A stretch of 64,000 bases of DNA. Source: Candidatus Kerfeldbacteria bacterium. GTDB lineage: Bacteria > Patescibacteriota > Patescibacteriia > UBA10025 > JAHIVO01. The notes under the pieces are model-generated. The model was not told where the DNA came from, did no database searches, and was given only the letters and a program-made list of their open reading frames with translations. Positions 1 through 64,000 of this stretch are shown one piece after another. How positions within the stretch are numbered: position 1 is the stretch's first letter; each line of letters begins with the position of its first letter. The position numbers and the translations under genes are program-made. The stretch spans positions 1,169,329-1,233,328 of the forward strand of contig CP181398.1 in NCBI GenBank assembly GCA_047946875.1, given 5' to 3'.

Positions 1-1248
1 TGATAAGGATTTTATTTTATTCATTAATAATGAACCGTTTAATAAAAATCCAGCCGCAGTAGAACGTAACATTTGTTCATCATCTTCTTGCATAACTTCT
101 TTTAGTGCGTCAAAGGCCGTTTGTTCACCATCTAGATTTTCAAAATTTTGTTGATAATACCCCACCTTAATTTCTTCGGGGATAATTATATGTTCTGATT
201 TATTTTCGATAATCATATTTAATAATGTGCTTTTCCCAATACCATTAGGTCCGGAAACTAAAGCATGCATATCTTTTCGTAATAAAATATCAATTTTCTT
301 TTCTACAACCTTATTTTTTTTCATGGCTGTAATGGAGGTAATGTGTAATATTTTTCCATGGAAATGATCATCAAATTCTTGCATTGGAATTGTAAATGGG
401 CGAATTGTTTTATCTCCTTGTCGAACATCAACAAGATTTTCTTTTGCTTCAGCTGCTGATTCTCTCATGCGTTTTGCTACACCACGTAGTTTACCGCCTT
501 TGTGTGCGAACACTTCTGCTTGAGCTGTTTTTTCTTTTATTTGTCTTTGCATGCGTGCATTTAAAAGATTTTCTCTTTCTATACGTGCCTCAATTTCTTC
601 TACTACGTCGTTATAGTTTCCAGTGTATTGTTCAACTTTTTTTGTATGTACGTCAAGGTATAGAACACCATCAGAAAAAGTATTTAGAAATTCTGCATCA
701 TGTGATATTACTAAGACAGTTTTTTCATACATTATTAAGAAGGTAGTCAGATGGTCTATGCCATCTTGATCAAGATTGTTTGTTGGTTCATCTAATAGAA
801 GTAGGTCAGGTTCTTGGATCAAAGCATGAGCTAAAAGGAGTCTGGCATGTTGACCACCAGATAGTTCTTTAATATATTTTGTGATTGGTACTGATAAATT
901 CACTACTTCTAAAACGTCGTTAATCATTTTATCCAATGAGTATTGCTTATCTTCGAAGGCAGTAGCAAAATATTCTTGGATGGTTAGATCTAACATTTCT
1001 TTTGGCATTACTTGTCTTGCAATGGCGACTGTAGCATCTTGCGGTGAACGTGATACTTGTCCCTCGATAGGTTTGAGCTCTCCTGTGATTAATTTCAACA
1101 TAGAACTTTTACCAGCGCCATTTTGACCCATCAGAGTTATTCTATTTCCTGAGCGAACTGAAAAATTTACTTCATCAAGTAATTTTTTACCGTGTTCATA
1201 TTCAAATGTTACGTCTGAGAATCTAAGGACGACGTTGTTGTCTGCCAT
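1..1248 (-). CDS. ABC-F family ATPase (tandem ABC cassettes, no TM domain); 3' end lies beyond window start
   Basis: Own reverse-strand translation from ATG (rc) at 1246-1248: MADNNVVLRFSDVTFEYEHGKK... Walker A GQNGAGKSS, signature LSGGQ, Walker B LLLDEPTNNLD, second Walker A GPNGIGKST. Absent from the ORF track because it is open at the window edge. Confidence 0.85.
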   Translation of the reverse strand, partial: MADNNVVLRFSDVTFEYEHGKKLLDEVNFSVRSGNRITLMGQNGAGKSSMLKLITGELKPIEGQVSRSPQDATVAIARQVMPKEMLDLTIQEYFATAFEDKQYSLDKMINDVLEVVNLSVPITKYIKELSGGQHARLLLAHALIQEPDLLLLDEPTNNLDQDGIDHLTTFLIMYEKTVLVISHDAEFLNTFSDGVLYLDVHTKKVEQYTGNYNDVVEEIEARIERENLLNARMQRQIKEKTAQAEVFAHKGGKLRGVAKRMRESAAEAKENLVDVRQGDKTIRPFTIPMQEFDDHFHGKILHITSITAMKKNKVVEKKIDILLRKDMHALVSGPNGIGKSTLLNMIIENKSEHIIIPEEIKVGYYQQNFENLDGEQTAFDALKEVMQEDDEQMLRSTAAGFLLNGSLLMNKIKSLS

Positions 1249-1332
1249 ATTATTAATATTTTATGAAATTTATTCTATCATCTAGCTGATAATAATACAA
1301 GTATTATAATTATATATACTAGTAAAAAGGGT

Positions 1333-1384
1333 AAAAAAAAAGGGGCTTGAAGTATTAAATTATATACTTCTAACATTGTGCCCC
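1333..1384 (-). terminator. Rho-independent terminator (minus strand)
   Basis: On the minus strand, a GGGGC...GCCCC stem (1342-1384, inner stem GAAGTAT/ATACTTC) is followed by nine U (plus-strand A-run 1333-1341). Confidence 0.7.
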
Positions 1385-1605
1385 ATACAACGCCTGAGTG
1401 TTGGTGTGCTCAGGTGAGTAAATTTTATGTTTTGAGTATGACCACCTGGGTGGTCACCATAAAATCTTTAGCTTAATCTACTAGATTGGCTTACTTTGAG
1501 GGGTAAATACACCCAGATCAGAGATACCACCTCTGCTCAAAGCTGTTTCAATCAAGTGACTAAACCTTACGAGGGACTCATCAGCACCCCGGTTTATCTT
1601 ATGTA
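1385..1605 (-). ncRNA. Unclassified structured RNA region (structured 3' UTR of the 78-aa ORF, or an independent sRNA)
   Basis: Stems seen by eye: CCTGAG 1393-1398 / CTCAGG 1409-1414; ACCACC 1441-1446 / GGTGGT 1449-1454; CTTTGAG 1494-1500 / CTCAAAG 1536-1542 enclosing CAGAG 1519-1523 / CTCTG 1531-1535. Ends at the terminator at 1333-1384. No tmRNA, RNase P, SRP or 6S signature recognised. Confidence 0.3.
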
Positions 1606-1842
1606 TTACAAGTTAGAGTAAAAATGGTAGCGGTCACCAAATATATCAGTTAAACCTTGGTGATGTATTATCTTGAATAGACATATCAAGACCGCTTTAT
1701 CTGTCTTGTTAGTAGGGTTATCGCCTGGGATGTTTATCGGTTTGCCTTTTATCACTGTGGCATACGAATAACATCCATAACGGAAATTAACCTCTACCAA
1801 GCGACCACGAAAACGTACCGTTTCTTTATCATACCAAGCCAT
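1606..1842 (-). CDS. hypothetical protein (78 aa)
   Basis: ORF track. GAGGG lies a few nt upstream of the ATG. A minus-strand TTGACA(1912-1917)-17 nt-TAAGTT(1889-1894) promoter-like sequence is present. No domain recognised. Confidence 0.4.
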   Translation of the reverse strand: MAWYDKETVRFRGRLVEVNFRYGCYSYATVIKGKPINIPGDNPTNKTDKAVLICLFKIIHHQGLTDIFGDRYHFYSNL

Positions 1843-2056
1843 ATTAGACCCTCTTGTAATGCGTTAAATTAAAAATGAGCGATTGATCAACTTACATCAA
1901 AACAAAAATATTGTCAAGGGGGGGCTAAAGAAATATCTAAAGTTTCTGCAAGAAACTCCATGTCATAGGCACTATCTAATTTGTGGTAAGTCATTTTTTT
2001 GACAAAAAATATATACCTGATATATTATATAATTAGAATAAGTAAATAAATATCAT

Positions 2057-3847
2057 ATGAGATTAAGAATAATTTTATCAACATTAGTCATTATCTTATT
2101 TATAGGTTGGCCGTTGACCGCTTTTTTGCGTTCAGCGCCTAATCAACCAATAAAACAAAACCTTTTGGACTCAGAGGTTAGTATTGAAAAATATATACAG
2201 ACGATGTTATATCCAAACACGCCATTCAAGGATTTTAATTCTGATGCTCCTTGGGTACATAGAGGAGGTTTGGATGAACAAATACCAATAATTTCATTTA
2301 TCAAGGATGCACATCTTGATAGTATAGGTTTGGATTATGTGGCTTTTTATAGATTGAATCCAGAGCAATTAGTAGCTGTTTATAATCCATCTGGTCTGGT
2401 AACTATAGATTCCCCTTTTTGGTATATAAGTCTCAATAACTTGACTCCGAATGATTTGGGATTAAATTACGGAGATGATCTGCAAATACGAATTAATATT
2501 AGGTTTAGGGATCAACTAATTTATCATACTTATAAATATTATCTTTCAATAGCTATACGTGGATCATTACCACAGCAGGATGGATGGTATCGTGGAGATA
2601 TCCATCATCATACTTTTTTTACTTCCGATATTTTTGAATACGGAGGATTTCCGGAATTTGACGTGAAAGCTGCAAAAGACATCGGTATGGATTGGATTGC
2701 TTTCACTGATCACTCTTATGATGTATCGGCTTCGGAGTGGGAAAATTTGAAAACTACTGCTCAAGAAAATTCAACCGACGATTTTATTGTACTTCCGGGT
2801 ATGGAATTTTCAGTTGATAATAACAATTCAAATGATTTGGTGGATGATAGAGTTCATTTGTTAGGATTGGGATTTGACAGTTGGATATCAGGACCTGATA
2901 TTGTTCCGGGATTTGATGTTTTTGGTTCACAACCAAGGGTTATGACAGATATTTTGGATGATATAGAAACACAAGGAGGAGTTTCATATGCAGCTCATCC
3001 ATTATCAGAAATTACAGCATTGTCAAACTGGGGATTTATTAAGCCTTGGTCATCTACTAATTATACCGAAGCATTCGATTATGAATCTTTTGTAGGAATG
3101 GAAATTTTTAACAGACGTCAGACGTCATTTAATAACACGGGAATTACAACTGACAATGTAAATCCATTCCCATGGAGTTTGAATTCCAATTGGGATACGG
3201 AATGGCAGGATGGAATTACTAAGTTCAATCAATTAGTAGGAGATAATTTGGACAGGAAAATATTTTTTTCCGGTGGTGCTGATGCACATGGAGATGCGAA
3301 TTTTGAAACAAGTAATAATTATGGATTGGTGGATGTTGCTGCAAATAACAATGCATTAGGTAAGGTTCATACAGTAGCTTATTTACCGAACGGTTTGAGC
3401 CAAGAAAACTTGTTATATGCATTAAAAAACGGCCATTCTATAGTAAGTGACGGGCCGTTAGTAAATATGAGTGTCAGAAGATCAGGGGGGTGTAGTAGCT
3501 GGACAGTAGGAAATATTGGAGATCGTATTAATTATAGTGGTAGTGACAAGTTATTAATTAGTGGGAAATCATCAGATGAATTCGGAGGATTGGAAACTGC
3601 TACAGTGCATATAATCAATTCGCTCGGACATAGTACGGAAAATTTTTCTTTCTCTGGAAATTATGATTTCCAAACATTATTATTATTTTCATTAAACCAA
3701 ACTGACACTTTCGCAGTTTGGACAGAAGTGGAAACCTCTTTAGGTTATAGGAGTTTTTCAAATCCTATTTGGTTTAATTTACCGGATTCCGCATTTAATT
3801 ATGATATTGTGGATCCATATCCGGTTGTTAATCAAAATTGTTATTAA
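2057..3847 (+). CDS. membrane-anchored PHP-domain (CehA/McbA-like) metal-dependent phosphoesterase
   Basis: ORF track, 596 aa. N-terminal hydrophobic anchor. PHP-type metal-ligand motifs GDIHHHT, AFTDHSY, HLLGLG, AAHP, GGADAHGD. TTGACA-type promoter upstream (~2000-2035). Confidence 0.75.
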   Translation: MRLRIILSTLVIILFIGWPLTAFLRSAPNQPIKQNLLDSEVSIEKYIQTMLYPNTPFKDFNSDAPWVHRGGLDEQIPIISFIKDAHLDSIGLDYVAFYRLNPEQLVAVYNPSGLVTIDSPFWYISLNNLTPNDLGLNYGDDLQIRINIRFRDQLIYHTYKYYLSIAIRGSLPQQDGWYRGDIHHHTFFTSDIFEYGGFPEFDVKAAKDIGMDWIAFTDHSYDVSASEWENLKTTAQENSTDDFIVLPGMEFSVDNNNSNDLVDDRVHLLGLGFDSWISGPDIVPGFDVFGSQPRVMTDILDDIETQGGVSYAAHPLSEITALSNWGFIKPWSSTNYTEAFDYESFVGMEIFNRRQTSFNNTGITTDNVNPFPWSLNSNWDTEWQDGITKFNQLVGDNLDRKIFFSGGADAHGDANFETSNNYGLVDVAANNNALGKVHTVAYLPNGLSQENLLYALKNGHSIVSDGPLVNMSVRRSGGCSSWTVGNIGDRINYSGSDKLLISGKSSDEFGGLETATVHIINSLGHSTENFSFSGNYDFQTLLLFSLNQTDTFAVWTEVETSLGYRSFSNPIWFNLPDSAFNYDIVDPYPVVNQNCY

Positions 3848-3922
3848 AAATAGTAACTTTACGATATAAATTAAATATGATAAACTATTTTAAAACCAAA
3901 GAGTTTTTATAACGGAGGTATT

Positions 3923-4099
3923 ATGAAGTGTGGCAATTGTAGTGGGACGGGTAGAACATATTGGGGTACATGCAATAAGTGCCATGGAAAAGGAAGATGC
4001 GGAGGGAAAAGAAAAAGTAAATCCCGACGTGTTTTACGGGGAAAGGCCCGTAGACATCCGCTTTCAGTAGCTAAGAGGAAACGCCGTTGGGCGTTATAA
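3923..4099 (+). CDS. small DnaJ-type zinc-finger protein with basic tail (58 aa; below ORF-track cutoff)
   Basis: Own translation: MKCGNCSGTGRTYWGTCNKCHGKGRCGGKRKSKSRRVLRGKARRHPLSVAKRKRRWAL. Two CxxCxGxG motifs. GGAGG at 3914-3918, 4 nt before the ATG. Terminator immediately downstream. The antisense track ORF 3907-4107 is probably spurious. Confidence 0.55.
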   Translation: MKCGNCSGTGRTYWGTCNKCHGKGRCGGKRKSKSRRVLRGKARRHPLSVAKRKRRWAL

Positions 4100-4105
4100 A
4101 TTATC

Positions 4106-4140
4106 AAGCCCTGTCTATTGATAGGGCTTTTATTTATTTA
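4106..4140 (+). terminator. Rho-independent terminator
   Basis: AAGCCCT (4106-4112) / AGGGCTT (4123-4129) stem followed by a T-rich run. Confidence 0.65.
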
Positions 4141-4328
4141 TATTTGTTTTTTAAATTTTACGCTTCTGGAGCAATAAAATTACGAGCAATCCATTTGCAT
4201 GCTAGTCAGGTATATACTAGAGCACGAGTTGGTGAACATGGAGAAAAAGCATCCAGGCAATTTTTTACACAGGAGACTTTTACTCAGATATATCCTAAAA
4301 TAAATAAAATGATTAATTTGTAATAATT

Positions 4329-4454
4329 TTAGATTTTACCTTTTCTCTTTTTTGCCTTCTCTTCAAGCATAATCCTCTTTGCTTCGAGTCTTTTTGCTGT
4401 TTTGTGAGACTTAGTCTTTTTTTTCTTACCTACTCCCGTAGCTCTTTTTGCCAT
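4329..4454 (-). CDS. possible small lysine-rich basic protein (41 aa)
   Basis: Own translation: MAKRATGVGKKKKTKSHKTAKRLEAKRIMLEEKAKKRKGKI. No clear SD and no recognised family. Confidence 0.3.
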   Translation of the reverse strand: MAKRATGVGKKKKTKSHKTAKRLEAKRIMLEEKAKKRKGKI

Positions 4455-4522
4455 ATATATTTTATTTAATAATATTACTTATCGTATATCATTGGGTGAA
4501 ATAATGCAATAAAAAAGTTTTA

Positions 4523-4581
4523 TTAGATTATAGGTATATGATAAACTTAATGTAGGAGGTTAAGTTATTAATAGTATAAAT
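4523..4581 (+). promoter_or_regulatory. conserved promoter/5'UTR module, copy a
   Basis: ttagattataggtatatgataaacttaatgtaggaggttaagttattaatagtataaat then ATG. Contains an extended -10 (TGATAAACT). Nearly identical modules at 5148-5206 and 9041-9099. Confidence 0.6.
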
Positions 4582-4902
4582 ATGGAAGAACAAAACCAAA
4601 AACAACCAACTCAGCAGCAATCAGTACTGCAGTCCGAGGAACACAGAAAAGGAAAAATTAATTTTTCACAAGCATTCTCCAAGTTAAGTAAATATTCTAA
4701 AAGATTTTTTATTGTTTGTGAATTATTACTTGCTATAGTTGTAATATTATACTTAATGTATGAATATACCCCCTCCTGGTCTGGTTGGGTTGAATTTGTT
4801 CTGCTGTCGTATTTTTTATTTATTGTAAATATTATATATTTAATAGCAATTATTATTTTTCTCTTAACACATAAAAATTATAATGGATTGTGTGTGTGGT
4901 AG
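4582..4902 (+). CDS. small integral membrane protein (106 aa); N-terminus MEEQNQK paralogous to 5520-5951
   Basis: ORF track. Hydrophobic C-terminal half. Preceded by the conserved promoter module. Confidence 0.55.
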   Translation: MEEQNQKQPTQQQSVLQSEEHRKGKINFSQAFSKLSKYSKRFFIVCELLLAIVVILYLMYEYTPSWSGWVEFVLLSYFLFIVNIIYLIAIIIFLLTHKNYNGLCVW

Positions 4903-5071
4903 GTTTTATATACTATTTGTTAATACCTATTATTCTAATTACATCAGTGGTATTTTTTAACTGGTACTGGAACTATTTTTAAAGAATTATTTTTTTATAA
5001 AAAAATAAAAACACCTCACGAGAGAATAAGATGTTTTTTCTTGGAGAGACATCTAAATACTCAGTTATTTT

Positions 5072-5106
5072 CCCAGGTGGCTATCGTAAGATTATTCGAA
5101 CCCCAC
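5072..5106 (-). pseudogene. decayed tRNA-His-like 3' fragment
   Basis: cccaggtggctatcgtaagattattcgaacccc resembles the plus-strand text of the tRNA-His 3' part (tggggtggctagagggaatcgaaccctc). Followed about 45 nt later by promoter module b. Confidence 0.3.
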
Positions 5107-5147
5107 ATTCTGCGGGACAAGCCAATCTCAAAATCATTGAGGTTTTA

Positions 5148-5206
5148 TTGGATTTTGGGTATATGGTAGACTTAATATAGGAATTTAAGTTATTAATAGT
5201 ATAAAT
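5148..5206 (+). promoter_or_regulatory. conserved promoter/5'UTR module, copy b
   Basis: ttggattttgggtatatggtagacttaatataggaatttaagttattaatagtataaat then ATG. Extended -10 TGGTAGACT. Confidence 0.6.
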
Positions 5207-5509
5207 ATGAATTTAGGTACAACAAACATAATTTTTATAATTATATTATCATTACTTTCGATAGTTTTGGTTATATATATAGCATATTTATTTTTTAGAG
5301 TTAAAAAAGATGATAATAATAATCAAAAGACACTATATAGGTTTTTGAATTATAAACAAGTTATTACAATTGTTGTAATAGTATTGTTGGCCTTCACAAT
5401 AACAAAGGTGTCTAAAAGTTGGGAAAATTTTATATTACCATTTTATCTTCTTATTATTTTAATAATATTAGGAGTAATAGTAATTCCAAAATTATCAAAT
5501 AAAAAATAA
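5207..5509 (+). CDS. small integral membrane protein (100 aa)
   Basis: ORF track. Two or three hydrophobic helices. Confidence 0.55.
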   Translation: MNLGTTNIIFIIILSLLSIVLVIYIAYLFFRVKKDDNNNQKTLYRFLNYKQVITIVVIVLLAFTITKVSKSWENFILPFYLLIILIILGVIVIPKLSNKK

Positions 5510-5519
5510 AGGTGTAAAT

Positions 5520-5951
5520 ATGGAAGAACAAAATCAAAAACATACAACATTTCAGCCAGAAGAACCTAAGAATAAAACTTTTAAAAAAATAAAAATCTTT
5601 AGTAGATGTGTATGGGGATTATTTTCAGTTCTAATTGTTTTAAGGAATCTATTTGGCATCGAAATTCCTTTTATAATATTTCAATTTATTGCTTCTATTT
5701 TTTTTATAAGCGGGGTTTTTTCTTTTTGGGTGTTTGCTAACCGTGGAATTAAAGATGTTCGTTTACTTGTTAAATTTCAACTTTGGCAATATTTTTATAT
5801 TGCCTCTGTAGTATTACTAGGTATTTTTACTGCAAATCCTGATGTTAATCAGATGGATGTATTAATATTTTCTATGATTTTTGTTACGTATCTATTGGGA
5901 GAAGCGGCTAATTATTACGAAAAAAAGACTGAGGCTTCAGAAAAAAAATAA
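5520..5951 (+). CDS. small integral membrane protein (143 aa), paralogue of 4582-4902
   Basis: ORF track. Shares the MEEQNQK N-terminus. Ends in an A8 tract (5941-5948). Confidence 0.6.
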   Translation: MEEQNQKHTTFQPEEPKNKTFKKIKIFSRCVWGLFSVLIVLRNLFGIEIPFIIFQFIASIFFISGVFSFWVFANRGIKDVRLLVKFQLWQYFYIASVVLLGIFTANPDVNQMDVLIFSMIFVTYLLGEAANYYEKKTEASEKK

Positions 5952-6127
5952 AACAAAACTTTTTAAAGATTGGAAATTTTGGGTGTGGGTAATAATTGTC
6001 CTATTGGTTGCTGCTTTTATTATATATAGTAGTTGATAATTATAATGCCACAAAAGGATTTAATTAAAGTATATTAAAAAATTCTGCTTATCGGCAGGCA
6101 GGCACCTTAAGAGGCGGGATTTTTTGA

Positions 6128-6245
6128 TTGGGGTCGGATAGCCCGTCCGCCACAGCTTCGCCGTAGGCGTGCCGGGCGGGCTGTTTACCCCGTCCTTCAT
6201 GGAAGGCGGGGTAAATTTTAGAACTTATTTATTAAGAGGTGTTTT
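6128..6245. repeat. copy of the 11291-11335 repeat (tRNA-His 3'-end-like) carrying two GC-hairpin insertions
   Basis: ttggggtcggatagc + [39-nt GC palindrome 6143-6181] + tgttta + [~29-nt hairpin 6188-6216, ccccgtccttcatggaaggcgggg] + ttagaacttattta. The uninterrupted version at 11291-11335 reads ctggggtcggatagctgtttatcttagaacttattta. Confidence 0.7.
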
Positions 6246-6250
6246 ATTAT

Positions 6251-7048
6251 TTATTTTTTCAATTCAACTACATCAAGTGTGCGATTATAAATCGATGCTG
6301 TCTGGCCGGCATCAACATTCCAGCCAACCTGAAAAGTATGTGATCCAGCAGTAACATCTACCAAGGCATTGAAGGCCATGTTAAATGGACCGCCGGAAGA
6401 AGCGGCAGTTCCTCTTCTAATGGTGTGATCAACTATTGTCCCATCAACAATTAAAAAAGTCCTGGCTGAAACAAAGTCATTATTAATACTAAATACCCCA
6501 CTGAAATTAATTAATACGGTGCTGGCGCCAGTTGTAACAACAATAGTTTCATCTAAAATATCATAATTTGGGGAATTTTGTGTTGTTGTATCCGTAGTTG
6601 TTCCATAAGCTTCACTCGTTTGAGTTATGGCGCCGGCTGCAATATTGGTAGATGTTACTATCCCTGTCCCCATCAAACTTCCCACCGTCAATGATCCGAT
6701 TACTTCCATATTATCATTTACGATAAATGGCATGGTATCACTTGTCCCAGCTGTAGCACCACGCCAAACACGACCGTCTATTCTTACATTATCTCCAAAG
6801 GTCACAGGGTTATCAACACTATTGGTTGTTGTATCGTTTACAATAGAGCCGTTAAAGTAAGTTACTCCTCCAATATCCTGTTCCCCGATCATAATTGAAC
6901 GCATTTTCATAGTTCCATCAACTTGATAAATATCTCCTTCCGGTCCAAATTGGGAGGTGACATTGTGTGTGGCCGCAGCATTTACAATCCCCACCGTTAA
7001 TGCGATGGAAATGATCACTACCAACGATGTTATTAGTTTTTTGTTCAT
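6251..7048 (-). CDS. secreted fibre-like protein, paralogue A (conserved N-terminal half, C1q/TNF-like-looking C-terminal head)
   Basis: ORF track, 265 aa. Signal peptide ending VNA-A. About the first 130 aa align with 15173-16045 and 16160-17077. The C-terminus is unrelated to theirs. Confidence 0.8.
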   Translation of the reverse strand: MNKKLITSLVVIISIALTVGIVNAAATHNVTSQFGPEGDIYQVDGTMKMRSIMIGEQDIGGVTYFNGSIVNDTTTNSVDNPVTFGDNVRIDGRVWRGATAGTSDTMPFIVNDNMEVIGSLTVGSLMGTGIVTSTNIAAGAITQTSEAYGTTTDTTTQNSPNYDILDETIVVTTGASTVLINFSGVFSINNDFVSARTFLIVDGTIVDHTIRRGTAASSGGPFNMAFNALVDVTAGSHTFQVGWNVDAGQTASIYNRTLDVVELKK

Positions 7049-7066
7049 AAATTTTATGTTTAATGA

Positions 7067-7267
7067 TTATTTATCTTTACACTCTTTGAATATTGTGTCA
7101 CTAGTGCAATCAATATTAGTGCATGGCACCAGTACGCTTAAGCAACTGTCGTCCATTTTGCATTCTTGTTCATTTAATTCAGAGCAAGTTTTACTTCCGG
7201 TAAACAGTATCACGGCGCCAATGATTAATATGATTATGACAATTATTATAATTATATTTTTATTCAT
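7067..7267 (-). CDS. small membrane-anchored cysteine-rich protein
   Basis: ORF track 7067-7294. Probable start at the internal MNKNIIII (7267). Six Cys in the exposed part. Confidence 0.5.
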   Translation of the reverse strand: MNKNIIIIIVIIILIIGAVILFTGSKTCSELNEQECKMDDSCLSVLVPCTNIDCTSDTIFKECKDK

Positions 7268-7275
7268 ATTTTTTC

Positions 7276-7479
7276 TTATAAATCTAAAATCCATTCCAGC
7301 AGTTCAATTTGTTTTTCCAGTAATTTTTTCTTATATTTCATTTTAATTTTCCAATCTTTTTCGAAAGAATGGCTATCTTCATCAACTTCCTCTTCCATTT
7401 CTTCTACTTCCTCGTTAATTTCTTCCAGTTCTAATTCCAATTCATCTAATTTGTCTGTAATTTGTTCTTGATTTTTCAT
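7276..7479 (-). CDS. small acidic coiled-coil protein (67 aa)
   Basis: ORF track. E/D-rich heptad-like sequence. Confidence 0.45.
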   Translation of the reverse strand: MKNQEQITDKLDELELELEEINEEVEEMEEEVDEDSHSFEKDWKIKMKYKKKLLEKQIELLEWILDL

Positions 7480-7491
7480 ATTTTTTAAAAA

Positions 7492-8376
7492 TTAAAGCTC
7501 TGTAATATAGGTAACAAATATTTCATTATTATCAACTGGATTTATAATTCCTTGCACTATTACAGTTGAGTCTTCATCGAAGAGGTTATTAGTCATGGCA
7601 TCTGTACATTTTGGACGGCTGAAACCTTTTATACATGTACTAATAAAGTCCATAGTATCAAATGTCAATTTTTTATTTAAGGCTGGGCTACCTGGTTCAT
7701 CCCATACTAAGTTCCAATAATTTTCACCGGCTGGTTGAGATAGGTTTCCGCTTTGTTCAAAATCAGTTACCAAAGGATTAATAAATTCAAAATTATTAAG
7801 CATATTTTCTTGAATGTTTGAGTTAGTAGTATTAAGTTCTTGGGTAGTTGAACCCCAAGAAATGCGGTACATATAATTATTATTTGTGACATAGACTGTG
7901 GCACCTGTATCATTCTCATGAGTGTTTCTGGTTAATTTTATGCCATTTTCACCATCAACTTTAATATTTGTTTTTTGATAACCGTCTTGTTCTAACAATC
8001 CAATCTCTGACCAGGTTTCCAATGTTTCACCTGATAGGTCGGCTACATAAATAAAAAAACTGGAATATTTGTAGTCAGATATATCAGCTACACTGGCAAA
8101 TGAGTTGGTGGCGGGTGGAGGAGGACCAGTTACTGCGTCCGGTATATAAAACCAACTGGTTGGATAATCAACTGTGAAATGATAGTTATTGTTGATGAAA
8201 GTTTTCCATTCTGTAACTTTATTTGTATTATTATTGGATATAGGGGAAATGTTTAGATTGGTATTGTCTTCCACATTTTGATCTTGGTTTACTAGATACC
8301 AGGTGAGTCCCCCGCCTAGAATTAAGATTACGAGTATTATAATGAAAATACTACTAACCCCATTTTGATGTTTCAT
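7492..8376 (-). CDS. N-terminally anchored surface protein (294 aa)
   Basis: ORF track. N-terminus MKHQNG + TM helix + N-rich linker. Confidence 0.75.
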   Translation of the reverse strand: MKHQNGVSSIFIIILVILILGGGLTWYLVNQDQNVEDNTNLNISPISNNNTNKVTEWKTFINNNYHFTVDYPTSWFYIPDAVTGPPPPATNSFASVADISDYKYSSFFIYVADLSGETLETWSEIGLLEQDGYQKTNIKVDGENGIKLTRNTHENDTGATVYVTNNNYMYRISWGSTTQELNTTNSNIQENMLNNFEFINPLVTDFEQSGNLSQPAGENYWNLVWDEPGSPALNKKLTFDTMDFISTCIKGFSRPKCTDAMTNNLFDEDSTVIVQGIINPVDNNEIFVTYITEL

Positions 8377-8384
8377 ATTTTTAA

Positions 8385-8954
8385 TTAATTTAATAAATTA
8401 TCTAAGTTTGTACAGTCTAGATATTCATCGTCCGTACAGCAACTTACATTATCATAGGTGCCGTCGGCTCTGTTGCACCAAGGTTGGTCAGAAGAACACT
8501 TTATTATTACTTTTTTTGTATCTTTATAAATAATTTTTTGTGGCCAAGACCACTCACAATAAAATTCTGCAGTTTGATCAATTTCACTATTAATGTTTGT
8601 TGTAACGGTATTAGTGTTGATTGTAGTATTTACATTTATTATAGCCTTATTAACATTAGTAGTGGTATTAATATTTATTACTTTTTCATCATCCTCTTTC
8701 TCTATTTCAATATTTGTTATATCTGCGATGATTTCATCTAATTCTTTTTGGGTTGGATCAAATCCTGTATCATTAGTACATTGTTCTGGACAATAGGTTT
8801 TGGATGAATCCATTATTAGTAAGTCATAACAAACCTCCATACATTTGGAGAATTGTCCTTTTTTTGTTACTCCACCTTGGGACCAGATCAATAACAAAAT
8901 CACACCAGCTATAATCACAATACCTAGGCTGATGAATATTTTCTTTTTATTCAT
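8385..8954 (-). CDS. N-terminally anchored Cys-rich surface protein with N/T-rich linker (189 aa)
   Basis: ORF track. Confidence 0.7.
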   Translation of the reverse strand: MNKKKIFISLGIVIIAGVILLLIWSQGGVTKKGQFSKCMEVCYDLLIMDSSKTYCPEQCTNDTGFDPTQKELDEIIADITNIEIEKEDDEKVININTTTNVNKAIINVNTTINTNTVTTNINSEIDQTAEFYCEWSWPQKIIYKDTKKVIIKCSSDQPWCNRADGTYDNVSCCTDDEYLDCTNLDNLLN

Positions 8955-9040
8955 AGTATTATATGAAAATTATTAGATATCCAATGTTCACTTATTATTA
9001 TAGCTAATATTAGTAGATACTTAAAGGGGCTGAAATTTTA

Positions 9041-9099
9041 TTAGATTTTGGGTATATGGTAGACTTACTTTGGTAGGTTATATTATTAAGATATTTATT
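9041..9099 (+). promoter_or_regulatory. conserved promoter/5'UTR module, copy c
   Basis: ttagattttgggtatatggtagacttactttggtaggttatattattaagatatttatt then ATG at 9100. Confidence 0.55.
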
Positions 9100-10212
9100 A
9101 TGAAAAATAAAACAATATTTATTGGATTTATAATAGGTGTAGGTATTTTACTATTGGCTGTGATTGGGAATTATTTTAGTAAGGATAATATGACGAAGGA
9201 TGAAGGTATTTTTTCAAATGTTGTCCAAGATAACATAATACAAAGTAACATTAATATATTAGAGGTATCAGATGTGCCAGAAGACTGTGATGTTGTTTTT
9301 ACCCATCGGTTTACAGATATTACAAAAATCAATGCTATCCAGCCAATTGGCTCTATCACCGGCGCTTCTCCTGGTCGTAGTTATTTGGATATTAAAGAAG
9401 GAGAAACTGTCCCGGTATACGCCCCAATGGATGCCACATTAAAATTTATTGCATATTCATATCGTGGCCCAGAGGCGCCTTACCCAGAATATGGTTTTAG
9501 TTTTGATACTGGTTGTGGGGTAACTTTTATGTTAGATCATTTGGACACAATATCGGATGAATTAAAGCAATATGCGCCTATTGAGCCTTCACTAGCAACT
9601 GACGGTACTAATAATCTTTCGGTTGAGGTTGAGGCGGGAACACTTCTGGGATATACTGATGGAACAGAACAGGCTAAAACTTTTGACTTTTTGGTAATAG
9701 ATAAAAATACTGACGTTTTTCATATTAATCCGGAACGATGGGACTGGGATCAAGCGTTGCATGCTGTCTGTCCGTATGATCTATATACAGATGATTTGAA
9801 AAGTGAGTATTATGAAAAAATTGGGACATATTATTACACAGGATTTGTAAAAGCAGAGAGCTGTGGTAATCCATCATACGATATTGTTGGAACAATTTCC
9901 GGTGGGTGGTTTTTGGGAGAAAACGATACGATGATGACTGGTGAGTTTATGACAATTGGCGAGGAGGGTGGTAATGTGTACACAATTGTCAAAAATAATC
10001 TGGAAGATGTAATAATACGCGTGGATGATTACTGGACAGAAGTCATGCCAAAAGATGTTAAGGTTGGGAGTTCAGCATGCTATTTTGACAACAACACAGA
10101 TACTTGGATGTTTTTGAATTTAGTAAGTGAAGAAACCATCCAGCTTGCAAATGGAAATGGGAATTGTCCTGTAGAGTTTCCAGATTCTAATATAAAGATT
10201 TATTCGAGATAG
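9100..10212 (+). CDS. N-terminally anchored surface protein (about 370 aa)
   Basis: ORF track 9070-10212. ATG at 9100 (MKNKTIFIGF...) preferred by analogy with modules a and b. No confident domain. Confidence 0.75.
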   Translation: MKNKTIFIGFIIGVGILLLAVIGNYFSKDNMTKDEGIFSNVVQDNIIQSNINILEVSDVPEDCDVVFTHRFTDITKINAIQPIGSITGASPGRSYLDIKEGETVPVYAPMDATLKFIAYSYRGPEAPYPEYGFSFDTGCGVTFMLDHLDTISDELKQYAPIEPSLATDGTNNLSVEVEAGTLLGYTDGTEQAKTFDFLVIDKNTDVFHINPERWDWDQALHAVCPYDLYTDDLKSEYYEKIGTYYYTGFVKAESCGNPSYDIVGTISGGWFLGENDTMMTGEFMTIGEEGGNVYTIVKNNLEDVIIRVDDYWTEVMPKDVKVGSSACYFDNNTDTWMFLNLVSEETIQLANGNGNCPVEFPDSNIKIYSR

Positions 10213-10218
10213 TCTTTA

Positions 10219-10295
10219 TTGGGGTCCCTATCGGTCGGTTAATTTAACTAACCTGATGAAGGTTTTGGGTGATTTTAGGTATATGGTAGGAATAT
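10219..10295. repeat. tRNA-His-3'-end-like remnant plus orphan copy of the promoter module
   Basis: ttggggtccctatcggtcgg (10219-10238) then ggttttgggtgattttaggtatatggtagg. No plus-strand ORF follows. Confidence 0.4.
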
Positions 10296-10313
10296 TAAAG
10301 CAAGCCTCAGTAT

Positions 10314-11078
10314 TTATCTAAGGGACTCAATGCATCCTTCATCTGTTTCAATTGAACAAGATTCGCTTAATGTTGTTCCTCCACTAGTGATATCATATAA
10401 ATGTGTCCACACTGTACCGACGCCTGCATCACCAGCTGCGCACATATAGGTAATTACGTTAGTAGTAGACCAGTTTTTTATTGTGCTACATCCCTCATAG
10501 AATGATAAGCTGTGTTCTTCTGCTTTTGTGAAAGTATTTTCACTAATATTGTAAATTCCAAGTTGACTTGTACCGTATGAGTCCTTGTCAGGGTCGTAGC
10601 GATAGGGACTATCTTTTTGTGATTTTAAGTATATAGTTTTATTAAGCTCTTCATTAAAACATACAATATCAAGACCCCACCCTTCAATTATTTGGTCTGA
10701 GAATGTTTGATACCACAAATATTGATTAGTAAGTTCTCCTGGTTGTCTTGAACAACTAAGTTGATATGATGCTTCAGTAGCTTCAATAGAAAAGATGTTT
10801 GTTTCTGAAGTCGCATTTGTGTTTGTCGTTATCGGAGTAGTATTAGTATTTATTTCAGTATTTAAGTTAGTTGTGATATTTGCATTTGCTGTCGTATTAG
10901 TATTCAAATTTAGTGAGGTGTTTGTAACCGTATTTGTATTTGTTGTAGTAGTGGTAGTTGGTGTATTTGCTTCTTCCCTATTCTCCTCATAATACCAAGT
11001 AGCACCAACCAATCCTACGGCCATAACTGAGATTAGTATTACCACCACCCAACGCACATAACCTTTTTGATTTTTCAT
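10314..11078 (-). CDS. N-terminally anchored surface protein with long T/N-rich linker
   Basis: ORF track 10314-11099. Start at MKNQKG (11078) preferred, by analogy with MKHQNG and MNNQRG in the related genes. Confidence 0.75.
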   Translation of the reverse strand: MKNQKGYVRWVVVILISVMAVGLVGATWYYEENREEANTPTTTTTTNTNTVTNTSLNLNTNTTANANITTNLNTEINTNTTPITTNTNATSETNIFSIEATEASYQLSCSRQPGELTNQYLWYQTFSDQIIEGWGLDIVCFNEELNKTIYLKSQKDSPYRYDPDKDSYGTSQLGIYNISENTFTKAEEHSLSFYEGCSTIKNWSTTNVITYMCAAGDAGVGTVWTHLYDITSGGTTLSESCSIETDEGCIESLR

Positions 11079-11160
11079 AGTTATAAATTTAATATTCAAT
11101 AATTTAAGTATACCAAAAACGACCCTAATAACATATCTATAGGGTAACTTTTATAAAATG

Positions 11161-11335
11161 GGTGGTTAGACCTGCCTACCGGCAGGCAGGGGGAATTACG
11201 CGTCGCCTATTGGCTCGCTTCTACCCGTCCGATTCCCATTTTATCCCATATCAAAAAAAGTTCCACCATATAAATATGATAAAACTTTTTCTGGGGTCGG
11301 ATAGCTGTTTATCTTAGAACTTATTTAATGGATGG
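11161..11335. repeat. direct repeat of the tRNA-His downstream flank plus last ~12 nt of tRNA-His
   Basis: Aligns by eye (~80 percent) with 11720-11905, including ...catatcaaaaaaa...tttttctggggtNgg. Contains the GC hairpin cctgcctaccggcaggcagg (11171-11190). Confidence 0.7.
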
Positions 11336-11425
11336 ATTGGAGGTATATGGAGTGGTTAATAACATAGTTTAGTAGTTTGTGATATAATTAATACATAAAA
11401 AAGAATTAATATTAATTTTATTTAT

Positions 11426-11656
11426 ATGGGCGATCACGTAATTTTAAGATTTCCATTCGACGACCCTGACAATCCAGAGGTAGTTGATGTTCTGGCTAAT
11501 GTACCGGTTCATTGGAAAAAATATCTTAAAGAAATCGCACATAAGACAAAAAAACCAGGAAGATATATTGCGTCTAACATTCTTTATGATGACGAGTATT
11601 ACTATCCCGAGTCAATGGAAAAAAATCATAAAAAAATTGAAAAGGAATCAGAGTAA
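11426..11656 (+). CDS. hypothetical protein (76 aa)
   Basis: ORF track. Lies between the two tRNA-His flank repeats. No domain recognised. Confidence 0.4.
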   Translation: MGDHVILRFPFDDPDNPEVVDVLANVPVHWKKYLKEIAHKTKKPGRYIASNILYDDEYYYPESMEKNHKKIEKESE

Positions 11657-11719
11657 TTTTTGAATGATTCAAGACCAAATTATAGATAGTTACCAAAAAT
11701 ACCTCTTAATATTAAAGGC

Positions 11720-11892
11720 GTTTTTAGAAAAGCCGGCAGGGAGAATTTCGCGTCGCCAAAGGCTCCTTGTCCTGGGTAGCGACCCCGCGGTGCGGGGTCG
11801 ACTCTTGCCTTCGTCTCGCTTCTATCCGTTCGATTCCTATTTTGCCCCATATCAAAAAAATTTCATCATCTACAAGGGATAATAAAATTTTT
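11720..11892. repeat. tRNA-His downstream flank (master copy of the 11161-11305 repeat) with GC-hairpin insertion
   Basis: Carries an extra segment containing cgaccccgcggtgcggggtcg (11780-11800) that is absent from the 11161 copy. Track ORF 11664-11882 is probably spurious. Confidence 0.65.
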
Positions 11893-11968
11893 CTGGGGTG
11901 GCTAGAGGGAATCGAACCCTCATAGCTGGTTCCACAAACCAGTGCACTAACCGTTGTGCTATAGCCAC
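11893..11968 (-). tRNA. tRNA-His (GTG), CCA encoded, G-1 present
   Basis: rc: G-GTGGCTA TA GCAC AACGGTTA GTGC A CTGGT TTGTGGA ACCAG CTAT GAGGG TTCGATT CCCTC TAGCCAC C CCA. Confidence 0.9.
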
Positions 11969-12112
11969 CACGTTGATTTTACATTCCAGGTTACGTATCT
12001 CCGCATTCGCGAATTTACTCCACCTTTCATGTAAATCTGCCTTTCCTCACACATCTGTGCTCATTTTATTGCGCTCCTGATGTGTTCGGGATGTTTAATG
12101 TAAAAAATCAGT
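11969..12112 (-). ncRNA. tRNA-proximal structured spacer element, divergent copy L1 (tRNA-Leu to tRNA-His)
   Basis: GAGGAAAGG purine tract. P1 GATTTACAT / ATGTAAAATC. GGTGGAG...ACGTAACC core. Ends AACG before the tRNA. Confidence 0.45.
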
Positions 12113-12198
12113 TGGTGCGGACGGAGGGACTTGAACCCTCACGCACAAAAGTGCCTAGGCCCTCAACCTAGTGCGTATACCAATTCCGCCACGTCCGC
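12113..12198 (-). tRNA. tRNA-Leu (GAG), long variable arm, CCA encoded
   Basis: rc: GCGGACG...CTAGG TTGAGGG CCTAG...GGGTTCAAGTCCC...CGTCCGC A CCA. Confidence 0.9.
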
Positions 12199-12216
12199 CG
12201 GCCATTTATGTTAAAA

Positions 12217-12561
12217 CTATTTTTTAACTTTAGTCTCTTTTAGTCGTTTCTTATAATCTTTTAAGAAGTATAGTTTTGCTCGACGTACTTTAGCTTTTTT
12301 AACAATCTCAATTTTTGAGATTGAAGGAGAATTCAAAGGAAATATTTTCTCTACACCAATACCTTCGGAAATCTTTCTTACAGTAATAGTGGAAGTTAGA
12401 CCTTTACCACCGCGTCGTGATAGGACCATTCCTTCAAATTTTTGGATACGCTCTTTTTCACCTTCTTTAATTTTTTGATGAACAATAACGGTGTTACCAG
12501 CACTGATATCTGGCAAATCTTGTTTTACTTTTGATGTATTCAGTGAATATGCAGTTACCAT
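12217..12561 (-). CDS. rplS: 50S ribosomal protein L19
   Basis: ORF track. VRRAKLYFLKD and overall L19 pattern. Confidence 0.95.
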   Translation of the reverse strand: MVTAYSLNTSKVKQDLPDISAGNTVIVHQKIKEGEKERIQKFEGMVLSRRGGKGLTSTITVRKISEGIGVEKIFPLNSPSISKIEIVKKAKVRRAKLYFLKDYKKRLKETKVKK

Positions 12562-12626
12562 AGTTTCTATTTATCTAATAATTATAATTTAAGTAGTTAT
12601 AATAATAGCGATTACAAGCTTTATTG

Positions 12627-13610
12627 TCAAGACTTTTTGAGGTTATTTAGAATATTTTGAAGTTTTTCTGGTAAAGGGAGGGTAAATTCTACCCATTTAC
12701 CATCCAAATCTGTAAAACCTAAGTATTGGGCATGAAGAAAAATTCTACTCATCTTTATTTTGGTTTTAAGTTTTTTTGGTTTATAAACTAGATCCCCAAC
12801 TATTGGTAGGCCATAAGCATTAAGGTGAACGCGGATTTGATGAGTTCGACCGGTTTTTGGCATAATCCTTAATAATGTATAGTTGCCAATATTTTCCAAT
12901 ACTTCAAATCCAGTAATTGATTTACGTCCCCTCTCTTCATGTTCTGGGACAGCTGCCATTTTGAAATCTTTTGTTTCACTACGACTAATATTAAAATTAA
13001 TTTCATCTTCATTCTTTTGAGGTGTGCCATATACTAATGTGATATATTCTTTTTTTATAGTTCTTTCTTTGAATTGGGATTTCAGATGGTCGAACATGTC
13101 TTGTGTCTTTGCTACTACTATCAAGCCAGATACTTCCCGATCAAGCCTATGTACGATACCGGGGCGGATTGGGTTCTCTCCAACTTTTTTTATTTTGGGA
13201 TATTTTTTTACTAGTTGATCAGCAAGAGTTATTTCATTGGTACCATCTGCTTCATGTATCAATAGTCCAGCTGGTTTGTTTACTATTAAATAGTTTTCCG
13301 TTTCAGTAATGATATTTAATTTATGTTGAGCAGGTTTAAATATATTAGTTATTTTTTTTAAAGAGGAAGTAACAAAATTTTCTTGGGAAGTTGTGTTAAT
13401 ATCATTTGTTGTCGTAACTGGTTTATTATCTGTGATAATAATATCACCTTCTTTTAAGAATTTATGGACTACTGCTGACTTATTATTAACCAGGATTGTT
13501 TCATTTTTGATAAGTTTTTGAATTTGGGATCTTGTGATGTCTAATTTTCCTGTCAAAAATTTATCAAGTCTTTTGCCAGCATCATCTTTTGTGATTGAAT
13601 ATCTATTCAT
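12627..13610 (-). CDS. rluD: RluA/RluD-family 23S rRNA pseudouridine synthase with N-terminal S4 domain
   Basis: HRLDREVSGLIVVAKT catalytic motif. S4-like N-terminus. Confidence 0.85.
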   Translation of the reverse strand: MNRYSITKDDAGKRLDKFLTGKLDITRSQIQKLIKNETILVNNKSAVVHKFLKEGDIIITDNKPVTTTNDINTTSQENFVTSSLKKITNIFKPAQHKLNIITETENYLIVNKPAGLLIHEADGTNEITLADQLVKKYPKIKKVGENPIRPGIVHRLDREVSGLIVVAKTQDMFDHLKSQFKERTIKKEYITLVYGTPQKNEDEINFNISRSETKDFKMAAVPEHEERGRKSITGFEVLENIGNYTLLRIMPKTGRTHQIRVHLNAYGLPIVGDLVYKPKKLKTKIKMSRIFLHAQYLGFTDLDGKWVEFTLPLPEKLQNILNNLKKS

Positions 13611-15057
13611 ATTTTTTTATATAATCAAAGGATTGTTTTTTAGTTTTAATATTACCTTTGAGTTGTTCTTCTCTTAGAGCATTTTTAATCTTACCAATTT
13701 TGGCTCCAGGTTTTATTTTGAGTGCTTTCATTATTTCATTACCGTTAATTAATTCTTTTGGTAGTACTTTTTTGTTTCTAGAAATTTTTTCTAATGCTTC
13801 TACTTGTTTAACAATTTTGTTGAAATCTTTAAAATTTGGTTGGCCATCTTTTGGTATAGTAGCTTGTATATCAGCGAAAGTTAGTTTGAGTAAATTATGT
13901 CCAGGAACATTCTCATTAAAAAAGTATTTTTCGAGTGTAGTTTTTTTCATGGGAGATTTTTTTGTGTGGGTAGAGATCATATGTTTGCTACATAGCCACA
14001 CAATATTTTCTGCTTTGATTCCAGCGCTGGATAATTTTAATCTTTTTATAATTTCGTCGGTTATTTTTGCACCAACTGTATCGTGATTATTAAATCTAAG
14101 TCTATCAGACCTCTCTATAGTATAGGGTTTACCAATATCATGAAAAAGGGTAGCAAATACTAATTCAGCATCAAGTTTTTCATTTTTATATTTTGTAGTA
14201 AATTTTTTTGAACTTAGATTTTGTAAACATAATAAAGTGTGTTTCCATACATCACCTTCAGAATGGAAATTCCTTGGTTGGGGACATTTCTTCATTTTTA
14301 ACAATTCTGGCATTAGCGCTTTGGTTAAACCGCTCTTGTCATAAAGTTCAAAAGCTAAGGCAGGATTAGCGACGAAAGCTTTAGTCATTTCTTTTGCAAT
14401 AGTTTCTCTAGGAACTAAAAATTCTCCTTTTACTTTTTTATTAATTTGAGGAGTTAATTTTTTTATTGCTGACCAAGTAGCATTATCGATTTTGAAATTT
14501 AGTTGGCAAGCAAAACGAATAGCTCTTAATATTCTTGAGTAGTCTTCTTTGAACCGTTCAGTTGCTAATCCAACAGTTTTAATGTTTTTCTTTTTTAAAT
14601 CTTTGAGCCCATTAAATAAATCAATAATTTCTTTTTTATTAATGTCGTAAGCTAAAGCATTGATCGTGAAGTCACGCCTTTTTAAATCTTCTTCGATTGG
14701 CAGATTTGGATCTGATTGGATATCAAAATCTTTATAGCCACCAGTTAGGAAAGCGTGTTCAGTACGAGGTAGGGCAATGTCGAGAGGTTCTTTTAGAGTA
14801 GAGTTTTTGGGCATAAATTTAAGTACGCCGAATTTTTTACCTACTATATCTACCCAGCCAAGAGTTTTAAGAAATTTAAGAAGTTTATTGACTGATACAT
14901 TACGTATAACAAAATCATAGTCTTTTGATTCTCGCCCAATAAGACTATCGCGAACAATCCCCCCAATTAAAAAAATTTCGGCTTGTGGAATTTTTTTTTG
15001 AAGATGTTTAATAGAAGAAAGTTCTTTTTTTTGCAATAAAGATGTAATTTGTTTCAT
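13603..15057 (-). CDS. cca: CCA-adding tRNA nucleotidyltransferase with HD domain
   Basis: GGIVRD, RRDFTINA, ERF..RILRAIRF and HD motif LFHDIGKP. Consistent with four tRNAs here lacking an encoded CCA. Confidence 0.9.
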   Translation of the reverse strand: MKQITSLLQKKELSSIKHLQKKIPQAEIFLIGGIVRDSLIGRESKDYDFVIRNVSVNKLLKFLKTLGWVDIVGKKFGVLKFMPKNSTLKEPLDIALPRTEHAFLTGGYKDFDIQSDPNLPIEEDLKRRDFTINALAYDINKKEIIDLFNGLKDLKKKNIKTVGLATERFKEDYSRILRAIRFACQLNFKIDNATWSAIKKLTPQINKKVKGEFLVPRETIAKEMTKAFVANPALAFELYDKSGLTKALMPELLKMKKCPQPRNFHSEGDVWKHTLLCLQNLSSKKFTTKYKNEKLDAELVFATLFHDIGKPYTIERSDRLRFNNHDTVGAKITDEIIKRLKLSSAGIKAENIVWLCSKHMISTHTKKSPMKKTTLEKYFFNENVPGHNLLKLTFADIQATIPKDGQPNFKDFNKIVKQVEALEKISRNKKVLPKELINGNEIMKALKIKPGAKIGKIKNALREEQLKGNIKTKKQSFDYIKKYE

Positions 15058-15116
15058 ATAGGTTAAACATAGCTAAATTCATCTTTAAATACAAGTTTTT
15101 TATTATTTAATAGGTA

Positions 15117-15152
15117 TAAAAAATCACCCCATATTACAGAGGTGATTTTTTG
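15117..15152. terminator. bidirectional hairpin terminator after fibre paralogue B
   Basis: ATCACC...GGTGAT stem flanked by an A-run and a T-run. Confidence 0.6.
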
Positions 15153-15172
15153 AGTTTCTATATATCTAAATT

Positions 15173-16045
15173 TTAGTATATTGCCAGCATAAATACACCA
15201 TCGGCAGGATTTTCATCTTTATCATGTTCCCAAACTAAAACGGTATTTGGATCAGATGCATGAGGAGCAGCGCCAATTAATCTAATAGCAACAGCACCGC
15301 CTGTACCACTTGGAGTAGCGATGTAAGCTCTAGTTGGTGTACCTGAACCATTATTTACAGCAAAATTGAAAGTTACTTCATATCTACCATTGCCAGTATT
15401 TGTGGCAGCAGTAGCATTATATCCACTAGTTAACGTACCTCCTGAACTAACATAGGCCCATCCTTTTAATGCTCCTTCAGCAGATACGGCCTGGGTGATG
15501 TTACCAGTAGTAGTGACTGTGTCAATACTAAGATCGGCAGTTGAGGATATATCGCTTCCAGTGATGGTTCCATCGACAATTTTAGCTGAGGTAATTGCAT
15601 TATCAGCAATGTCAGCGGTGGCAATTGTAGCATCAGTAATATTGTCAGATGTTACTATCCCAGTACCAAGTAAACTTGCTACTGTTAATGATCCAGTAAC
15701 TTCCATATTGTCATTGACAATAAATGGCATTGAATCTGCAGTACCAGCTGTTGCTCCGCGAAAAACACGTCCATCTATACGGACGTTATCACCAAAAGTA
15801 ACGGGATTGTCTACTCCGGCGTTTGTTGTGGTATTGATTATAGATCCATTGAAGTAGGTTACTCCACCTACACCCTGTTCACCGATCATCGTTGATCTCA
15901 TTTTCATTGTCCCATCTACTTGAAATATGTCTCCTTCTGGTCCAAATTGTGAAGTGACATTGTGACTAGTTGCAGCATTGACTATCCCAGCTGTCAAAGC
16001 AATAGAAGCAACTACCACTACGAGGGTTAAAAGCTTTTTTTTCAT
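15173..16045 (-). CDS. secreted fibre-like protein, paralogue B
   Basis: ORF track, 290 aa. Signal peptide VNA-A. The N-terminal ~145 aa are almost identical to paralogue C. I-x-D-x-x-I-T repeat stalk. Unique C-terminal domain. Confidence 0.8.
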   Translation of the reverse strand: MKKKLLTLVVVVASIALTAGIVNAATSHNVTSQFGPEGDIFQVDGTMKMRSTMIGEQGVGGVTYFNGSIINTTTNAGVDNPVTFGDNVRIDGRVFRGATAGTADSMPFIVNDNMEVTGSLTVASLLGTGIVTSDNITDATIATADIADNAITSAKIVDGTITGSDISSTADLSIDTVTTTGNITQAVSAEGALKGWAYVSSGGTLTSGYNATAATNTGNGRYEVTFNFAVNNGSGTPTRAYIATPSGTGGAVAIRLIGAAPHASDPNTVLVWEHDKDENPADGVFMLAIY

Positions 16046-16114
16046 AGGCCTTTTCCTTGTTTAGTTGTTAAATTGATAAATAATCACGATTTTATTATAC
16101 CCTTTTTTTGATAA

Positions 16115-16151
16115 ACAAAAAACCGCCCTAGTTGATAGAGGCGGTTTTTTC
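16115..16151. terminator. bidirectional hairpin terminator after fibre paralogue C
   Basis: AACCGCC (16121-16127) / GGCGGTT (16140-16146) flanked by an A-run and a T-run. Confidence 0.65.
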
Positions 16152-16159
16152 AAAAGTTT

Positions 16160-17077
16160 TTACATTTCGTAAATTATAAAACTAAATGAAGTTTGGCCAG
16201 CTGACCCGGTAGATTCGTCTACAAAATCAACAGTAAAATGATCATTTACGCTATTTGTAGCCGGAATAAATCCAGAATTTATCGGTGTAACAACCGCTAC
16301 ATGAGTAAGATAAGAATAAGTTACCCCAGTAATAGTAATTTCATATTGATTACTACCACCGTCCCAGGAACAAGCTATGTTACTGGTACCACCTCTATCA
16401 GAGCCATCTGAATTACAATAACCATAGGCAATAGGCAGATTGGCACCGCCCGTACCATTGATCTTGTCAGGTGTTATAGCGTCATCAGCTACATCTGCTG
16501 TAGCAATAGTTCCGTCTGTAATTTTTGAACTAATTATTGAGTTACTGGCTAAATCTCCAGATACAATAGTTCCGTCTGTAATTTTAGCTGAGGTAATAGC
16601 ATCATCATCAATTTTTGCAGTTGTAATTACGCTATCAGCTATGTCTGCTGTAGCTATAGTAGCGTCAGTAATATTGTCAGATGTTACTATCCCGGTACCA
16701 AGTAAACTTGCTACTGTTAATGATCCAGTAACTTCCATATTGTCGTTGACGATAAAAGGTTGAGTGTCTCCTGTTCCGGCAGTTGCTCCGCGAAAAACAC
16801 GTCCGTCAATACGAACATTATCACCAAAAGTTACGGGATTGTCTACACCGGAGTTTGTAGTGGCATTGATTATAGATCCATTGAAGTAAGTTACTCCACC
16901 AACACCTTGTTCACCGATCATAACTGATCTCATGTTCATTGTTCCATCTACTTGAAATATGTCTCCTTCTGGTCCAAATTGTGAAGTGACATTGTGACTA
17001 GTTGCTGCGTTGACTATCCCAGCTGTCAAAGCAATAGAAGCAACTACCACTACGAGGGTTAAAAGCTTTTTTTTCAT
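16160..17077 (-). CDS. secreted fibre-like protein, paralogue C
   Basis: ORF track, 305 aa. Longer I-x-D-x-x-I-T repeat stalk. Unique Cys-containing C-terminal domain. Confidence 0.8.
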   Translation of the reverse strand: MKKKLLTLVVVVASIALTAGIVNAATSHNVTSQFGPEGDIFQVDGTMNMRSVMIGEQGVGGVTYFNGSIINATTNSGVDNPVTFGDNVRIDGRVFRGATAGTGDTQPFIVNDNMEVTGSLTVASLLGTGIVTSDNITDATIATADIADSVITTAKIDDDAITSAKITDGTIVSGDLASNSIISSKITDGTIATADVADDAITPDKINGTGGANLPIAYGYCNSDGSDRGGTSNIACSWDGGSNQYEITITGVTYSYLTHVAVVTPINSGFIPATNSVNDHFTVDFVDESTGSAGQTSFSFIIYEM

Positions 17078-17108
17078 AAATTTTATTCTTTCATTATTAA
17101 TATATTAT

Positions 17109-18332
17109 TTAAATAGTTGAGAATGAATTAACTACGGCTTCAAAATCTATAGAATCAGAACTACCTTCATCATATGGCCAATGAGAAAAATCAAAGTAAG
17201 TATTGCCGTTGAAATAATAATAGTTTAGAGTAGTGCCATCAGCTCCTGCCGCACTCATAGTAAAACGTGTCATATTCAATCCATTTCTAACAACATTTTG
17301 TTGAATAATCGGAACGTCATAGACATCTACGTCTTCTATCATAGCATTGAGAAATTCTTCAGCCGTGGTAGCGCCGGCATCTTCAGTAATATCACCACAG
17401 CGGATAAAAAATTGATGACCTAAGGCATATACTTCAGTTGCACCTATACTAGGAAGTGTGGCTGTTTTTAAGAAAAATATACTGGAAGTCATATCATGAG
17501 CGTACCATCCAGTAGGAAGATTTATATTATAACCACAGTCAGTATTCTCATATATTGAGCTCACTTCAACTTCATCAATTACTATCCATTCAAAAGTCGA
17601 AAGGATTGTTTTAGACGTATCAAATTCGGAAACTCCATCAAGTCCGGCCACATCATCTGGATCATCAAAAGCCGCATATATATCATGTCCATTAATTATG
17701 TTTGGAGATAAGCCAGTACTTAGATAAAAGATGTCTTGAATAATTCCATCATAAGTTATGTAGGTAATAGGTATTGATGTATCTCCTAGCATAGTACTGC
17801 CTTCATCAGTTATGTCCCCGGCTCCAATTCCACTGCGCCAAAAAGCGCCAACTTCTTCTCCTGTTATTCGGACGCCAAAATAAGTTATATATTCCCCGCC
17901 AGGTGAGATAAATTTAATATAACGATTTTGCCATCCACCAACCGAGTCTTCAGCTGAGATGTCGACTTCTTCAATCGTCCAGTCTGGTGGGTACATCATC
18001 TGATAGTTATACCAATCATTAGTATAAGTTAACCATCCAGAAGTATTATCGACGGCTGAATTTACGTTTGTTGTTGCATTTATATTAGTTGCCGGTTCGA
18101 GATTAGTATTAATAATATCAGTAGCCTCATTAGTTCCTACCGTTGTATTAATATTTAAAGCAGTGTTCGTGTTAATATTGCTAAATGTAACATTTGCCAG
18201 TGGAGCGGTATTGGTATTTATTGATTCATCATTATTGGCATAAAAATACCAAGCAACTCCCACTAATAAAATAGCAATAGCCAATATAGTAATGATTATT
18301 GTTGTATTAATAATCCCCCTTTGATTATTCAT
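17109..18332 (-). CDS. N-terminally anchored surface protein with N/T-rich linker (407 aa)
   Basis: ORF track. N-terminus MNNQRG + TM helix. Confidence 0.75.
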   Translation of the reverse strand: MNNQRGIINTTIIITILAIAILLVGVAWYFYANNDESINTNTAPLANVTFSNINTNTALNINTTVGTNEATDIINTNLEPATNINATTNVNSAVDNTSGWLTYTNDWYNYQMMYPPDWTIEEVDISAEDSVGGWQNRYIKFISPGGEYITYFGVRITGEEVGAFWRSGIGAGDITDEGSTMLGDTSIPITYITYDGIIQDIFYLSTGLSPNIINGHDIYAAFDDPDDVAGLDGVSEFDTSKTILSTFEWIVIDEVEVSSIYENTDCGYNINLPTGWYAHDMTSSIFFLKTATLPSIGATEVYALGHQFFIRCGDITEDAGATTAEEFLNAMIEDVDVYDVPIIQQNVVRNGLNMTRFTMSAAGADGTTLNYYYFNGNTYFDFSHWPYDEGSSDSIDFEAVVNSFSTI

Positions 18333-18431
18333 ATTTTTTTATATAAATAGTTATTTATATTATGTTTTTATTATACTATTTTATGGAAATAAAAACACCC
18401 CATTTCATTAGTGTTAAGGAAATTGGTTGTT

Positions 18432-18575
18432 TGGTGGGACGTAGAGGATTTGAACCTCTGACCGTTTGCTTCCCGCCTTTCGGACGGGACAAGTAAGAGG
18501 CAACTTTATCCCGCTAAGAATTGGCGGGATGCTCTACTTTACCCCGCCTATTAAAGGCGGGGCGAGCTGAGCTAA
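18432..18575 (-). pseudogene. decayed partial tRNA-Lys copy (nt ~8 to CCA) split by three GC hairpins
   Basis: ggtgggacgtagaggatttgaacctctgaccgtttgctt[cccgcctttcggacgggac]aagtaagaggcaact[ttatcccgctaagaattggcgggat]gctctac[tttaccccgcctattaaaggcggggc]gagctgagctaa, compared with the intact gene at 18843-18919. The 5' acceptor strand is missing. Confidence 0.8.
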
Positions 18576-18803
18576 TTTATTTTTATATTGATGATTTTTC
18601 TTTTTTAGCCACAATTCGTGCCTCCTTGCCTCTTTATAAGAATGGTGTTTTTTAAAATATACAAGTTTAAATAGTTTATATTTTGAACTGCTGTTGAGTT
18701 TTCCTTGGTTGTGTTCGTGAATACGTTTCCAAGGTTGTATAGAAATACCACAATAATATTTATTAAACTTATTACTATATATTAAGTACGTATAAACATT
18801 CAT
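18534..18803 (-). CDS. GIY-YIG nuclease superfamily protein (89 aa)
   Basis: YTYLIYSNKFNKYYCGIS...RIHEHNQG fits the GIY...YIG...R..H/E pattern of small URI-domain proteins. The C-terminal LAQLAPPLIGGVK is encoded by the dead tRNA-Lys copy plus a GC hairpin. Confidence 0.7.
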   Translation of the reverse strand: MNVYTYLIYSNKFNKYYCGISIQPWKRIHEHNQGKLNSSSKYKLFKLVYFKKHHSYKEARRHELWLKKKNHQYKNKLAQLAPPLIGGVK

Positions 18804-18842
18804 AAAATTTCCCTTTTATTATTTATTAGAAGGGAAGGTTTT

Positions 18843-18919
18843 TGGTGGGACGTAGAGGATTTGAACCTCTGACCGTTTGCTTAAGAGGCAACTGCTCTAC
18901 CAAGCTGAGCTAACGTCCC
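18843..18919 (-). tRNA. tRNA-Lys (CTT), CCA encoded
   Basis: rc: GGGACGT TA GCTC AGCTTGGTA GAGC A GTTGC CTCTTAA GCAAA CGGTC AGAGG TTCAAAT CCTCT ACGTCCC A CCA. Confidence 0.9.
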
Positions 18920-19041
18920 GCGTCGATATAATATTTTTGGTTACGTTTTCAGCTTTCGCTGCTAATTCCACCGCTCATATCATTTCTCCTTTCCTCGCAG
19001 AACGGTATCGTTCAGCTCGGTATTATTTATTATAGGAATGG
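18920..19041 (-). ncRNA. tRNA-proximal structured spacer element, copy L2 (before tRNA-Lys)
   Basis: rc: ...GAACGATACCGTTC..GAGGAAAGGAGAAATGATATGAGCGGTGGAATTAGCAGCGAAAGCTGAAAACGTAACCAAAAATATTATATCGACG then the tRNA. Confidence 0.55.
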
Positions 19042-19202
19042 TACCCTCGAGAGCCCCGCTTTGAGCGGGATCTTCGAGAATCTCCGCCCAAGGCGGATGC
19101 GCCTATGGCGCAGAACCTTAAGTTTAAAAGATTGTTTATCCACGGCTCCCGCCCGCAACGCTAAAGCGTAGCTTTGGCGGGCGTGGTAGAAGGCCGTTGT
19201 TC
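19042..19202 (-). pseudogene. old tRNA-Arg 3' portion (nt 22 to 3' end) broken by about four insertions
   Basis: Matching blocks taccctcgaga / ttcgaga / aacct / atccacgg / tagaaggccgttgttc are separated by GC hairpins (19053-19072, 19080-19113, 19146-19186) and an AT-rich 19-mer (19119-19137). Track ORF 19030-19251 is spurious. Confidence 0.75.
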
Positions 19203-19311
19203 CCCGTCTGCCATCGCCAATACCCTCGAGAGGAATCGAACCTCTATCCACGGCTTAGAAGGCCGTTGTTCTATCCGTTGAACTACAAGGGCAATGGCAA
19301 TGGCGGGCAGG
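19203..19311 (-). mobile_element. 109-bp imperfect-IR-flanked unit carrying a complete tRNA-Arg, nested in the older tRNA-Arg
   Basis: cccgtctgccatcgccaa / tRNA / aatggcaatggcgggcagg. The flanks are imperfect inverted repeats (13 of 18 by my alignment). Confidence 0.45.
19221..19292 (-). tRNA. tRNA-Arg (TCT), no encoded CCA
   Basis: rc: GCCCTTG TA GTTC AACGGATA GAAC A ACGGC CTTCTAA GCCGT GGAT AGAGG TTCGATT CCTCT CGAGGGT A. Two G-U pairs in the acceptor stem. Confidence 0.85.
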
Positions 19312-19362
19312 TATCCGTTGTCAGGCAGAGCCTGATCCGGCTTTGCCGGAAACTACAAGGGC
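19312..19362 (-). pseudogene. old tRNA-Arg 5' portion (nt 1-21) with a 30-nt GC hairpin insertion
   Basis: tatccgttg[tcaggcagagcctgatccggctttgccgga]aactacaagggc. Directly abuts spacer element L3, as intact tRNAs do elsewhere. Confidence 0.75.
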
Positions 19363-19478
19363 GCGTCTAAATAATATTTTTGGTTACGTTTTCAGCTTTC
19401 GCTGCTAACTCCACCATTCATATCATTTCTCCTTTCCCCGCAGAACGGTATCGTTCAGCTCAATGTTATTAAATAATA
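19363..19478 (-). ncRNA. tRNA-proximal structured spacer element, copy L3
   Basis: Near-identical to L2: ...GGGGAAAGGAGAAATGATATGAATGGTGGAGTTAGCAGCGAAAGCTGAAAACGTAACCAAAAATATTATTTAGACGC. Confidence 0.55.
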
Positions 19479-19515
19479 TTTCGAATATTAGCAATAAAAA
19501 CTATTTAAGTCAATG

Positions 19516-20397
19516 CTAATTGCTGGTATATAGTTTGGTTGTGGTAATAAAGTTATGACCAAGTATTGATTGGATAGATTTGATGTCATAGCCCTGTTTT
19601 TTTAAATGAACTGCATATGCTTGGCGGAGTTTTTCGGGAGTAATATTATTACCTAGATTTGTTTTTTTTGAATATTTTTTTATGATTCTTTGGATGGTAC
19701 GTGGAGTTAGTTGATAAGTTTCTTTTTTAACAGTACTTAGTTGTCTTTTCTTAGCTTTATCATGCCTAATAAATAATGCATTAAATTTATCATTTCTTAT
19801 TTTTAGATATTCATGGACTGCATAACTAGCTTGATTTGATAAATTTAGAGAACGAGATTTTTTCTTACGTAAAATATTGATTGAGTTTGTACTGAAGTTT
19901 ATGTTTTCTTTTTTTAATGAAGCAAGCTCTGATACTTTGAGACCAGAGCATAACAGGAGTTCTAAGATTGCTTTGTCTCTTTTTTGGATAATCCCAGGAT
20001 TTTTTTCATGCAAGGGAGAAGATAATAGTAGATCGATATCTGATTCTTCGAGTGGTTTATAATGTTTTTTTATTTGCTTTTTAAGAACAATTTCCTTGAA
20101 TGGCAATGAATGAATATTTTTCTTCTTTAAATATTCCAAAAAGGATCTTAGGGCTATTAAATGATAGTTTTGTGTATTTATTTTTAATAACTCTTTTTTT
20201 TGATTACGTATAGTGCTTAAGTAGTTTTTGAATAAATCAATTTTTTCTTTGGTAATATCTGAAGCTTGCCTAATGTTGGATTGATTAAAAAAACGGTGAA
20301 GGTAGAAACTATAGTTATTTACAGTTTGTTTCGTAGTTTTTTTCTTTTGCTGAAGATATTCTAAGAAATTATTTAAATTTTTATTAATGTCATTCAT
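19516..20397 (-). CDS. tyrosine recombinase (XerC/D / phage-integrase family), divergent active-site residues
   Basis: SAM-like N-domain. Box I CSGLKVSEL (Lys where Arg is usual). Box II EKLRQAYAVHL...LGH...TKLYTS (Arg, His and Tyr recognisable; other His positions substituted). Confidence 0.8.
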   Translation of the reverse strand: MNDINKNLNNFLEYLQQKKKTTKQTVNNYSFYLHRFFNQSNIRQASDITKEKIDLFKNYLSTIRNQKKELLKINTQNYHLIALRSFLEYLKKKNIHSLPFKEIVLKKQIKKHYKPLEESDIDLLLSSPLHEKNPGIIQKRDKAILELLLCSGLKVSELASLKKENINFSTNSINILRKKKSRSLNLSNQASYAVHEYLKIRNDKFNALFIRHDKAKKRQLSTVKKETYQLTPRTIQRIIKKYSKKTNLGNNITPEKLRQAYAVHLKKQGYDIKSIQSILGHNFITTTKLYTSN

Positions 20398-20516
20398 AGA
20401 TTTATTTTACGACACTTATAAAATTTGGTCAAAGGTTGGTTGACTGATAATATTTTTATTGATAAGGTATTTTAATAAGAAAAATAGAACCTTTATATAT
20501 AATAAGGAGCGTAGAA

Positions 20517-20879
20517 ATGGTAGATCAAAAGTGTTCAAAGATTAAAAAAGGATTTTTGATTTTCCTTTTTGGCGTAGTAATGGTTATTGTAACAAATATT
20601 TTCCGGGCTGTGTCTGGTGATGTCCCGAGCTTCATAGTCGGTAACGAAGGGCTCACTTGGGCAATTCTATTATTTGCCTTTGGGGCTGGTTTCATTGGCT
20701 GGTTTACTTCTAACCCAGATCGTAAAATTTTTGGCTGGTTTGTATTTACCATGGGCTTCTTTGGTGATTTATTCGTTTTTTTTGGATATGATAAAAGTGG
20801 TTCTGTATTAATTACTTTTTTCATACTGATTTTAGTGAGTAGCTTAAGTATCAGGCTTGTTGAAACAAAAGCACCTTAG
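20517..20879 (+). CDS. small integral membrane protein (120 aa)
   Basis: ORF track. Four hydrophobic segments. Terminator AGCCAT...ATGGCT+T5 at ~20930-20965. Confidence 0.6.
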   Translation: MVDQKCSKIKKGFLIFLFGVVMVIVTNIFRAVSGDVPSFIVGNEGLTWAILLFAFGAGFIGWFTSNPDRKIFGWFVFTMGFFGDLFVFFGYDKSGSVLITFFILILVSSLSIRLVETKAP

Positions 20880-21003
20880 ATAACAGTAATGAAGAACTTA
20901 TTGAGAGAATTAATCATTTTCTTAATGATTGATCAAATTTCAGCCATTGTGTTTTTACGCGATGGCTTTTTTATTATATTGAAATGCATTTTTTGGCTAA
21001 TCC

Positions 21004-21118
21004 TTGACAAATTATTAATAATACCTATAATAAGTATACTAATTAAATAGCTTACGAATTCTTGGTATTTGGAGTAGTTGACCATTAACTCAGAATTCGC
21101 GAATAAAGGAATAAAACT
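21004..21118 (+). promoter_or_regulatory. rpsO promoter and structured leader (candidate S15 autoregulatory site)
   Basis: TTGACA 21004-21009, 16-nt spacer, TATAAT 21026-21031. Leader stem CGAATTCT 21055-21062 / AGAATTCG 21092-21099 just before the RBS. Confidence 0.55.
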
Positions 21119-21385
21119 ATGTTAACAAAAGGACAAAAAGACAAACTAATCGAGAAATATAAGACACATGATACTGATACTGGCTCTTCAGAAGTCCAGA
21201 TCGCTATTTTGACAAGCGAAATAAAGATGCTTACAAAACATCTTCAGGATCATAAGAAAGATTTTTCATCACGACGTGGTCTTCTTAAGAAGGTTGGTTT
21301 AAGACGTCGTTTATTAAAATATTTAAATAAAGATAATGAAAAGAGTTATCTAGATTTAATTCAGAAACTAAAATTGAAGAAATAA
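21119..21385 (+). CDS. rpsO: 30S ribosomal protein S15
   Basis: ORF track. Canonical S15 sequence pattern. Confidence 0.95.
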
Positions 21386-21931
21386 ATGATAAATCGTAAC
21401 GATCAGAGAATTGGAGTATTTGTAGATGTTCAGAATCTATATTATTCTGCAAAGAATCTATATGGTCAAAAAGTAAATTTTGGAGAAGTTTTAAAAACCG
21501 TAGTTGGTAATAGAAAGCTAATACGAGCTTTTGCATATGTAGTAAAGGCTCAGAATGTTGATGAGCAGAAATTTTTTGAGGCTTTGGGTAGTCAGGGATT
21601 TGAAGTTAAGATGAAAGAGTTACAAATATTTTTTGGTGGTCATAAAAAAGGTGACTGGGATATTGGGATGGCGATGGACGCTATTCGCCTATCCCCTAAA
21701 CTTGATGCTGTGATTCTGGTAACGGGTGATGGAGATTTTATTCCCTTGGTAGAGTATCTTAGAAATCACGGTCAATATGTAGAAGCTGTGTCATTTGGCG
21801 AATCAACTTCAACACTATTAAAAGCAGAAGTGGATGAGTTTACTGATCTGAGTGCCAAGCGCAATAAATATTTAATGAAAAGTTCAATAAGAAGAAAGAA
21901 AATAATTAATAAGTCGAATCGGCCTGCTTAG
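21386..21931 (+). CDS. NYN-domain (LabA-like, PIN-related) putative ribonuclease
   Basis: RIGVFVDVQNLYYS...DWDIGMAMDA...VTGDGDFIPLV. Start codon abuts the rpsO stop. Confidence 0.85.
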   Translation: MINRNDQRIGVFVDVQNLYYSAKNLYGQKVNFGEVLKTVVGNRKLIRAFAYVVKAQNVDEQKFFEALGSQGFEVKMKELQIFFGGHKKGDWDIGMAMDAIRLSPKLDAVILVTGDGDFIPLVEYLRNHGQYVEAVSFGESTSTLLKAEVDEFTDLSAKRNKYLMKSSIRRKKIINKSNRPA

Positions 21932-22055
21932 ATATTTTTATAATGCTGGGGATTCGTAGACTTCTTGTTTAATAATAAATATTATTAAGAAACAAAAAGT
22001 TTATGAACTGGCAATGAGATATCCAACAAAGGAAGATTCGTTGAAAGGAAAAAAT

Positions 22056-24263
22056 ATGGAAAAAATCCAAAAGTTTACCACTGAAATAGATGGTAAAGAA
22101 TTAATTATCGAGACAGGAAGATATGCCGCTCAAGCTAGTGGTGCCTGCACAGTCCAATATGGCGGGACTGTTGTTTTAGCTACAACTGTAAAAAGTAATA
22201 CTATCAGAGATGGAATAGACTATTTCCCATTAATGGTTGACTACGAAGAGAAATTATATGCAGCTGGAAAAATAAAAGGATCTAGATTTATTAAACGTGA
22301 AGGCCGAGCTTCTGACGAAGCTGTTTTGGCTGGTCGTATGATTGATAGATCATTAAGACCATTGTTTGACCAAACAATTCGTAATGACGTTCAAGTTATT
22401 GCAACCGTTTTGTCTGTAGATATGGAGAATGGCGCAGACGTCGTTGCTTTATTAGCATCGTCAGTTGCATTGTTAATCTCTGATATTCCTTGGGCAGGAC
22501 CTATTGCTGGCGCTCGTGTTGGTAAGGTTGACGGTAAATTAATCTATAACCCTACCTACGAACAGAGAGAAGAAAGTAATCTAGATTTAGTAGTTGTAAA
22601 TTGTGGAGATAAAGTTACTATGCTTGAAGCTGGAGGTAAGCAAGTACCAGAAGAAGAAGTTTTGGAAGCTATTGAATTTTCACAAGATAAAATTTTAAAA
22701 ACTTTAGAATTTATCAATAAGATAAAAAGTAAAGTAGGAAAAGAAAAAGTACAAATCCAACCAGAGGAATTAACTGAAGAGGAAAAAGAAGGAATGGATA
22801 AAGTTGAAAGTAAAGTTAAGGATTTTGTTGGAGATAAAATAAACAAACTTTTTGAAATAAAAGGAAAAGCAGAACAGAAAGAAGCTATCTCACAACTACG
22901 TACTGATTTAGATAAAATGTTGAAAGATGATAATGAAGTAAGCAAAGAAGCTAGAGCAAAAGGAACATCTTTAGTTGAAGGAATGTTTCAAGATGCCGCT
23001 AGAAAATTAGTATTAGAGGATGATAAACGTGTTGATGGTCGTTCTCCAGATGAGATTAGAGAGATATCATGTGAGGTAGGTTTATTACCACGAACACACG
23101 GAAGTGGCTTATTTAATAGGGGTGAAACACAAGTATTGTCAGTAGTAACACTTGGTTCTCCTGGCGATGAACAGATAATGGATACTATGGAAGAGAGTGG
23201 AAAAAAACATTATTTACACCATTATAATTTTCCTGGTTTTTCAGTTGGTGAAGCAAAACCTTTGCGAGGTCCTGGCCGTCGTGATATTGGTCATGGTGCT
23301 TTAGCTGAAAAAGCATTGGAGCCAGTTTTACCTTCTAGAGAAGATTTTCCATATACTATTAGAGTAGTATCAGAAGTTATGTCTTCCAATGGTTCTAGTT
23401 CACAAGCTTCAATCTGTGGATCTTCCCTATCATTGATGAACGCTGGTGTACCTATAACTGCTCCAGTCGCTGGTATTGCTATCGGTTTAATTACTGATTA
23501 TGATAATCCAAAAAATTATAAAATATTATCTGATATTCAAGGGGTAGAAGATCATGATGGTGATATGGATTTCAAAGTAGCCGGCACTACTACAGGTATT
23601 ACAGCTATTCAAATGGATGTAAAGTTGGACGGTGTAAGTATAGATATTTTGAAAGATGCTTTTGTATCTGCTAAGAATGCTAGATTAAAAATTCTAGATG
23701 TTATGAAGGCTAAGATTGCAGAACCTAGTAAAGAGATGTCCCCTTACGCTCCTCGCATTACTTCTATCAAGATTGATCCAGAAAAAATCAGAGATGTTAT
23801 TGGTAAAGGTGGTGAAATGATCAATAAAATTATTGATGAGTGCGGTGGTCAAGATGTAACCAAGATTGATATCGATGACGATGGTCTGGTTATGATTACT
23901 TCTACCGACAATGTGCTAGGTAAAAAAGCTATTGAGTGGGTTGAAAATTTAACTCATCAAATTACTGTGGGAGAAGTTTATGAAGGTACGGTTTTAAAAA
24001 TTGTTGCAGATAGAAATAGCGGAACAGAGATTGGTGCTATTGTAGAATTATTACCCGGCCAAGATGGTATGGTTCATATTTCTCAATTTACTGCTGAGCG
24101 TATTGCTAAAGTATCTGATATAGTTAAAGAAGGTCAGAAACTGAAAGTAAAAGTAATGGGCGTAGATAAAGAAAGAGGAAGAATAGAATTATCTCATAAA
24201 ATTTTTAACGAGCCGACTGGTGCAACTAAGGGTAAAGATGATCGTCCACGACGTACCCGCTAA
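22056..24263 (+). CDS. pnp: polyribonucleotide nucleotidyltransferase (PNPase)
   Basis: ORF track 22014-24263. MEKIQKF start at 22056 preferred. Two RNase PH domains, KH and S1 domains. Confidence 0.95.
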   Translation: MEKIQKFTTEIDGKELIIETGRYAAQASGACTVQYGGTVVLATTVKSNTIRDGIDYFPLMVDYEEKLYAAGKIKGSRFIKREGRASDEAVLAGRMIDRSLRPLFDQTIRNDVQVIATVLSVDMENGADVVALLASSVALLISDIPWAGPIAGARVGKVDGKLIYNPTYEQREESNLDLVVVNCGDKVTMLEAGGKQVPEEEVLEAIEFSQDKILKTLEFINKIKSKVGKEKVQIQPEELTEEEKEGMDKVESKVKDFVGDKINKLFEIKGKAEQKEAISQLRTDLDKMLKDDNEVSKEARAKGTSLVEGMFQDAARKLVLEDDKRVDGRSPDEIREISCEVGLLPRTHGSGLFNRGETQVLSVVTLGSPGDEQIMDTMEESGKKHYLHHYNFPGFSVGEAKPLRGPGRRDIGHGALAEKALEPVLPSREDFPYTIRVVSEVMSSNGSSSQASICGSSLSLMNAGVPITAPVAGIAIGLITDYDNPKNYKILSDIQGVEDHDGDMDFKVAGTTTGITAIQMDVKLDGVSIDILKDAFVSAKNARLKILDVMKAKIAEPSKEMSPYAPRITSIKIDPEKIRDVIGKGGEMINKIIDECGGQDVTKIDIDDDGLVMITSTDNVLGKKAIEWVENLTHQITVGEVYEGTVLKIVADRNSGTEIGAIVELLPGQDGMVHISQFTAERIAKVSDIVKEGQKLKVKVMGVDKERGRIELSHKIFNEPTGATKGKDDRPRRTR

Positions 24264-24289
24264 TAAATAATTAATTTTATTTTGTCAGT

Positions 24290-24856
24290 ATGATAATAAG
24301 TCTTAGTGGCAAGCCAGGATCAGGAAAAAGTACCGTAGCTAGAAAATTAGCTGCGGATCTTGGTTATGAGAGAATATATATTGGTGGTATGCGTCGAGAA
24401 GTTGCCAGAAAGAAAGGGATGACTTTAGCAGAGTTTAATAAGTGGGGAGAAGAAGGTAATGATGCTGACGCAGAGTTTGAGAGGTATGTTGAAGAACTTG
24501 GTAAGACAAAAGATAATTTCATTATTGAAAGTCGAACAGCTTTTCATTTCATTCCTCGCTCTTTAAAAATATTTATAGATGTTAGTCCAGAAGAAGGAGC
24601 AAAAAGAATTTGGGGGGCTATCGAAAAAAATAGTCAGCCTAACCGCAATGAAGATAGTAATCTACAAAGTCACGAAGATGTTTTACAAAGTATTAAGGAA
24701 AGAATGAAGAGTGATGATTTTCGATATAAGAAGTATTATGATATCGATATTTTTGAAGAGAAAAATTACGATTTATTTTTAGATACAACAAATTTGAATC
24801 CAGAAGAAGAATATCAAGCAGTTTATGATTTTGTAAAAGAGAAATTAGTGAAATAA
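24290..24856 (+). CDS. cytidylate kinase-like (archaeal-type CMP kinase) P-loop NMP kinase
   Basis: P-loop GKPGSGKST. Overall similarity to short (d)CMP kinases. Confidence 0.75.
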   Translation: MIISLSGKPGSGKSTVARKLAADLGYERIYIGGMRREVARKKGMTLAEFNKWGEEGNDADAEFERYVEELGKTKDNFIIESRTAFHFIPRSLKIFIDVSPEEGAKRIWGAIEKNSQPNRNEDSNLQSHEDVLQSIKERMKSDDFRYKKYYDIDIFEEKNYDLFLDTTNLNPEEEYQAVYDFVKEKLVK

Positions 24857-25001
24857 AAACAAATGAGATGTCGAAACAAGTTCGGCATGAGGGGTAGTAT
24901 TTATACAATCTTCCTCATTCTGAATTTATTTCAGAATCTATAAGTAAAAAAACCGTTTATATTTATATAAACGGCAATTTTTTTAAATGGGCATGATTCT
25001 T

Positions 25002-25256
25002 TTACTCGCTTGTAGCTTTCGTATTGGAATTTTTTTCAAGCCACTCGACGATTGCACTCTCTGGTATTCGCCAGTCCTTACCTAGTTTGTAAGCTCGGAT
25101 TTCACCTCGTTGAACCTTGCGGGTGATGACCTGGACATTCATTTGAAGTCTACCGGCCAATTCTTTTGTCGTGAAAAACGTCTCTGCTGAGAAAGTTAAA
25201 GTGCTCACAATTTTTCCCTTCCATATTCTTCCAGTTAGCAAGTGAATTTGCTTCAT
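25002..25256 (-). CDS. excisionase-family / MerR-like helix-turn-helix DNA-binding protein
   Basis: TTKELAGRLQMNVQVITRKVQRGEIRAYKLGKDWRIPESAIVEWL. The true start may be an internal GTG. Higher GC than its surroundings. Confidence 0.7.
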   Translation of the reverse strand: MKQIHLLTGRIWKGKIVSTLTFSAETFFTTKELAGRLQMNVQVITRKVQRGEIRAYKLGKDWRIPESAIVEWLEKNSNTKATSE

Positions 25257-25685
25257 CCGTGATCAGTTAAACGGGTGTTAAAAAAGTGATTATCTCCTTT
25301 AAAGTACAATTCTCCTCCTCAAATAAGTATCATGATTAGATATTATAATACCTTAATACAATAGATATTTTCTGTCAATAAATTCATCACTAATTTTGAA
25401 TAAAGATATAATTATGTAGTTAACTAATCGTAACAAAATGATTTTTATTATCTAGTTAATTGTTAACACCTCCATAGGAGGTGTTATTGATAGGAATTAA
25501 CAGGAATTAACCCTTTATGGTTTTATTTAATAGCCTAAAGGTTGAATTCCTAAAAAAGTAAGTATATTTGCCTGTGGATAACTAAAATGGCATAATAATG
25601 GGCATTGTTGGAATTTTATAATTATTGCTAACTTTAGCATATATTTACTATTGACAAGAGGCTAAATACGTGCTATACTGTTTTT

Positions 25686-26079
25686 ATAAGGTATATTAAC
25701 ATTTTATCAACAGCAGGGAGTGATTTACTCTTAAATAAGGTTATTTAAGGCTAAATCGTTCTTTACTGCTAAATGGAGTGACTGGTACTCCGACTTCATT
25801 CTCTTGACGCGAGAGATATACGAAGTAATTTTGAAAAAATAATCAAAATAAAAAGGAAATATCCTAAATAATAAAATATTTGAGATGTTACCACGAAGTG
25901 GTGAAGAATTTAAAAGATTGCTTTTTGATCGCCAGTAACAAAAAGCTTAAAGATTATTCTTATAAATAATCTTGGCGCCTACCTATTTTATTAGGTGGAC
26001 ACCAGGTAATAGAATAATCCTAGGGTGGTTGACGCTCAATAAGTAATCTTTTAGGAGCGGTCAGACCGCCCTTTTTTTT
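25686..26079 (+). ncRNA. ~390-nt untranslated transcript unit / cis-regulatory leader upstream of rnhB
   Basis: Near-consensus promoter: TTGACA 25651-25656, 17-nt spacer, TGcTATACT 25671-25679. Several nested hairpins. Terminator 26054-26071 plus T8 at 26072-26079. An alternative pairing of 26030-26037 with 26055-26063 competes with the terminator. No convincing ORF. Confidence 0.5.
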
Positions 26080-26105
26080 ACAGAAATTTCTTCTATACTA
26101 TAGTT

Positions 26106-26714
26106 ATGGAATATCCAACAAAAAGAGAAGAGAATAAATTATTTAAACAGGGATATAAATATGTTGCTGGTATTGATGAAGCAGGGCGTGGTGCCTGGGC
26201 TGGTCCTTTGGTTGCTGCAGCAGTAATATTACCCAAAGATTTTAAACTGAAAGGTTTAAATGATTCTAAGAAATTATCCGCAAAACAACGAGATGATTTT
26301 TTTACAATTATTACTAAAAATGCACTTGCCTATTATGCCTGCATAATACCATCGAAAGAAATTGATAAAGGTGGAGTTGGTAAAGCGAACTTGTTAGCTA
26401 TAAAAAAAAGCGCTGAAGGATTGAAGATTAAACCTGATTATATATTAATCGATAGTTTTAAGGTTACTTGGAATGATATCCCTGCAAAATCTATTACTAA
26501 AGGTGATACCAAAGTGATAGCTATTGCAGCAGCTTCAGTAATTGCCAAAGTTACGAGGGATCGTATTATGGTACAATATCATAATAAATTTCCTAAGTAC
26601 GGATTTGATAAGCACAAGGGATATGGTACCAAAGAACATCATAATAATTTGAAGAGTTACGGCATAACCCCAATACATAGACAATCTTACCAACCAATTA
26701 AAGAATTAATGTAA
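26106..26714 (+). CDS. rnhB: ribonuclease HII
   Basis: GIDEAGRGAWAGPLVAAAV and the rest of the RNase HII pattern. Confidence 0.95.
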   Translation: MEYPTKREENKLFKQGYKYVAGIDEAGRGAWAGPLVAAAVILPKDFKLKGLNDSKKLSAKQRDDFFTIITKNALAYYACIIPSKEIDKGGVGKANLLAIKKSAEGLKIKPDYILIDSFKVTWNDIPAKSITKGDTKVIAIAAASVIAKVTRDRIMVQYHNKFPKYGFDKHKGYGTKEHHNNLKSYGITPIHRQSYQPIKELM

Positions 26715-26761
26715 AAACCTAGTAAATTAGCAGTTATTTTAATATATGATATAATATAACC

Positions 26762-27322
26762 ATGAATCATAAGCAGCCAGCTGGCCATACATTTTTACAC
26801 CCAGAGAATATTCTAAAAGAAATAGGATTGTCTATTGGTGAAACAATAGCTGATTTTGGTTGTGGTGGTGGTTATTTTGTAATTCCAGCCGCAAAAATAA
26901 TTGGTGACGATGGTGTAGCTTATGGTGTTGATGTATTAAAAAATGCATTATCTTCATTGGATGTTAAATCGCGAATGTTTGGGCTAACCAATGTTAAACC
27001 TGTTTGGGCAAACGTAGAGATTTTTGGAGCTTCTCGTGGTATACATGACAATATATTGGATATGGTTTTTTTGGTTCAGATAATGTCTCAATCAAAAAAA
27101 AGAAGAGAAATTTTCAAAGAGGTTGATAGAGTCTTAAAGCATAATGGTGGTAAGATTATGGTTATCGATTGGAAAAGTGATAAATTAAGCTTTAGTCCTA
27201 ATCCAGCTTCGATGACAAAACCTGAAGAAATTAAAGAAATAGCTAAGTCGTTCGGATTAATTTTAGAAAAAGAATTTGAACCAAGTGATTATCATTTTGG
27301 TTTATTGTTAAAGCGAGCGTAA
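26762..27322 (+). CDS. class I SAM-dependent methyltransferase
   Basis: Motif I DFGCGGGYF. Confidence 0.8.
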   Translation: MNHKQPAGHTFLHPENILKEIGLSIGETIADFGCGGGYFVIPAAKIIGDDGVAYGVDVLKNALSSLDVKSRMFGLTNVKPVWANVEIFGASRGIHDNILDMVFLVQIMSQSKKRREIFKEVDRVLKHNGGKIMVIDWKSDKLSFSPNPASMTKPEEIKEIAKSFGLILEKEFEPSDYHFGLLLKRA

Positions 27323-27354
27323 TAATTATTATAATTTAATAAAACCTTCCCTTA

Positions 27355-27735
27355 ATGAATAAGGGATTTTTTATTATGAATAATAACAAAAGCTTAGGTA
27401 ATTGGGGGGAGGATTTAGCCGTAAAATATTTATTACAAAAAAGTTATATAATAATGTATAGACATTGGCAAAAAAGAGAAGGTGAAATTGATATTGTTGC
27501 TTATGATAAAAATGATAGATATTTAGTTTTTGTAGAGGTTAAAACTAGAATAAGTTCTCAATTTGGTTCACCAGAAGAATCGCTAAGTTATAAAAAGAAA
27601 CAAAGCCTAGGTAATATCATTATGTTTTATTTACAGGAAGCTGGATATAAAAATAGATATAGATTTGATCTGATTACAATCAAAAAAACTGATCATGTTA
27701 AGATAACTCATTATAAAAATTTATCCTTAGAATAA
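27355..27735 (+). CDS. YraN-family (UPF0102) endonuclease-like protein
   Basis: GEDLAVKYL...GEIDIVA...VFVEVKTR. Confidence 0.85.
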   Translation: MNKGFFIMNNNKSLGNWGEDLAVKYLLQKSYIIMYRHWQKREGEIDIVAYDKNDRYLVFVEVKTRISSQFGSPEESLSYKKKQSLGNIIMFYLQEAGYKNRYRFDLITIKKTDHVKITHYKNLSLE

Positions 27736-27826
27736 ACTTGCCAAATTAAGTTATATAATATATACTCTAAATACTAAGACTAGTTTATCAAAACTGGTCT
27801 ATTTTATTAAATATTTAGACAATTAT

Positions 27827-29224
27827 ATGGCAAAAGAAAATGAGATAGTATTAGCAGTTAAGCAAATTTGTGAAGAAAAAAATATATCATTTGAATCAGT
27901 CATCGAAACAATTGAAGCTGCGTTGGCAGTGGCTTATCGTAAGGATTTTGGTGAAAAAAATCAAAATATTAAAGTTGAATTTGATATTGAAACTGCCGAT
28001 GCTAGTGTTTTTGATGTAAAAAAGGTAGTGACAGATGAAATATTTGAAGTATATGAAAAATTAAGAGAAGAAAAATTAGCAGAAGAAGCTAAAGAGGCTG
28101 CTGATGCTGAAAAAGGAATTGTTAAAAAGGAAAAAAAACCTACTAAAGTAGAAAAAAAAGAGGAAATAGATGATGAGGAAGAAGTAGAGAGATTTAATCC
28201 AAAAACTGATATTTCTTTATCAGAGGCCAAAAAAATTAAGAAAAGTATAAAGTTAGAGGGGGAAATCAAAACCGCTCTTACACCACCAGCTGCATATGGA
28301 AGAATGGCCGCTCAAACTGCTAAGCAAGTAATTGTTCAACGTTTACGTGAAGCAGAACGTGAGAATATTTATAAAGAGTTTAAAGATAAAGAAGGTGACG
28401 TAATAAACGGGACTATCCAGAGGGTAGAAGGAAGAATGGTGTTGGTTGATCTCGGTCCGACTACGGCATTATTACCTCCTCCAGAGCAAGTACCAATGGA
28501 AAGATATAATTCTGGTCAAAGATTTAAATTTTATGTAGTTGCAGTTAATGAGACTCCAAAAGGTCCAGAGATAATTTTGTCTAGATCTCATGTTGAAATG
28601 GTAAAAAAATTATTTATGTTGGAAGTACCAGAAATTGGTAACGGTTCAGTAGAAATAAAATCTATTGCAAGAGAAGCAGGCTCTCGTACTAAGTTGGCTG
28701 TTTTTACAACTCAGAAAAATATCGATCCAGTTGGTTCATGTGTTGGTCAACGTGGTGCAAGAGTACAAACTATAATTTCTGAGATTGGTGGGGAGAAAAT
28801 TGATATTGTTGAGTGGGATGAAGATCCTGTTAAATTTATTACAAATTCTCTATCCCCAGCTAAAGTATTAGGTGTTAATACAAATGAAGAAGAAAAAACT
28901 GCCAAAGTAGAAGTAAAAGAAGATCAATTATCTTTGGCTATTGGTAAAGCGGGTCAGAATGTAAGATTGTCTGCCAAATTGACTGGTTGGAAGATTGACA
29001 TAATTTCAGAAGCTGGTATACCGGCCATACCAAAGGAAGAATTAGATGATAAAGATGAAGATATTGAAAGTGAAGAAGAGATTGAAAAAAAAGAGGAGCC
29101 AAAAGATCTTGCAGCAAGCCTGCCTACCGGACAGGCAAGTTCAGAAGAAGTAAAAGAGGAAGAGAAGAAGGATGTTAAGGAAGAAGAGGTTGTAGAAGAA
29201 AAAAAGGAGGATAAAGAAAAATAA
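27827..29224 (+). CDS. nusA: transcription termination/antitermination factor NusA with acidic C-terminal tail
   Basis: S1 and tandem KH domains. E/K-rich insert and tail. Confidence 0.95.
   Translation: MAKENEIVLAVKQICEEKNISFESVIETIEAALAVAYRKDFGEKNQNIKVEFDIETADASVFDVKKVVTDEIFEVYEKLREEKLAEEAKEAADAEKGIVKKEKKPTKVEKKEEIDDEEEVERFNPKTDISLSEAKKIKKSIKLEGEIKTALTPPAAYGRMAAQTAKQVIVQRLREAERENIYKEFKDKEGDVINGTIQRVEGRMVLVDLGPTTALLPPPEQVPMERYNSGQRFKFYVVAVNETPKGPEIILSRSHVEMVKKLFMLEVPEIGNGSVEIKSIAREAGSRTKLAVFTTQKNIDPVGSCVGQRGARVQTIISEIGGEKIDIVEWDEDPVKFITNSLSPAKVLGVNTNEEEKTAKVEVKEDQLSLAIGKAGQNVRLSAKLTGWKIDIISEAGIPAIPKEELDDKDEDIESEEEIEKKEEPKDLAASLPTGQASSEEVKEEEKKDVKEEEVVEEKKEDKEK
29118..29136. repeat. GC-hairpin element (family cctgcctaccggcaggcagg) in frame inside the nusA tail
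   Basis: gcctgcctaccggacaggc encodes SLPTGQA within an otherwise E/K-rich tail. Related copies at 11171-11190, 48521-40 and 6084-6104. Confidence 0.6.
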
Positions 29225-29247
29225 TTTTAATAAGTAATAAAAATAAT

Positions 29248-29280
29248 TTCCGGCAGAGCCGGATCAGGCTCTGCCTGAAA
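29248..29280. repeat. 34-nt GC palindromic element (family tttccggcagagccggatcaggctctgcctgaaa)
   Basis: 9-bp stem GGCAGAGCC/GGCTCTGCC. Inverted copy at 34085-34120. Third copy inside the old tRNA-Arg fragment (19321-19350). Confidence 0.7.
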
Positions 29281-29305
29281 TTAATAACTAACTTTTTAAA
29301 AAACT

Positions 29306-31300
29306 ATGTCTACACCAATTATCATTGCGTTGGGATCAGCAGTAGTAGCTATTATTTATGGTGTGCTATTGAGCCGTTGGATTTTTAAATTACCTGCAGG
29401 TGATGAAAAGATGCAATCAATTGCAAAAGCAATTCAGGAGGGGGCAAAAGCTTATTTAAACAGACAAACAAAGACGGTTTCATTTATCGCTGTATTTGTT
29501 TTTTTGTTGTTAGGAATGTTAATAGATTGGACAACTGCAGCAGGATTTTTAGTAGGTGCATCTCTTTCAGCAATAGCAGGTTATATTGGTATGAATGTTT
29601 CGGTTAGAGCTAATGTTCGTACAGCAGAAGCTGCAAAAGAAAGTATGGCCAAAGCATTAAGTGTTTCATCAAAGGGTGGAGCAGTAACTGGTTTGTTAGT
29701 AGTTGGCCTTGGTTTATTAGGAGTCGCTGGGTTTTATGCTATCACTGGTGAGGTAAAACCGTTGATTGGTCTTGGTTTCGGTGGTAGTTTAATATCTATT
29801 TTTGCTAGATTAGGTGGTGGTATCTATACAAAAGCTGCTGATGTAGGAGCAGATTTAGTAGGTAAAGTTGAATCAAACATTCCTGAGGACGATCCTCGTA
29901 ATCCAGCTGTTATAGCGGATAATGTTGGTGATAATGTTGGTGATTGTGCTGGTATGGCAGCTGATTTGTATGAGACTTATGCTGTTACAGCTGTAGCGGT
30001 TATGTTATTAGCGCATTTAATATTTCCTGGTTTTGAGAATGCTTTAATGCTTCCTTTAATGATTGGCGCTCTAGCTATTATTAGTTCTGTTATTGGAGTC
30101 CTATTTATCAAATTGGGTAAAAATAAGAGTATTATGGGAGCTCTTTATAAAGGAATGATAGTAGCGGCGGTTTTATCTGCAGCTTCATTTTATCCAATCA
30201 CTAATTGGTTAATGGAGGGTAATGGAGTATATAGTATTAATAATTTATATTTAGCTTCTTTGGTTGGACTAGTAGTCACCGCTTTGATAGTAGTTATTAC
30301 AGAATATTATACCTCTACAAAATATGCTCCAGTCAGATCTATTGCAAAAAGTTCTGAGACTGGACATGGCACTAATGTAATTACTGGGTTAGCAGTTAGT
30401 ATGAAATCAACTGCCTTACCTGTATTAGTAATAGCTGGTGGTATTTTAGCTTCATATGCATTAGCTGATGTTTTTGGTGTAGCAATTGCAGCTATGAGTA
30501 TGCTTTCTTTGGCCGGTATTATTGTGACTATTGATTCTTATGGACCAATTACAGATAATGCAGGTGGTATTGCTGAGATGGCCAAATTACCAGAAGAAGT
30601 AAGAAAAACCACTGATGCTTTAGACGCTGTTGGGAATACAACTAAAGCTGTAACTAAAGGTTACGCTATTGGTTCAGCTGGACTTGCTGCTATAGTATTA
30701 TTTGCTTTTTATGTTCAAGAATTAGCTGATGCCGGTCAGGCTATCGTATTTATGTTAGATGATCCAAAAGTATTAGTCGGATTATTTATAGGTGGTTTAC
30801 TGCCGTATTTCTTTGGCGCACAAGCAATGCAAGCGGTTGGTAAAGTAGCTGGTTATGTTGTCGAAGAAGTAAGAAGACAGTTTAAAGAAAAACCAGGTAT
30901 TATGCAGGGTACTGAAAAACCAGACTACGCTAAAACAGTTGATATTGTAACTAAGGGAGCTATTAAGGAAATGGTTGTACCTGCCTTATTGCCAGTAGCT
31001 GCACCTATATTAGTTGGAGTTATCTTAGGTCCAGTTGCTTTAGGTGGTTTGTTAGTTGGCAGTATTATTACTGGAATATTTGTTGCTTTATCTATGACTA
31101 CTGGTGGTGCTGCATGGGATAATGCAAAGAAATATATTGAAGAAGGAAATCATGGCGGTAAAGGATCAATAGCGCATCAAGCAGCTGTCACTGGAGATAC
31201 AGTTGGTGATCCTTACAAAGATACTGCTGGTCCTGCTATCAATCCAATGATTAAGATTATCAATATTGTCGCATTGTTGATAATTGGATTAATTATTTAA
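29306..31300 (+). CDS. hppA: membrane-bound proton-translocating pyrophosphatase
   Basis: [28 protein letters not shown], multi-TM, 664 aa. Confidence 0.95.
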
Positions 31301-31310
31301 AAGATTAAAT

Positions 31311-31958
31311 ATGGCCTACGAAGGGTTTCGTCAAATATTAGGCCCTCTGATGAGAAAAAAGCGGGGCAATGTAACTGGGATAGAGAATCTTCCTGAACAG
31401 CCCCCTTTTATTGTTGCTGTAAATCATGAAGGGTTTTTTGATCCATTGGTATTGTTAACAGTATTATATAATAAATATAAGAGACAAATATTTTTTTTAA
31501 CGGCACAAAATATTTGGGGTATCTGGGGAGAATATTTAGCAATACATTGGTTAGGTATGATACCTCTTCATGAGGATAATCAGGAAAAAAAAGGCGCAGC
31601 CGTAAATGAGGCAATTAGCTATCTAAATAAAGGAGAAATATTTGGAATTTTTCCAGAAGGTTCTAGGAATTCAGATAAGAAAAATTTGTTAAAAGGAAAA
31701 ACCGGAACAGTGCGTATAGCAATTGGTAGTAAGATGAAAGTGGTGCCGATTGGATTGATTAATAATACTGGCTATAGAATTGGTGAGGCTATCAAAAGTT
31801 TATTTAACAAAGATAAAAAAGTTGAAATAAACATTGGTCAACCAATAGATTTTTCAGAATATTACGGAAAAGAGATCGATAAAAGCCTTTTAGAAGATGC
31901 AACTAGAAAGTTGATGAAAGAAATTGGAAAATTGTCTAATAAAGAATATAATTATTGA
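31311..31958 (+). CDS. lysophospholipid (1-acyl-glycerol-3-phosphate-type) acyltransferase
   Basis: H(x)4D motif NHEGFFD and FPEGSRN. Confidence 0.8.
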   Translation: MAYEGFRQILGPLMRKKRGNVTGIENLPEQPPFIVAVNHEGFFDPLVLLTVLYNKYKRQIFFLTAQNIWGIWGEYLAIHWLGMIPLHEDNQEKKGAAVNEAISYLNKGEIFGIFPEGSRNSDKKNLLKGKTGTVRIAIGSKMKVVPIGLINNTGYRIGEAIKSLFNKDKKVEINIGQPIDFSEYYGKEIDKSLLEDATRKLMKEIGKLSNKEYNY

Positions 31959-31959
31959 T

Positions 31960-32598
31960 ATGGTATATCCAATAGCAAATAGAACATTTTTACCTTTTAT
32001 TAGGTTTTTTATAAGGAAATCAGAAGGTTTTGAAAATATTCCCAAAGAAGGTCCTTATATTGTAGCTTGTAAACATCTTGCTTCATTGGATGGTGTTTTT
32101 TTAGCGGCGATTATGATTCCGATAATAAAGCAAAAAATACATTTTGTATCTAACGTAGCTAGATGGGGATGGTTGTGGGAAAAAATAGTAGCTGAGCAAT
32201 GGGCTGGAGTTATTCCTTTTTATAGGAAGCATCCACATATATGTTTGGATATCGCAAAAGAATATTTGAAGCAAGGTAAAATTGTTGGAATATTTCCTGA
32301 AGGATTATTAGAAAGAGATAAAAGCCAAAAGAGGGCAAAAACCGGAGTGGCAAGATTGGCAATATCTTCTAAAGTACCAATATTACCTATAAGTTTGAAA
32401 TATAATAATATGACTAGAGACATGTACGGGAATAGACATGATAGATGGAGAGTCATATGGAATACGATTATAAATCCACATTCTTTAGAAATCAAAGTAA
32501 GAAAAACTTTTGAAATAGATGAATATTATGATGAAGAGGTTGATAAGGAAATGTTAGTAGAGGCTACTAACAAAATCATGGATAAGATCGAGTTTTAA
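31960..32598 (+). CDS. lysophospholipid acyltransferase paralogue
   Basis: ORF track 31924-32598. ATG at 31960 avoids the overlap. KHLASLD and FPEG motifs. Confidence 0.75.
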   Translation: MVYPIANRTFLPFIRFFIRKSEGFENIPKEGPYIVACKHLASLDGVFLAAIMIPIIKQKIHFVSNVARWGWLWEKIVAEQWAGVIPFYRKHPHICLDIAKEYLKQGKIVGIFPEGLLERDKSQKRAKTGVARLAISSKVPILPISLKYNNMTRDMYGNRHDRWRVIWNTIINPHSLEIKVRKTFEIDEYYDEEVDKEMLVEATNKIMDKIEF

Positions 32599-32632
32599 AA
32601 TAAGTTTTTAATTTATTAATAATGATTAATAT

Positions 32633-34084
32633 ATGAAATGGTCTGAAATATCAAAAATGTCAAAAGAAGAAATAAAAAATCTTCAAAATAAACAATTAGA
32701 AAAAATGATCAGACATCAAATTCCTTATTCTCCATATTATAGTAAGATGTTCAAAGATAATAATATTAGTTTTAAAGATATTAAAAATGTTGACGATTTA
32801 CAGAAATTACCATTTACTTCAAAAGAAGATTTGTTAGCTACTAAAGAAGATCCTGCTAAGGCAAAGAAATTTATTTTACAACCGGATGAAAAACTAATTA
32901 AAAAACATGCTCCAAAAAGTAAGTTAGCAAAAATAATATGGGGCAAGCTAACAAAACAAGATGTAAAACGTGACCTTGAGTTAGAATATAAACCAATCCA
33001 TATTCACTTTACTACTGGACGTAGCACAGATCCTATTGCTTTTACTTATTCAGCAAGAGATATATATTATTTACGCGAAGCTGGAGAAAGAATGCTTGAT
33101 GTAGCTGGTGTTCCAAGAGATATCACAGCTATGAATGCATTCCCCTATGCTCCACATTTAGGATTTTGGCAGGTATATAATGCTTGTACCAAAATAGGAT
33201 TAACATCTATTCAAAGTGGAGGTGGTAAGATTATGGGAACTCAGAAGATAATTGATGCAATGGAAAGAATGAAGATTGGATTCATTGCTTTCATACCTGG
33301 ATATGGATATCACTTAATTCGTCAGGCAGTAAAGCAGAAAAGAGATTTTTCAGGTTTAAAAATATTAGCAAGTGGTGGTGAGAGAGCAAGTATGGGTATG
33401 AAAACAAAGACTAAAGAGTTGTTGAAGGAAATTGGAGCTGATGATGTTAGATTTGTATCAACTTACGCGTTTACAGAAGGAAAAGTAGCTTGGATCCAAT
33501 GTCATGAAAGTTCTGGTTATCACTTATATCCAGATTTAGAATATTTTGAGGTAATTGATAAGGAGGGCAATAGAGTCCCAGAAGGTGAACCAGGTGAATT
33601 AGTATATACTTCTTTAAATTGGCGCGGTACAGTCGTTCTACGTTATAGAACGGGTGATATGACTGAAGGTATAGAATATGAACCATGTACACATTGTGGC
33701 AAAACTGTACCAAGAATTAAAATGGATATTCAAAGAACTTCAGAAATTAAAGAATTTCATTTAACTAAAGTAAAAGGTGAATTTGTAAATTTGAATGATT
33801 TTTATCCCCTACTTACATCTATTGATGATGTAGAAGAATGGCAGGTAGAAATTAGAAAGAAGAATAATGATCCATTTGATGTTGATGAAATAGTATTGTA
33901 TATTGCCTCAAAAGAGGGTGTTAATTTTGAACAATTAGAGGCAAAATTAAATCACGAGCTTCATAGTCAAATGTTTATCAGAGCAAACATTATTCAAAAA
34001 CCATTACAGCAGATGTTGCAAATGCTAGGCATGGAAACTGAATTAAAGGAAAAAAGATTAGTTGATAGTAGACCAAAAAAATAA
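32633..34084 (+). CDS. phenylacetate-CoA ligase / F390 synthetase-like adenylate-forming enzyme
   Basis: Overall PaaK-family pattern (TSGRST-like TTGRSTDP, YRTGD). Confidence 0.75.
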   Translation: MKWSEISKMSKEEIKNLQNKQLEKMIRHQIPYSPYYSKMFKDNNISFKDIKNVDDLQKLPFTSKEDLLATKEDPAKAKKFILQPDEKLIKKHAPKSKLAKIIWGKLTKQDVKRDLELEYKPIHIHFTTGRSTDPIAFTYSARDIYYLREAGERMLDVAGVPRDITAMNAFPYAPHLGFWQVYNACTKIGLTSIQSGGGKIMGTQKIIDAMERMKIGFIAFIPGYGYHLIRQAVKQKRDFSGLKILASGGERASMGMKTKTKELLKEIGADDVRFVSTYAFTEGKVAWIQCHESSGYHLYPDLEYFEVIDKEGNRVPEGEPGELVYTSLNWRGTVVLRYRTGDMTEGIEYEPCTHCGKTVPRIKMDIQRTSEIKEFHLTKVKGEFVNLNDFYPLLTSIDDVEEWQVEIRKKNNDPFDVDEIVLYIASKEGVNFEQLEAKLNHELHSQMFIRANIIQKPLQQMLQMLGMETELKEKRLVDSRPKK

Positions 34085-34120
34085 TTTCAGGTAGAGCCTG
34101 ATCCGGCTATGCCGGAAATT
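34085..34120. repeat. 34-nt GC palindromic element, inverted copy
   Basis: tttcaggtagagcctgatccggctatgccggaaa equals the reverse complement of 29248-29280 with two substitutions. Confidence 0.7.
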
Positions 34121-34140
34121 AACAAATAAAATATAATAAA

Positions 34141-35427
34141 ATGAATGTAAAAGTAAATAAATTACCGAAAAGCGAAGTAGAATTGGTAATTGAACTAAGT
34201 CAGGACGAATTAAAGCCGTTTATCGAAAAAGCTGTTAAAGATATATCTAAAAAAACAGAGATTAAAGGATTTCGTCCAGGTATGGCGCCATACGAAGTGC
34301 TAGAAAAGCAGGTTGGTGCGATGCAAATTTATCAAGAAGCTGGAGAGAATGCTATTAGAGATACATATCCAAAAGCGGTTATAGATAATAAATTATTAAC
34401 TATTGGTCAACCAAAAATTGATTTAGAAAAAATTGCTCCAGAGAATCCATTTATCTATAAGGCAAGAGTATCTTTGGTGCCAGAAGTGACTTTAGGTGAG
34501 TATAAAACTATTAAGGTTGAAAAAAAAGAAGTAAAAGTTGAAGATAAAGATATTGAAGGAACAATAAAAAATATTCAGAAAATGTTTGCAAAAGAGACTA
34601 AGTCGGATAAACCTGTAACCATGGGCAATAAGATTGAAGTCGACATGGATACTTATGTAGATAAGGTTGCTATTGATGGTGGGCAAAGTAAAGGACAGCA
34701 AGTAATGGTCGGTGAGGGTCAATATATTCCCGGCTTTGAGGATAATTTAGTTGGCATGACTATAGGGCAGGAAAAAGAATTTCAACTTAAATTTCCAAAA
34801 GAGTATCATAAAAAAGATTTGGCAGGTAAGCCAGTAGATTTTAAAGTGAAAGTTAATTCAATATTTATAATGGAAGAACCGCCTGTTGATGACGCATTGG
34901 CGAAACAAGCAGGACAGTTTGAAACACTTGCTGATATGAAAAAACAATTAGAGAAAAACATTCTTCAAGAAAAAAATAACAAAGAGAAACAACGTTGGGA
35001 ATTGGGAGTGATTGAAAAGCTAATTTCTATTTCAAAATTTGGAGAGATTCCAGAAGTATTATTAGGTTATGAACTTAATAAAATGATACATGAGCTAGAA
35101 CATGAGGTTACTACTCAAGGGATGAAGTTTGAAGATTATTTAGCAAGTATCAAAAAATCAGCAGAGGACCTTAAAAAAGAATTCGTACCTCAAGCAGAGA
35201 AAAGAATAAAAACATCTCTCTCATTACGAAATATCGCGAGTAAAGAAAAGGTGGTTGTAGATGATAGTGAGGTAGCAAAAGAGATTGAAGCTGCAAAGGT
35301 ACAATATCAAAGTCAACCTGATATGTTGAAGCAATTTGAGACAGATGAATATAAAGAATACATCCGGAACATATTAAGAAGTCAGAAAGTGTTTAAGTTT
35401 TTAGAAAAACAGAGTTCAGTAAAATAA
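34141..35427 (+). CDS. tig: trigger factor
   Basis: N-terminal ribosome-binding GFRPG motif, FKBP-like middle, C-terminal arm domain. Confidence 0.9.
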   Translation: MNVKVNKLPKSEVELVIELSQDELKPFIEKAVKDISKKTEIKGFRPGMAPYEVLEKQVGAMQIYQEAGENAIRDTYPKAVIDNKLLTIGQPKIDLEKIAPENPFIYKARVSLVPEVTLGEYKTIKVEKKEVKVEDKDIEGTIKNIQKMFAKETKSDKPVTMGNKIEVDMDTYVDKVAIDGGQSKGQQVMVGEGQYIPGFEDNLVGMTIGQEKEFQLKFPKEYHKKDLAGKPVDFKVKVNSIFIMEEPPVDDALAKQAGQFETLADMKKQLEKNILQEKNNKEKQRWELGVIEKLISISKFGEIPEVLLGYELNKMIHELEHEVTTQGMKFEDYLASIKKSAEDLKKEFVPQAEKRIKTSLSLRNIASKEKVVVDDSEVAKEIEAAKVQYQSQPDMLKQFETDEYKEYIRNILRSQKVFKFLEKQSSVK

Positions 35428-35479
35428 ATTAGAGATTAGAAAAAGCGTCGATAATAATTCGGCGCTTTTTGTATATGTA

Positions 35480-35827
35480 TTATTCCCAAAAAAAATTCTT
35501 TAGCCAATTGACTATAGTTATAAGGAACGCACCCCCAACTAAAGCCCAAAAACCATTTATATCACAACCATCTACCCAGGCTGCTACCAAATATAGAACA
35601 ACGACATTGGCAAATAAAATTGCCAAACTCCAGCAGAAAATCCATAACGGTAGAGTTGCAATAAACAATAATGGTCTCACTACCCAATTGAGAATGGTCA
35701 GTATTATAACGCAGCAAATTGCTGTCCATAAGCCATCAACTTCAAACCCAGGGATCAGGTGTGCAATAAACATGAATATTAATGCATTGATGAACAATCT
35801 TATAATTAGTCCCACTTTTTCCTCCAA
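35480..35827 (-). CDS. phage-holin-4 / YvlD-family small membrane protein
   Basis: LPGFEVDG...VRPLL...LP...VDG..INGFW pattern. The overlapping plus-strand ORF 35469-35837 is rejected. Confidence 0.7.
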   Translation of the reverse strand: MEEKVGLIIRLFINALIFMFIAHLIPGFEVDGLWTAICCVIILTILNWVVRPLLFIATLPLWIFCWSLAILFANVVVLYLVAAWVDGCDINGFWALVGGAFLITIVNWLKNFFWE

Positions 35828-35942
35828 AAGATTTTAAACGAGCATCTTGATTCAATTAAATTATCTCAAATACCTTTCTTTGTCAATGAATAAAAAAACC
35901 GTATGTTTAAGTACGGTTTTATAATAATTTGGTTTGAATTAG

Positions 35943-36182
35943 CTACACTTCTGAATAACTAGAAATCATTGACTTTGAAGCAGCTCCAGCTGGTCCAACA
36001 AATTTGTCATTATCATATATGATTGTTTCTGTCCGGATATTTCCAGCAACAGATGATTCGCCTTTGATATTAGGATCACAGACTGCCATAAGCATTATTG
36101 TGCTACGAAATGCTGCCTCAAGTTTTGCGTCGTGGAGACGAGTAGTCACTTTTATAGTACGAGCAACTGTTTTCTTGTCCAT
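35943..36182 (-). CDS. hypothetical protein (79 aa), monocistronic
   Basis: ORF track. Own TTGACA-type promoter (~36240-36270, minus strand) and hairpin terminator (35895-35925). Higher GC. Confidence 0.5.
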   Translation of the reverse strand: MDKKTVARTIKVTTRLHDAKLEAAFRSTIMLMAVCDPNIKGESSVAGNIRTETIIYDNDKFVGPAGAASKSMISSYSEV

Positions 36183-36357
36183 GATTTTTCCTCCTAGAAA
36201 AATTATTGAATGTGCTTCTTAATTAAGTCAAATTACATTAAATACCTTTTTATGTCAATAAATAACTTAACATCAATTTTATTGACTAATCTACAATAAA
36301 AGTCTAAGATAATCAAACAAACATAGTTCTTTTCATAATATAGGGAGGTATAAATTA

Positions 36358-36987
36358 ATGTTTTTTTACAGTATTGCTTGGATATTATTCAGGATTATAG
36401 GTTTAATTTGCGGAATGAAAAGTAATGGTGCTAATAACATCCCAAAAACAGGGACTTATATTCTGGCATCCAACCATCAATTTAGTCTTGATCCATTTTT
36501 CCTTGGAGCATGGATTTGGCGGCCGGTACATTTCTTTGCCAAAAAAGAATTATGGAACAATAAGATTCAGGGATGGCTGATTTCAAGAATGCACGCTTTT
36601 CCTGTGAATCGTAACGCCGTGGACCGGAAGGTTTTCAGATTGATTTTCAAAGTATTTGATTCCGGACAAGGTTTGGTATTTTTCCCCGAGGGAACTCGAG
36701 GATCAGGAGACACTCTTCTACCTGGCAAACCGGGATTGGGATTGATTATTAAGTTGTACTGCACTAAGCCGAACGGCACACCGATGCCTATAGTTCCGGT
36801 TTATCTCCAAAATTCACATCAGCTTTCTGCTTGTTTTTGGAGAAAGGAAAAATTGGCATTAAGAATTGGTAACCCGATTCCCGCAGATGTGGTAGCTAGA
36901 TATCTTACCACCGGAAAAGATGGCTATCAAAAACTTGCAGATCTTATAATGCAAGAAATATTGAAACTTAAACAATTAGACGGATGA
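36358..36987 (+). CDS. 1-acyl-sn-glycerol-3-phosphate acyltransferase-like (third PlsC-type enzyme in the window)
   Basis: NHQFSLDP and FPEGTRG motifs. Noticeably higher GC. Terminator GACGGATG...CATCCGTC+T7 at ~36978-37005. Confidence 0.8.
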   Translation: MFFYSIAWILFRIIGLICGMKSNGANNIPKTGTYILASNHQFSLDPFFLGAWIWRPVHFFAKKELWNNKIQGWLISRMHAFPVNRNAVDRKVFRLIFKVFDSGQGLVFFPEGTRGSGDTLLPGKPGLGLIIKLYCTKPNGTPMPIVPVYLQNSHQLSACFWRKEKLALRIGNPIPADVVARYLTTGKDGYQKLADLIMQEILKLKQLDG

Positions 36988-37067
36988 CCCATCCGTCTTT
37001 TTTTACACAAATAAAAAAACCTTGCCTGATGTGGCAAGATTTATCAAAAAATTAAAAAGACGTCTGA

Positions 37068-37220
37068 TTAAAGAACGTCTTTAAATATAACTGGAGCATT
37101 TTCATCATCTTCTGTCTCTGCGTCGATCACTAGCCTTGGTGTTGTGTCAATGTGACTGTATGCTTCTAGAATCTCTTCCTCTTTTGTTTGGGTTGGATTC
37201 TTGATTGTTAAGAAAGGCAT
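37068..37220 (-). CDS. small acidic protein (50 aa; below ORF-track cutoff)
   Basis: Own translation: MPFLTIKNPTQTKEEEILEAYSHIDTTPRLVIDAETEDDENAPVIFKDVL. Strong SD AAGGAGG upstream. Terminator CTTGCC...GGCAAG+T7 downstream (37013-37045). Confidence 0.45.
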   Translation of the reverse strand: MPFLTIKNPTQTKEEEILEAYSHIDTTPRLVIDAETEDDENAPVIFKDVL

Positions 37221-37557
37221 AAAAGCCTCCTTTTTTATTATGAATTGTACATTAATATTATTTTTGTTTTGTTGATGATCCAGACAAATTAATATACTAA
37301 ATTTTAGCTTATTTTAGCAATTTGGTCAATATAATTTTAACATAGTTAGAAGATATTGATGTTGTTTATGAATATTATATACTCTATTGTAAATATAAAG
37401 TTCTTTAATAATTTAAAACAATTAGACTTTAAACACAAGAGAGCAATAATAGTGAGCACAGTAAATTATTAATATGATTACTCAATTCTCGTTATGAGTA
37501 TAAATATACGGAATTTTTTATTAAACAAATTACAATCTATGCTATAATTAGCTTATT

Positions 37558-38400
37558 ATGAGTAAAATAGGAGCACATGTATCAATTGCCGGAGGTATTA
37601 TTAATGCCCCGCTAAACGCCGCAGAACGACAATGTGAGTCTTTCCAGATGTTTACTAGATCGCCTCGAGGAGGTAAAGCTCAGTTACTTACAAAAAATAT
37701 TATTAAAGATTTTTTGGATAATTGTGATAAGAATGAAATAAGTAATTATTATATACATACACCTTATTACATTAATTATGCCTCTGCTAAACAAAGAATA
37801 TATAAAGGCTCTATAGAGGTGGTCAGGCAAGAATTAGAGCGAGGCACCAAAATAAAAGCAAAAGCTTTAATGACACACCTAGGATCTTCAAAAGATTTTG
37901 GCAAATCAAAAGGTTTAAAAAAAGTAATCCAAGGAATCAGAGAAACAATGAAGGGATATACAGGCACTACGCAATTTTTATTAGAAAACTCTGCTGGAGC
38001 CGGAGGCACAATCATTGGTAGTACTTTCGAAGAGTTGGGTAAAATAATCAAAGCTCTGCCGAAATATAATCTGGGAGTTTGCCTAGATACATGTCATGCT
38101 TTTTCCTCTGGTTATGATATTAGGGATAAAGTGAGTGTTAATAAAACTTTGAAAGAATTTAATAAACATATTGGATTATCAAAATTAGTTTTGATACATG
38201 CAAATGATTCTAAAACAGAATTTGGATCAAATAAAGATAGACATGAGCACATAGGAAAAGGTAAAATAGGAATTAAGGGTTTTACTGCCCTGATGAGCCA
38301 TCCTGCTCTAAAAAAAGTAGACTTTATTCTGGAAACTCCGGATGATAACTTAGGAAAAATTGATTTAAATAAACTTAAAAAAATAAGAAACAACAGATGA
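37558..38400 (+). CDS. nfo: endonuclease IV (AP endonuclease)
   Basis: IHTPYYINYAS, CLDTCH, HANDS and HEHIG motifs. Confidence 0.9.
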   Translation: MSKIGAHVSIAGGIINAPLNAAERQCESFQMFTRSPRGGKAQLLTKNIIKDFLDNCDKNEISNYYIHTPYYINYASAKQRIYKGSIEVVRQELERGTKIKAKALMTHLGSSKDFGKSKGLKKVIQGIRETMKGYTGTTQFLLENSAGAGGTIIGSTFEELGKIIKALPKYNLGVCLDTCHAFSSGYDIRDKVSVNKTLKEFNKHIGLSKLVLIHANDSKTEFGSNKDRHEHIGKGKIGIKGFTALMSHPALKKVDFILETPDDNLGKIDLNKLKKIRNNR

Positions 38401-39041
38401 TTATAAATGATAGCTCAACTAAATATGCAACAATAGGCTTATGGACAATGTTTGGCTTATCTGTTGTTTTAGCAATTTTTGTATTTACTGGTATTAATAA
38501 TTTATTTGTTATGCCTTTAGAAAGATCTGAGGATCCACAGTCCGCAGATGTAATTATTGTGTTAGGTGGAGGAGTGGTAAAAGAAACTAGGTCTTTACCT
38601 TGGAGTGTTCAAGAAAGAATGAGGCAAGGTATAGTACTTTATCGACAGGGCTATGCTACTAATATGATTTTAGCGGGCGGAACTGTATCAGGGGAATCAT
38701 ATACTGAAAGTGAAATTATGAAAGCATATGCTCAACTTTTAGGTATAGCACCAGGAGACTTATTTGAAGAAAAATCTTCCACAAGTACTTATGAGAATGC
38801 CACAAATAGTTTAGAAATTATGAATGATAAAAATTGGAAGTCAGCGCTGGTAGTAACTTCTGATTATCATACTAAGCGAGCTTGCAAGGTATTTGAAAAA
38901 TTAGATATAGAAATTATTTGTATATCAGCTTCACTGGATTCTATTTTTGAAAAAGATGGATTTAGACGCTTGATAGATGCTCGATCAATTTTTAGAGAAT
39001 ATATAGCTACAGTTTATTATTATTTAAGAGGATATTTGTAA
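38397..39041 (+). CDS. YdcF/ElyC (DUF218) family protein
   Basis: IIVLGGG...TSDYH pattern. N-terminal TM helix. Confidence 0.8.
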   Translation: MIINDSSTKYATIGLWTMFGLSVVLAIFVFTGINNLFVMPLERSEDPQSADVIIVLGGGVVKETRSLPWSVQERMRQGIVLYRQGYATNMILAGGTVSGESYTESEIMKAYAQLLGIAPGDLFEEKSSTSTYENATNSLEIMNDKNWKSALVVTSDYHTKRACKVFEKLDIEIICISASLDSIFEKDGFRRLIDARSIFREYIATVYYYLRGYL

Positions 39042-39042
39042 T

Positions 39043-39780
39043 ATGAAATTAACAATTTTAGGTTCTGGGACATGTGTTCCTTCAGTGAAAAGAGCGAGTC
39101 CCTCAATTTATTTGGAGATTAAAGATAAAAAAATATTATTAGATATTGGTCCAGGATCACTCCGACAACTTGCAAAAGTTAGTCCTCAGGCATATCAGAA
39201 ATTAGATATTGTATTTATTAGTCATCGCCATACGGATCATATTTCTGATTTACGACCACTTGTTCAGGCACTTAATTGGACTCCAGGTTTCACTCGAAGA
39301 AAAAAATTAAATATTGTTGCGCATCAAAAAACTAAACCATTTATTAATAGTACATTAAAGGAGTCAATTTATTTTAAATCAGTTTTTTATTCAATGAAAA
39401 AAACAAAACAAATAATTAATGGTATTAAGTTTGAAACAATACAAGGTAATCATAATGAAACAAGTTTAATTGTAAAAATTACATATAATAAAAAAACAAT
39501 TGTATATACTGCTGATACGGATTATAATCCGGATTTAAGTTTAATTGCTAATAAGTGTGATTTACTTATTACAGAGAACTCATTTCCGGCTCCAATGCAA
39601 GCGGAAGGACATTTAAATTCATTTCAGGCTGCGGAAATGGCAACATTAGTTGAGGCAAAAAAATTATTACTAACTCATTTTTATCCCCCTGCTGATACTG
39701 TTGACATTAGGAAACAAGTACAGTCAATTTATAAAGGACCTATTATCCTGGCAAAAGATTTATTGATAATTAAATTATGA
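39043..39780 (+). CDS. MBL-fold metallo-hydrolase (RNase Z-like)
   Basis: HRHTDH motif. Confidence 0.8.
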   Translation: MKLTILGSGTCVPSVKRASPSIYLEIKDKKILLDIGPGSLRQLAKVSPQAYQKLDIVFISHRHTDHISDLRPLVQALNWTPGFTRRKKLNIVAHQKTKPFINSTLKESIYFKSVFYSMKKTKQIINGIKFETIQGNHNETSLIVKITYNKKTIVYTADTDYNPDLSLIANKCDLLITENSFPAPMQAEGHLNSFQAAEMATLVEAKKLLLTHFYPPADTVDIRKQVQSIYKGPIILAKDLLIIKL

Positions 39781-40277
39781 AGATTGGAATAATATCAGAC
39801 TCACATGACAATGTGCCAAATATGGAGAAAGCAATATCTTGGATGAACGAAAATAATATAGAAGAAATTATTCATTGCGGTGACTTATGTGCGCCATCAA
39901 TATTGACTGCAATTTTAGCACCTCAATTTACTGGCCCCATACATATGGTATTTGGTAATGTAGAAGATAGGGATTTATTATCACAAAAAGTTTTAAATAT
40001 CAAACACGTTAATCATTACGGAGATTTGGGAAAAATTGAGTTAGATAAAAAAAAGATTGCATTTATCCATTATCCAGATAAAGCAAAAAAATTAGCTAGT
40101 TCTGGTATGTATGATCTAGTTTTTTATGGACATAGTCATAAGCCATGGGAGGAAAAAATTGGTAAGACTCGTGTAGTTAATCCTGGAACATTGGCAGGAT
40201 TGTTTTACAAAGCGACGTTTGCAGTTTATAATACAACAACAGAAAAATTAGAATTAAAAATATTAGAACAAATATGA
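39777..40277 (+). CDS. YfcE/MJ0936-family metallophosphoesterase
   Basis: DSHDN, GDL, GNVED and GHSH motifs. Confidence 0.85.
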   Translation: MKIGIISDSHDNVPNMEKAISWMNENNIEEIIHCGDLCAPSILTAILAPQFTGPIHMVFGNVEDRDLLSQKVLNIKHVNHYGDLGKIELDKKKIAFIHYPDKAKKLASSGMYDLVFYGHSHKPWEEKIGKTRVVNPGTLAGLFYKATFAVYNTTTEKLELKILEQI

Positions 40278-41062
40278 AAAAATTTAAAAAAGTAGCCATT
40301 CAGGCAGCCAAAGAAGCTGGAAAAATTATAACAAAGCATTATAGTAATCTTAAACCGAGTGATATCAAGAAAAAATCAGCTCATGACATAGTCACCAAGG
40401 TAGACATGCAAGCGAATAAGGTTATTAAATCACTTATACATAAAAACTTTCCTACTCATGATATTTTGAGTGAAGAAACTGGTTTGGAGGATAATGATTC
40501 TAGAGATTATTTTTGGACTATAGATCCGCTAGATGGGACTACTAATTTTTCAATTAATAATCCCCTTCATTGTACAGCAATTTCTCTATCAAAAGGAAAG
40601 AAAATATTATTAAGTATAATTTATTCACCCATATTAAGAGAAATGTATTATGCAGAAAGTGGTAAAGGGGCATATCTTAATGGAAAGAAAATTAGTGTTA
40701 ATAAAATTAATAAATTATCGGATGCAATAGTATTATTAGGAAGAACACATAATATTAAATCAAGACAAATATTTTTTTCAATGCAGAGTAAATTACAAAA
40801 GGAAGTTATGAATATGCGCTGGATAGGAAGTGGTTCTCTTGATCTAGCATATGTAGCTGCTGGTCGAGTAAGTGGATGTATTTTTATGCCACCAGAGTTG
40901 TCGAAGTGGGATTTATTGCCTGGAATATTATTAGTAAGAGAAGCTGGTGGTAAAGTATTGAATTTTAAAGGTGAAGAAGATAATTATTTTAATGGTGGTT
41001 TGATTGCAGGCAACACGGTTATTACAAAGAAACTTCAGAATAAAATAAAAAAATGGAAATAA
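40274..41062 (+). CDS. inositol monophosphatase family protein
   Basis: WTIDPLDGTTNF motif. Confidence 0.85.
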   Translation: MKKFKKVAIQAAKEAGKIITKHYSNLKPSDIKKKSAHDIVTKVDMQANKVIKSLIHKNFPTHDILSEETGLEDNDSRDYFWTIDPLDGTTNFSINNPLHCTAISLSKGKKILLSIIYSPILREMYYAESGKGAYLNGKKISVNKINKLSDAIVLLGRTHNIKSRQIFFSMQSKLQKEVMNMRWIGSGSLDLAYVAAGRVSGCIFMPPELSKWDLLPGILLVREAGGKVLNFKGEEDNYFNGGLIAGNTVITKKLQNKIKKWK

Positions 41063-41430
41063 TAAAAGGTAAAGTTATTCATGGAGAGCATCTAGGTAGG
41101 AAGCAGGGTTACCCAACTGCAAATTTATCAGACAGCGTCCTGGAAGGTACTAATATAGCTAAAGGTGTTTATGTAGCAGAGGTTTTATTGAAAGGTAAAA
41201 AATACCAGTCCGTTTTGATTATTGGTGTACCTGGAGTTAATATACAGAAAGAAGGAAAGGTAGAAGTATATTTATTATATTATCGAGGAAATATATATGG
41301 TAAAGAAATATCTATTACACCAATAAAAAAAATAAGACCTTTAATTATTATTAAGGACAATAAGGAGCTTATTAGTAGAATTAAGCAAGATTTAGAGGTA
41401 GTAAAAAATTATTTTGTTTCAGCTAAATAA
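41053..41430 (+). CDS. stand-alone riboflavin kinase domain protein
   Basis: GKVIHGEHLGRKQGYPTANL. Confidence 0.75.
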   Translation: MEIIKGKVIHGEHLGRKQGYPTANLSDSVLEGTNIAKGVYVAEVLLKGKKYQSVLIIGVPGVNIQKEGKVEVYLLYYRGNIYGKEISITPIKKIRPLIIIKDNKELISRIKQDLEVVKNYFVSAK

Positions 41431-43754
41431 GGAGGAAGGAATTTAATGGGCCATTGTTTTTCGTTACCGAGGTATTTTAGATCCATTATACCTATCTTAC
41501 CAACGTATAGCTTTTTTATTTCATTTTCGCCCTTGTCTTTAATAAGCTGAAGGATCATTCGTTGACCGTTGAAATATGCTAGGTCTTTTGTTAGTGCTCC
41601 GTGTTGGTTAGTATTTTGTAATCCCCTTTTTACTCGTAAACATACCCACCAAGCCTTTTCTTCTGGTATGTTCATATTCTTGATTAGGTAATGAAATAAT
41701 TCAACAAATGACATGCTGTTGGCGTGATGAATGGCAATAACATTTAGAGCTGGTCTAAGATATTTATTGCCAAGTGGAAGGCCAAGTTTGTTTTGATTAT
41801 AGATTGCCAAACCTTCTTCAGTGGTAAGGTAATTAGCAGTTCCTTGTTCAAATAATTTATATTTTTGTAATCTTCCATTCTCTAGACGGTATATATGAGT
41901 TTCAATTTCATGTGCTAATAATGCTTGAAATCTAAAGGCGGTTATTTTAGATTTTTTACTGATGAAAATTGTATTTTTTTTATTTATTTGCATACCAGAT
42001 GTAGAAGTTTCCAGTACTTTTATTTTCCATCTTGAAAGCTTCTTATCTATCAAAAATTTCTCAGTTTTTTTAACAATGTCATCAATTTTTAGTCTTTTGC
42101 TTGTATCTGGTGAGAATTCTGATTCTTTAATAAATTTAATGGCTTGCTCATATTGATGCTCATTAACTTCACCAAAAACTTTATGGCTATATTCTATAAG
42201 TTCAGGTTCGCCAACATGTTTTACAAGTAGTAATTTATTTTTTATTTCTTCAATCTTTTTTAGATAAAGAGGCATTAACGGGTGGTTTATAAGGCGAGGT
42301 ATTTTCTTTAACTCATTTAAATAATAGTTAATATCTAGGTCGTGTTTTTTATAAATAAATTTTGGTGAATGAGCAGGATTTTTTAGAAAGGTTTTTTGTT
42401 CATCTTCAATATTTATGGGTTTAATACGTGATAAAATTCCAATTTGTTCATTGATAGAACATATTTTTTTATCGATATTTAAAATAATTTTCTCTTCTCT
42501 AGTTTCCGAAGATGCAGCCGCTCTGTACTCAGGAACAGTTTTTGAAACATCTACCAAAAAATCAGATAAATATTTTCCTGATATTATAATTTTATAACTA
42601 TGATCACTAAGGTCTTCCCTAATAAAGGGTATTTTAATTTTTTTATTTCTTACAAGCAGAGTTAATAATTTTTTTTCTTCAGGGATAGATATTTTACTAT
42701 TTATGATATTTTTGGAACTATGCGGATCTATTTTTGCTTTAATTGGTCCACTATTAGTAGTAATAATGTTTACATATTCATAAAGGCCAATAACTGGCTT
42801 ACTAGTAGAAACAACTTTGGTATTTTCTTTTTTTATAATTTTTGTAAATAATGTTTTTCCTAATTTTACACCTTCTATAGGAGATAATACTTTTAAGTCA
42901 GAAATTTTATTTAATCTATTTCTTAACATGACATGATTTGAAATTTGAATTGCCAAGCCAGCACGAGCATTAATTTCTAATATTTTGATACCACTTTTTG
43001 CTAAGGCAATATCAACTGCAAGATAGCCTACTTGTGTCATATATTGTGTACGAGAAGCAGCTAGCAGTATTTCGTCCCAATGTGGTATTACTATACTGTT
43101 TACCATTAAGCCATTTGGAAGTTTTTTTATTATTTTATTATATTGAACACCATATGTAGTTTTACCTGTGCCAATATCTATACCTATACCAACAGCTCCT
43201 AGGTGAAGATTTGCTTTACCATGTGATTCCATTGTTGGTAATCGAAGCATAGCAATAACAGGTACGTATTTAAAAACGATAATTCTTATGTCAGGCAAAC
43301 CAGCTTCAATGTATTTATTAAAATATTCATTTGATATTAGTAGTTCTTCAAATAATACTTTGTCACGTAATCCTGATATAGCAAATTTACCATCTAAGAT
43401 GGAGATACAGTGTTGTACTAAATCATCCCATTTATATTTTTTGTCATTAACATCAGTATATGTACTACCTTGTGTTTTTTGGATGGCAATAATTCCCTCT
43501 CCACCATAACCACGATTTGGTTTGATAACAAAACTTTTTGGTAATGCTTTAGGATTGAAGTTTCTTAGCTCTGGTAATGATTTTAAACTAGCATAAAGCT
43601 TAGCCACGCCTAAACCACGGGCTTGTAAAAAATGCTTAGTCCCTATTTTATCATCAGCTAATTTCTTTTTTGTTTTAGAATTATATCGAGATAGGTATTG
43701 TAAATTTCTAGAGTTGATCCCGAGTATTCCAGCAGATTTTGCGAAAAATGACAT
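41409..43754 (-). CDS. fusion of alpha-L-glutamate-ligase-like ATP-grasp domain and DUF1704 / QEGLA-motif HExxH domain (781 aa)
   Basis: N-terminus GILGINSRNLQYL...DDKIGTK...FVIKPNRGYGGEGI (RimK-related ATP-grasp). C-terminus LLAHEIETH and TTEEGLA (QEGLA-like). Confidence 0.8.
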   Translation of the reverse strand: MSFFAKSAGILGINSRNLQYLSRYNSKTKKKLADDKIGTKHFLQARGLGVAKLYASLKSLPELRNFNPKALPKSFVIKPNRGYGGEGIIAIQKTQGSTYTDVNDKKYKWDDLVQHCISILDGKFAISGLRDKVLFEELLISNEYFNKYIEAGLPDIRIIVFKYVPVIAMLRLPTMESHGKANLHLGAVGIGIDIGTGKTTYGVQYNKIIKKLPNGLMVNSIVIPHWDEILLAASRTQYMTQVGYLAVDIALAKSGIKILEINARAGLAIQISNHVMLRNRLNKISDLKVLSPIEGVKLGKTLFTKIIKKENTKVVSTSKPVIGLYEYVNIITTNSGPIKAKIDPHSSKNIINSKISIPEEKKLLTLLVRNKKIKIPFIREDLSDHSYKIIISGKYLSDFLVDVSKTVPEYRAAASSETREEKIILNIDKKICSINEQIGILSRIKPINIEDEQKTFLKNPAHSPKFIYKKHDLDINYYLNELKKIPRLINHPLMPLYLKKIEEIKNKLLLVKHVGEPELIEYSHKVFGEVNEHQYEQAIKFIKESEFSPDTSKRLKIDDIVKKTEKFLIDKKLSRWKIKVLETSTSGMQINKKNTIFISKKSKITAFRFQALLAHEIETHIYRLENGRLQKYKLFEQGTANYLTTEEGLAIYNQNKLGLPLGNKYLRPALNVIAIHHANSMSFVELFHYLIKNMNIPEEKAWWVCLRVKRGLQNTNQHGALTKDLAYFNGQRMILQLIKDKGENEIKKLYVGKIGIMDLKYLGNEKQWPIKFLPPYLAETK

Positions 43755-43760
43755 ATTAAA

Positions 43761-45287
43761 TTATTCTTCAATATTTTTATCTTGAAAAAGACTGCGGAAT
43801 CTAAAAAATTCTGTTAATCGTAGTCCAGTGAATTTACCTAAAATAACTAGTCCAATAATTGGTAGAATAATCAACTCAGGCCATGACATAATAAGACTAT
43901 TGAAGGTATTCCATACAATTAGGTAATAAGCTACTATAGAGACAATAACGGTGGATAGTGCGCTCCAGAGAGCTTCTTTTAGCCCTGCTTCGCTTTGTGC
44001 TGATAGAAACTTCTCAGATAGTGTAGACATAACCAGCATGGGGAAAATCGCAATAGATATTGCAAGAGAAATTTGGTAATAAGATAAAAACCAGACAAAC
44101 CCTAAAAATGATAGTCCAATCAGCGATAAGACGATGCCGGTTTTTGGGATATATAATAATTTGAATTTGTTTAATAATTTACGTAATAAATAACTAACAA
44201 CTACAATGATTAATAGTATACCAATCCCAAATACAATTCCTAATATATAAAGTGAAAGTGAGATTACGAGTGGAGTAAAAATACCAAATGTAGACATGCC
44301 TACGAATTGTCTGGCTAGAGTAATAACAAAGGCAATAAAAGGAAATACTAATAACATATAGATAGTATTGGATGGGATTCCTTTTGTAATAAAATTTGTA
44401 ATTGCGTGTGATAGAAAAAAGATGGGAGATTTCTCACTTCTAGAATCAATAATTCTATATTCTATTGCTCTGTTTGTTAAATTAGTTGATAGAAGGTTAT
44501 AATCTTTTGTTTCAAATATTGGATTTAGTGATTCAGGTCTGGTAAGTAGAATAAAATTAGGTTGTATTACTTGAAATGATTGCTGAGTAAGTTTTGAGGT
44601 TATTCCAATATTTTGATCTGTAATTTTTATAAATAATTTATTGTCTGAGGTAATTTTTTTATCTTCTTCTTGATTTTGCCAATATCGACTAAATGCTTGA
44701 AGCCCAATTGATGCGTTAGTATAAAAAATTAATGAATCAGCATTTTTTATGAATTCACTTTCCTCAGTGATTAGAGGTAATAATTTTTCTTCTGTTAAAA
44801 AGCCCGTATCTTCTTCAACAGCAGATATTACTTTTAATTGAACTCCATTATTAGCAGCTTGATCTTCAATTAGACTAAATTCTTCGAAAATATTTTTATC
44901 TGTAATTAATAATACTTGTTTGTCATAAACAAATATATCTTTTTTTATTAATTCTTTTTGTTCTCGTTGTTGGATAGTAAGAGTAACATTATGTAATCCA
45001 TAACTATCAAATTCGTGAATTACTTCTTGTCCAAACTGAGCTGTGTTGGTATCAGAAAAATCCCAACGGTAGATTGGTGTGCCGGCATCTTTAATAGTTA
45101 TAGAGTCTGATGCATCGAACAATGATTTTTTGCCAAATTCAATATAATCTTCGGAAATAATTATTGGTTGGATTGTATTTATATCAATGTTTTCTTCAAT
45201 CAAAAACTCCTGAGCATTTGATTGTCCAGGTATAAAAATAAATATTATCAGTAGAGGGATTATAGCAAGAATTAACTTTTTCTTCAT
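43761..45287 (-). CDS. secreted PKD-domain protein fused to a C-terminal 7-TM module (7TM_transglut-like)
   Basis: Signal peptide. PKD-like IYRWDFSD...HNVTLTI. C-terminal GMSTFGIFTPLVISL plus about seven TM helices. 6-nt gap to the ATP-grasp gene. Confidence 0.7.
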   Translation of the reverse strand: MKKKLILAIIPLLIIFIFIPGQSNAQEFLIEENIDINTIQPIIISEDYIEFGKKSLFDASDSITIKDAGTPIYRWDFSDTNTAQFGQEVIHEFDSYGLHNVTLTIQQREQKELIKKDIFVYDKQVLLITDKNIFEEFSLIEDQAANNGVQLKVISAVEEDTGFLTEEKLLPLITEESEFIKNADSLIFYTNASIGLQAFSRYWQNQEEDKKITSDNKLFIKITDQNIGITSKLTQQSFQVIQPNFILLTRPESLNPIFETKDYNLLSTNLTNRAIEYRIIDSRSEKSPIFFLSHAITNFITKGIPSNTIYMLLVFPFIAFVITLARQFVGMSTFGIFTPLVISLSLYILGIVFGIGILLIIVVVSYLLRKLLNKFKLLYIPKTGIVLSLIGLSFLGFVWFLSYYQISLAISIAIFPMLVMSTLSEKFLSAQSEAGLKEALWSALSTVIVSIVAYYLIVWNTFNSLIMSWPELIILPIIGLVILGKFTGLRLTEFFRFRSLFQDKNIEE

Positions 45288-45318
45288 ATGCAGTTACAGT
45301 AATTAATTTTTTTTAAAT

Positions 45319-45377
45319 TGCCGCGAGCGGCCCCGCCTTGGCGGGATTTCGTCACTCCGTGTCTCAAGACTCTTAAT
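45319..45377 (-). pseudogene. decayed tRNA-Leu(TAA) 3' fragment with GC hairpin
   Basis: tgccgcgagcgg[ccccgccttggcgggat]ttcgtcactccgtgtctcaagactc versus the intact tgccgcgggtgggacttgaacccacaaggtcttgcaacc. Confidence 0.45.
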
Positions 45378-45432
45378 ATTTTAATATAATTAATCTTGAG
45401 TATTGTAATAGTTATTGTTTAAAAATATAAGT

Positions 45433-45516
45433 TGCCGCGGGTGGGACTTGAACCCACAAGGTCTTGCAACCACTGGATTTTAAGTCCAGCGCGTATACCA
45501 GTTCCGCCACCGCGGC
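45433..45516 (-). tRNA. tRNA-Leu (TAA), long variable arm, no encoded CCA
   Basis: rc: GCCGCGG...CTGGA CTTAAAA TCCAG...GGGTTCAAGTCCC...CCGCGGC A. Starts directly after the trmH-like stop codon. Confidence 0.9.
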
Positions 45517-45975
45517 CTATTTGTTTATAATGTTAAAGACAGTAATACCTAGAGCGACTGATACATTGAGAGATTCTTTTTTTCCATGCATTGGTATGTC
45601 AATTATAGTATGACAATTTTTTAGTATAGAGCTATCTAATCCCTTTACTTCATTGCCAACTACTAAGGCAATTGGATACTTTGGTTTTAATTTTGTATAA
45701 TCAATACTTTTTTTTGATTGTTCTAAGGCAATTATTTGAAATCCTTGCTTTGCCAGTTTTTTTAATAAATGATTCGTTTGAGTAATTTTTTCAAAAGGAA
45801 TATTTTTTTCTGCTCCTAAAGCTACTTTGTCTATTTTTGGATGTGGAGGAGCAGGAGTTATTCCAGTAAGGAATATTTTATCAATACCAGCAGCGTCAGC
45901 TGTACGAAATATCGATCCAACGTTGAATCGACTCCTGATATTTGGAAGGATTAAATAAAATATTTTATTATTCAT
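45517..45975 (-). CDS. TrmH/SpoU-family RNA 2'-O-methyltransferase
   Basis: SpoU motifs (NVGSIFRTA, LVVGNE..GL, IPMHG...SLNVSVA). Confidence 0.85.
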   Translation of the reverse strand: MNNKIFYLILPNIRSRFNVGSIFRTADAAGIDKIFLTGITPAPPHPKIDKVALGAEKNIPFEKITQTNHLLKKLAKQGFQIIALEQSKKSIDYTKLKPKYPIALVVGNEVKGLDSSILKNCHTIIDIPMHGKKESLNVSVALGITVFNIINK

Positions 45976-45989
45976 CTGTTGAATGTAAA

Positions 45990-46001
45990 TGGAGCGGCAA
46001 A
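45990..46001 (-). repeat. 12-nt duplicate of the tRNA-Gly(GCC) 3' end next to a GC hairpin
   Basis: tggagcggcaaa is identical to 46083-46094. Followed by ttccgctgagcgggat. Confidence 0.4.
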
Positions 46002-46082
46002 TTCCGCTGAGCGGGATGAGCTTTTAGTATTAAGTGAGATTAATTAATAATCTTAGAATAAAATTTATAAGTTAATTTGTAA

Positions 46083-46159
46083 TGGAGCGGCAAACCGGAC
46101 TCGAACCGGCGACCTTTTCCTTGGCAAGGAAACGCTCTAGCCAACTGAGCTACTGCCGC
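46083..46159 (-). tRNA. tRNA-Gly (GCC), CCA encoded
   Basis: rc: GCGGCAG TA GCTC AGTTGGCTA GAGC G TTTCC TTGCCAA GGAAA AGGTC GCCGG TTCGAGT CCGGT TTGCCGC T CCA. Confidence 0.9.
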
Positions 46160-46273
46160 GCGTCGAAATAGTTTTTCTGGCTCCGTTTCCAATCAAGATT
46201 GAAAACTGCACCATTTACACTATTTCTCCTTCTCCTCGTCCCGAACTGCGGGACTCGGTAAAGATTAATTTAG
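46160..46273 (-). ncRNA. tRNA-proximal structured spacer element, copy L4 (fills the tRNA-Cys to tRNA-Gly gap)
   Basis: rc: ..GTCCCGCAGTTCGGGAC GAGGAGAAGGA GAAATAGT GTAAAT GGTGCAGTTTTCAATCTTGATTGGAAACGGAGCC AGAAAA ACTATTTC GACGC. Confidence 0.6.
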
Positions 46274-46348
<75 letters not shown>

Positions 46349-46474
46349 ACAGCCAGATTAATAATATCTTATGTGCTGCTACGTAAAAATATAATACCAG
46401 AAAAATCATAATTTATCAAGAAGAATAGGTAATAAATATATGATTAAAAGTAAGTATTTAAGTAGTTAATTAAA

Positions 46475-46987
46475 TTATAATATTTCAATAGTGACATGTC
46501 TTATGCCCCATTGCTTTGCCTCTTCACGTGTTTCCATCCAGATGTCGGCTTTGTGCCAATATCTAGCAGCCATACGATCTTCTACAACAAATATTTTATT
46601 GCCAAAGTATTCAGGAAATCTAACACGAGTTCCAATTTTTAGGAAGTTAGCAGCGATAATACCATCTCTTACATGTGCTCCTGAGGCAGTTATAAATGGA
46701 TTACCCGATGTTTGGTCAGGTGTTGAAGAATATGCGGTCACAGGTATCACCATTGTTCTTATTGTTACTGGTTGAGGTCTATCTTCATTAATAGGTAGAC
46801 GGTTTAATGTATCAAATACATTAATTTCCCATTGTTTCGTAAATCTTGATTGGATTTCAGGATATTCAATCTCTATTAGGCTTGTTTGAGCTACTACCTG
46901 TTGAGGGAAGGAATATTGCCAAAATATGATAGTTAATACAGCAAAGATAAGTGCTTTAGTTTTTACTGAATTGAATTTTAATTTCAT
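46475..46987 (-). CDS. 3D-domain (MltA/RlpA-like) cell-wall-binding protein
   Basis: VTAYSS.PDQTSGNPFITASG...GTRVRF...VVEDRMA...ADIWM. Confidence 0.8.
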   Translation of the reverse strand: MKLKFNSVKTKALIFAVLTIIFWQYSFPQQVVAQTSLIEIEYPEIQSRFTKQWEINVFDTLNRLPINEDRPQPVTIRTMVIPVTAYSSTPDQTSGNPFITASGAHVRDGIIAANFLKIGTRVRFPEYFGNKIFVVEDRMAARYWHKADIWMETREEAKQWGIRHVTIEIL

Positions 46988-47193
46988 AGTTAATTTAGTG
47001 GTAATTTAAGCTAATTTTAGCCTAAATGTATATAATTAGACCTATTTAATATTTATTGTTTATTAATAAATAGGTATCAAAAAACACCCTAACATAGGGT
47101 GCGTTTGATGGATCATCTTAGCATATAGGTTTATTGTGTCAAGGGGTATAGAAACATTAATAAAAAAACCTAACATATAGTTAGATTCTTTTG

Positions 47194-47268
47194 TGGAGCG
47201 GGTAAGGGGAATCGAACCCCTGTTTTCAGGTTGGAAACCTGACATAATAGCCATTATACGATACCCGC
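47194..47268 (-). tRNA. tRNA-Gly (TCC), CCA encoded
   Basis: rc: GCGGGTA TC GTAT AATGGCTAT TATG TCAGG TTTCCAA CCTGA AAAC AGGGG TTCGATT CCCCT TACCCGC T CCA. Terminator CTAAC..GTTAG+T7 downstream. Confidence 0.9.
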
Positions 47269-47374
47269 GCGCGTCGAAATAGTATTTCTGGTTCCGTTTC
47301 CAATTAAGATTGAAAACTGCACCCTATGCACTATTTCTCCTTTTCTCGTCCCGCACTGCGGGACTCGGTTGAGA
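47269..47374 (-). ncRNA. tRNA-proximal structured spacer element, copy L5
   Basis: rc: GTCCCGCAGTGCGGGAC GAGAAAAGGA GAAATAGT GCATAG GGTGCAGTTTTCAATCTTAATTGGAAACGGAACC AGAAAT ACTATTTC GACGCGC. Confidence 0.6.
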
Positions 47375-47950
47375 CTAAGTTATTAAAGTTATTCCTTTTG
47401 AAGCAAGAATGGTTACCAATAAAGTGAATGACATATCTCCTAGAGTGATTATGATCAGCATCTTTTTAGGAGGATATTTTATAGCTGCAAGGAATAGTAT
47501 TAGAATGTCATTTGGTAGAGGTGTAAATCCAATATAAATATATGATATTAAAGGAATTGCTTTTTCTAACCATTTTCTTTTTTTAAAGAAGTGCGCAACT
47601 TTATCAATTCTTTCTGTCCACTTTTCATTTATTAGTTCTCGTCCTTTAGAACCTGCATAAAACATTATCATATCGCCAATTGCAAGTCCAATGCCAGATA
47701 CTAATCCCAAGTAAATTGGATCCATGCCTCCGACTACAAGTGTAATAATAAGACTAATGAAGGAGATTGATCCACCAGCAGAAAAACCACCAAACAATGA
47801 AACAAAGAATGCAAGGATGTATCCATTTTGTACACCTATTTTATCTACTATCTCTTCTGGACTGATAAAATATAAAAGGGCGGTCAGTAATATCAAAAAT
47901 ATGACTAGGATTGAAAAAATTATTATTTTTTTTCTATAATTTTCTATCAT
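47375..47950 (-). CDS. DedA/YqaA-like (VTT-domain) integral membrane protein
   Basis: ORF track. Multi-TM with G-rich reentrant-looking segments. Family assignment tentative. Confidence 0.55.
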   Translation of the reverse strand: MIENYRKKIIIFSILVIFLILLTALLYFISPEEIVDKIGVQNGYILAFFVSLFGGFSAGGSISFISLIITLVVGGMDPIYLGLVSGIGLAIGDMIMFYAGSKGRELINEKWTERIDKVAHFFKKRKWLEKAIPLISYIYIGFTPLPNDILILFLAAIKYPPKKMLIIITLGDMSFTLLVTILASKGITLIT

Positions 47951-47966
47951 ATTTTAATTAACATTG

Positions 47967-48293
47967 CTATGGTTGCCAGAGATACTTATTAAGATCTATA
48001 AAATAACTCTCCTCTTTCTTAATAACTTTTACATTTTCTTTTCTTAGAAGTGTTGCTTGTACATTAGCTGAATGTTCTCTACAAGTTGTACTGATTCTTC
48101 CTTCACGATTAATAATTCTTTGCCAAGGTGTTTCTTTTAGTAAATTGTCCGGTAATATATGTAGGGCCCAGCCAACTTGCCTGGCAGCGCGTGGAGAACC
48201 AATCAACGCAGCAATTTGTCCATAAGTAGCAACTTTGCCTCGTGGTACTTTTTTGGTTAGTCTGTAAACTTTTTGAAAGAAATTTAAGGACAT
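47967..48293 (-). CDS. alkyltransferase-like (ATL) protein, an MGMT DNA-binding-domain family member lacking the acceptor Cys
   Basis: Real start MSLNFFQKVY (48293); the track ORF is extended over tRNA DNA. VPRGKVATYGQIA...PWQRIIN (Trp in place of the PCHRV Cys). Confidence 0.8.
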   Translation of the reverse strand: MSLNFFQKVYRLTKKVPRGKVATYGQIAALIGSPRAARQVGWALHILPDNLLKETPWQRIINREGRISTTCREHSANVQATLLRKENVKVIKKEESYFIDLNKYLWQP

Positions 48294-48314
48294 AGATATT
48301 GTTTCTAAACAGTG

Positions 48315-48363
48315 TTGGGATGGCGAGACTCGAACTCGCGACCCCTCGCTCCCAAAGCGAGTG
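48315..48363 (-). pseudogene. old tRNA-Pro 3' portion (nt ~25 to 3' end)
   Basis: ttgggatggcgagactcgaactcgcgacccctcgctcccaaagcgagtg versus the intact tcggggtggcgagactcgaactcgcgacccctcgctcccaaagcgagtg. Confidence 0.8.
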
Positions 48364-48511
48364 ATAGTTAGTATTAATACATCTAAGTCGGGGTGGCGAG
48401 ACTCGAACTCGCGACCCCTCGCTCCCAAAGCGAGTGCGCTAGCCAACTGCGCTACACCCCGACACAGATGTATTACTAACTATTTTATTTTCAAGGTAAT
48501 GATTTTATTGG
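48364..48511 (-). mobile_element. 148-bp inverted-repeat-flanked unit carrying a complete tRNA-Pro, nested in the older tRNA-Pro
   Basis: IR-L atagttagtattaatacatct (48364-48384). IR-R agatgtattactaactat (48466-48483) is its reverse complement apart from a 3-nt indel. Confidence 0.5.
48388..48461 (-). tRNA. tRNA-Pro (TGG), no encoded CCA
   Basis: rc: CGGGGTG TA GCGC AGTTGGCTA GCGC A CTCGC TTTGGGA GCGAG GGGTC GCGAG TTCGAGT CTCGC CACCCCG A. Confidence 0.9.
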
Positions 48512-48549
48512 AAACTGCGCCTGCCTGCCGGTAGGCAGGCTACACCCCG
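48512..48549 (-). pseudogene. old tRNA-Pro 5' portion (nt 1-17) split by a 20-nt GC hairpin
   Basis: aaactgcgc[ctgcctgccggtaggcaggc]tacaccccg versus the intact ccaactgcgctacaccccg. Lies 25 nt after tRNA-Phe. Confidence 0.75.
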
Positions 48550-48574
48550 TAACTATATAGAAAGTTTGGTAAAA

Positions 48575-48646
48575 TGCCGCGGGGCGGAATCGAACCACCG
48601 ACGCAAGGATTTTCAGTCCTTCGCTCTACCCCTGAGCTACCGCGGC
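48575..48646 (-). tRNA. tRNA-Phe (GAA), no encoded CCA
   Basis: rc: GCCGCGG TA GCTC AGGGGTA GAGC G AAGGA CTGAAAA TCCTT GCGTC GGTGG TTCGATT CCGCC CCGCGGC A. Confidence 0.9.
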
Positions 48647-48758
48647 GCGTCGAAATGATACTTCAGGTTCCGTTTCCAACTGAAGTTGAAAACTGCACTC
48701 TTTATATCATTTCTCCTCTCCTCAATGAAGCTACGCTTCCTTTCGGTATAATTCTTAA
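48647..48758 (-). ncRNA. tRNA-proximal structured spacer element, copy L6 (fills the tRNA-Ile to tRNA-Phe gap)
   Basis: rc: ..GGAAGCGTAGCTTC..GAGGAGAGGA GAAATGATA TAAAGA GTGCAGTTTTCAACTTCAGTTGGAAACGGAACC TGAAG TATCATTTC GACGC. Confidence 0.6.
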
Positions 48759-48835
48759 TGGTGGGCGATCCAGGAGTTGAACCTGGGACCTCGTCATTAT
48801 CAGTGACGCGCTCTAACCAACTGAGCTAATCGCCC
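48759..48835 (-). tRNA. tRNA-Ile (GAT), CCA encoded
   Basis: rc: GGGCGAT TA GCTC AGTTGGTTA GAGC G CGTCA CTGATAA TGACG AGGTC CCAGG TTCAACT CCTGG ATCGCCC A CCA. Confidence 0.9.
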
Positions 48836-48882
48836 ATAAATTGTTAATTGTTATTTGTAAATGTTTTAAATATATCTGTATT

Positions 48883-48989
48883 CTAGGAGTTGATCAAATG
48901 TCGCGCTCCCCGCCCGTACCGAACGGGTACGTTCGGGCGGGTAACTTCATCCCGCCTGTTCTAGGCGGGGCAAGCTGAGCTAATCGCCC
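48883..48989 (-). pseudogene. decayed tRNA-Ile copy (5' third plus T-loop remnant) with two GC hairpins and an internal deletion
   Basis: ctaggagttga..gtcgcgctc[48908-48942 hairpin]aac[48946-48971 hairpin]aagctgagctaatcgccc versus the intact gene. The anticodon arm is missing. Confidence 0.7.
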
Positions 48990-49100
48990 TTATTTAGAAT
49001 AAATAATAAATAAAAAAACTACAGTATATATTCAGTAATTCTAGCTATAATAATATCAATTATGCTAAAAAAATCAAGTTGACTGTAGTAATTACATTGA

Positions 49101-49138
49101 TTGACAACCAAAAAGTAATAAGAAAGAAATACCGATTC
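49101..49138 (-). other. 3' half of the pre-16S processing stem
   Basis: ttgacaaccaaaaagtaataagaaagaaataccgattc is the near-perfect reverse complement of 50758-50794. Confidence 0.65.
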
Positions 49139-49203
49139 TTAGCTTGTATAAAAATACAAACTACCGACCATTTTTAAGAGTAGAACTCTTAAAATGTATC
49201 TCC

Positions 49204-50696
<1,493 letters not shown>

Positions 50697-50757
50697 AAAA
50701 TGTGTAAGTACTGTTTTCATAAATGAACCACAGTACTAAAAATTGTAAAAAATTTTG

Positions 50758-50794
50758 GAATTGATATTTCTTCTTATCACTTTTTGGTTGTCAA
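50758..50794 (-). other. 5' half of the pre-16S processing stem
   Basis: gaattgatatttcttcttatcactttttggttgtcaa pairs with 49101-49138 (a ~35-bp duplex, the usual type of RNase III substrate). Confidence 0.65.
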
Positions 50795-50975
50795 AGTTCG
50801 TTAATTGGTCTAAAAAATCCCGCAGCCAGCAGGATGTAAAAAACAAGTAAAGTATTAAATATTTTAGTTGTATTACATCGTTAGGCAAATTTCCTTTCGA
50901 ATTTTTTATGTTAACTTAGCTGAATATCTACCAATTATTTGGTATAGTGTATTTTATAGGTATTTTAAATATATG

Positions 50976-51659
50976 TCAAGCTTTTTTACGTATTCTAGAA
51001 TTATTAGTTTTCCAGGCCAAAATATCATTATGATTGCCACTTAATAGTACTTTTGGCACTTTTTGGCCATTAAAATTTTCAGGTCTGGTGTATTGTGGAT
51101 ATTCAATATATTTTTCGTCTTTTGTAAATGTTTCATCTTTTGAAGATTGGTCATCTCCAAGTACTCCAGGTAATAATCTAGTCGTTGCATCAATAATTGT
51201 CATGGCTGGTAATTCTCCTCCGGTCAAAACATAATCTCCTATGGAAATTTCTTCATCAATGTATTTTTTTATTCTTGCATCGTAACCTTCATAACGTCCA
51301 GCAATCAAAATTAGCTGATCATACTTTGTTAATGACTTTGCTTTTTTTTGATCAAACTTTTTTCCTTTAGGAGTTAGTAAGATGATTCTAGATTTCCCGC
51401 CAGAGGCGGGTCCGCCTTTGGAGGATTTTAATCGTTTAATTGACTTTAAACATTTGTATAGAGGTTCTATTTTTAATAACATTCCTGGACCACCACCATA
51501 AGGTTTGTCATCAACAGACTTATGCTTGTCAGTAGCGAAGTTTCTGAAATTATGGATGATAATGTTTATCTTTTTATTTTTTATTGCACGCTTAATAATA
51601 CTTTCTTTAAAGTATGATTCAAAAATATCTGGAAAAATTGTGAGAATGTCGAATTGCAT
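50976..51659 (-). CDS. trmD: tRNA (guanine37-N1)-methyltransferase
   Basis: GGGPGM, AGRYEGYDARI and GGELPA motifs. Confidence 0.95.
   Translation of the reverse strand: MQFDILTIFPDIFESYFKESIIKRAIKNKKINIIIHNFRNFATDKHKSVDDKPYGGGPGMLLKIEPLYKCLKSIKRLKSSKGGPASGGKSRIILLTPKGKKFDQKKAKSLTKYDQLILIAGRYEGYDARIKKYIDEEISIGDYVLTGGELPAMTIIDATTRLLPGVLGDDQSSKDETFTKDEKYIEYPQYTRPENFNGQKVPKVLLSGNHNDILAWKTNNSRIRKKA
51396..51425. repeat. GC-hairpin element in frame inside trmD (interdomain linker)
   Basis: cccgccagaggcgggtccgcctttggagg encodes SKGGPASGG on the minus strand. CCCGCC/GGCGGG stem. Confidence 0.55.
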
Positions 51660-51980
51660 GTCTTTATAATAGCAAAAAGAGTTGGATAAGGGTAATTTCT
51701 GTCACTTTTTTGACATCAAAAAAGTAACTGAAAAAAGTGTTGGGGGTTTCAATGCGCTTTATCATAATTCGAATATTTTTAGACTATAAGGGCTTAAAGA
51801 AACCCCCAAACCCTAAAGTTACAGCAAACTATAAATTTGTTTAATTTTTTATATGTATGAGTATTTTTTATCTTCGAGTGTATCCTTCTCTGGGTATGCG
51901 ACATTATAATATATATTTATTTAAACTAAAAACCGCATAATATATTATAGCGGCTTTTAGGTATTTTATTTTAAAAATTT

Positions 51981-52334
51981 TTAGATTTTGAGGTCGTCTA
52001 CAGCTGAGGTATCAGCTTCTTCCTCTCTAGGAGCGCCAGGAGCTTTTGGACCGCCTTTGCGGAAACCTTCTGGCTCATAAATCTTCAAGTTTACTCGAGC
52101 GTGATTTTTTGCACCAACCACTCTTAGTAAAGTTCTGATAGCCTTAGCGGTTTGACCTTGTCGGCCGATAACCTGACCTAAGTCAGCAGGATTTACTTTT
52201 AAAGTGATTAAAACGCCCATTTCGTCAACCGTTCTCTCTGAGGAAACGTCCTCTGGTCGGTCAACTAGACCTTTTACTACGTACTCGACAAACTCTTTAT
52301 CTCTTGTATCGTTTGTATTTGCTTCTTCTGTCAT
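51981..52334 (-). CDS. KH-domain RNA-binding protein (YlqC/UPF0109 family) with C-terminal extension
   Basis: GQVIGRQGQTAKAIRTLL. The extension contains the ccgcctttgcgg motif (52051-52062). Confidence 0.9.
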   Translation of the reverse strand: MTEEANTNDTRDKEFVEYVVKGLVDRPEDVSSERTVDEMGVLITLKVNPADLGQVIGRQGQTAKAIRTLLRVVGAKNHARVNLKIYEPEGFRKGGPKAPGAPREEEADTSAVDDLKI

Positions 52335-52461
52335 ATAGAAATCTTTCTGTTAGTTCATCTGTTTTACTTATTAATGTACCAGCACTGTCGACCTAAAATT
52401 ACAGACTGGATATTACTATTTTCAAAGATATCATATTGGTAGTTGAGTGTCAATCAATTTT

Positions 52462-54477
52462 TTAGTAACAATTAACTGGAATATAATAGCTGCTACAAAT
52501 CATTTCGCCCCATTTATTAATTTGACATGTATTTGCTACATTTATACTAACTGATTGACTAATCTCGTGGATACCATCAGTGACTGTAGCATTAACAATA
52601 TATGATCCCGCGCTATATTTATTTGTTACCCAGCGAAAGGCATGTGAATCTGGCCAACAACCTTCCATAGATAAGAAGTTAGTATTATCAACACTATATG
52701 TAAGTTCGTCTCCTTGAGGATCAGCTGCTATTATGTTAATAATAGCATTATTTAATTCGTTGATAGAAATATTTTCAATAGGCTCTAAGGTTGGTGCACC
52801 AGTAAGTGGGTAGTTATCAATATTACCACCAGTCCCATCGATTGCAGTATAAGGTAAATCACACTTTCCATCTTGATTTATATCATTACATCCTTCATTT
52901 AGTTCATCAAAATCACTCCAGAAGTTCCCATTAATTCCATCATTATACGTACTAGAGCTTTCGTCTGTTACTTGAGTAACATTATTTACAAAATTATTCA
53001 AAGTAAAAGTTGTTGAGTCGTTATCAGATCCGATGATGACACCAGCGTTAGTTCTATTTTTGATATGGTTACCTTCAATATTAGAATTAATTGATGAATA
53101 GGTCGCTAATTCAATTCCTATAGGCCCTGTCCCAATAATTTTGTTATTGAGTATTTGATTATTTTCTGCGGGAACATTAGTTGGTGTACCATCACTCCAT
53201 AACCATATTGCTCTATCAGTAGTATCTGTAAAAGTATTATTTGAGATTTCATGATTGTTTATGCCGGGTCCAATAACAATATCATGATCACTATTTGAAA
53301 AAATATTATTAGTAATTGTATTGTTATCTGGGTAGTTTGTGCCATTTGACCAAATTAGTAATCCGTTATAAATCGCACCATTAATACTATTTTCATAAAT
53401 TTCGTTATTGGATGTAATATCTGTTAAATTTATACTTATATAATTATTTGAGATGGTATTATTGTAAATTTTATTATTAATCGTATTTCCATATGTTGTA
53501 TTAGTATCACCATAGATTATAGTTCCATATAAACCAGTGCTTGAATTTTCAATTATTTCATTATCATAAAATTCATTATTATTAGCTCCTGCTCCTAGAT
53601 AAAAAGAAGCTGGGTAATCCTCATCACCATACTCTTCAGCATATGGTAAATAGCCTAACGAATTATCATGAACCATATTGAACGAAGAGCTGTACGAAAG
53701 ATTAATTCCAAAACTATGGTAAATATTATTATCATAAATATTGTTATAGTGAGAATTTGTTAGATGCAGACTTGCTATGTCGTTACTTCCGTCACTATCA
53801 ATCGGTTTGTTTAGATAGCTAAAATCACCATTATCAGAATTAAATATTACAATAGAGCCATAGTTATAAGTAATGTTTGATAGAGTGGCATAATCAGTAT
53901 TATTTATTTGGATTGGAAAGACAAATTCATTTATAACACAATTTTTTATTGTTACATTGTTCAAATCAGCCCCGCTATCACCTTCTACTACAATTGCCGG
54001 CCATCCGCCGACCTCATTGCCAGTAGTAGAAAGAATAGCGTCATCACAATCCAAAGTTACATTATTGGCTGTGATTTTAATAAATTGATAGGTTTCACCT
54101 GGGGTATAAATATGCTCACCTACACAAAAAGTTGTATTTTCAGTAATTTCCATTCCTGCAGTCGGTGTTACACAATCCTTAAGACTGTTTGTAGTATTGT
54201 TAATAGAAAATTTTTCATTAAATAATTTATCGATGGACAAATCAATAGGGATAATTATTATTGGTTTTATAGTAGGGAATTCAACGTGAGGCGCTTTACC
54301 AATAGGTATAAATCCAGGAGTTTTTATTGGTTTAATCTCCTTTATAATTATAGGCTCTTCTAATGTATGAGGTGTAAAGCTCAATGCTTGAACTGTATTA
54401 GCACTAATCGCGAAACATACTACTAATATAGTAATAATGATTACTTGATATTTTTTTTGATTAAGGATTGTTTTCAT
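52462..54477 (-). CDS. secreted right-handed parallel beta-helix (NosD/pectate-lyase-fold) repeat protein with Ca-binding-like DxDxDG loop and C-terminal Ig-like domain
   Basis: ORF track 52462-54531. Start at MKTILNQKK (54477) gives a signal peptide ending VQA. Many N-x-I/N-N-x-I repeat rungs. DINQDGKCD. Confidence 0.75.
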   Translation of the reverse strand: MKTILNQKKYQVIIITILVVCFAISANTVQALSFTPHTLEEPIIIKEIKPIKTPGFIPIGKAPHVEFPTIKPIIIIPIDLSIDKLFNEKFSINNTTNSLKDCVTPTAGMEITENTTFCVGEHIYTPGETYQFIKITANNVTLDCDDAILSTTGNEVGGWPAIVVEGDSGADLNNVTIKNCVINEFVFPIQINNTDYATLSNITYNYGSIVIFNSDNGDFSYLNKPIDSDGSNDIASLHLTNSHYNNIYDNNIYHSFGINLSYSSSFNMVHDNSLGYLPYAEEYGDEDYPASFYLGAGANNNEFYDNEIIENSSTGLYGTIIYGDTNTTYGNTINNKIYNNTISNNYISINLTDITSNNEIYENSINGAIYNGLLIWSNGTNYPDNNTITNNIFSNSDHDIVIGPGINNHEISNNTFTDTTDRAIWLWSDGTPTNVPAENNQILNNKIIGTGPIGIELATYSSINSNIEGNHIKNRTNAGVIIGSDNDSTTFTLNNFVNNVTQVTDESSSTYNDGINGNFWSDFDELNEGCNDINQDGKCDLPYTAIDGTGGNIDNYPLTGAPTLEPIENISINELNNAIINIIAADPQGDELTYSVDNTNFLSMEGCWPDSHAFRWVTNKYSAGSYIVNATVTDGIHEISQSVSINVANTCQINKWGEMICSSYYIPVNCY

Positions 54478-54617
54478 AGATTTGTTTATTATCGTTAAAA
54501 TATAAAAAATCTTCAATGTAAATTTATACACTCAAGTTTAAAATAAAGTTAGACCCTCCAATCAAACGTTTATACATATAATATATTTAGTGAAGGAATC
54601 TTTTTTATTATTTGGTT

Positions 54618-55049
54618 TTATTTTTTGTCGTCTTCTTCTGAACTTGTTTTAGGATCTATTATCTTTTCAGCTGGCTGTTCTTTTTTTTCTTCTGCTTTTG
54701 GAGTTTCTTTTACTTCAGGTTTTTTTTCGGAAGTTTCTGCAGCTGGTTTTGCTTCACCTTCTGCTTTATCGTCTTCTTTCTTCTTTTTAATGTTAGCGAC
54801 TTTAATTTTTTCTGCAGAAATAATTTTTTTATCTACCAAAAGATTATGAACAGTTCCAGATGTTTGTGCACCTTTACTAATCCAATATTTAATACGTTCT
54901 TCGTTCAATTCGGACGTATCTGTATGTGGGTTATATTGACCGAGTAATTCTAAATAGTTTCCGACTGTATCTTTTTGATGTTCGGAAATTACTACTCTAT
55001 AAACCGGATGTTTTTTCTTGCCGAAGCGAGATAATCTTATTGTTAACAT
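54618..55049 (-). CDS. rpsP: 30S ribosomal protein S16 with K/E-rich C-terminal extension
   Basis: MLTIRLSRFGKKKHPVYRVV... Confidence 0.95.
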   Translation of the reverse strand: MLTIRLSRFGKKKHPVYRVVISEHQKDTVGNYLELLGQYNPHTDTSELNEERIKYWISKGAQTSGTVHNLLVDKKIISAEKIKVANIKKKKEDDKAEGEAKPAAETSEKKPEVKETPKAEEKKEQPAEKIIDPKTSSEEDDKK

Positions 55050-55156
55050 AGTATTTTTGTATCTTGTATCTTAATTGATTCTTATTAGCTTGTCAACTTG
55101 TCTATAGCAGACAACCCTCTTTATTGATATATAATAGAGGTTTTTTAATAAATAGT

Positions 55157-57826
55157 CTAATTATTAGCTATTACTTGTTCTGCTTCTTGCATATTGATAG
55201 AAAGAAGCTTAGAAACGCCATCATCACCCATCGTAACTCCATAAAGAGTATGGGCTTCTTCCATCGTAGCTCGGTTATGAGTAATAACTATGAATTGTGA
55301 TTTTGTTGATAATTTTTTAACGATTGAAGCAAATCTGATTGAATTTGATTCATCCAAAGCAGCATCAACTTCATCTAAGACAACAAATGGTGAAGGATTG
55401 TTATGGATAATTGCACAAATTAGAGCAATGGACGTTAAAGCTCTTTCACCTCCTGACAACATGCTGATTCCTTGCATTTTTTTGCCCGGTGGAGTGGCTT
55501 TCATATCTATACCTGTAATTACTTTTTCTCCTCTTGATTGTTGTGGTACTTCTTTTTTGATTTCTTCTTCAGAATTTTCGGAATCATCATCTTCGTCTTC
55601 ATTATCATCTTCAGAAGATTCTTCCATTACTATTTGTTTATATTCTTTAATCAAATTGAGACTAGCGGCCCCACCATTAAATAATATCTTGAAGTATTCT
55701 GAAAATTGTTTGTTAATGTTTTCAAAAGCTATGCTAAATTGTTTTTTAATGGTTTCATCTAGACTATCTATTACTTGTTCCAAATCTTCTATCGCTTTAT
55801 TCAAATCTTCTGTTTGGTCTGATAGAAAATCAAATCGTTCTTTGGTTTCTTTGTATTCTTGGCTTACTTGAGGATCAATCCCACCAATTAGTTCTAATGT
55901 TTTTTTTAATTTTTGTATTTCAGAAAAAAGTTCCGTATTAACCGGAGGAGGGGTTTTTACTTTATAAATAACATTTCTTTCTTCATCATTTAGCTCATCA
56001 ATCATTTCTTTTTCTAGGTCTTCCAATCTTGTTTCCAGCTTAGCTAGTTCAATTTTAATATTATTAATGTCAGCAATAATCTTATTTAGCTCTTCTTGTT
56101 TTGATGAATATGTGTTTTGCAGTGAAAAAACCTTTTCTTTTTTATCTTGTTCAGCTTGATTAAAATTACCGAGCTGATTATTGATTTTTTGTAAACTAGC
56201 TTCAGTATTTTTTATCTTTTCATTTAGTTCTTGATCTTCTTTGGCTAGGTCAGTAGCAATTTCCTGAGGTGTTTTGTTTGATTTAGCCAAATCTAATTCT
56301 TTTGTAATTTTGTTTAATTCATCTTCTTGTTCAGAAATTGTATTTGTACTTAACAATTTCTTTTCCTTAGAAATTTGTAGAGCTACTTGTTTTTCATTAA
56401 TAATTGATACATAATCATTTTTTGAATTAAGTAGTTTGGTGATTTGATCTTGTAGGGAAATAATTTCATGAGGATCGCCAATGCCTGAGTCACTCAATTT
56501 ATGATTAAGTTGTGCTAACTTGCTGGTAATAATTTTCGCTTCTGCAATTATGGTTTGTAAATCATCAATATTTTGAGCAGCTTCAATTTTTTCTAAAATT
56601 ATTTTTTGTTCAAAGTAAATGCTTGCAATATTTTCAGCAACTTCGGGTATGGCAATAGTTTTATTGTTGGCTAATTTATTTTTTGCAACTGCCAACTTAT
56701 CTTCAATATCTTTGTATTGATTATCTAATTTATCTTGCTCACCTTCTGACTCGCTTAGTTCTTTATTTAATTTATTTATTTTATGATCTAAATTTTGATT
56801 GTCTTGTTTTGATTTATCAATTTCAGATTTTATTTGTTCTTGTTTTTTTTCTAGCCAAACTAGATCAAAATCACCTGCTTTTTTTCTGTCAATTTCTGTT
56901 CTACCTTTTACCACAGTCTGTTCGCGCAATAATTTATTTTTTTCTTCAATAATTTGATCATATTTCTTTTGTAGATTTTCAAAATCTTCTTGACGAGAAG
57001 TCCCCATAGCTAACTGTTGCATTTTTTTTTGAATTTCATTTAGTTCATTGTCTGTTTGTTTTCTTGTTTCTTCAATTTTTGAAAATTTTTCTTCTTCAAG
57101 TTTATGATTTTTTTTATGGTCATGCCATAGTCCCGCATAATATTTATGTTGAATTTCTTTGAGTTGCTTAGTAACTTCCTCTCTTTTTTCCAAACGGTTG
57201 ACTTGCCTAGTCAAAGATCGTAACCGTGGTTCAATCTCTTGCATTAACATATCTCCTTGTTTGAGATTTTCTTTGGTTTGTCGTAGTTTATTAATTGCTT
57301 GGTCTTTTTTTATTTGGAATTGTCGGACACCAGCCGCTTCATCAAAGTATTCTTTTCTTTGGGCAGGTGTGGCCGAGAGAAATAGATCTACTGTCCCTTG
57401 GCTAATAATACTGTAACTACGCTGTCCAAAGTTAGATTTAGCCAAAAGCATAAGGATGTCTTGTAATCGAACTTTATTTTTGTTAATAAAATATTCGCCA
57501 TTACCATCACGATAAATTCGTCGAGAAATTATAATTTCTGGGTAGTCAATTGGAGCTTGATGGTCTTGGTTGTCCAAATGCAAATCAACTTGGCAATAGC
57601 CAAGTCTAGTTTTTTTGTCTGAGCCAGCAAAAATGACATCACCTGATTTTTTACCACGTAATGTTTTTAGACTTTGTTCGCCAAGCACCCATCTGATTGC
57701 GTCAGCCGCATTTGATTTACCTGATCCATTAGGACCGACAATAGCAGTGATACCTGGGGTAAATTCAAGTGATGTTTTATTGGCAAATGATTTGAAACCT
57801 TGAATTACAAGTTTTTGGAGATGCAT
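55157..57826 (-). CDS. smc: SMC chromosome-condensation ATPase (short form, 889 aa)
   Basis: N-terminal GPNGSGKSN, long coiled coil, C-terminal LSGGE and VLDEVDAALD. TTACAC-17-TAGAAT promoter upstream. Confidence 0.9.
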   Translation of the reverse strand: MHLQKLVIQGFKSFANKTSLEFTPGITAIVGPNGSGKSNAADAIRWVLGEQSLKTLRGKKSGDVIFAGSDKKTRLGYCQVDLHLDNQDHQAPIDYPEIIISRRIYRDGNGEYFINKNKVRLQDILMLLAKSNFGQRSYSIISQGTVDLFLSATPAQRKEYFDEAAGVRQFQIKKDQAINKLRQTKENLKQGDMLMQEIEPRLRSLTRQVNRLEKREEVTKQLKEIQHKYYAGLWHDHKKNHKLEEEKFSKIEETRKQTDNELNEIQKKMQQLAMGTSRQEDFENLQKKYDQIIEEKNKLLREQTVVKGRTEIDRKKAGDFDLVWLEKKQEQIKSEIDKSKQDNQNLDHKINKLNKELSESEGEQDKLDNQYKDIEDKLAVAKNKLANNKTIAIPEVAENIASIYFEQKIILEKIEAAQNIDDLQTIIAEAKIITSKLAQLNHKLSDSGIGDPHEIISLQDQITKLLNSKNDYVSIINEKQVALQISKEKKLLSTNTISEQEDELNKITKELDLAKSNKTPQEIATDLAKEDQELNEKIKNTEASLQKINNQLGNFNQAEQDKKEKVFSLQNTYSSKQEELNKIIADINNIKIELAKLETRLEDLEKEMIDELNDEERNVIYKVKTPPPVNTELFSEIQKLKKTLELIGGIDPQVSQEYKETKERFDFLSDQTEDLNKAIEDLEQVIDSLDETIKKQFSIAFENINKQFSEYFKILFNGGAASLNLIKEYKQIVMEESSEDDNEDEDDDSENSEEEIKKEVPQQSRGEKVITGIDMKATPPGKKMQGISMLSGGERALTSIALICAIIHNNPSPFVVLDEVDAALDESNSIRFASIVKKLSTKSQFIVITHNRATMEEAHTLYGVTMGDDGVSKLLSINMQEAEQVIANN

Positions 57827-58003
57827 TTTATTTTTTAGATTTATTCTATCTTCGAGTATAAGAGAGTGTAATAAATATCTATGAGACCCTTCGCTTAATA
57901 CTCAGGGTTTTTCAGTAAATTTATTAATTTACTGAAAAAGATTTAAAGAGGTTTAACCCCTCATATTGCAAGATAATAACATAATTTAGACCTTTTTGCA
58001 AAT

Positions 58004-58034
58004 AAAAAAACCGCCGAAATATTGCTTTCGACGG
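58004..58034 (-). terminator. Rho-independent terminator after pyrB-pyrI
   Basis: CCGTCGAAA / TTTCGGCGG stem followed by U7 on the minus strand. Confidence 0.7.
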
Positions 58035-58058
58035 TAATAGTTGAGAAGTTTATTCGAA

Positions 58059-59540
58059 TTATGTAGCTGAGTGTGGAACTAAGCTTTCATGATTGAATAC
58101 CCTTTCACAGTAGTGACAACGACATGGACTAGTAGGATTATCCCGGTCATTGACAATAAAAATAGTATTGGCTTCTGGGTCATTATTGGTGATACAGTCT
58201 TCATTAGGACATCCGAAGACATTTTTGATATGAGATGGAGTTTTAAAGCTCTTCTTAATCTTCATATCATTACCCGGTAAAATATTGATTGATATTTCAG
58301 GATAAATGAATTGAGCAGTAGCCGCGACAATGTCGTCCATTGTTACTTCAGGTAATAGTAAGACATCTTTTTGGCCTTCATATTTACGTGAATTAACATA
58401 TTGAACTAATTGACGAGGATGTTCTCCTGTTATGCATGAGGTTGATTCAAGTAAATGAATTAGTTTGACCACTTCACCAGGAGGAATATGATCTATAACT
58501 GTACCCCGTTTAATGGGTTGAAAATACCTAACTGGTTTTTGAGAATCACCGACAGGTATTTCTTTTTCATTTTTTAGTAAGTCTACATCGATCACTAAGT
58601 CACCTAAGCCAAAGAATGGTTCCATTAATGATCGTACGCTTAGACTCATTCTGGCAGGGACGCCATTTTCTGCTTGCTCCCAAGCAACTAGACGAGGATC
58701 TGATTTTATATCAGGAGCAATTTCCTCGACCGAAGGAAGTGGGTGCATGACAATAACATCTTTTTTCCAGGAATCCAAGACCGCTTTGTTGATAATGAAT
58801 TGACCCTGGCAAGCTTTACGCAAGATTGGATCGATAATGCGTTCGAGTTGTGAGCGCTGGACATAAACAACATCACAAGATGCTAAGTCGTCCATTGAAT
58901 CACTTTCTGAAATAATATGGAGACCCACTTTCGCGTGATTTGGCATTTCCGCGCCTTTTGGTGATACCAAAACCGTTTCAATTCCTGAAAAATTACTTAG
59001 AGCTCTACTGAGAGAGGTACCAGTGCGCCCATTACCCAAATCTCCTAAGTAACCAATGCGGAAATTATTTAAACGACCCAATTTTCGTTTAATAGTAAGT
59101 AGATCAAGAAGAGTTTGTGTTGGGTGTTGATTACGTCCATCACCTCCGTTGATAACACACATATTTCTGCCATACTTTTCAACAATTTCGGCTATCCAAC
59201 GAGGACCGCCTTCAAGTGTAGTTCTGAGGACACAGATGTCAGCACCTTGTCCGGCAATCATTCTGGCGGTGTCGGCCAAACTCTCTTTTTTCATTAATGA
59301 CGTGCCTTCTGCACCTGAGAATTCATCAATTCGTAAACCCAAATTGAGAAAAGCTTGTTTAAACGATTTGTGAGTTCTGGTGCTTGGTTCAAAGAAAGCG
59401 AGAACGCCTTTTTTTTCAGGAAATTTTGCAGTATAGGTTCTATCCCTAGCGAATTGAACCATTTCATTAGCCTGTCTTACTAGAGCTAATATTTCGTCTG
59501 CATTTTTGAAATCATTAGTACTCAAAATATGCGAATTCAT
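58059..59540 (-). CDS. pyrB: aspartate carbamoyltransferase catalytic chain fused to regulatory chain (PyrB-PyrI fusion)
   Basis: STRT, HPTQ and HPLP catalytic motifs. The C-terminal ~160 aa match PyrI (KRGTVIDHIPPG...CPNEDCITN...CRCHYCE zinc domain). Confidence 0.9.
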   Translation of the reverse strand: MNSHILSTNDFKNADEILALVRQANEMVQFARDRTYTAKFPEKKGVLAFFEPSTRTHKSFKQAFLNLGLRIDEFSGAEGTSLMKKESLADTARMIAGQGADICVLRTTLEGGPRWIAEIVEKYGRNMCVINGGDGRNQHPTQTLLDLLTIKRKLGRLNNFRIGYLGDLGNGRTGTSLSRALSNFSGIETVLVSPKGAEMPNHAKVGLHIISESDSMDDLASCDVVYVQRSQLERIIDPILRKACQGQFIINKAVLDSWKKDVIVMHPLPSVEEIAPDIKSDPRLVAWEQAENGVPARMSLSVRSLMEPFFGLGDLVIDVDLLKNEKEIPVGDSQKPVRYFQPIKRGTVIDHIPPGEVVKLIHLLESTSCITGEHPRQLVQYVNSRKYEGQKDVLLLPEVTMDDIVAATAQFIYPEISINILPGNDMKIKKSFKTPSHIKNVFGCPNEDCITNNDPEANTIFIVNDRDNPTSPCRCHYCERVFNHESLVPHSAT

Positions 59541-59789
59541 AAAATACTCCTCCCTCCATATGGGGGTGGTTAAGTTGTTAATATTCTTTCTTTATTTTTG
59601 TATTATTTTTTGAATTCAAGCTTTATATCAGCTCAAATTATTAAAACATTACCATAAGCAATAACTATGGTCAAGGTTTTAGGTGTATTGAGGTTTATTT
59701 CATGATTTTTTTGCTAATATTAGCAATAATACTAAATAATAAAAAACCCGTTGTATTAAATACAAACGGGTATAATTTTTTGGTAAGTA

Positions 59790-60002
59790 TTAATCAAAAA
59801 ATACTTCAGTTCCTCCACCAAAGGAGTGCAATTTTCCACTAACAGTTGTGTGGATATAATTTTGTTGTTTGTGCTTTGTGATGAGTTGAGGACTGTCTAC
59901 CGCACTATTGTTTAAGAAGCCACTGTCTCTGACCACAACTCGTAACGTTTTGTTGGTATTAGTTGAAAGTTTGTCAGGTGTAAGCTAATTTACTTTTTCC
60001 AT
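59790..60002 (-). pseudogene. 71-codon reading frame interrupted by an in-frame TAG at codon 6
   Basis: Own translation: MEKVN*LTPDKLSTNTNKTLRVVVRDSGFLNNSAVDSPQLITKHKQQNYIHTTVSGKLHSFGGGTEVFFD. AAGGA upstream of the ATG. Flanked by a promoter-like TTGAC and hairpin terminators. Confidence 0.35.
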
Positions 60003-60134
60003 TTTACTATCCTTGTTTTTTTAAGGTTCAATTTGATTTTATATAAATTAGCATTAACTAAGTATATAGTCAAATATTTAGGTATAAAAAAACGAGGTTT
60101 AGAATATAAACCTCGTTATAGAACTGTAATGTAT

Positions 60135-60803
60135 TTAGTGCTGATTATCCGCGATGAATTTTTTTACATCTTCTAATTCATCTGCTGATATCATACCCTC
60201 GTTAAAGAACATATCCGCTACTTTCAAAATTGGAAAAAGCGATTCAGTTTGATAACCATCATTACTTAAAGATTTAAGGCCTCCTTGTTGCCTGTCAAAA
60301 GCAACTAGGGTAATGATTGATTCGGGTGGGAAACCACTGACTTCCAAACGACGAATAGCATCTCGTTTACTATCCGATGTAGTAATTACATCGTCTAGGA
60401 GATAGACCAGATCGCCAGGCTGATAACCTCCGATCACGAAGGTTTTACTGTCACCAGATCCATAAGCTTTTGGTTGATGACGTAACGCGATAAGTTGCCA
60501 GTCCCAACCGGATTCATGTGCCAACATAACTGTGGCAGTTCCTAATGGGTTTGCCGCTTCTGGAATTCCACAGATGAGCACGCGCCCGCTGTGGTCTTTT
60601 GGAATTAAGGATAGTATTTTATCCATAAATAATTTTCCAAAGCCATTCAGTAGTCCGGGAATAGCCCACATCTTGTCACGTAGATCTACGTAGATTGGTG
60701 ACATGCTACCATCTTTTAACTTAGTTAAGGTGCCAACCTTAATAAGGTTATCTTCTCGGAGTATTTTTAAAAACTCCAAATGTTGGGTAATGTCAAATGA
60801 CAT
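60135..60803 (-). CDS. pyrE: orotate phosphoribosyltransferase-like type I PRTase
   Basis: PRPP-binding motif VYLLDDVITTSDSK. Sits between pyrB and pyrF. Confidence 0.8.
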   Translation of the reverse strand: MSFDITQHLEFLKILREDNLIKVGTLTKLKDGSMSPIYVDLRDKMWAIPGLLNGFGKLFMDKILSLIPKDHSGRVLICGIPEAANPLGTATVMLAHESGWDWQLIALRHQPKAYGSGDSKTFVIGGYQPGDLVYLLDDVITTSDSKRDAIRRLEVSGFPPESIITLVAFDRQQGGLKSLSNDGYQTESLFPILKVADMFFNEGMISADELEDVKKFIADNQH

Positions 60804-60821
60804 AATTAAAGAACTCTCTTT

Positions 60822-61745
60822 CTATACCGATGGAGTGCGGTATTTGTTAATTTCGTTTTTGGTTTTTTCAGCTTCTGCGGCAGCGGCGGTGGCATAATCT
60901 TCACCGTTAGATGCGTAGAGGACTGAACGTGAGACGTTGATCATAGCGAGACCATCACCATTGTTTTCGACAGTTGCCTTTAGATTACCTTCTTGTTTAC
61001 CGATACCTGGTATTAGCAAGACAACTTCATTACCGACCAACTGTCTTACTTCGCCGAGTTCTTTGGGGTGAGTAGCACCAGTTACCAAACCTAGTTGGCC
61101 TTCCCATATTTCAGTACGTTTGAATTCGTAACCGAAGAAATTAATCCCTTTGGTCAGAACTTCGGCAACCCATAGGTAATAGGGAATTTTACGGTCGGCA
61201 CAATCACCCACTGAATCAGGAAGTAGAACTGATACGTTTTGAAAAATCGTCGCATCTTTATTTGAAGTGACACAAAGCGCAATTATACCTAGCCCAGCCT
61301 TCAGAAATGGTTCTAGGGTATGTGGACCGAGATACGGATTGACCGTAACCACATCGGCGCCTAACTCTTTTAGAGATAGGGCATAGTGATCGGCAGTGTT
61401 ACCGATATCACCACGTTTCCCATCAAGTACTAGGACGTGATCAGGATAGTTTTCTTTGATGTAAGCACAAAGTTTTGTGAGTACATCTGCCCCGGCCATA
61501 CCGAAGCTTTCGAAGAATCCCATATTAGGTTTGAAAGCACAACAGTGTTGAGCAGTGGCATCTACGATGTCGACACAGAATCTGTAGACTACCGAGAAGT
61601 CACGCCATTCTTCATTCTTGGCATATTTTTCAGGATACATATCCCAAAGGCAAGTCGGGATTTGTTTTCTGTTAGGATCTATTCCTACACAGACAAGGCT
61701 ATTATATTTTTCAATAGCCAGTTTCAGTTTTTCCGAAAAAGTCAT
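60822..61745 (-). CDS. pyrF: orotidine 5'-phosphate decarboxylase (long, type 2)
   Basis: VGIDP..., DGKRGDIGNT, overall type-2 OMPDC pattern. Confidence 0.85.
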   Translation of the reverse strand: MTFSEKLKLAIEKYNSLVCVGIDPNRKQIPTCLWDMYPEKYAKNEEWRDFSVVYRFCVDIVDATAQHCCAFKPNMGFFESFGMAGADVLTKLCAYIKENYPDHVLVLDGKRGDIGNTADHYALSLKELGADVVTVNPYLGPHTLEPFLKAGLGIIALCVTSNKDATIFQNVSVLLPDSVGDCADRKIPYYLWVAEVLTKGINFFGYEFKRTEIWEGQLGLVTGATHPKELGEVRQLVGNEVVLLIPGIGKQEGNLKATVENNGDGLAMINVSRSVLYASNGEDYATAAAAEAEKTKNEINKYRTPSV

Positions 61746-61882
61746 TAGAACCTCCGTATAAATTGTTAATGTTGCAGTTTTTTTATTTATTTAATTTAAA
61801 ATAACTTAACATTTTTTAAATTAATAGTCAATAAAGAATCCTACTAAATTAATTTAGTAGGATTAAATTTTCTCTCCCAATA

Positions 61883-62356
61883 TTACTCAGGAAGAACAAT
61901 CTTATTATCTTGTAAGATCTGTTCAATTTTTTGAAAATCATTTTCGGACAAGGTATTATCTTTCGTATGAATTTCTCTTCTATCCAAGAGAATGCGGGGA
62001 GTTTCTTCTCCTTCAAAGAGGACAACGTGCAGAATTTCCCTGCGAAGGGATTCCGCATCGATATGAATAATAAAGGCACTTGCCTTTATCTGATAATGAT
62101 GCCAATGTCCTTGTTTTCGGAAATCACTACCTTCTTCCATATCAGGAATATAAGGAAGATTTTTTGAAGGAATATCAACACCAAACATCAAAAAGATTTG
62201 TTCGGCTTTCTTTTCCCCGTCTGGCAATGGAATCATGCGTGCATTATCATTATTGCTGACACCGCGGAAACCAAGGCTTTCTGTTGGTGCACAGTAGTTA
62301 ATACCGGCTACTATGTTCATTGCAATATCTGCTGACATTATTAACTCCTTTTTCAA
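61883..62356 (-). CDS. hypothetical protein (157 aa), monocistronic
   Basis: ORF track. Own TTGACA promoter (~62430-62455, minus strand) and a 28-bp palindromic terminator (61838-61865). Confidence 0.55.
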   Translation of the reverse strand: MKKELIMSADIAMNIVAGINYCAPTESLGFRGVSNNDNARMIPLPDGEKKAEQIFLMFGVDIPSKNLPYIPDMEEGSDFRKQGHWHHYQIKASAFIIHIDAESLRREILHVVLFEGEETPRILLDRREIHTKDNTLSENDFQKIEQILQDNKIVLPE

Positions 62357-62507
62357 AAGAACATATTACTCAATATTCTTCTTACGTAAAAATGGTTTAT
62401 AAGGTTTAATCTCAAGTTTATTATCTTATCATAGGATTTTGGTTTGTCAATAAAAAGTCCTACTAATTAACTTAGTATCTCTTTCATATATTGTTAATTA
62501 TTTTATT

Positions 62508-63197
62508 TTACCAGTCTTTTGCTTTTAGTCCTGCCTCTGCTGCATCCATTTGTGCTTCTTGTTTTGAAGTGCCTTCTCCTTTTGCAATCAAATTGTTATT
62601 TAAGTAGACACCAATAACAAAAAGTTTGTTATGATCCGGACCATCTTCTGATATTACTTTATAGGCAGGAGTTGCTCCTTGTTTTTCTTGACTTAGTTCT
62701 TGGAAGCGACTTTTTGGATCAAGATATAATTGGTTATCTAGAATATTTTTTAATTTACTTATAATATGTTTATGGATAAATTTCTCTACTACATCATATC
62801 CTTGATCTAAATAAATAGCACCGATTAATGCTTCTGTCGCGTTAGCTAAAATATATTGTCTTGCCTTACTGTTTGTATCTTTAGACTCTCCTTTTGATAG
62901 AAATAAAAATTCATCTAGTCCTGTCTCATCAGCGATAGTGGCTAACATTTTTGAGTTAACTAGACTAGCGCGCCAGTTAGTGAGGTCGCCTTCTGGATTC
63001 TCAAATTTTTTGTAAAGATGATCAGTAACAATTAATTCTAAAACGGCGTCACCAAGAAATTCTAGGCGTTCATTATGATCCAATTTAAAATCAGAGTGTT
63101 CGTTTAAATATGAACGATGCACCATGGCTTGTTTAAGAAGATCTAGATTATCAAATTTTATATCTAGTTTGTCTCCCAGTTTTTTTATGTTATCCAT
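62508..63197 (-). CDS. rnc: ribonuclease III
   Basis: NERLEFLGDAVL signature plus a C-terminal dsRBD. Confidence 0.95.
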   Translation of the reverse strand: MDNIKKLGDKLDIKFDNLDLLKQAMVHRSYLNEHSDFKLDHNERLEFLGDAVLELIVTDHLYKKFENPEGDLTNWRASLVNSKMLATIADETGLDEFLFLSKGESKDTNSKARQYILANATEALIGAIYLDQGYDVVEKFIHKHIISKLKNILDNQLYLDPKSRFQELSQEKQGATPAYKVISEDGPDHNKLFVIGVYLNNNLIAKGEGTSKQEAQMDAAEAGLKAKDW

Positions 63198-63271
63198 AGG
63201 ATGATGTATTGATTACATCAGCTTGACTGAACACTTTCCTAAAATAGGCTTGCCTTCATTTAAGCTGATAA

Positions 63272-63757
63272 TTATTTAGTTGTTGAAGCTGCTTTTATTT
63301 CTTTTTTTGTATCAGACTCAGTAATTGGAGCATCGCCTATTTTTACCATGTCTTTGTAGATAGTCCCAAGGACTCCATTGATAAATTTACCTGATGATTC
63401 ACCACCAAATGTTTTGGCAAGTTCGATTGCTTCATTGATGGCTACTTTTGGAGGAATCTCACCTTTTGAAAATTTTAATTCATAAATACCGATACGCAGA
63501 ACGTTTCGATCTACCACCGTTATTTGATCAAGAGGCCATTCAGGAGCGTACTTAGTAATTAAGTCGTTAATCTCAACGATATTATTCGTAACACCTTTAA
63601 TTACATGAGTAACAAAACCGTTGTCCAGAAATTCTGGAGCAAATTCTTTAAGATTTTTTTCAGCAATTTTTTCTAATTTACTTTTATCAAGCTGATTAAA
63701 ATCCCATTCGTATAAAGATTGCATGGCAATAGTACGCGAAAGATGTCGATTAGACAT
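63272..63757 (-). CDS. nusB: transcription antitermination factor NusB
   Basis: [13 protein letters not shown]... NusB fold pattern. Confidence 0.9.
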
Positions 63758-63770
63758 AAGATTTTAAGGT

Positions 63771-64000
63771 TTATTTATTTTTTGCTTTATCTTCTTTCTT
63801 TTTTGTTTTCTTCTTTTTACGAGTTTCTTTGACATCCAACATCAAAATATCTCGTCCTTTGTAGTAGCCACATGATTTGCAGATACGATGAGTAAGAATT
63901 GGTTTTTTACATTTTGGACAGACAGAAAGCTGTTTTTTATCTAAAGCAAAATGTGATGCTCTTTCTCTTTTCTGTTGTTTAGTTCTTCTTTTTACTTGTA
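63771..64000 (-). CDS. rpmF: 50S ribosomal protein L32 with K-rich tail; N-terminus beyond the window end
   Basis: Own translation: ..VKRRTKQQKRERASHFALDKKQLSVCPKCKKPILTHRICKSCGYYKGRDILMLDVKETRKKKKTKKKEDKAKNK. Confidence 0.85.
   Translation of the reverse strand, partial: QVKRRTKQQKRERASHFALDKKQLSVCPKCKKPILTHRICKSCGYYKGRDILMLDVKETRKKKKTKKKEDKAKNK

What the first reader, a model, noticed from the sequence alone, without database searches (positions are those of the whole stretch)
58059..62356. Higher-GC island of monocistronic pyrimidine genes (PyrB-PyrI fusion, pyrE, pyrF) without pyrC/pyrD/carAB nearby
Each gene from 58.0 to 62.4 kb has its own TTGAC(A)-type promoter and its own strong hairpin terminator. 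Each is visibly GC-richer than the flanking smc and rnc genes. This suggests horizontal acquisition. The set covers the committed step (ATCase with a covalently fused regulatory chain) and the last two steps (OPRT, OMP decarboxylase). Dihydroorotase and dihydroorotate dehydrogenase are not here. If they are absent genome-wide, the organism could only salvage orotate, and the role of the ATCase fusion would be unexplained. The island also holds an unknown 157-aa protein and a TAG-interrupted small ORF.
Basis: partly seen in the sequence, partly recalled or inferred. Interest (0 to 1): 0.5.

Follow-up and report, generated by a model that had tools for sequence, protein, structure and literature searches.

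The report
Ancestral pyrimidine gene cluster, not island
A tiny-genome CPR bacterium (Candidatus Kerfeldbacteria) carries intact genes for a fused aspartate carbamoyltransferase, OPRT and OMP decarboxylase between rnc and smc. The same cluster sits at the same place in seven related genome loci, so it is an old inherited locus, not a recently imported island. Its GC-richness is real, and I could not check whether the missing middle steps of the pathway exist elsewhere in the genome.

Summary
There is a PyrB::PyrI fusion (58059-59540), a divergent OPRT (60135-60803), a type-2 OMP decarboxylase (60822-61745), an orphan 151-aa protein, and a small ORF with an in-frame TAG. All lie on the minus strand.

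The higher GC is significant. GC3 is 0.29-0.37 against 0.228±0.044 for other genes (P about 3e-4). No pyrC, pyrD, carAB or arcC lies in the 64-kb window.

Two points are wrong or unsupported:
- pyrF and pyrE are 18 nt apart with no terminator, so they form an operon. They are not monocistronic.
- Recent acquisition of the island as a unit is not supported. The order nusB-rnc-[variable slot]-pyrF-pyrE-(small ORF)-ATCase-smc-rpsP recurs in seven related loci whose SMC is only 48-68% identical to the window's.

Within this old locus individual genes have been swapped: two OPRT types, two OMP decarboxylase types, and fused versus unfused ATCase.

Fused catalytic-regulatory ATCase is already known from Thermotoga maritima and is widespread in Patescibacteria.

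Whether dihydroorotase and dihydroorotate dehydrogenase exist elsewhere in this 1.31-Mb genome could not be tested. This is an ordinary locus with an interesting mosaic history. Interest is low to moderate.

The parts
62508..63197 (-). rnc (RNase III). This is the conserved upstream flank of the locus.
   Evidence: Pfam Ribonucleas_3_3, Ribonuclease_3 and dsrm. It is 62-76% identical to rnc at the same position in relatives.
62423..62473 (-). Copy 1 of a direct repeat (remnant of the rnc terminator, a T-run and a TTGAC box), together with the promoter-like site of the 151-aa gene.
   Evidence: Repeat D3, 62446-62473, is 82% identical to 61827-61854. TTGACA-16-TAAGAT with an upstream TG, 10 of 12 matches.
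61883..62338 (-). Orphan 151-aa protein ('u157'). It is probably an inserted cassette in the variable slot.
   Evidence: AAGGAG lies 6 nt before ATG 62338. There are no Pfam or NCBIfam hits. Only 22 relatives were found among 1.84 billion representatives, with conserved motifs GFRG and LPYLPDMGxGSxFxKxGxWHHY. The gene is absent from relatives' loci. The AF2 model has pLDDT 93 but no PDB fold match. The gene is flanked by direct repeat D3.
61826..61864 (-). Terminator hairpin of u157, which is copy 2 of the direct repeat, overlapping the TTGACT box upstream of pyrF.
   Evidence: 12-bp perfect palindrome at 61837-61864. TTGACT at 61831-61826 (read).
60822..61745 (-). pyrF, a type-2 OMP decarboxylase and the first gene of the pyrF-pyrE operon.
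   Evidence: TIGR02127 187.5 against a cutoff of 110.6; Pfam OMPdecase 5.6e-27. The active-site motif LDGKRGDIGNT is present. It is 52-54% identical to L090, L092 and L093, and 42% to L001 and L006.
60135..60803 (-). pyrE, a divergent UMPS-like OPRT, co-transcribed with pyrF (18-nt gap).
   Evidence: NCBIfam OPRT models hit below their cutoffs. The best PDB hits are the OPRT domains of UMP synthases 3qw4 and 2wns, with aligned SPIYVDLR, R..PKAYG, VYLLDDVITT and DRQQGG motifs. Its family contains about 22 Patescibacteria-type proteins. The same type sits at the same position in L092 and L093.
60091..60117 (-). Intrinsic-terminator-like hairpin after pyrE.
   Evidence: 11-bp stem followed by TTTTTATACC.
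59790..60002 (-). Small conserved ORF (about 70 aa) interrupted by TAG at codon 6 (59985-59987). It is probably a pseudogene in this genome.
   Evidence: It is homologous to the 74-aa gene of L090 (31% over 68 aa, E 8e-6), the 68-aa gene of L091 and the 71-aa gene of L092, all at the same position. They share the C-terminal motif HSFGxGTE(I/V). The TAG aligns with CAG (Gln) of L090. TAG is an ordinary stop in 11 of 51 window ORFs. The gene is not annotated as a protein, because the accessions XOU94364 and XOU94365 are consecutive.
59745..59771 (-). Terminator-like hairpin after the small ORF (ACCCGTT...AACGGGT followed by T6).
   Evidence: Read from the sequence. Partly listed as inverted repeat I8.
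59541..59674 (-). pyrBI promoter (TTGACC at 59674-59669, 17 nt, TGgTAATGT) and an A-rich leader. The leader ends in a conserved hairpin (59549-59569) that overlaps the Shine-Dalgarno sequence.
   Evidence: The TTGAC(C/G) box and the last 45 nt or so of the leader are conserved in seven Kerfeldbacteria-like loci (77% mean column identity). This includes L092, whose ATCase is unfused. A hairpin is predicted in every locus, with compensatory arm changes.
58059..59540 (-). pyrB::pyrI, a single-chain class-B aspartate carbamoyltransferase. The catalytic domain is about residues 1-300, the linker about 301-340, the allosteric domain about 341-430 and the Zn domain about 437-485.
   Evidence: Four Pfam domains. 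TIGR00670 above its cutoff. Catalytic residues S53 T54 R55 T56, K84, R106, H139, Q142, R172, R229, Q231 and HPLP 266-269, and the Zn ligands C444, C449, C475 and C478, are invariant or nearly invariant in 34 fused homologs. Best PDB hits are the P. abyssi, M. jannaschii and E. coli catalytic chains, and the S. acidocaldarius and E. coli regulatory chains.
58010..58035 (-). Intrinsic-terminator-like hairpin after pyrBI.
   Evidence: 10-bp stem followed by TTTTTTTATTT.
55157..57826 (-). smc. This is the conserved downstream flank of the locus.
   Evidence: Pfam SMC_N 1.1e-57. It is 48-68% identical to smc at the same position in relatives.

Best explanation
The region is a vertically inherited, clade-conserved UMP-biosynthesis locus of a Candidatus Kerfeldbacteria (Patescibacteria/CPR) genome. 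It is not a recently acquired island. It consists of four transcription units between rnc and smc.

The units are:
- A lineage-specific orphan cassette (the 151-aa protein).
- A pyrF-pyrE operon.
- A small conserved ORF that carries a nonsense TAG in this genome.
- pyrB::pyrI, with its own conserved promoter and leader hairpin.

Shown:
- The three enzymes have intact family signatures and catalytic or ligand residues.
- The gene order and chromosomal position are shared by seven related loci.
- The GC3 excess is real.

Inferred:
- The fused ATCase makes N-carbamoyl-aspartate under nucleotide control through its covalently attached PyrI domains, as in the fused Thermotoga maritima enzyme.
- OPRT and OMP decarboxylase convert orotate to UMP.
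- The missing steps are carbamoyl-phosphate supply, dihydroorotase and dihydroorotate dehydrogenase. They are most likely encoded elsewhere in the 1.31-Mb chromosome (about 55%) or supplied by the host (about 45%).
- The locus has a variable slot and a history of gene-for-gene replacement within Patescibacteria.
- The GC3 excess is a property shared with several relatives' loci. It is not a signature of recent import of the whole block.
For: Source organism: the PyrBI and PyrE proteins match, at 100% identity, proteins of a Candidatus Kerfeldbacteria MAG with a 1,309,938-bp contig, accessions XOU94364.1 and XOU94365.1.

Synteny: the order gyrA-L32-nusB-rnc-[variable]-pyrF-pyrE-(small ORF)-ATCase-[variable]-smc-rpsP-beta-helix-KH-trmD is seen in L001, L006, L090, L091, L092 and L093.

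Divergence of the flanks from the window: smc 68, 59-61, 56-57 and 48% identity; rnc 62-76%.

Island genes track the flanks:
- PyrBI is 62% and 59% identical to L001 and L006, against smc 56-57% and rnc 62%.
- PyrF is 52-54% identical to L090, L092 and L093, and 42% to L001 and L006.
- PyrE is 54-56% identical to L092 and L093.

Intact enzymes.

The fusion is old and widespread. The 57 best hits to PyrBI are all about 490-aa fused proteins, and every one that carries a source name is labelled Patescibacteria, Kerfeld-, Falkow- or Buchananbacteria.

GC3 of the pyr genes also exceeds the flanks in L001 (0.64-0.69 against 0.49-0.59), in L006 (0.73-0.77 against 0.55-0.66), and for pyrE and pyrF of L090.

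There are no mobile-element marks at the island borders.

Relatives carry purL (L006) and purD (L091) in the same locus. This suggests the clade keeps real nucleotide biosynthesis.

A fused, allosteric ATCase is an established enzyme form. Chen et al. 1998 is cited in PMC4581275.
Against: - The GC3 excess (P about 3e-4) has no demonstrated cause under pure vertical descent. It is absent in L091, L092 and L093.
- The PyrBI similarities are incongruent with the flanks. The window is 45% identical to L090, its closest relative by flanks, but 62% to L001. So at least one replacement occurred in the clade, and identity values alone cannot say on which branch.
- The window's OPRT is unrelated at BLAST level to the OPRT of L001, L006, L090 and L091.
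- No DHOase, DHODH, CarAB or carbamate kinase was found in the window or within ±10 kb of any of ten related ATCase loci, nine with a fused PyrBI and L092 with an unfused ATCase.
- None of the 120 best relatives of a Patescibacteria DHOase lies on the 1,309,938-, 1,116,013- or 1,147,868-bp contigs.
- Relationships rest on pairwise identities of a few genes, not on proper phylogenies.
Confidence: 0.6

Rival explanations
1. Recently acquired genomic island. On this view the whole 58.0-62.4 kb block was imported from a GC-richer donor and has not yet ameliorated.
For: All four genes are in the upper tail of GC3 and four-fold GC3. They form the most GC3-rich run of four genes in the window. Each unit has its own terminator.
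Against: - The same block is in the same rnc-smc interval in seven related loci that have diverged to 48-68% SMC identity.
- No tRNA, integrase or bounding repeats are present.
- Intergenic DNA inside the block is as AT-rich as elsewhere (GC 0.20-0.29).
- The closest PyrBI in 5.8 billion proteins is only 62% identical and comes from a syntenic relative.
- Relatives' pyr genes are also GC3-rich.
Confidence: 0.07
2. Old locus with newer alleles. On this view the rnc-smc interval is a recombination hot spot. Individual pyr genes and cassettes are repeatedly replaced by copies from other, GC-richer Patescibacteria through recombination in the conserved flanks and leader. This would explain both the GC3 excess and the mosaic gene types.
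For: - Two unrelated OPRT types alternate at the same position.
- L091 has a short type-1 pyrF.
- L092 has an unfused ATCase of 28-33% identity behind the same conserved leader.
- The pyrE and pyrBI of L090 are both closest to those of L091 (49% and 51%), although its flanks are closest to the window. Its pyrE has GC3 of 0.71 in a 42% GC locus.
- L092 and L093 share 88% SMC identity but only 62-68% for PyrF and PyrE.
- u157 is bracketed by a duplicated terminator/promoter module.
- All sampled relatives are GC-richer (42-54%) than the window (34%).
Against: - For the window itself, the PyrF, PyrE and PyrBI identities fit vertical expectations. No donor-like close homolog was found for PyrBI; the best is 62%.
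- The replacements that can be placed fall on other branches (L090, L091, L092).
- GC-biased gene conversion and low-expression effects were not tested.
Confidence: 0.3
3. Truncated pathway. On this view the genome really lacks dihydroorotase, DHODH and CarAB. OPRT and OMP decarboxylase salvage host-derived orotate. The fused ATCase has another role. It either exchanges carbamoyl-aspartate with the host, or works in reverse with a carbamate kinase as a catabolic transcarbamylase that yields ATP.
For: - No pyrC, pyrD, pyrK, carAB or arcC lies in the window or within ±10 kb in ten related ATCase loci, nine fused and one (L092) unfused (267 kb searched including the window).
- The two Patescibacteria loci with unfused pyrB and pyrI carry carAB and pyrC next to them, and L094 also carries pyrD and pyrK.
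- In a Falkowbacteria contig the fused pyrBI directly follows a bona fide carbamate kinase (TIGR00746 373.6 against 358.25). That region is otherwise syntenic with the complete operon but lacks pyrC through pyrF.
- No DHOase hit was found on the three large Kerfeldbacteria contigs.
- Adjacency to carbamate kinase is the classical mark of catabolic transcarbamylases, and further substrates are expected (PMC6022934).
- CPR bacteria commonly have patchy pathways (PMC9166423).
Against: - The absence is untested for 95% of the genome.
- The DHOase probe listed only the top 120 hits (at least 270 bits). It would miss a divergent or different-class enzyme.
- Retention of the nucleotide-binding PyrI domain and the Zn site points to biosynthetic feedback control.
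- purL and purD in relatives' loci indicate real de novo nucleotide synthesis.
- No carbamate kinase is in the window.
- Some genomes labelled Kerfeldbacteria or Falkowbacteria do encode DHOase.
Confidence: 0.3

Closest known systems
Thermotoga maritima fused PyrB-PyrI aspartate transcarbamylase (Chen et al. 1998, J Bacteriol 180:6389, as cited in PMC4581275)
   Same: It is a single polypeptide with the catalytic domain first and the regulatory domain second. It belongs to class B (the dodecameric c6r6 type) and is reported to be allosteric.
   Different: The window protein scores only 151 bits against NCBIfam's bifunctional PyrB/PyrI equivalog NF009916, whose cutoff is 800. It therefore belongs to a separate, Patescibacteria-wide fused lineage. 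No biochemical data exist for this lineage. Its genomic context differs: it lies next to pyrF-pyrE, without carAB, pyrC or pyrD.
Class-B ATCase with separate PyrB and PyrI chains (E. coli 1D09, Pyrococcus abyssi 1ML4, Sulfolobus acidocaldarius 1PG5)
   Same: These are the best solved relatives of both halves: catalytic chains at E 7e-52 to 2e-45, and regulatory chains at E 1.5e-16 to 9e-14. All carbamoyl-phosphate and aspartate ligands and the four Zn cysteines are conserved.
   Different: Here the two chains are joined covalently by a linker of about 40 residues. The His of the RTVHS motif, nearly invariant elsewhere, is Thr in the window.
Bifunctional PyrF-PyrE proteins (NCBIfam NF004034/PRK05500) and the trypanosomatid UMP synthase 3qw4
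   Same: The window's adjacent pyrF then pyrE match the N- and C-terminal halves of NF004034 (E 5e-31 and 2.9e-11). The OPRT is most similar to the C-terminal OPRT domain of 3qw4. The order of activities is the same.
   Different: Here they are two separate genes 18 nt apart. Scores are far below the equivalog cutoff (107.8 and 42.6 against 656).
Complete de novo pyrimidine operon in other Patescibacteria (L094, GCA_043813585.1, labelled Kerfeldbacteria; and L052)
   Same: Same phylum and same pathway. The gatB-(carbamoyl-phosphate synthesis)-ATCase arrangement also frames the fused gene in Falkowbacteria.
   Different: Those operons have unfused pyrB and pyrI together with carA, carB and pyrC; L094 in addition has pyrD, pyrK, a canonical pyrE and a short pyrF. 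Their PyrB is only 37-39% identical to the window's catalytic domain. That is less than the archaeal unfused ATCases (43-44%) or other fused Patescibacteria (44-46%).
Catabolic transcarbamylase and carbamate kinase pairs (arginine deiminase, agmatine and allantoin pathways; PMC6022934)
   Same: These pair a transcarbamylase gene with an adjacent arcC, as seen for fused pyrBI in the Falkowbacteria locus L008.
   Different: No carbamate kinase is in the window. No catabolic ATCase is known. The PyrI domain argues for biosynthetic regulation. This is only a lead.

Membership tests
Aspartate carbamoyltransferase catalytic chain (PyrB, TIGR00670) | Family model score above the curated cutoff | tested here: met
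   TIGR00670 scored 252.6 bits against a cutoff of 236.95, over residues 4-300. Pfam OTCace_N and OTCace are both above their cutoffs.
Aspartate carbamoyltransferase catalytic chain (PyrB, TIGR00670) | Carbamoyl-phosphate and aspartate binding residues (E. coli S52 T53 R54 T55, K84, R105, H134, Q137, R167, R229, Q231, HPLP) | tested here: met
   The window has S53 T54 R55 T56, K84, R106, H139, Q142, R172, R229, Q231 and H266-P269. These are invariant or nearly invariant in 34 fused homologs.
ATCase regulatory chain (PyrI) | Allosteric domain plus a Zn domain with four cysteine ligands | tested here: met
   PF01948 scored 42.4 against a cutoff of 25, and PF02748 scored 44.6 against 23.4. C444, C449, C475 and C478 are invariant. 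The whole-chain equivalog TIGR00240 scored below its cutoff (75.3 against 148.55).
Bifunctional PyrB/PyrI equivalog (NCBIfam NF009916 / PRK13376) | Score above the curated cutoff of 800 bits | tested here: not met
   It scored 151 bits over residues 15-485. The architecture is the same, but this is a different lineage.
Allosteric class-B ATCase holoenzyme | Dodecameric assembly with CTP/UTP inhibition and ATP activation | not testable with these tools
   This needs purified protein. It is inferred only from domain content and the T. maritima precedent.
Orotate phosphoribosyltransferase (PyrE) | Family model score above the curated cutoff | tested here: not met
   NF010382 scored 64.8 against 208. 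TIGR00336 scored 58.6 against 106.8. Pfam Pribosyltran was not detected.
Orotate phosphoribosyltransferase (PyrE) | Type-I PRTase PRPP loop and OPRT motifs aligned to solved OPRTs | tested here: met
   phmmer gave E 5.6e-16 to the UMPS OPRT domain of 3qw4 and 7.1e-14 to human 2wns. The aligned motifs are SPIYVDLR, R-x-x-P-K-A-Y-G (flexible loop), VYLLDDVITTSDS and DRQQGG. All other significant hits are OPRTs.
OMP decarboxylase, subfamily 2 (TIGR02127) | Family model score above the cutoff and the DxKxxD active-site motif | tested here: met
   TIGR02127 scored 187.5 against 110.6. LDGKRGDIGNT is present at residues 107-117.
Horizontally acquired genomic island | Atypical base composition or codon usage | tested here: met
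   GC3 z-scores are 1.4-3.2. P = 3e-4 for four random genes.
Horizontally acquired genomic island | Absent from the same site in related genomes | tested here: not met
   It is present between rnc and smc in all seven related loci examined.
Horizontally acquired genomic island | Mobility marks: flanking tRNA, integrase or transposase, or bounding direct repeats | tested here: not met
   The nearest tRNAs are at 48-49 kb and the nearest integrase is at 19.5 kb. The only convincing direct repeat brackets the 151-aa gene alone.
Complete de novo UMP pathway | Carbamoyl-phosphate source, DHOase and DHODH encoded in the genome | not testable with these tools
   These are absent from the 64-kb window. 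The remaining 1.25 Mb or so could not be read. The indirect probe was inconclusive.

The most novel reading that the evidence does not exclude
In the Patescibacteria lineages that carry the fused PyrB::PyrI, the canonical middle of the pathway (DHOase and DHODH) and CarAB may be truly missing. In that case the fused ATCase would not start pyrimidine synthesis. It would instead handle host-derived or host-destined N-carbamoyl-aspartate. One possibility is phosphorolysis to aspartate and carbamoyl phosphate, coupled to carbamate kinase for ATP. That would be a new catabolic transcarbamylase pathway. Meanwhile OPRT and OMP decarboxylase would salvage orotate. The orphaned context of the fused gene in nine of nine loci, and its adjacency to arcC in Falkowbacteria, do not exclude this.
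Probability: 0.1. Interest if true: 0.7.

Novelty: new member of a known kind. Interest (0 to 1): 0.3.

Why it matters
CPR/Patescibacteria are usually described as unable to make their own nucleotides.

This locus shows that one Kerfeldbacteria clade has kept, for a long evolutionary time, a regulated ATCase together with the last two UMP-synthesis enzymes at a fixed chromosomal site. Individual genes at that site have been swapped for non-orthologous versions.

If the rest of the pathway is present, these episymbionts are more self-sufficient in pyrimidines than assumed. If it is absent, the conserved fused ATCase needs a new explanation, and the locus becomes a concrete test case for metabolite hand-offs between symbiont and host.

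The case also cautions against a common inference. A significant GC/codon anomaly did not mean recent island acquisition here.

Tried and rejected
(1) Exact look-up of the window's PyrBI in the contig index found nothing, so the source genome's other genes could not be listed.

It returned mostly non-CPR pyrB-pyrI loci and gave only one useful Patescibacteria locus, L052.

(3) The first metagenome scan, with PyrBI, found no relative. The second, with PyrE, added only L095 and one distant locus.

(4) I tried to detect DHOase in the source genome by looking for its contig length (1,309,938) among relatives of a Patescibacteria DHOase. It was not among the top 120. I treat this as inconclusive and not as evidence of absence.

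(5) I tried to infer co-location of fused PyrBI and DHOase from equal or near-equal contig lengths (6220; 66372 and 66376). The accession series do not match, so I rejected this.

(6) Literature searches for Patescibacteria or Kerfeldbacteria with ATCase or pyrimidine synthesis gave nothing specific.

(7) Rfam found no known RNA family in the island, even at E <= 1. In particular there was no PyrR-binding element.

(8) I considered TAG recoding for the small ORF and rejected it. TAG ends 11 of 51 ORFs, including pyrF, and the aligned codon in L090 is CAG.

(11) I considered highly-expressed-gene codon bias as the cause of high GC3 and judged it unlikely. rpsP, L19, NusA, trigger factor and PNPase all have GC3 of 0.19-0.24.

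Full report
WHAT IS THERE

The 58.0-62.4 kb region carries five minus-strand reading frames between rnc (62508-63197) and smc (55157-57826).

- ORF 58059-59540 (493 aa) has the two catalytic ATCase domains followed by both PyrI domains. It passes the PyrB equivalog TIGR00670.
- ORF 60822-61745 is a subfamily-2 OMP decarboxylase, scoring above the TIGR02127 cutoff.
- ORF 60135-60803 is a divergent OPRT. It falls below all curated cutoffs. It aligns over its full length with the OPRT domains of Leishmania and human UMP synthase, with the PRPP loop and flexible-loop motifs in place.
- The '157-aa' protein most likely starts at ATG 62338, behind an AAGGAG, giving 151 aa.
- The small ORF at 59790-60002 has an in-frame TAG at codon 6.

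The window comes from a Candidatus Kerfeldbacteria (Patescibacteria/CPR) MAG with a 1,309,938-bp contig. The PyrBI and PyrE proteins are XOU94364.1 and XOU94365.1.

CHECKING THE OBSERVATION

The composition claim holds. GC3 of the four genes is 0.289-0.370, against 0.228±0.044 for 47 other ORFs. Four-fold-site GC3 is 0.29-0.376 against 0.198±0.063. The block is the most GC3-rich run of four genes in the window, and P = 3e-4 for four random genes.

The transcription claim holds only in part. Terminator-like hairpins follow pyrBI, pyrE and the 151-aa gene. A fourth follows the small ORF (read). But pyrF and pyrE are separated by 18 nt with no hairpin, so they form an operon. There are four units, not five monocistronic genes.

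Each unit is preceded by TTGAC(A/T/C), 16-17 nt, then TGnTAAnnT. The generic promoter scan, however, finds no more sites than in shuffled sequence (39 against 38.6).

No pyrC, pyrD, carA, carB or arcC is in the window. This rests on Pfam scans of 46 ORFs and on tblastn with Patescibacteria queries.

THE ISLAND IS AN OLD, SYNTENIC LOCUS

Contigs that encode the closest PyrBI or PyrE homologs all show the same neighbourhood: gyrA-L32-nusB-rnc-[variable genes]-pyrF-pyrE-(small ORF)-ATCase-[variable]-smc-rpsP-beta-helix protein-KH-trmD.

| Locus | Source |
|---|---|
| L001 | GCA_016214565.1 |
| L006 | GCA_049325535.1 |
| L090 | ERZ27252208, ENA metagenome assembly |
| L091 | SRR25822372, Logan assembly |
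| L092 | GCA_043808365.1 |
| L093 | ERZ27249449, ENA metagenome assembly |

L095 is a further contig of this kind.

These genomes are distant relatives. SMC identity to the window is 68% (L090), 59-61% (L093, L092), 56-57% (L001, L006) and 48% (L091). Their loci have 42-54% GC against 34% here. The cluster therefore predates the divergence of this whole group.

No tRNA, integrase or bounding repeat marks the block. The intergenic DNA inside it is as AT-rich as elsewhere.

GENE-BY-GENE HISTORY

Judged by flanking genes, the grouping is (window, L090), (L092, L093), (L001, L006), with L091 outside.

- PyrF follows this grouping: 52-54% identity to L090, L092 and L093, and 42% to L001 and L006.
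- PyrBI of the window is 62% and 59% identical to L001 and L006. That is about what rnc (62%) and smc (56%) predict. It is only 45% identical to L090.
- PyrBI and PyrE of L090 are both closest to those of L091 (51% and 49%). The simplest reading is a replacement on the L090 branch.

Two unrelated OPRT types occupy the same slot. The UMPS-like type is in the window, L092 and L093. A pyrE_Therm-like type is in L001, L006, L090 and L091. There is no BLAST similarity between the two.

L091 has a short type-1 pyrF. L092 has an unfused ATCase of 28-33% identity.

The slot between rnc and pyrF, and the slot after the ATCase, hold different genes in each genome. Examples are purD, purL, STAS proteins, an M20 peptidase and small unknown ORFs.

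So the locus is ancestral, but it is a site of repeated xenologous replacement. For the window's own branch, the data are compatible with vertical descent of pyrF, pyrE and pyrBI.

THE GC EXCESS

The GC excess is not an amino-acid effect, because it holds at four-fold sites. It is not a highly-expressed-gene effect either. rpsP, L19, NusA, trigger factor and PNPase all have GC3 of 0.19-0.24.

The pyr genes are also GC3-richer than their flanks in L001 and L006, and partly in L090. They are not in L091, L092 or L093.

Recent import of the block is excluded by synteny. Import of individual alleles from GC-richer relatives, GC-biased gene conversion at a recombination hot spot, and slower AT drift of rarely transcribed genes all remain possible. 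I could not discriminate among them, and the cause stays unexplained.

THE FUSED ATCASE

The 57 best hits in 5.8 billion proteins are all fused proteins of about 490 aa. Every one that carries a source name is labelled Patescibacteria (Kerfeld-, Falkow- or Buchananbacteria); most carry no name.

In 34 of these homologs the carbamoyl-phosphate and aspartate ligands and the four Zn cysteines are invariant or nearly invariant.

The catalytic half is closer to other fused Patescibacteria (44-46%) and to archaeal unfused ATCases (43-44%) than to the unfused PyrB of Patescibacteria that have complete operons (37-39%).

Solved relatives are class-B enzymes from P. abyssi, M. jannaschii, E. coli and S. 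acidocaldarius.

A fused catalytic-regulatory ATCase that is still allosteric is known from Thermotoga maritima (Chen et al. 1998, cited in PMC4581275). NCBIfam has a bifunctional model, NF009916. The window protein scores far below it (151 against 800 bits), so it is a separate fused lineage of a known architecture.

IS THE PATHWAY COMPLETE?

This could not be tested directly, because only 5% of the genome is available.

Context evidence gives a split picture. In all nine fused-PyrBI loci examined (±10 kb), and in the unfused L092 locus, there is no DHOase, DHODH, CarAB or PyrK. The two Patescibacteria loci with unfused pyrB and pyrI carry carA, carB and pyrC, and one of them has the whole set:
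- L052: gatB-argG-argH-carA-carB-pyrB-pyrI-pyrC.
- L094, labelled Kerfeldbacteria: gatB-carA-carB-pyrB-pyrI-pyrC-OTC-pyrD-pyrK-pyrE-x-pyrF.

In a Falkowbacteria contig the fused gene follows a bona fide carbamate kinase. That region is otherwise syntenic with the complete operon.

A search with a Patescibacteria DHOase returned none of the three large Kerfeldbacteria contigs among its top 120 hits. It would not have shown a divergent enzyme.

Against a truncated pathway:
- The regulatory domain is conserved.
- purL and purD lie in relatives' loci.
- DHOase occurs in some genomes labelled Kerfeldbacteria or Falkowbacteria.

I put the odds that the missing steps are encoded elsewhere at roughly even, slightly in favour.

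SIDE FEATURES

The 151-aa gene is bracketed by a duplicated terminator/-35 module (62446-62473 and 61827-61854, 82% identity). It is absent from relatives' loci. It belongs to a family of only 22 representatives. It gives a confident model (pLDDT 93) with no PDB fold match. It looks like a cassette dropped into the variable slot.

The small ORF belongs to a family of proteins of about 70 aa at the same position in L090, L091 and L092. The window's TAG aligns with CAG in L090, and TAG is a normal stop here. It is therefore most likely a nonsense mutation or a sequencing error.

The last 45 nt or so of the pyrBI leader, including a hairpin abutting the Shine-Dalgarno sequence, are conserved in seven loci. 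Compensatory changes are seen in the stem. The element is conserved even where the ATCase gene itself was replaced. It may be a cis-regulatory element, but I did not establish this.

VERDICT

The interpretation of horizontal acquisition of the island is not supported. The genome-wide pathway question remains open.

The region is a new member of known kinds: a fused class-B ATCase and a pyrF-pyrE pair, in a clade-conserved locus with a mosaic history. Interest is low to moderate.

Noticed in passing
window 59549-59569 (hairpin), within the leader 59541-59645; also the 45 nt or so upstream of the ATCase start in L001, L006, L090, L091, L092 and L093: The pyrBI 5' leader is more conserved than the coding sequence, with 77% mean column identity across loci of 34-54% GC. 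It ends in a small hairpin that abuts or overlaps the AGGAGG Shine-Dalgarno sequence. The stem arms show compensatory changes: ACCCU/AGGGU, ACCCC/GGGGU, GCCCC/GGGGC and GUCCC/GGGAC. The element persists in L092, where the ATCase gene itself is a different, unfused type. It is absent upstream of fused pyrBI in L007-L009. There is no Rfam match.
   Followed up: partly
[not shown]
   Followed up: partly
window 59790-60002 (-), TAG at 59985-59987: A small protein family of about 70 aa, with C-terminal motif HSFGxGTE(I/V), lies just upstream of the ATCase gene in L090, L091, L092 and the window. In the window, codon 6 is TAG where L090 has CAG. The function of the family is unknown.
   Followed up: partly
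L008 8950-11467 (Falkowbacteria, GCA_001780285.1), compared with L094: A carbamate kinase (TIGR00746, above its cutoff) lies directly upstream of a fused pyrBI. The surrounding region (thyA-tmk-gatB ... miaB) is syntenic with the complete pyrimidine operon of L094, but lacks carAB and pyrC through pyrF. In L007 and L009 the fused pyrBI stands alone between recO and aspS/asnS, after the ribosomal-protein operon.
   Followed up: partly
L006 11652-15449; L091 4133-5455: De novo purine genes sit inside the same rnc-smc locus in relatives. L006 has purL (the large FGAM synthase, 1265 aa) and L091 has purD. The interval therefore collects nucleotide-biosynthesis genes in this clade.
   Followed up: no
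window 49208-50698 (-) and 48387-48835: A complete 16S rRNA gene is followed by tRNA-Ile, tRNA-Phe and tRNA-Pro. There is no 23S or 5S rRNA anywhere in the 64-kb window, so the rRNA operon is unlinked. This region accounts for the GC peak at 48-51 kb.
   Followed up: no
window 19220-20397, and about 19.5-21 kb: A tyrosine recombinase/integrase (19516-20397) lies next to tRNA-Arg (19220-19293) and tRNA-Lys (18843-18919). A low-GC stretch (0.27-0.29) follows. This may be a remnant of an integrated element.
   Followed up: no
window 41409-45287 (-): A 781-aa protein that fuses a sugar-transfer-type ATP-grasp domain with a MATCAP-like carboxypeptidase domain lies next to a 508-aa PKD + 7TM 'inactive transglutaminase-associated' membrane protein.
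   Followed up: no
window 31311-34084 and 36358-36987: Three paralogous PlsC-type acyltransferases and an AMP-binding (acyl-activating) enzyme are clustered downstream of an H+-pyrophosphatase (29306-31300). This is notable for a lineage thought unable to make fatty acids.
   Followed up: no
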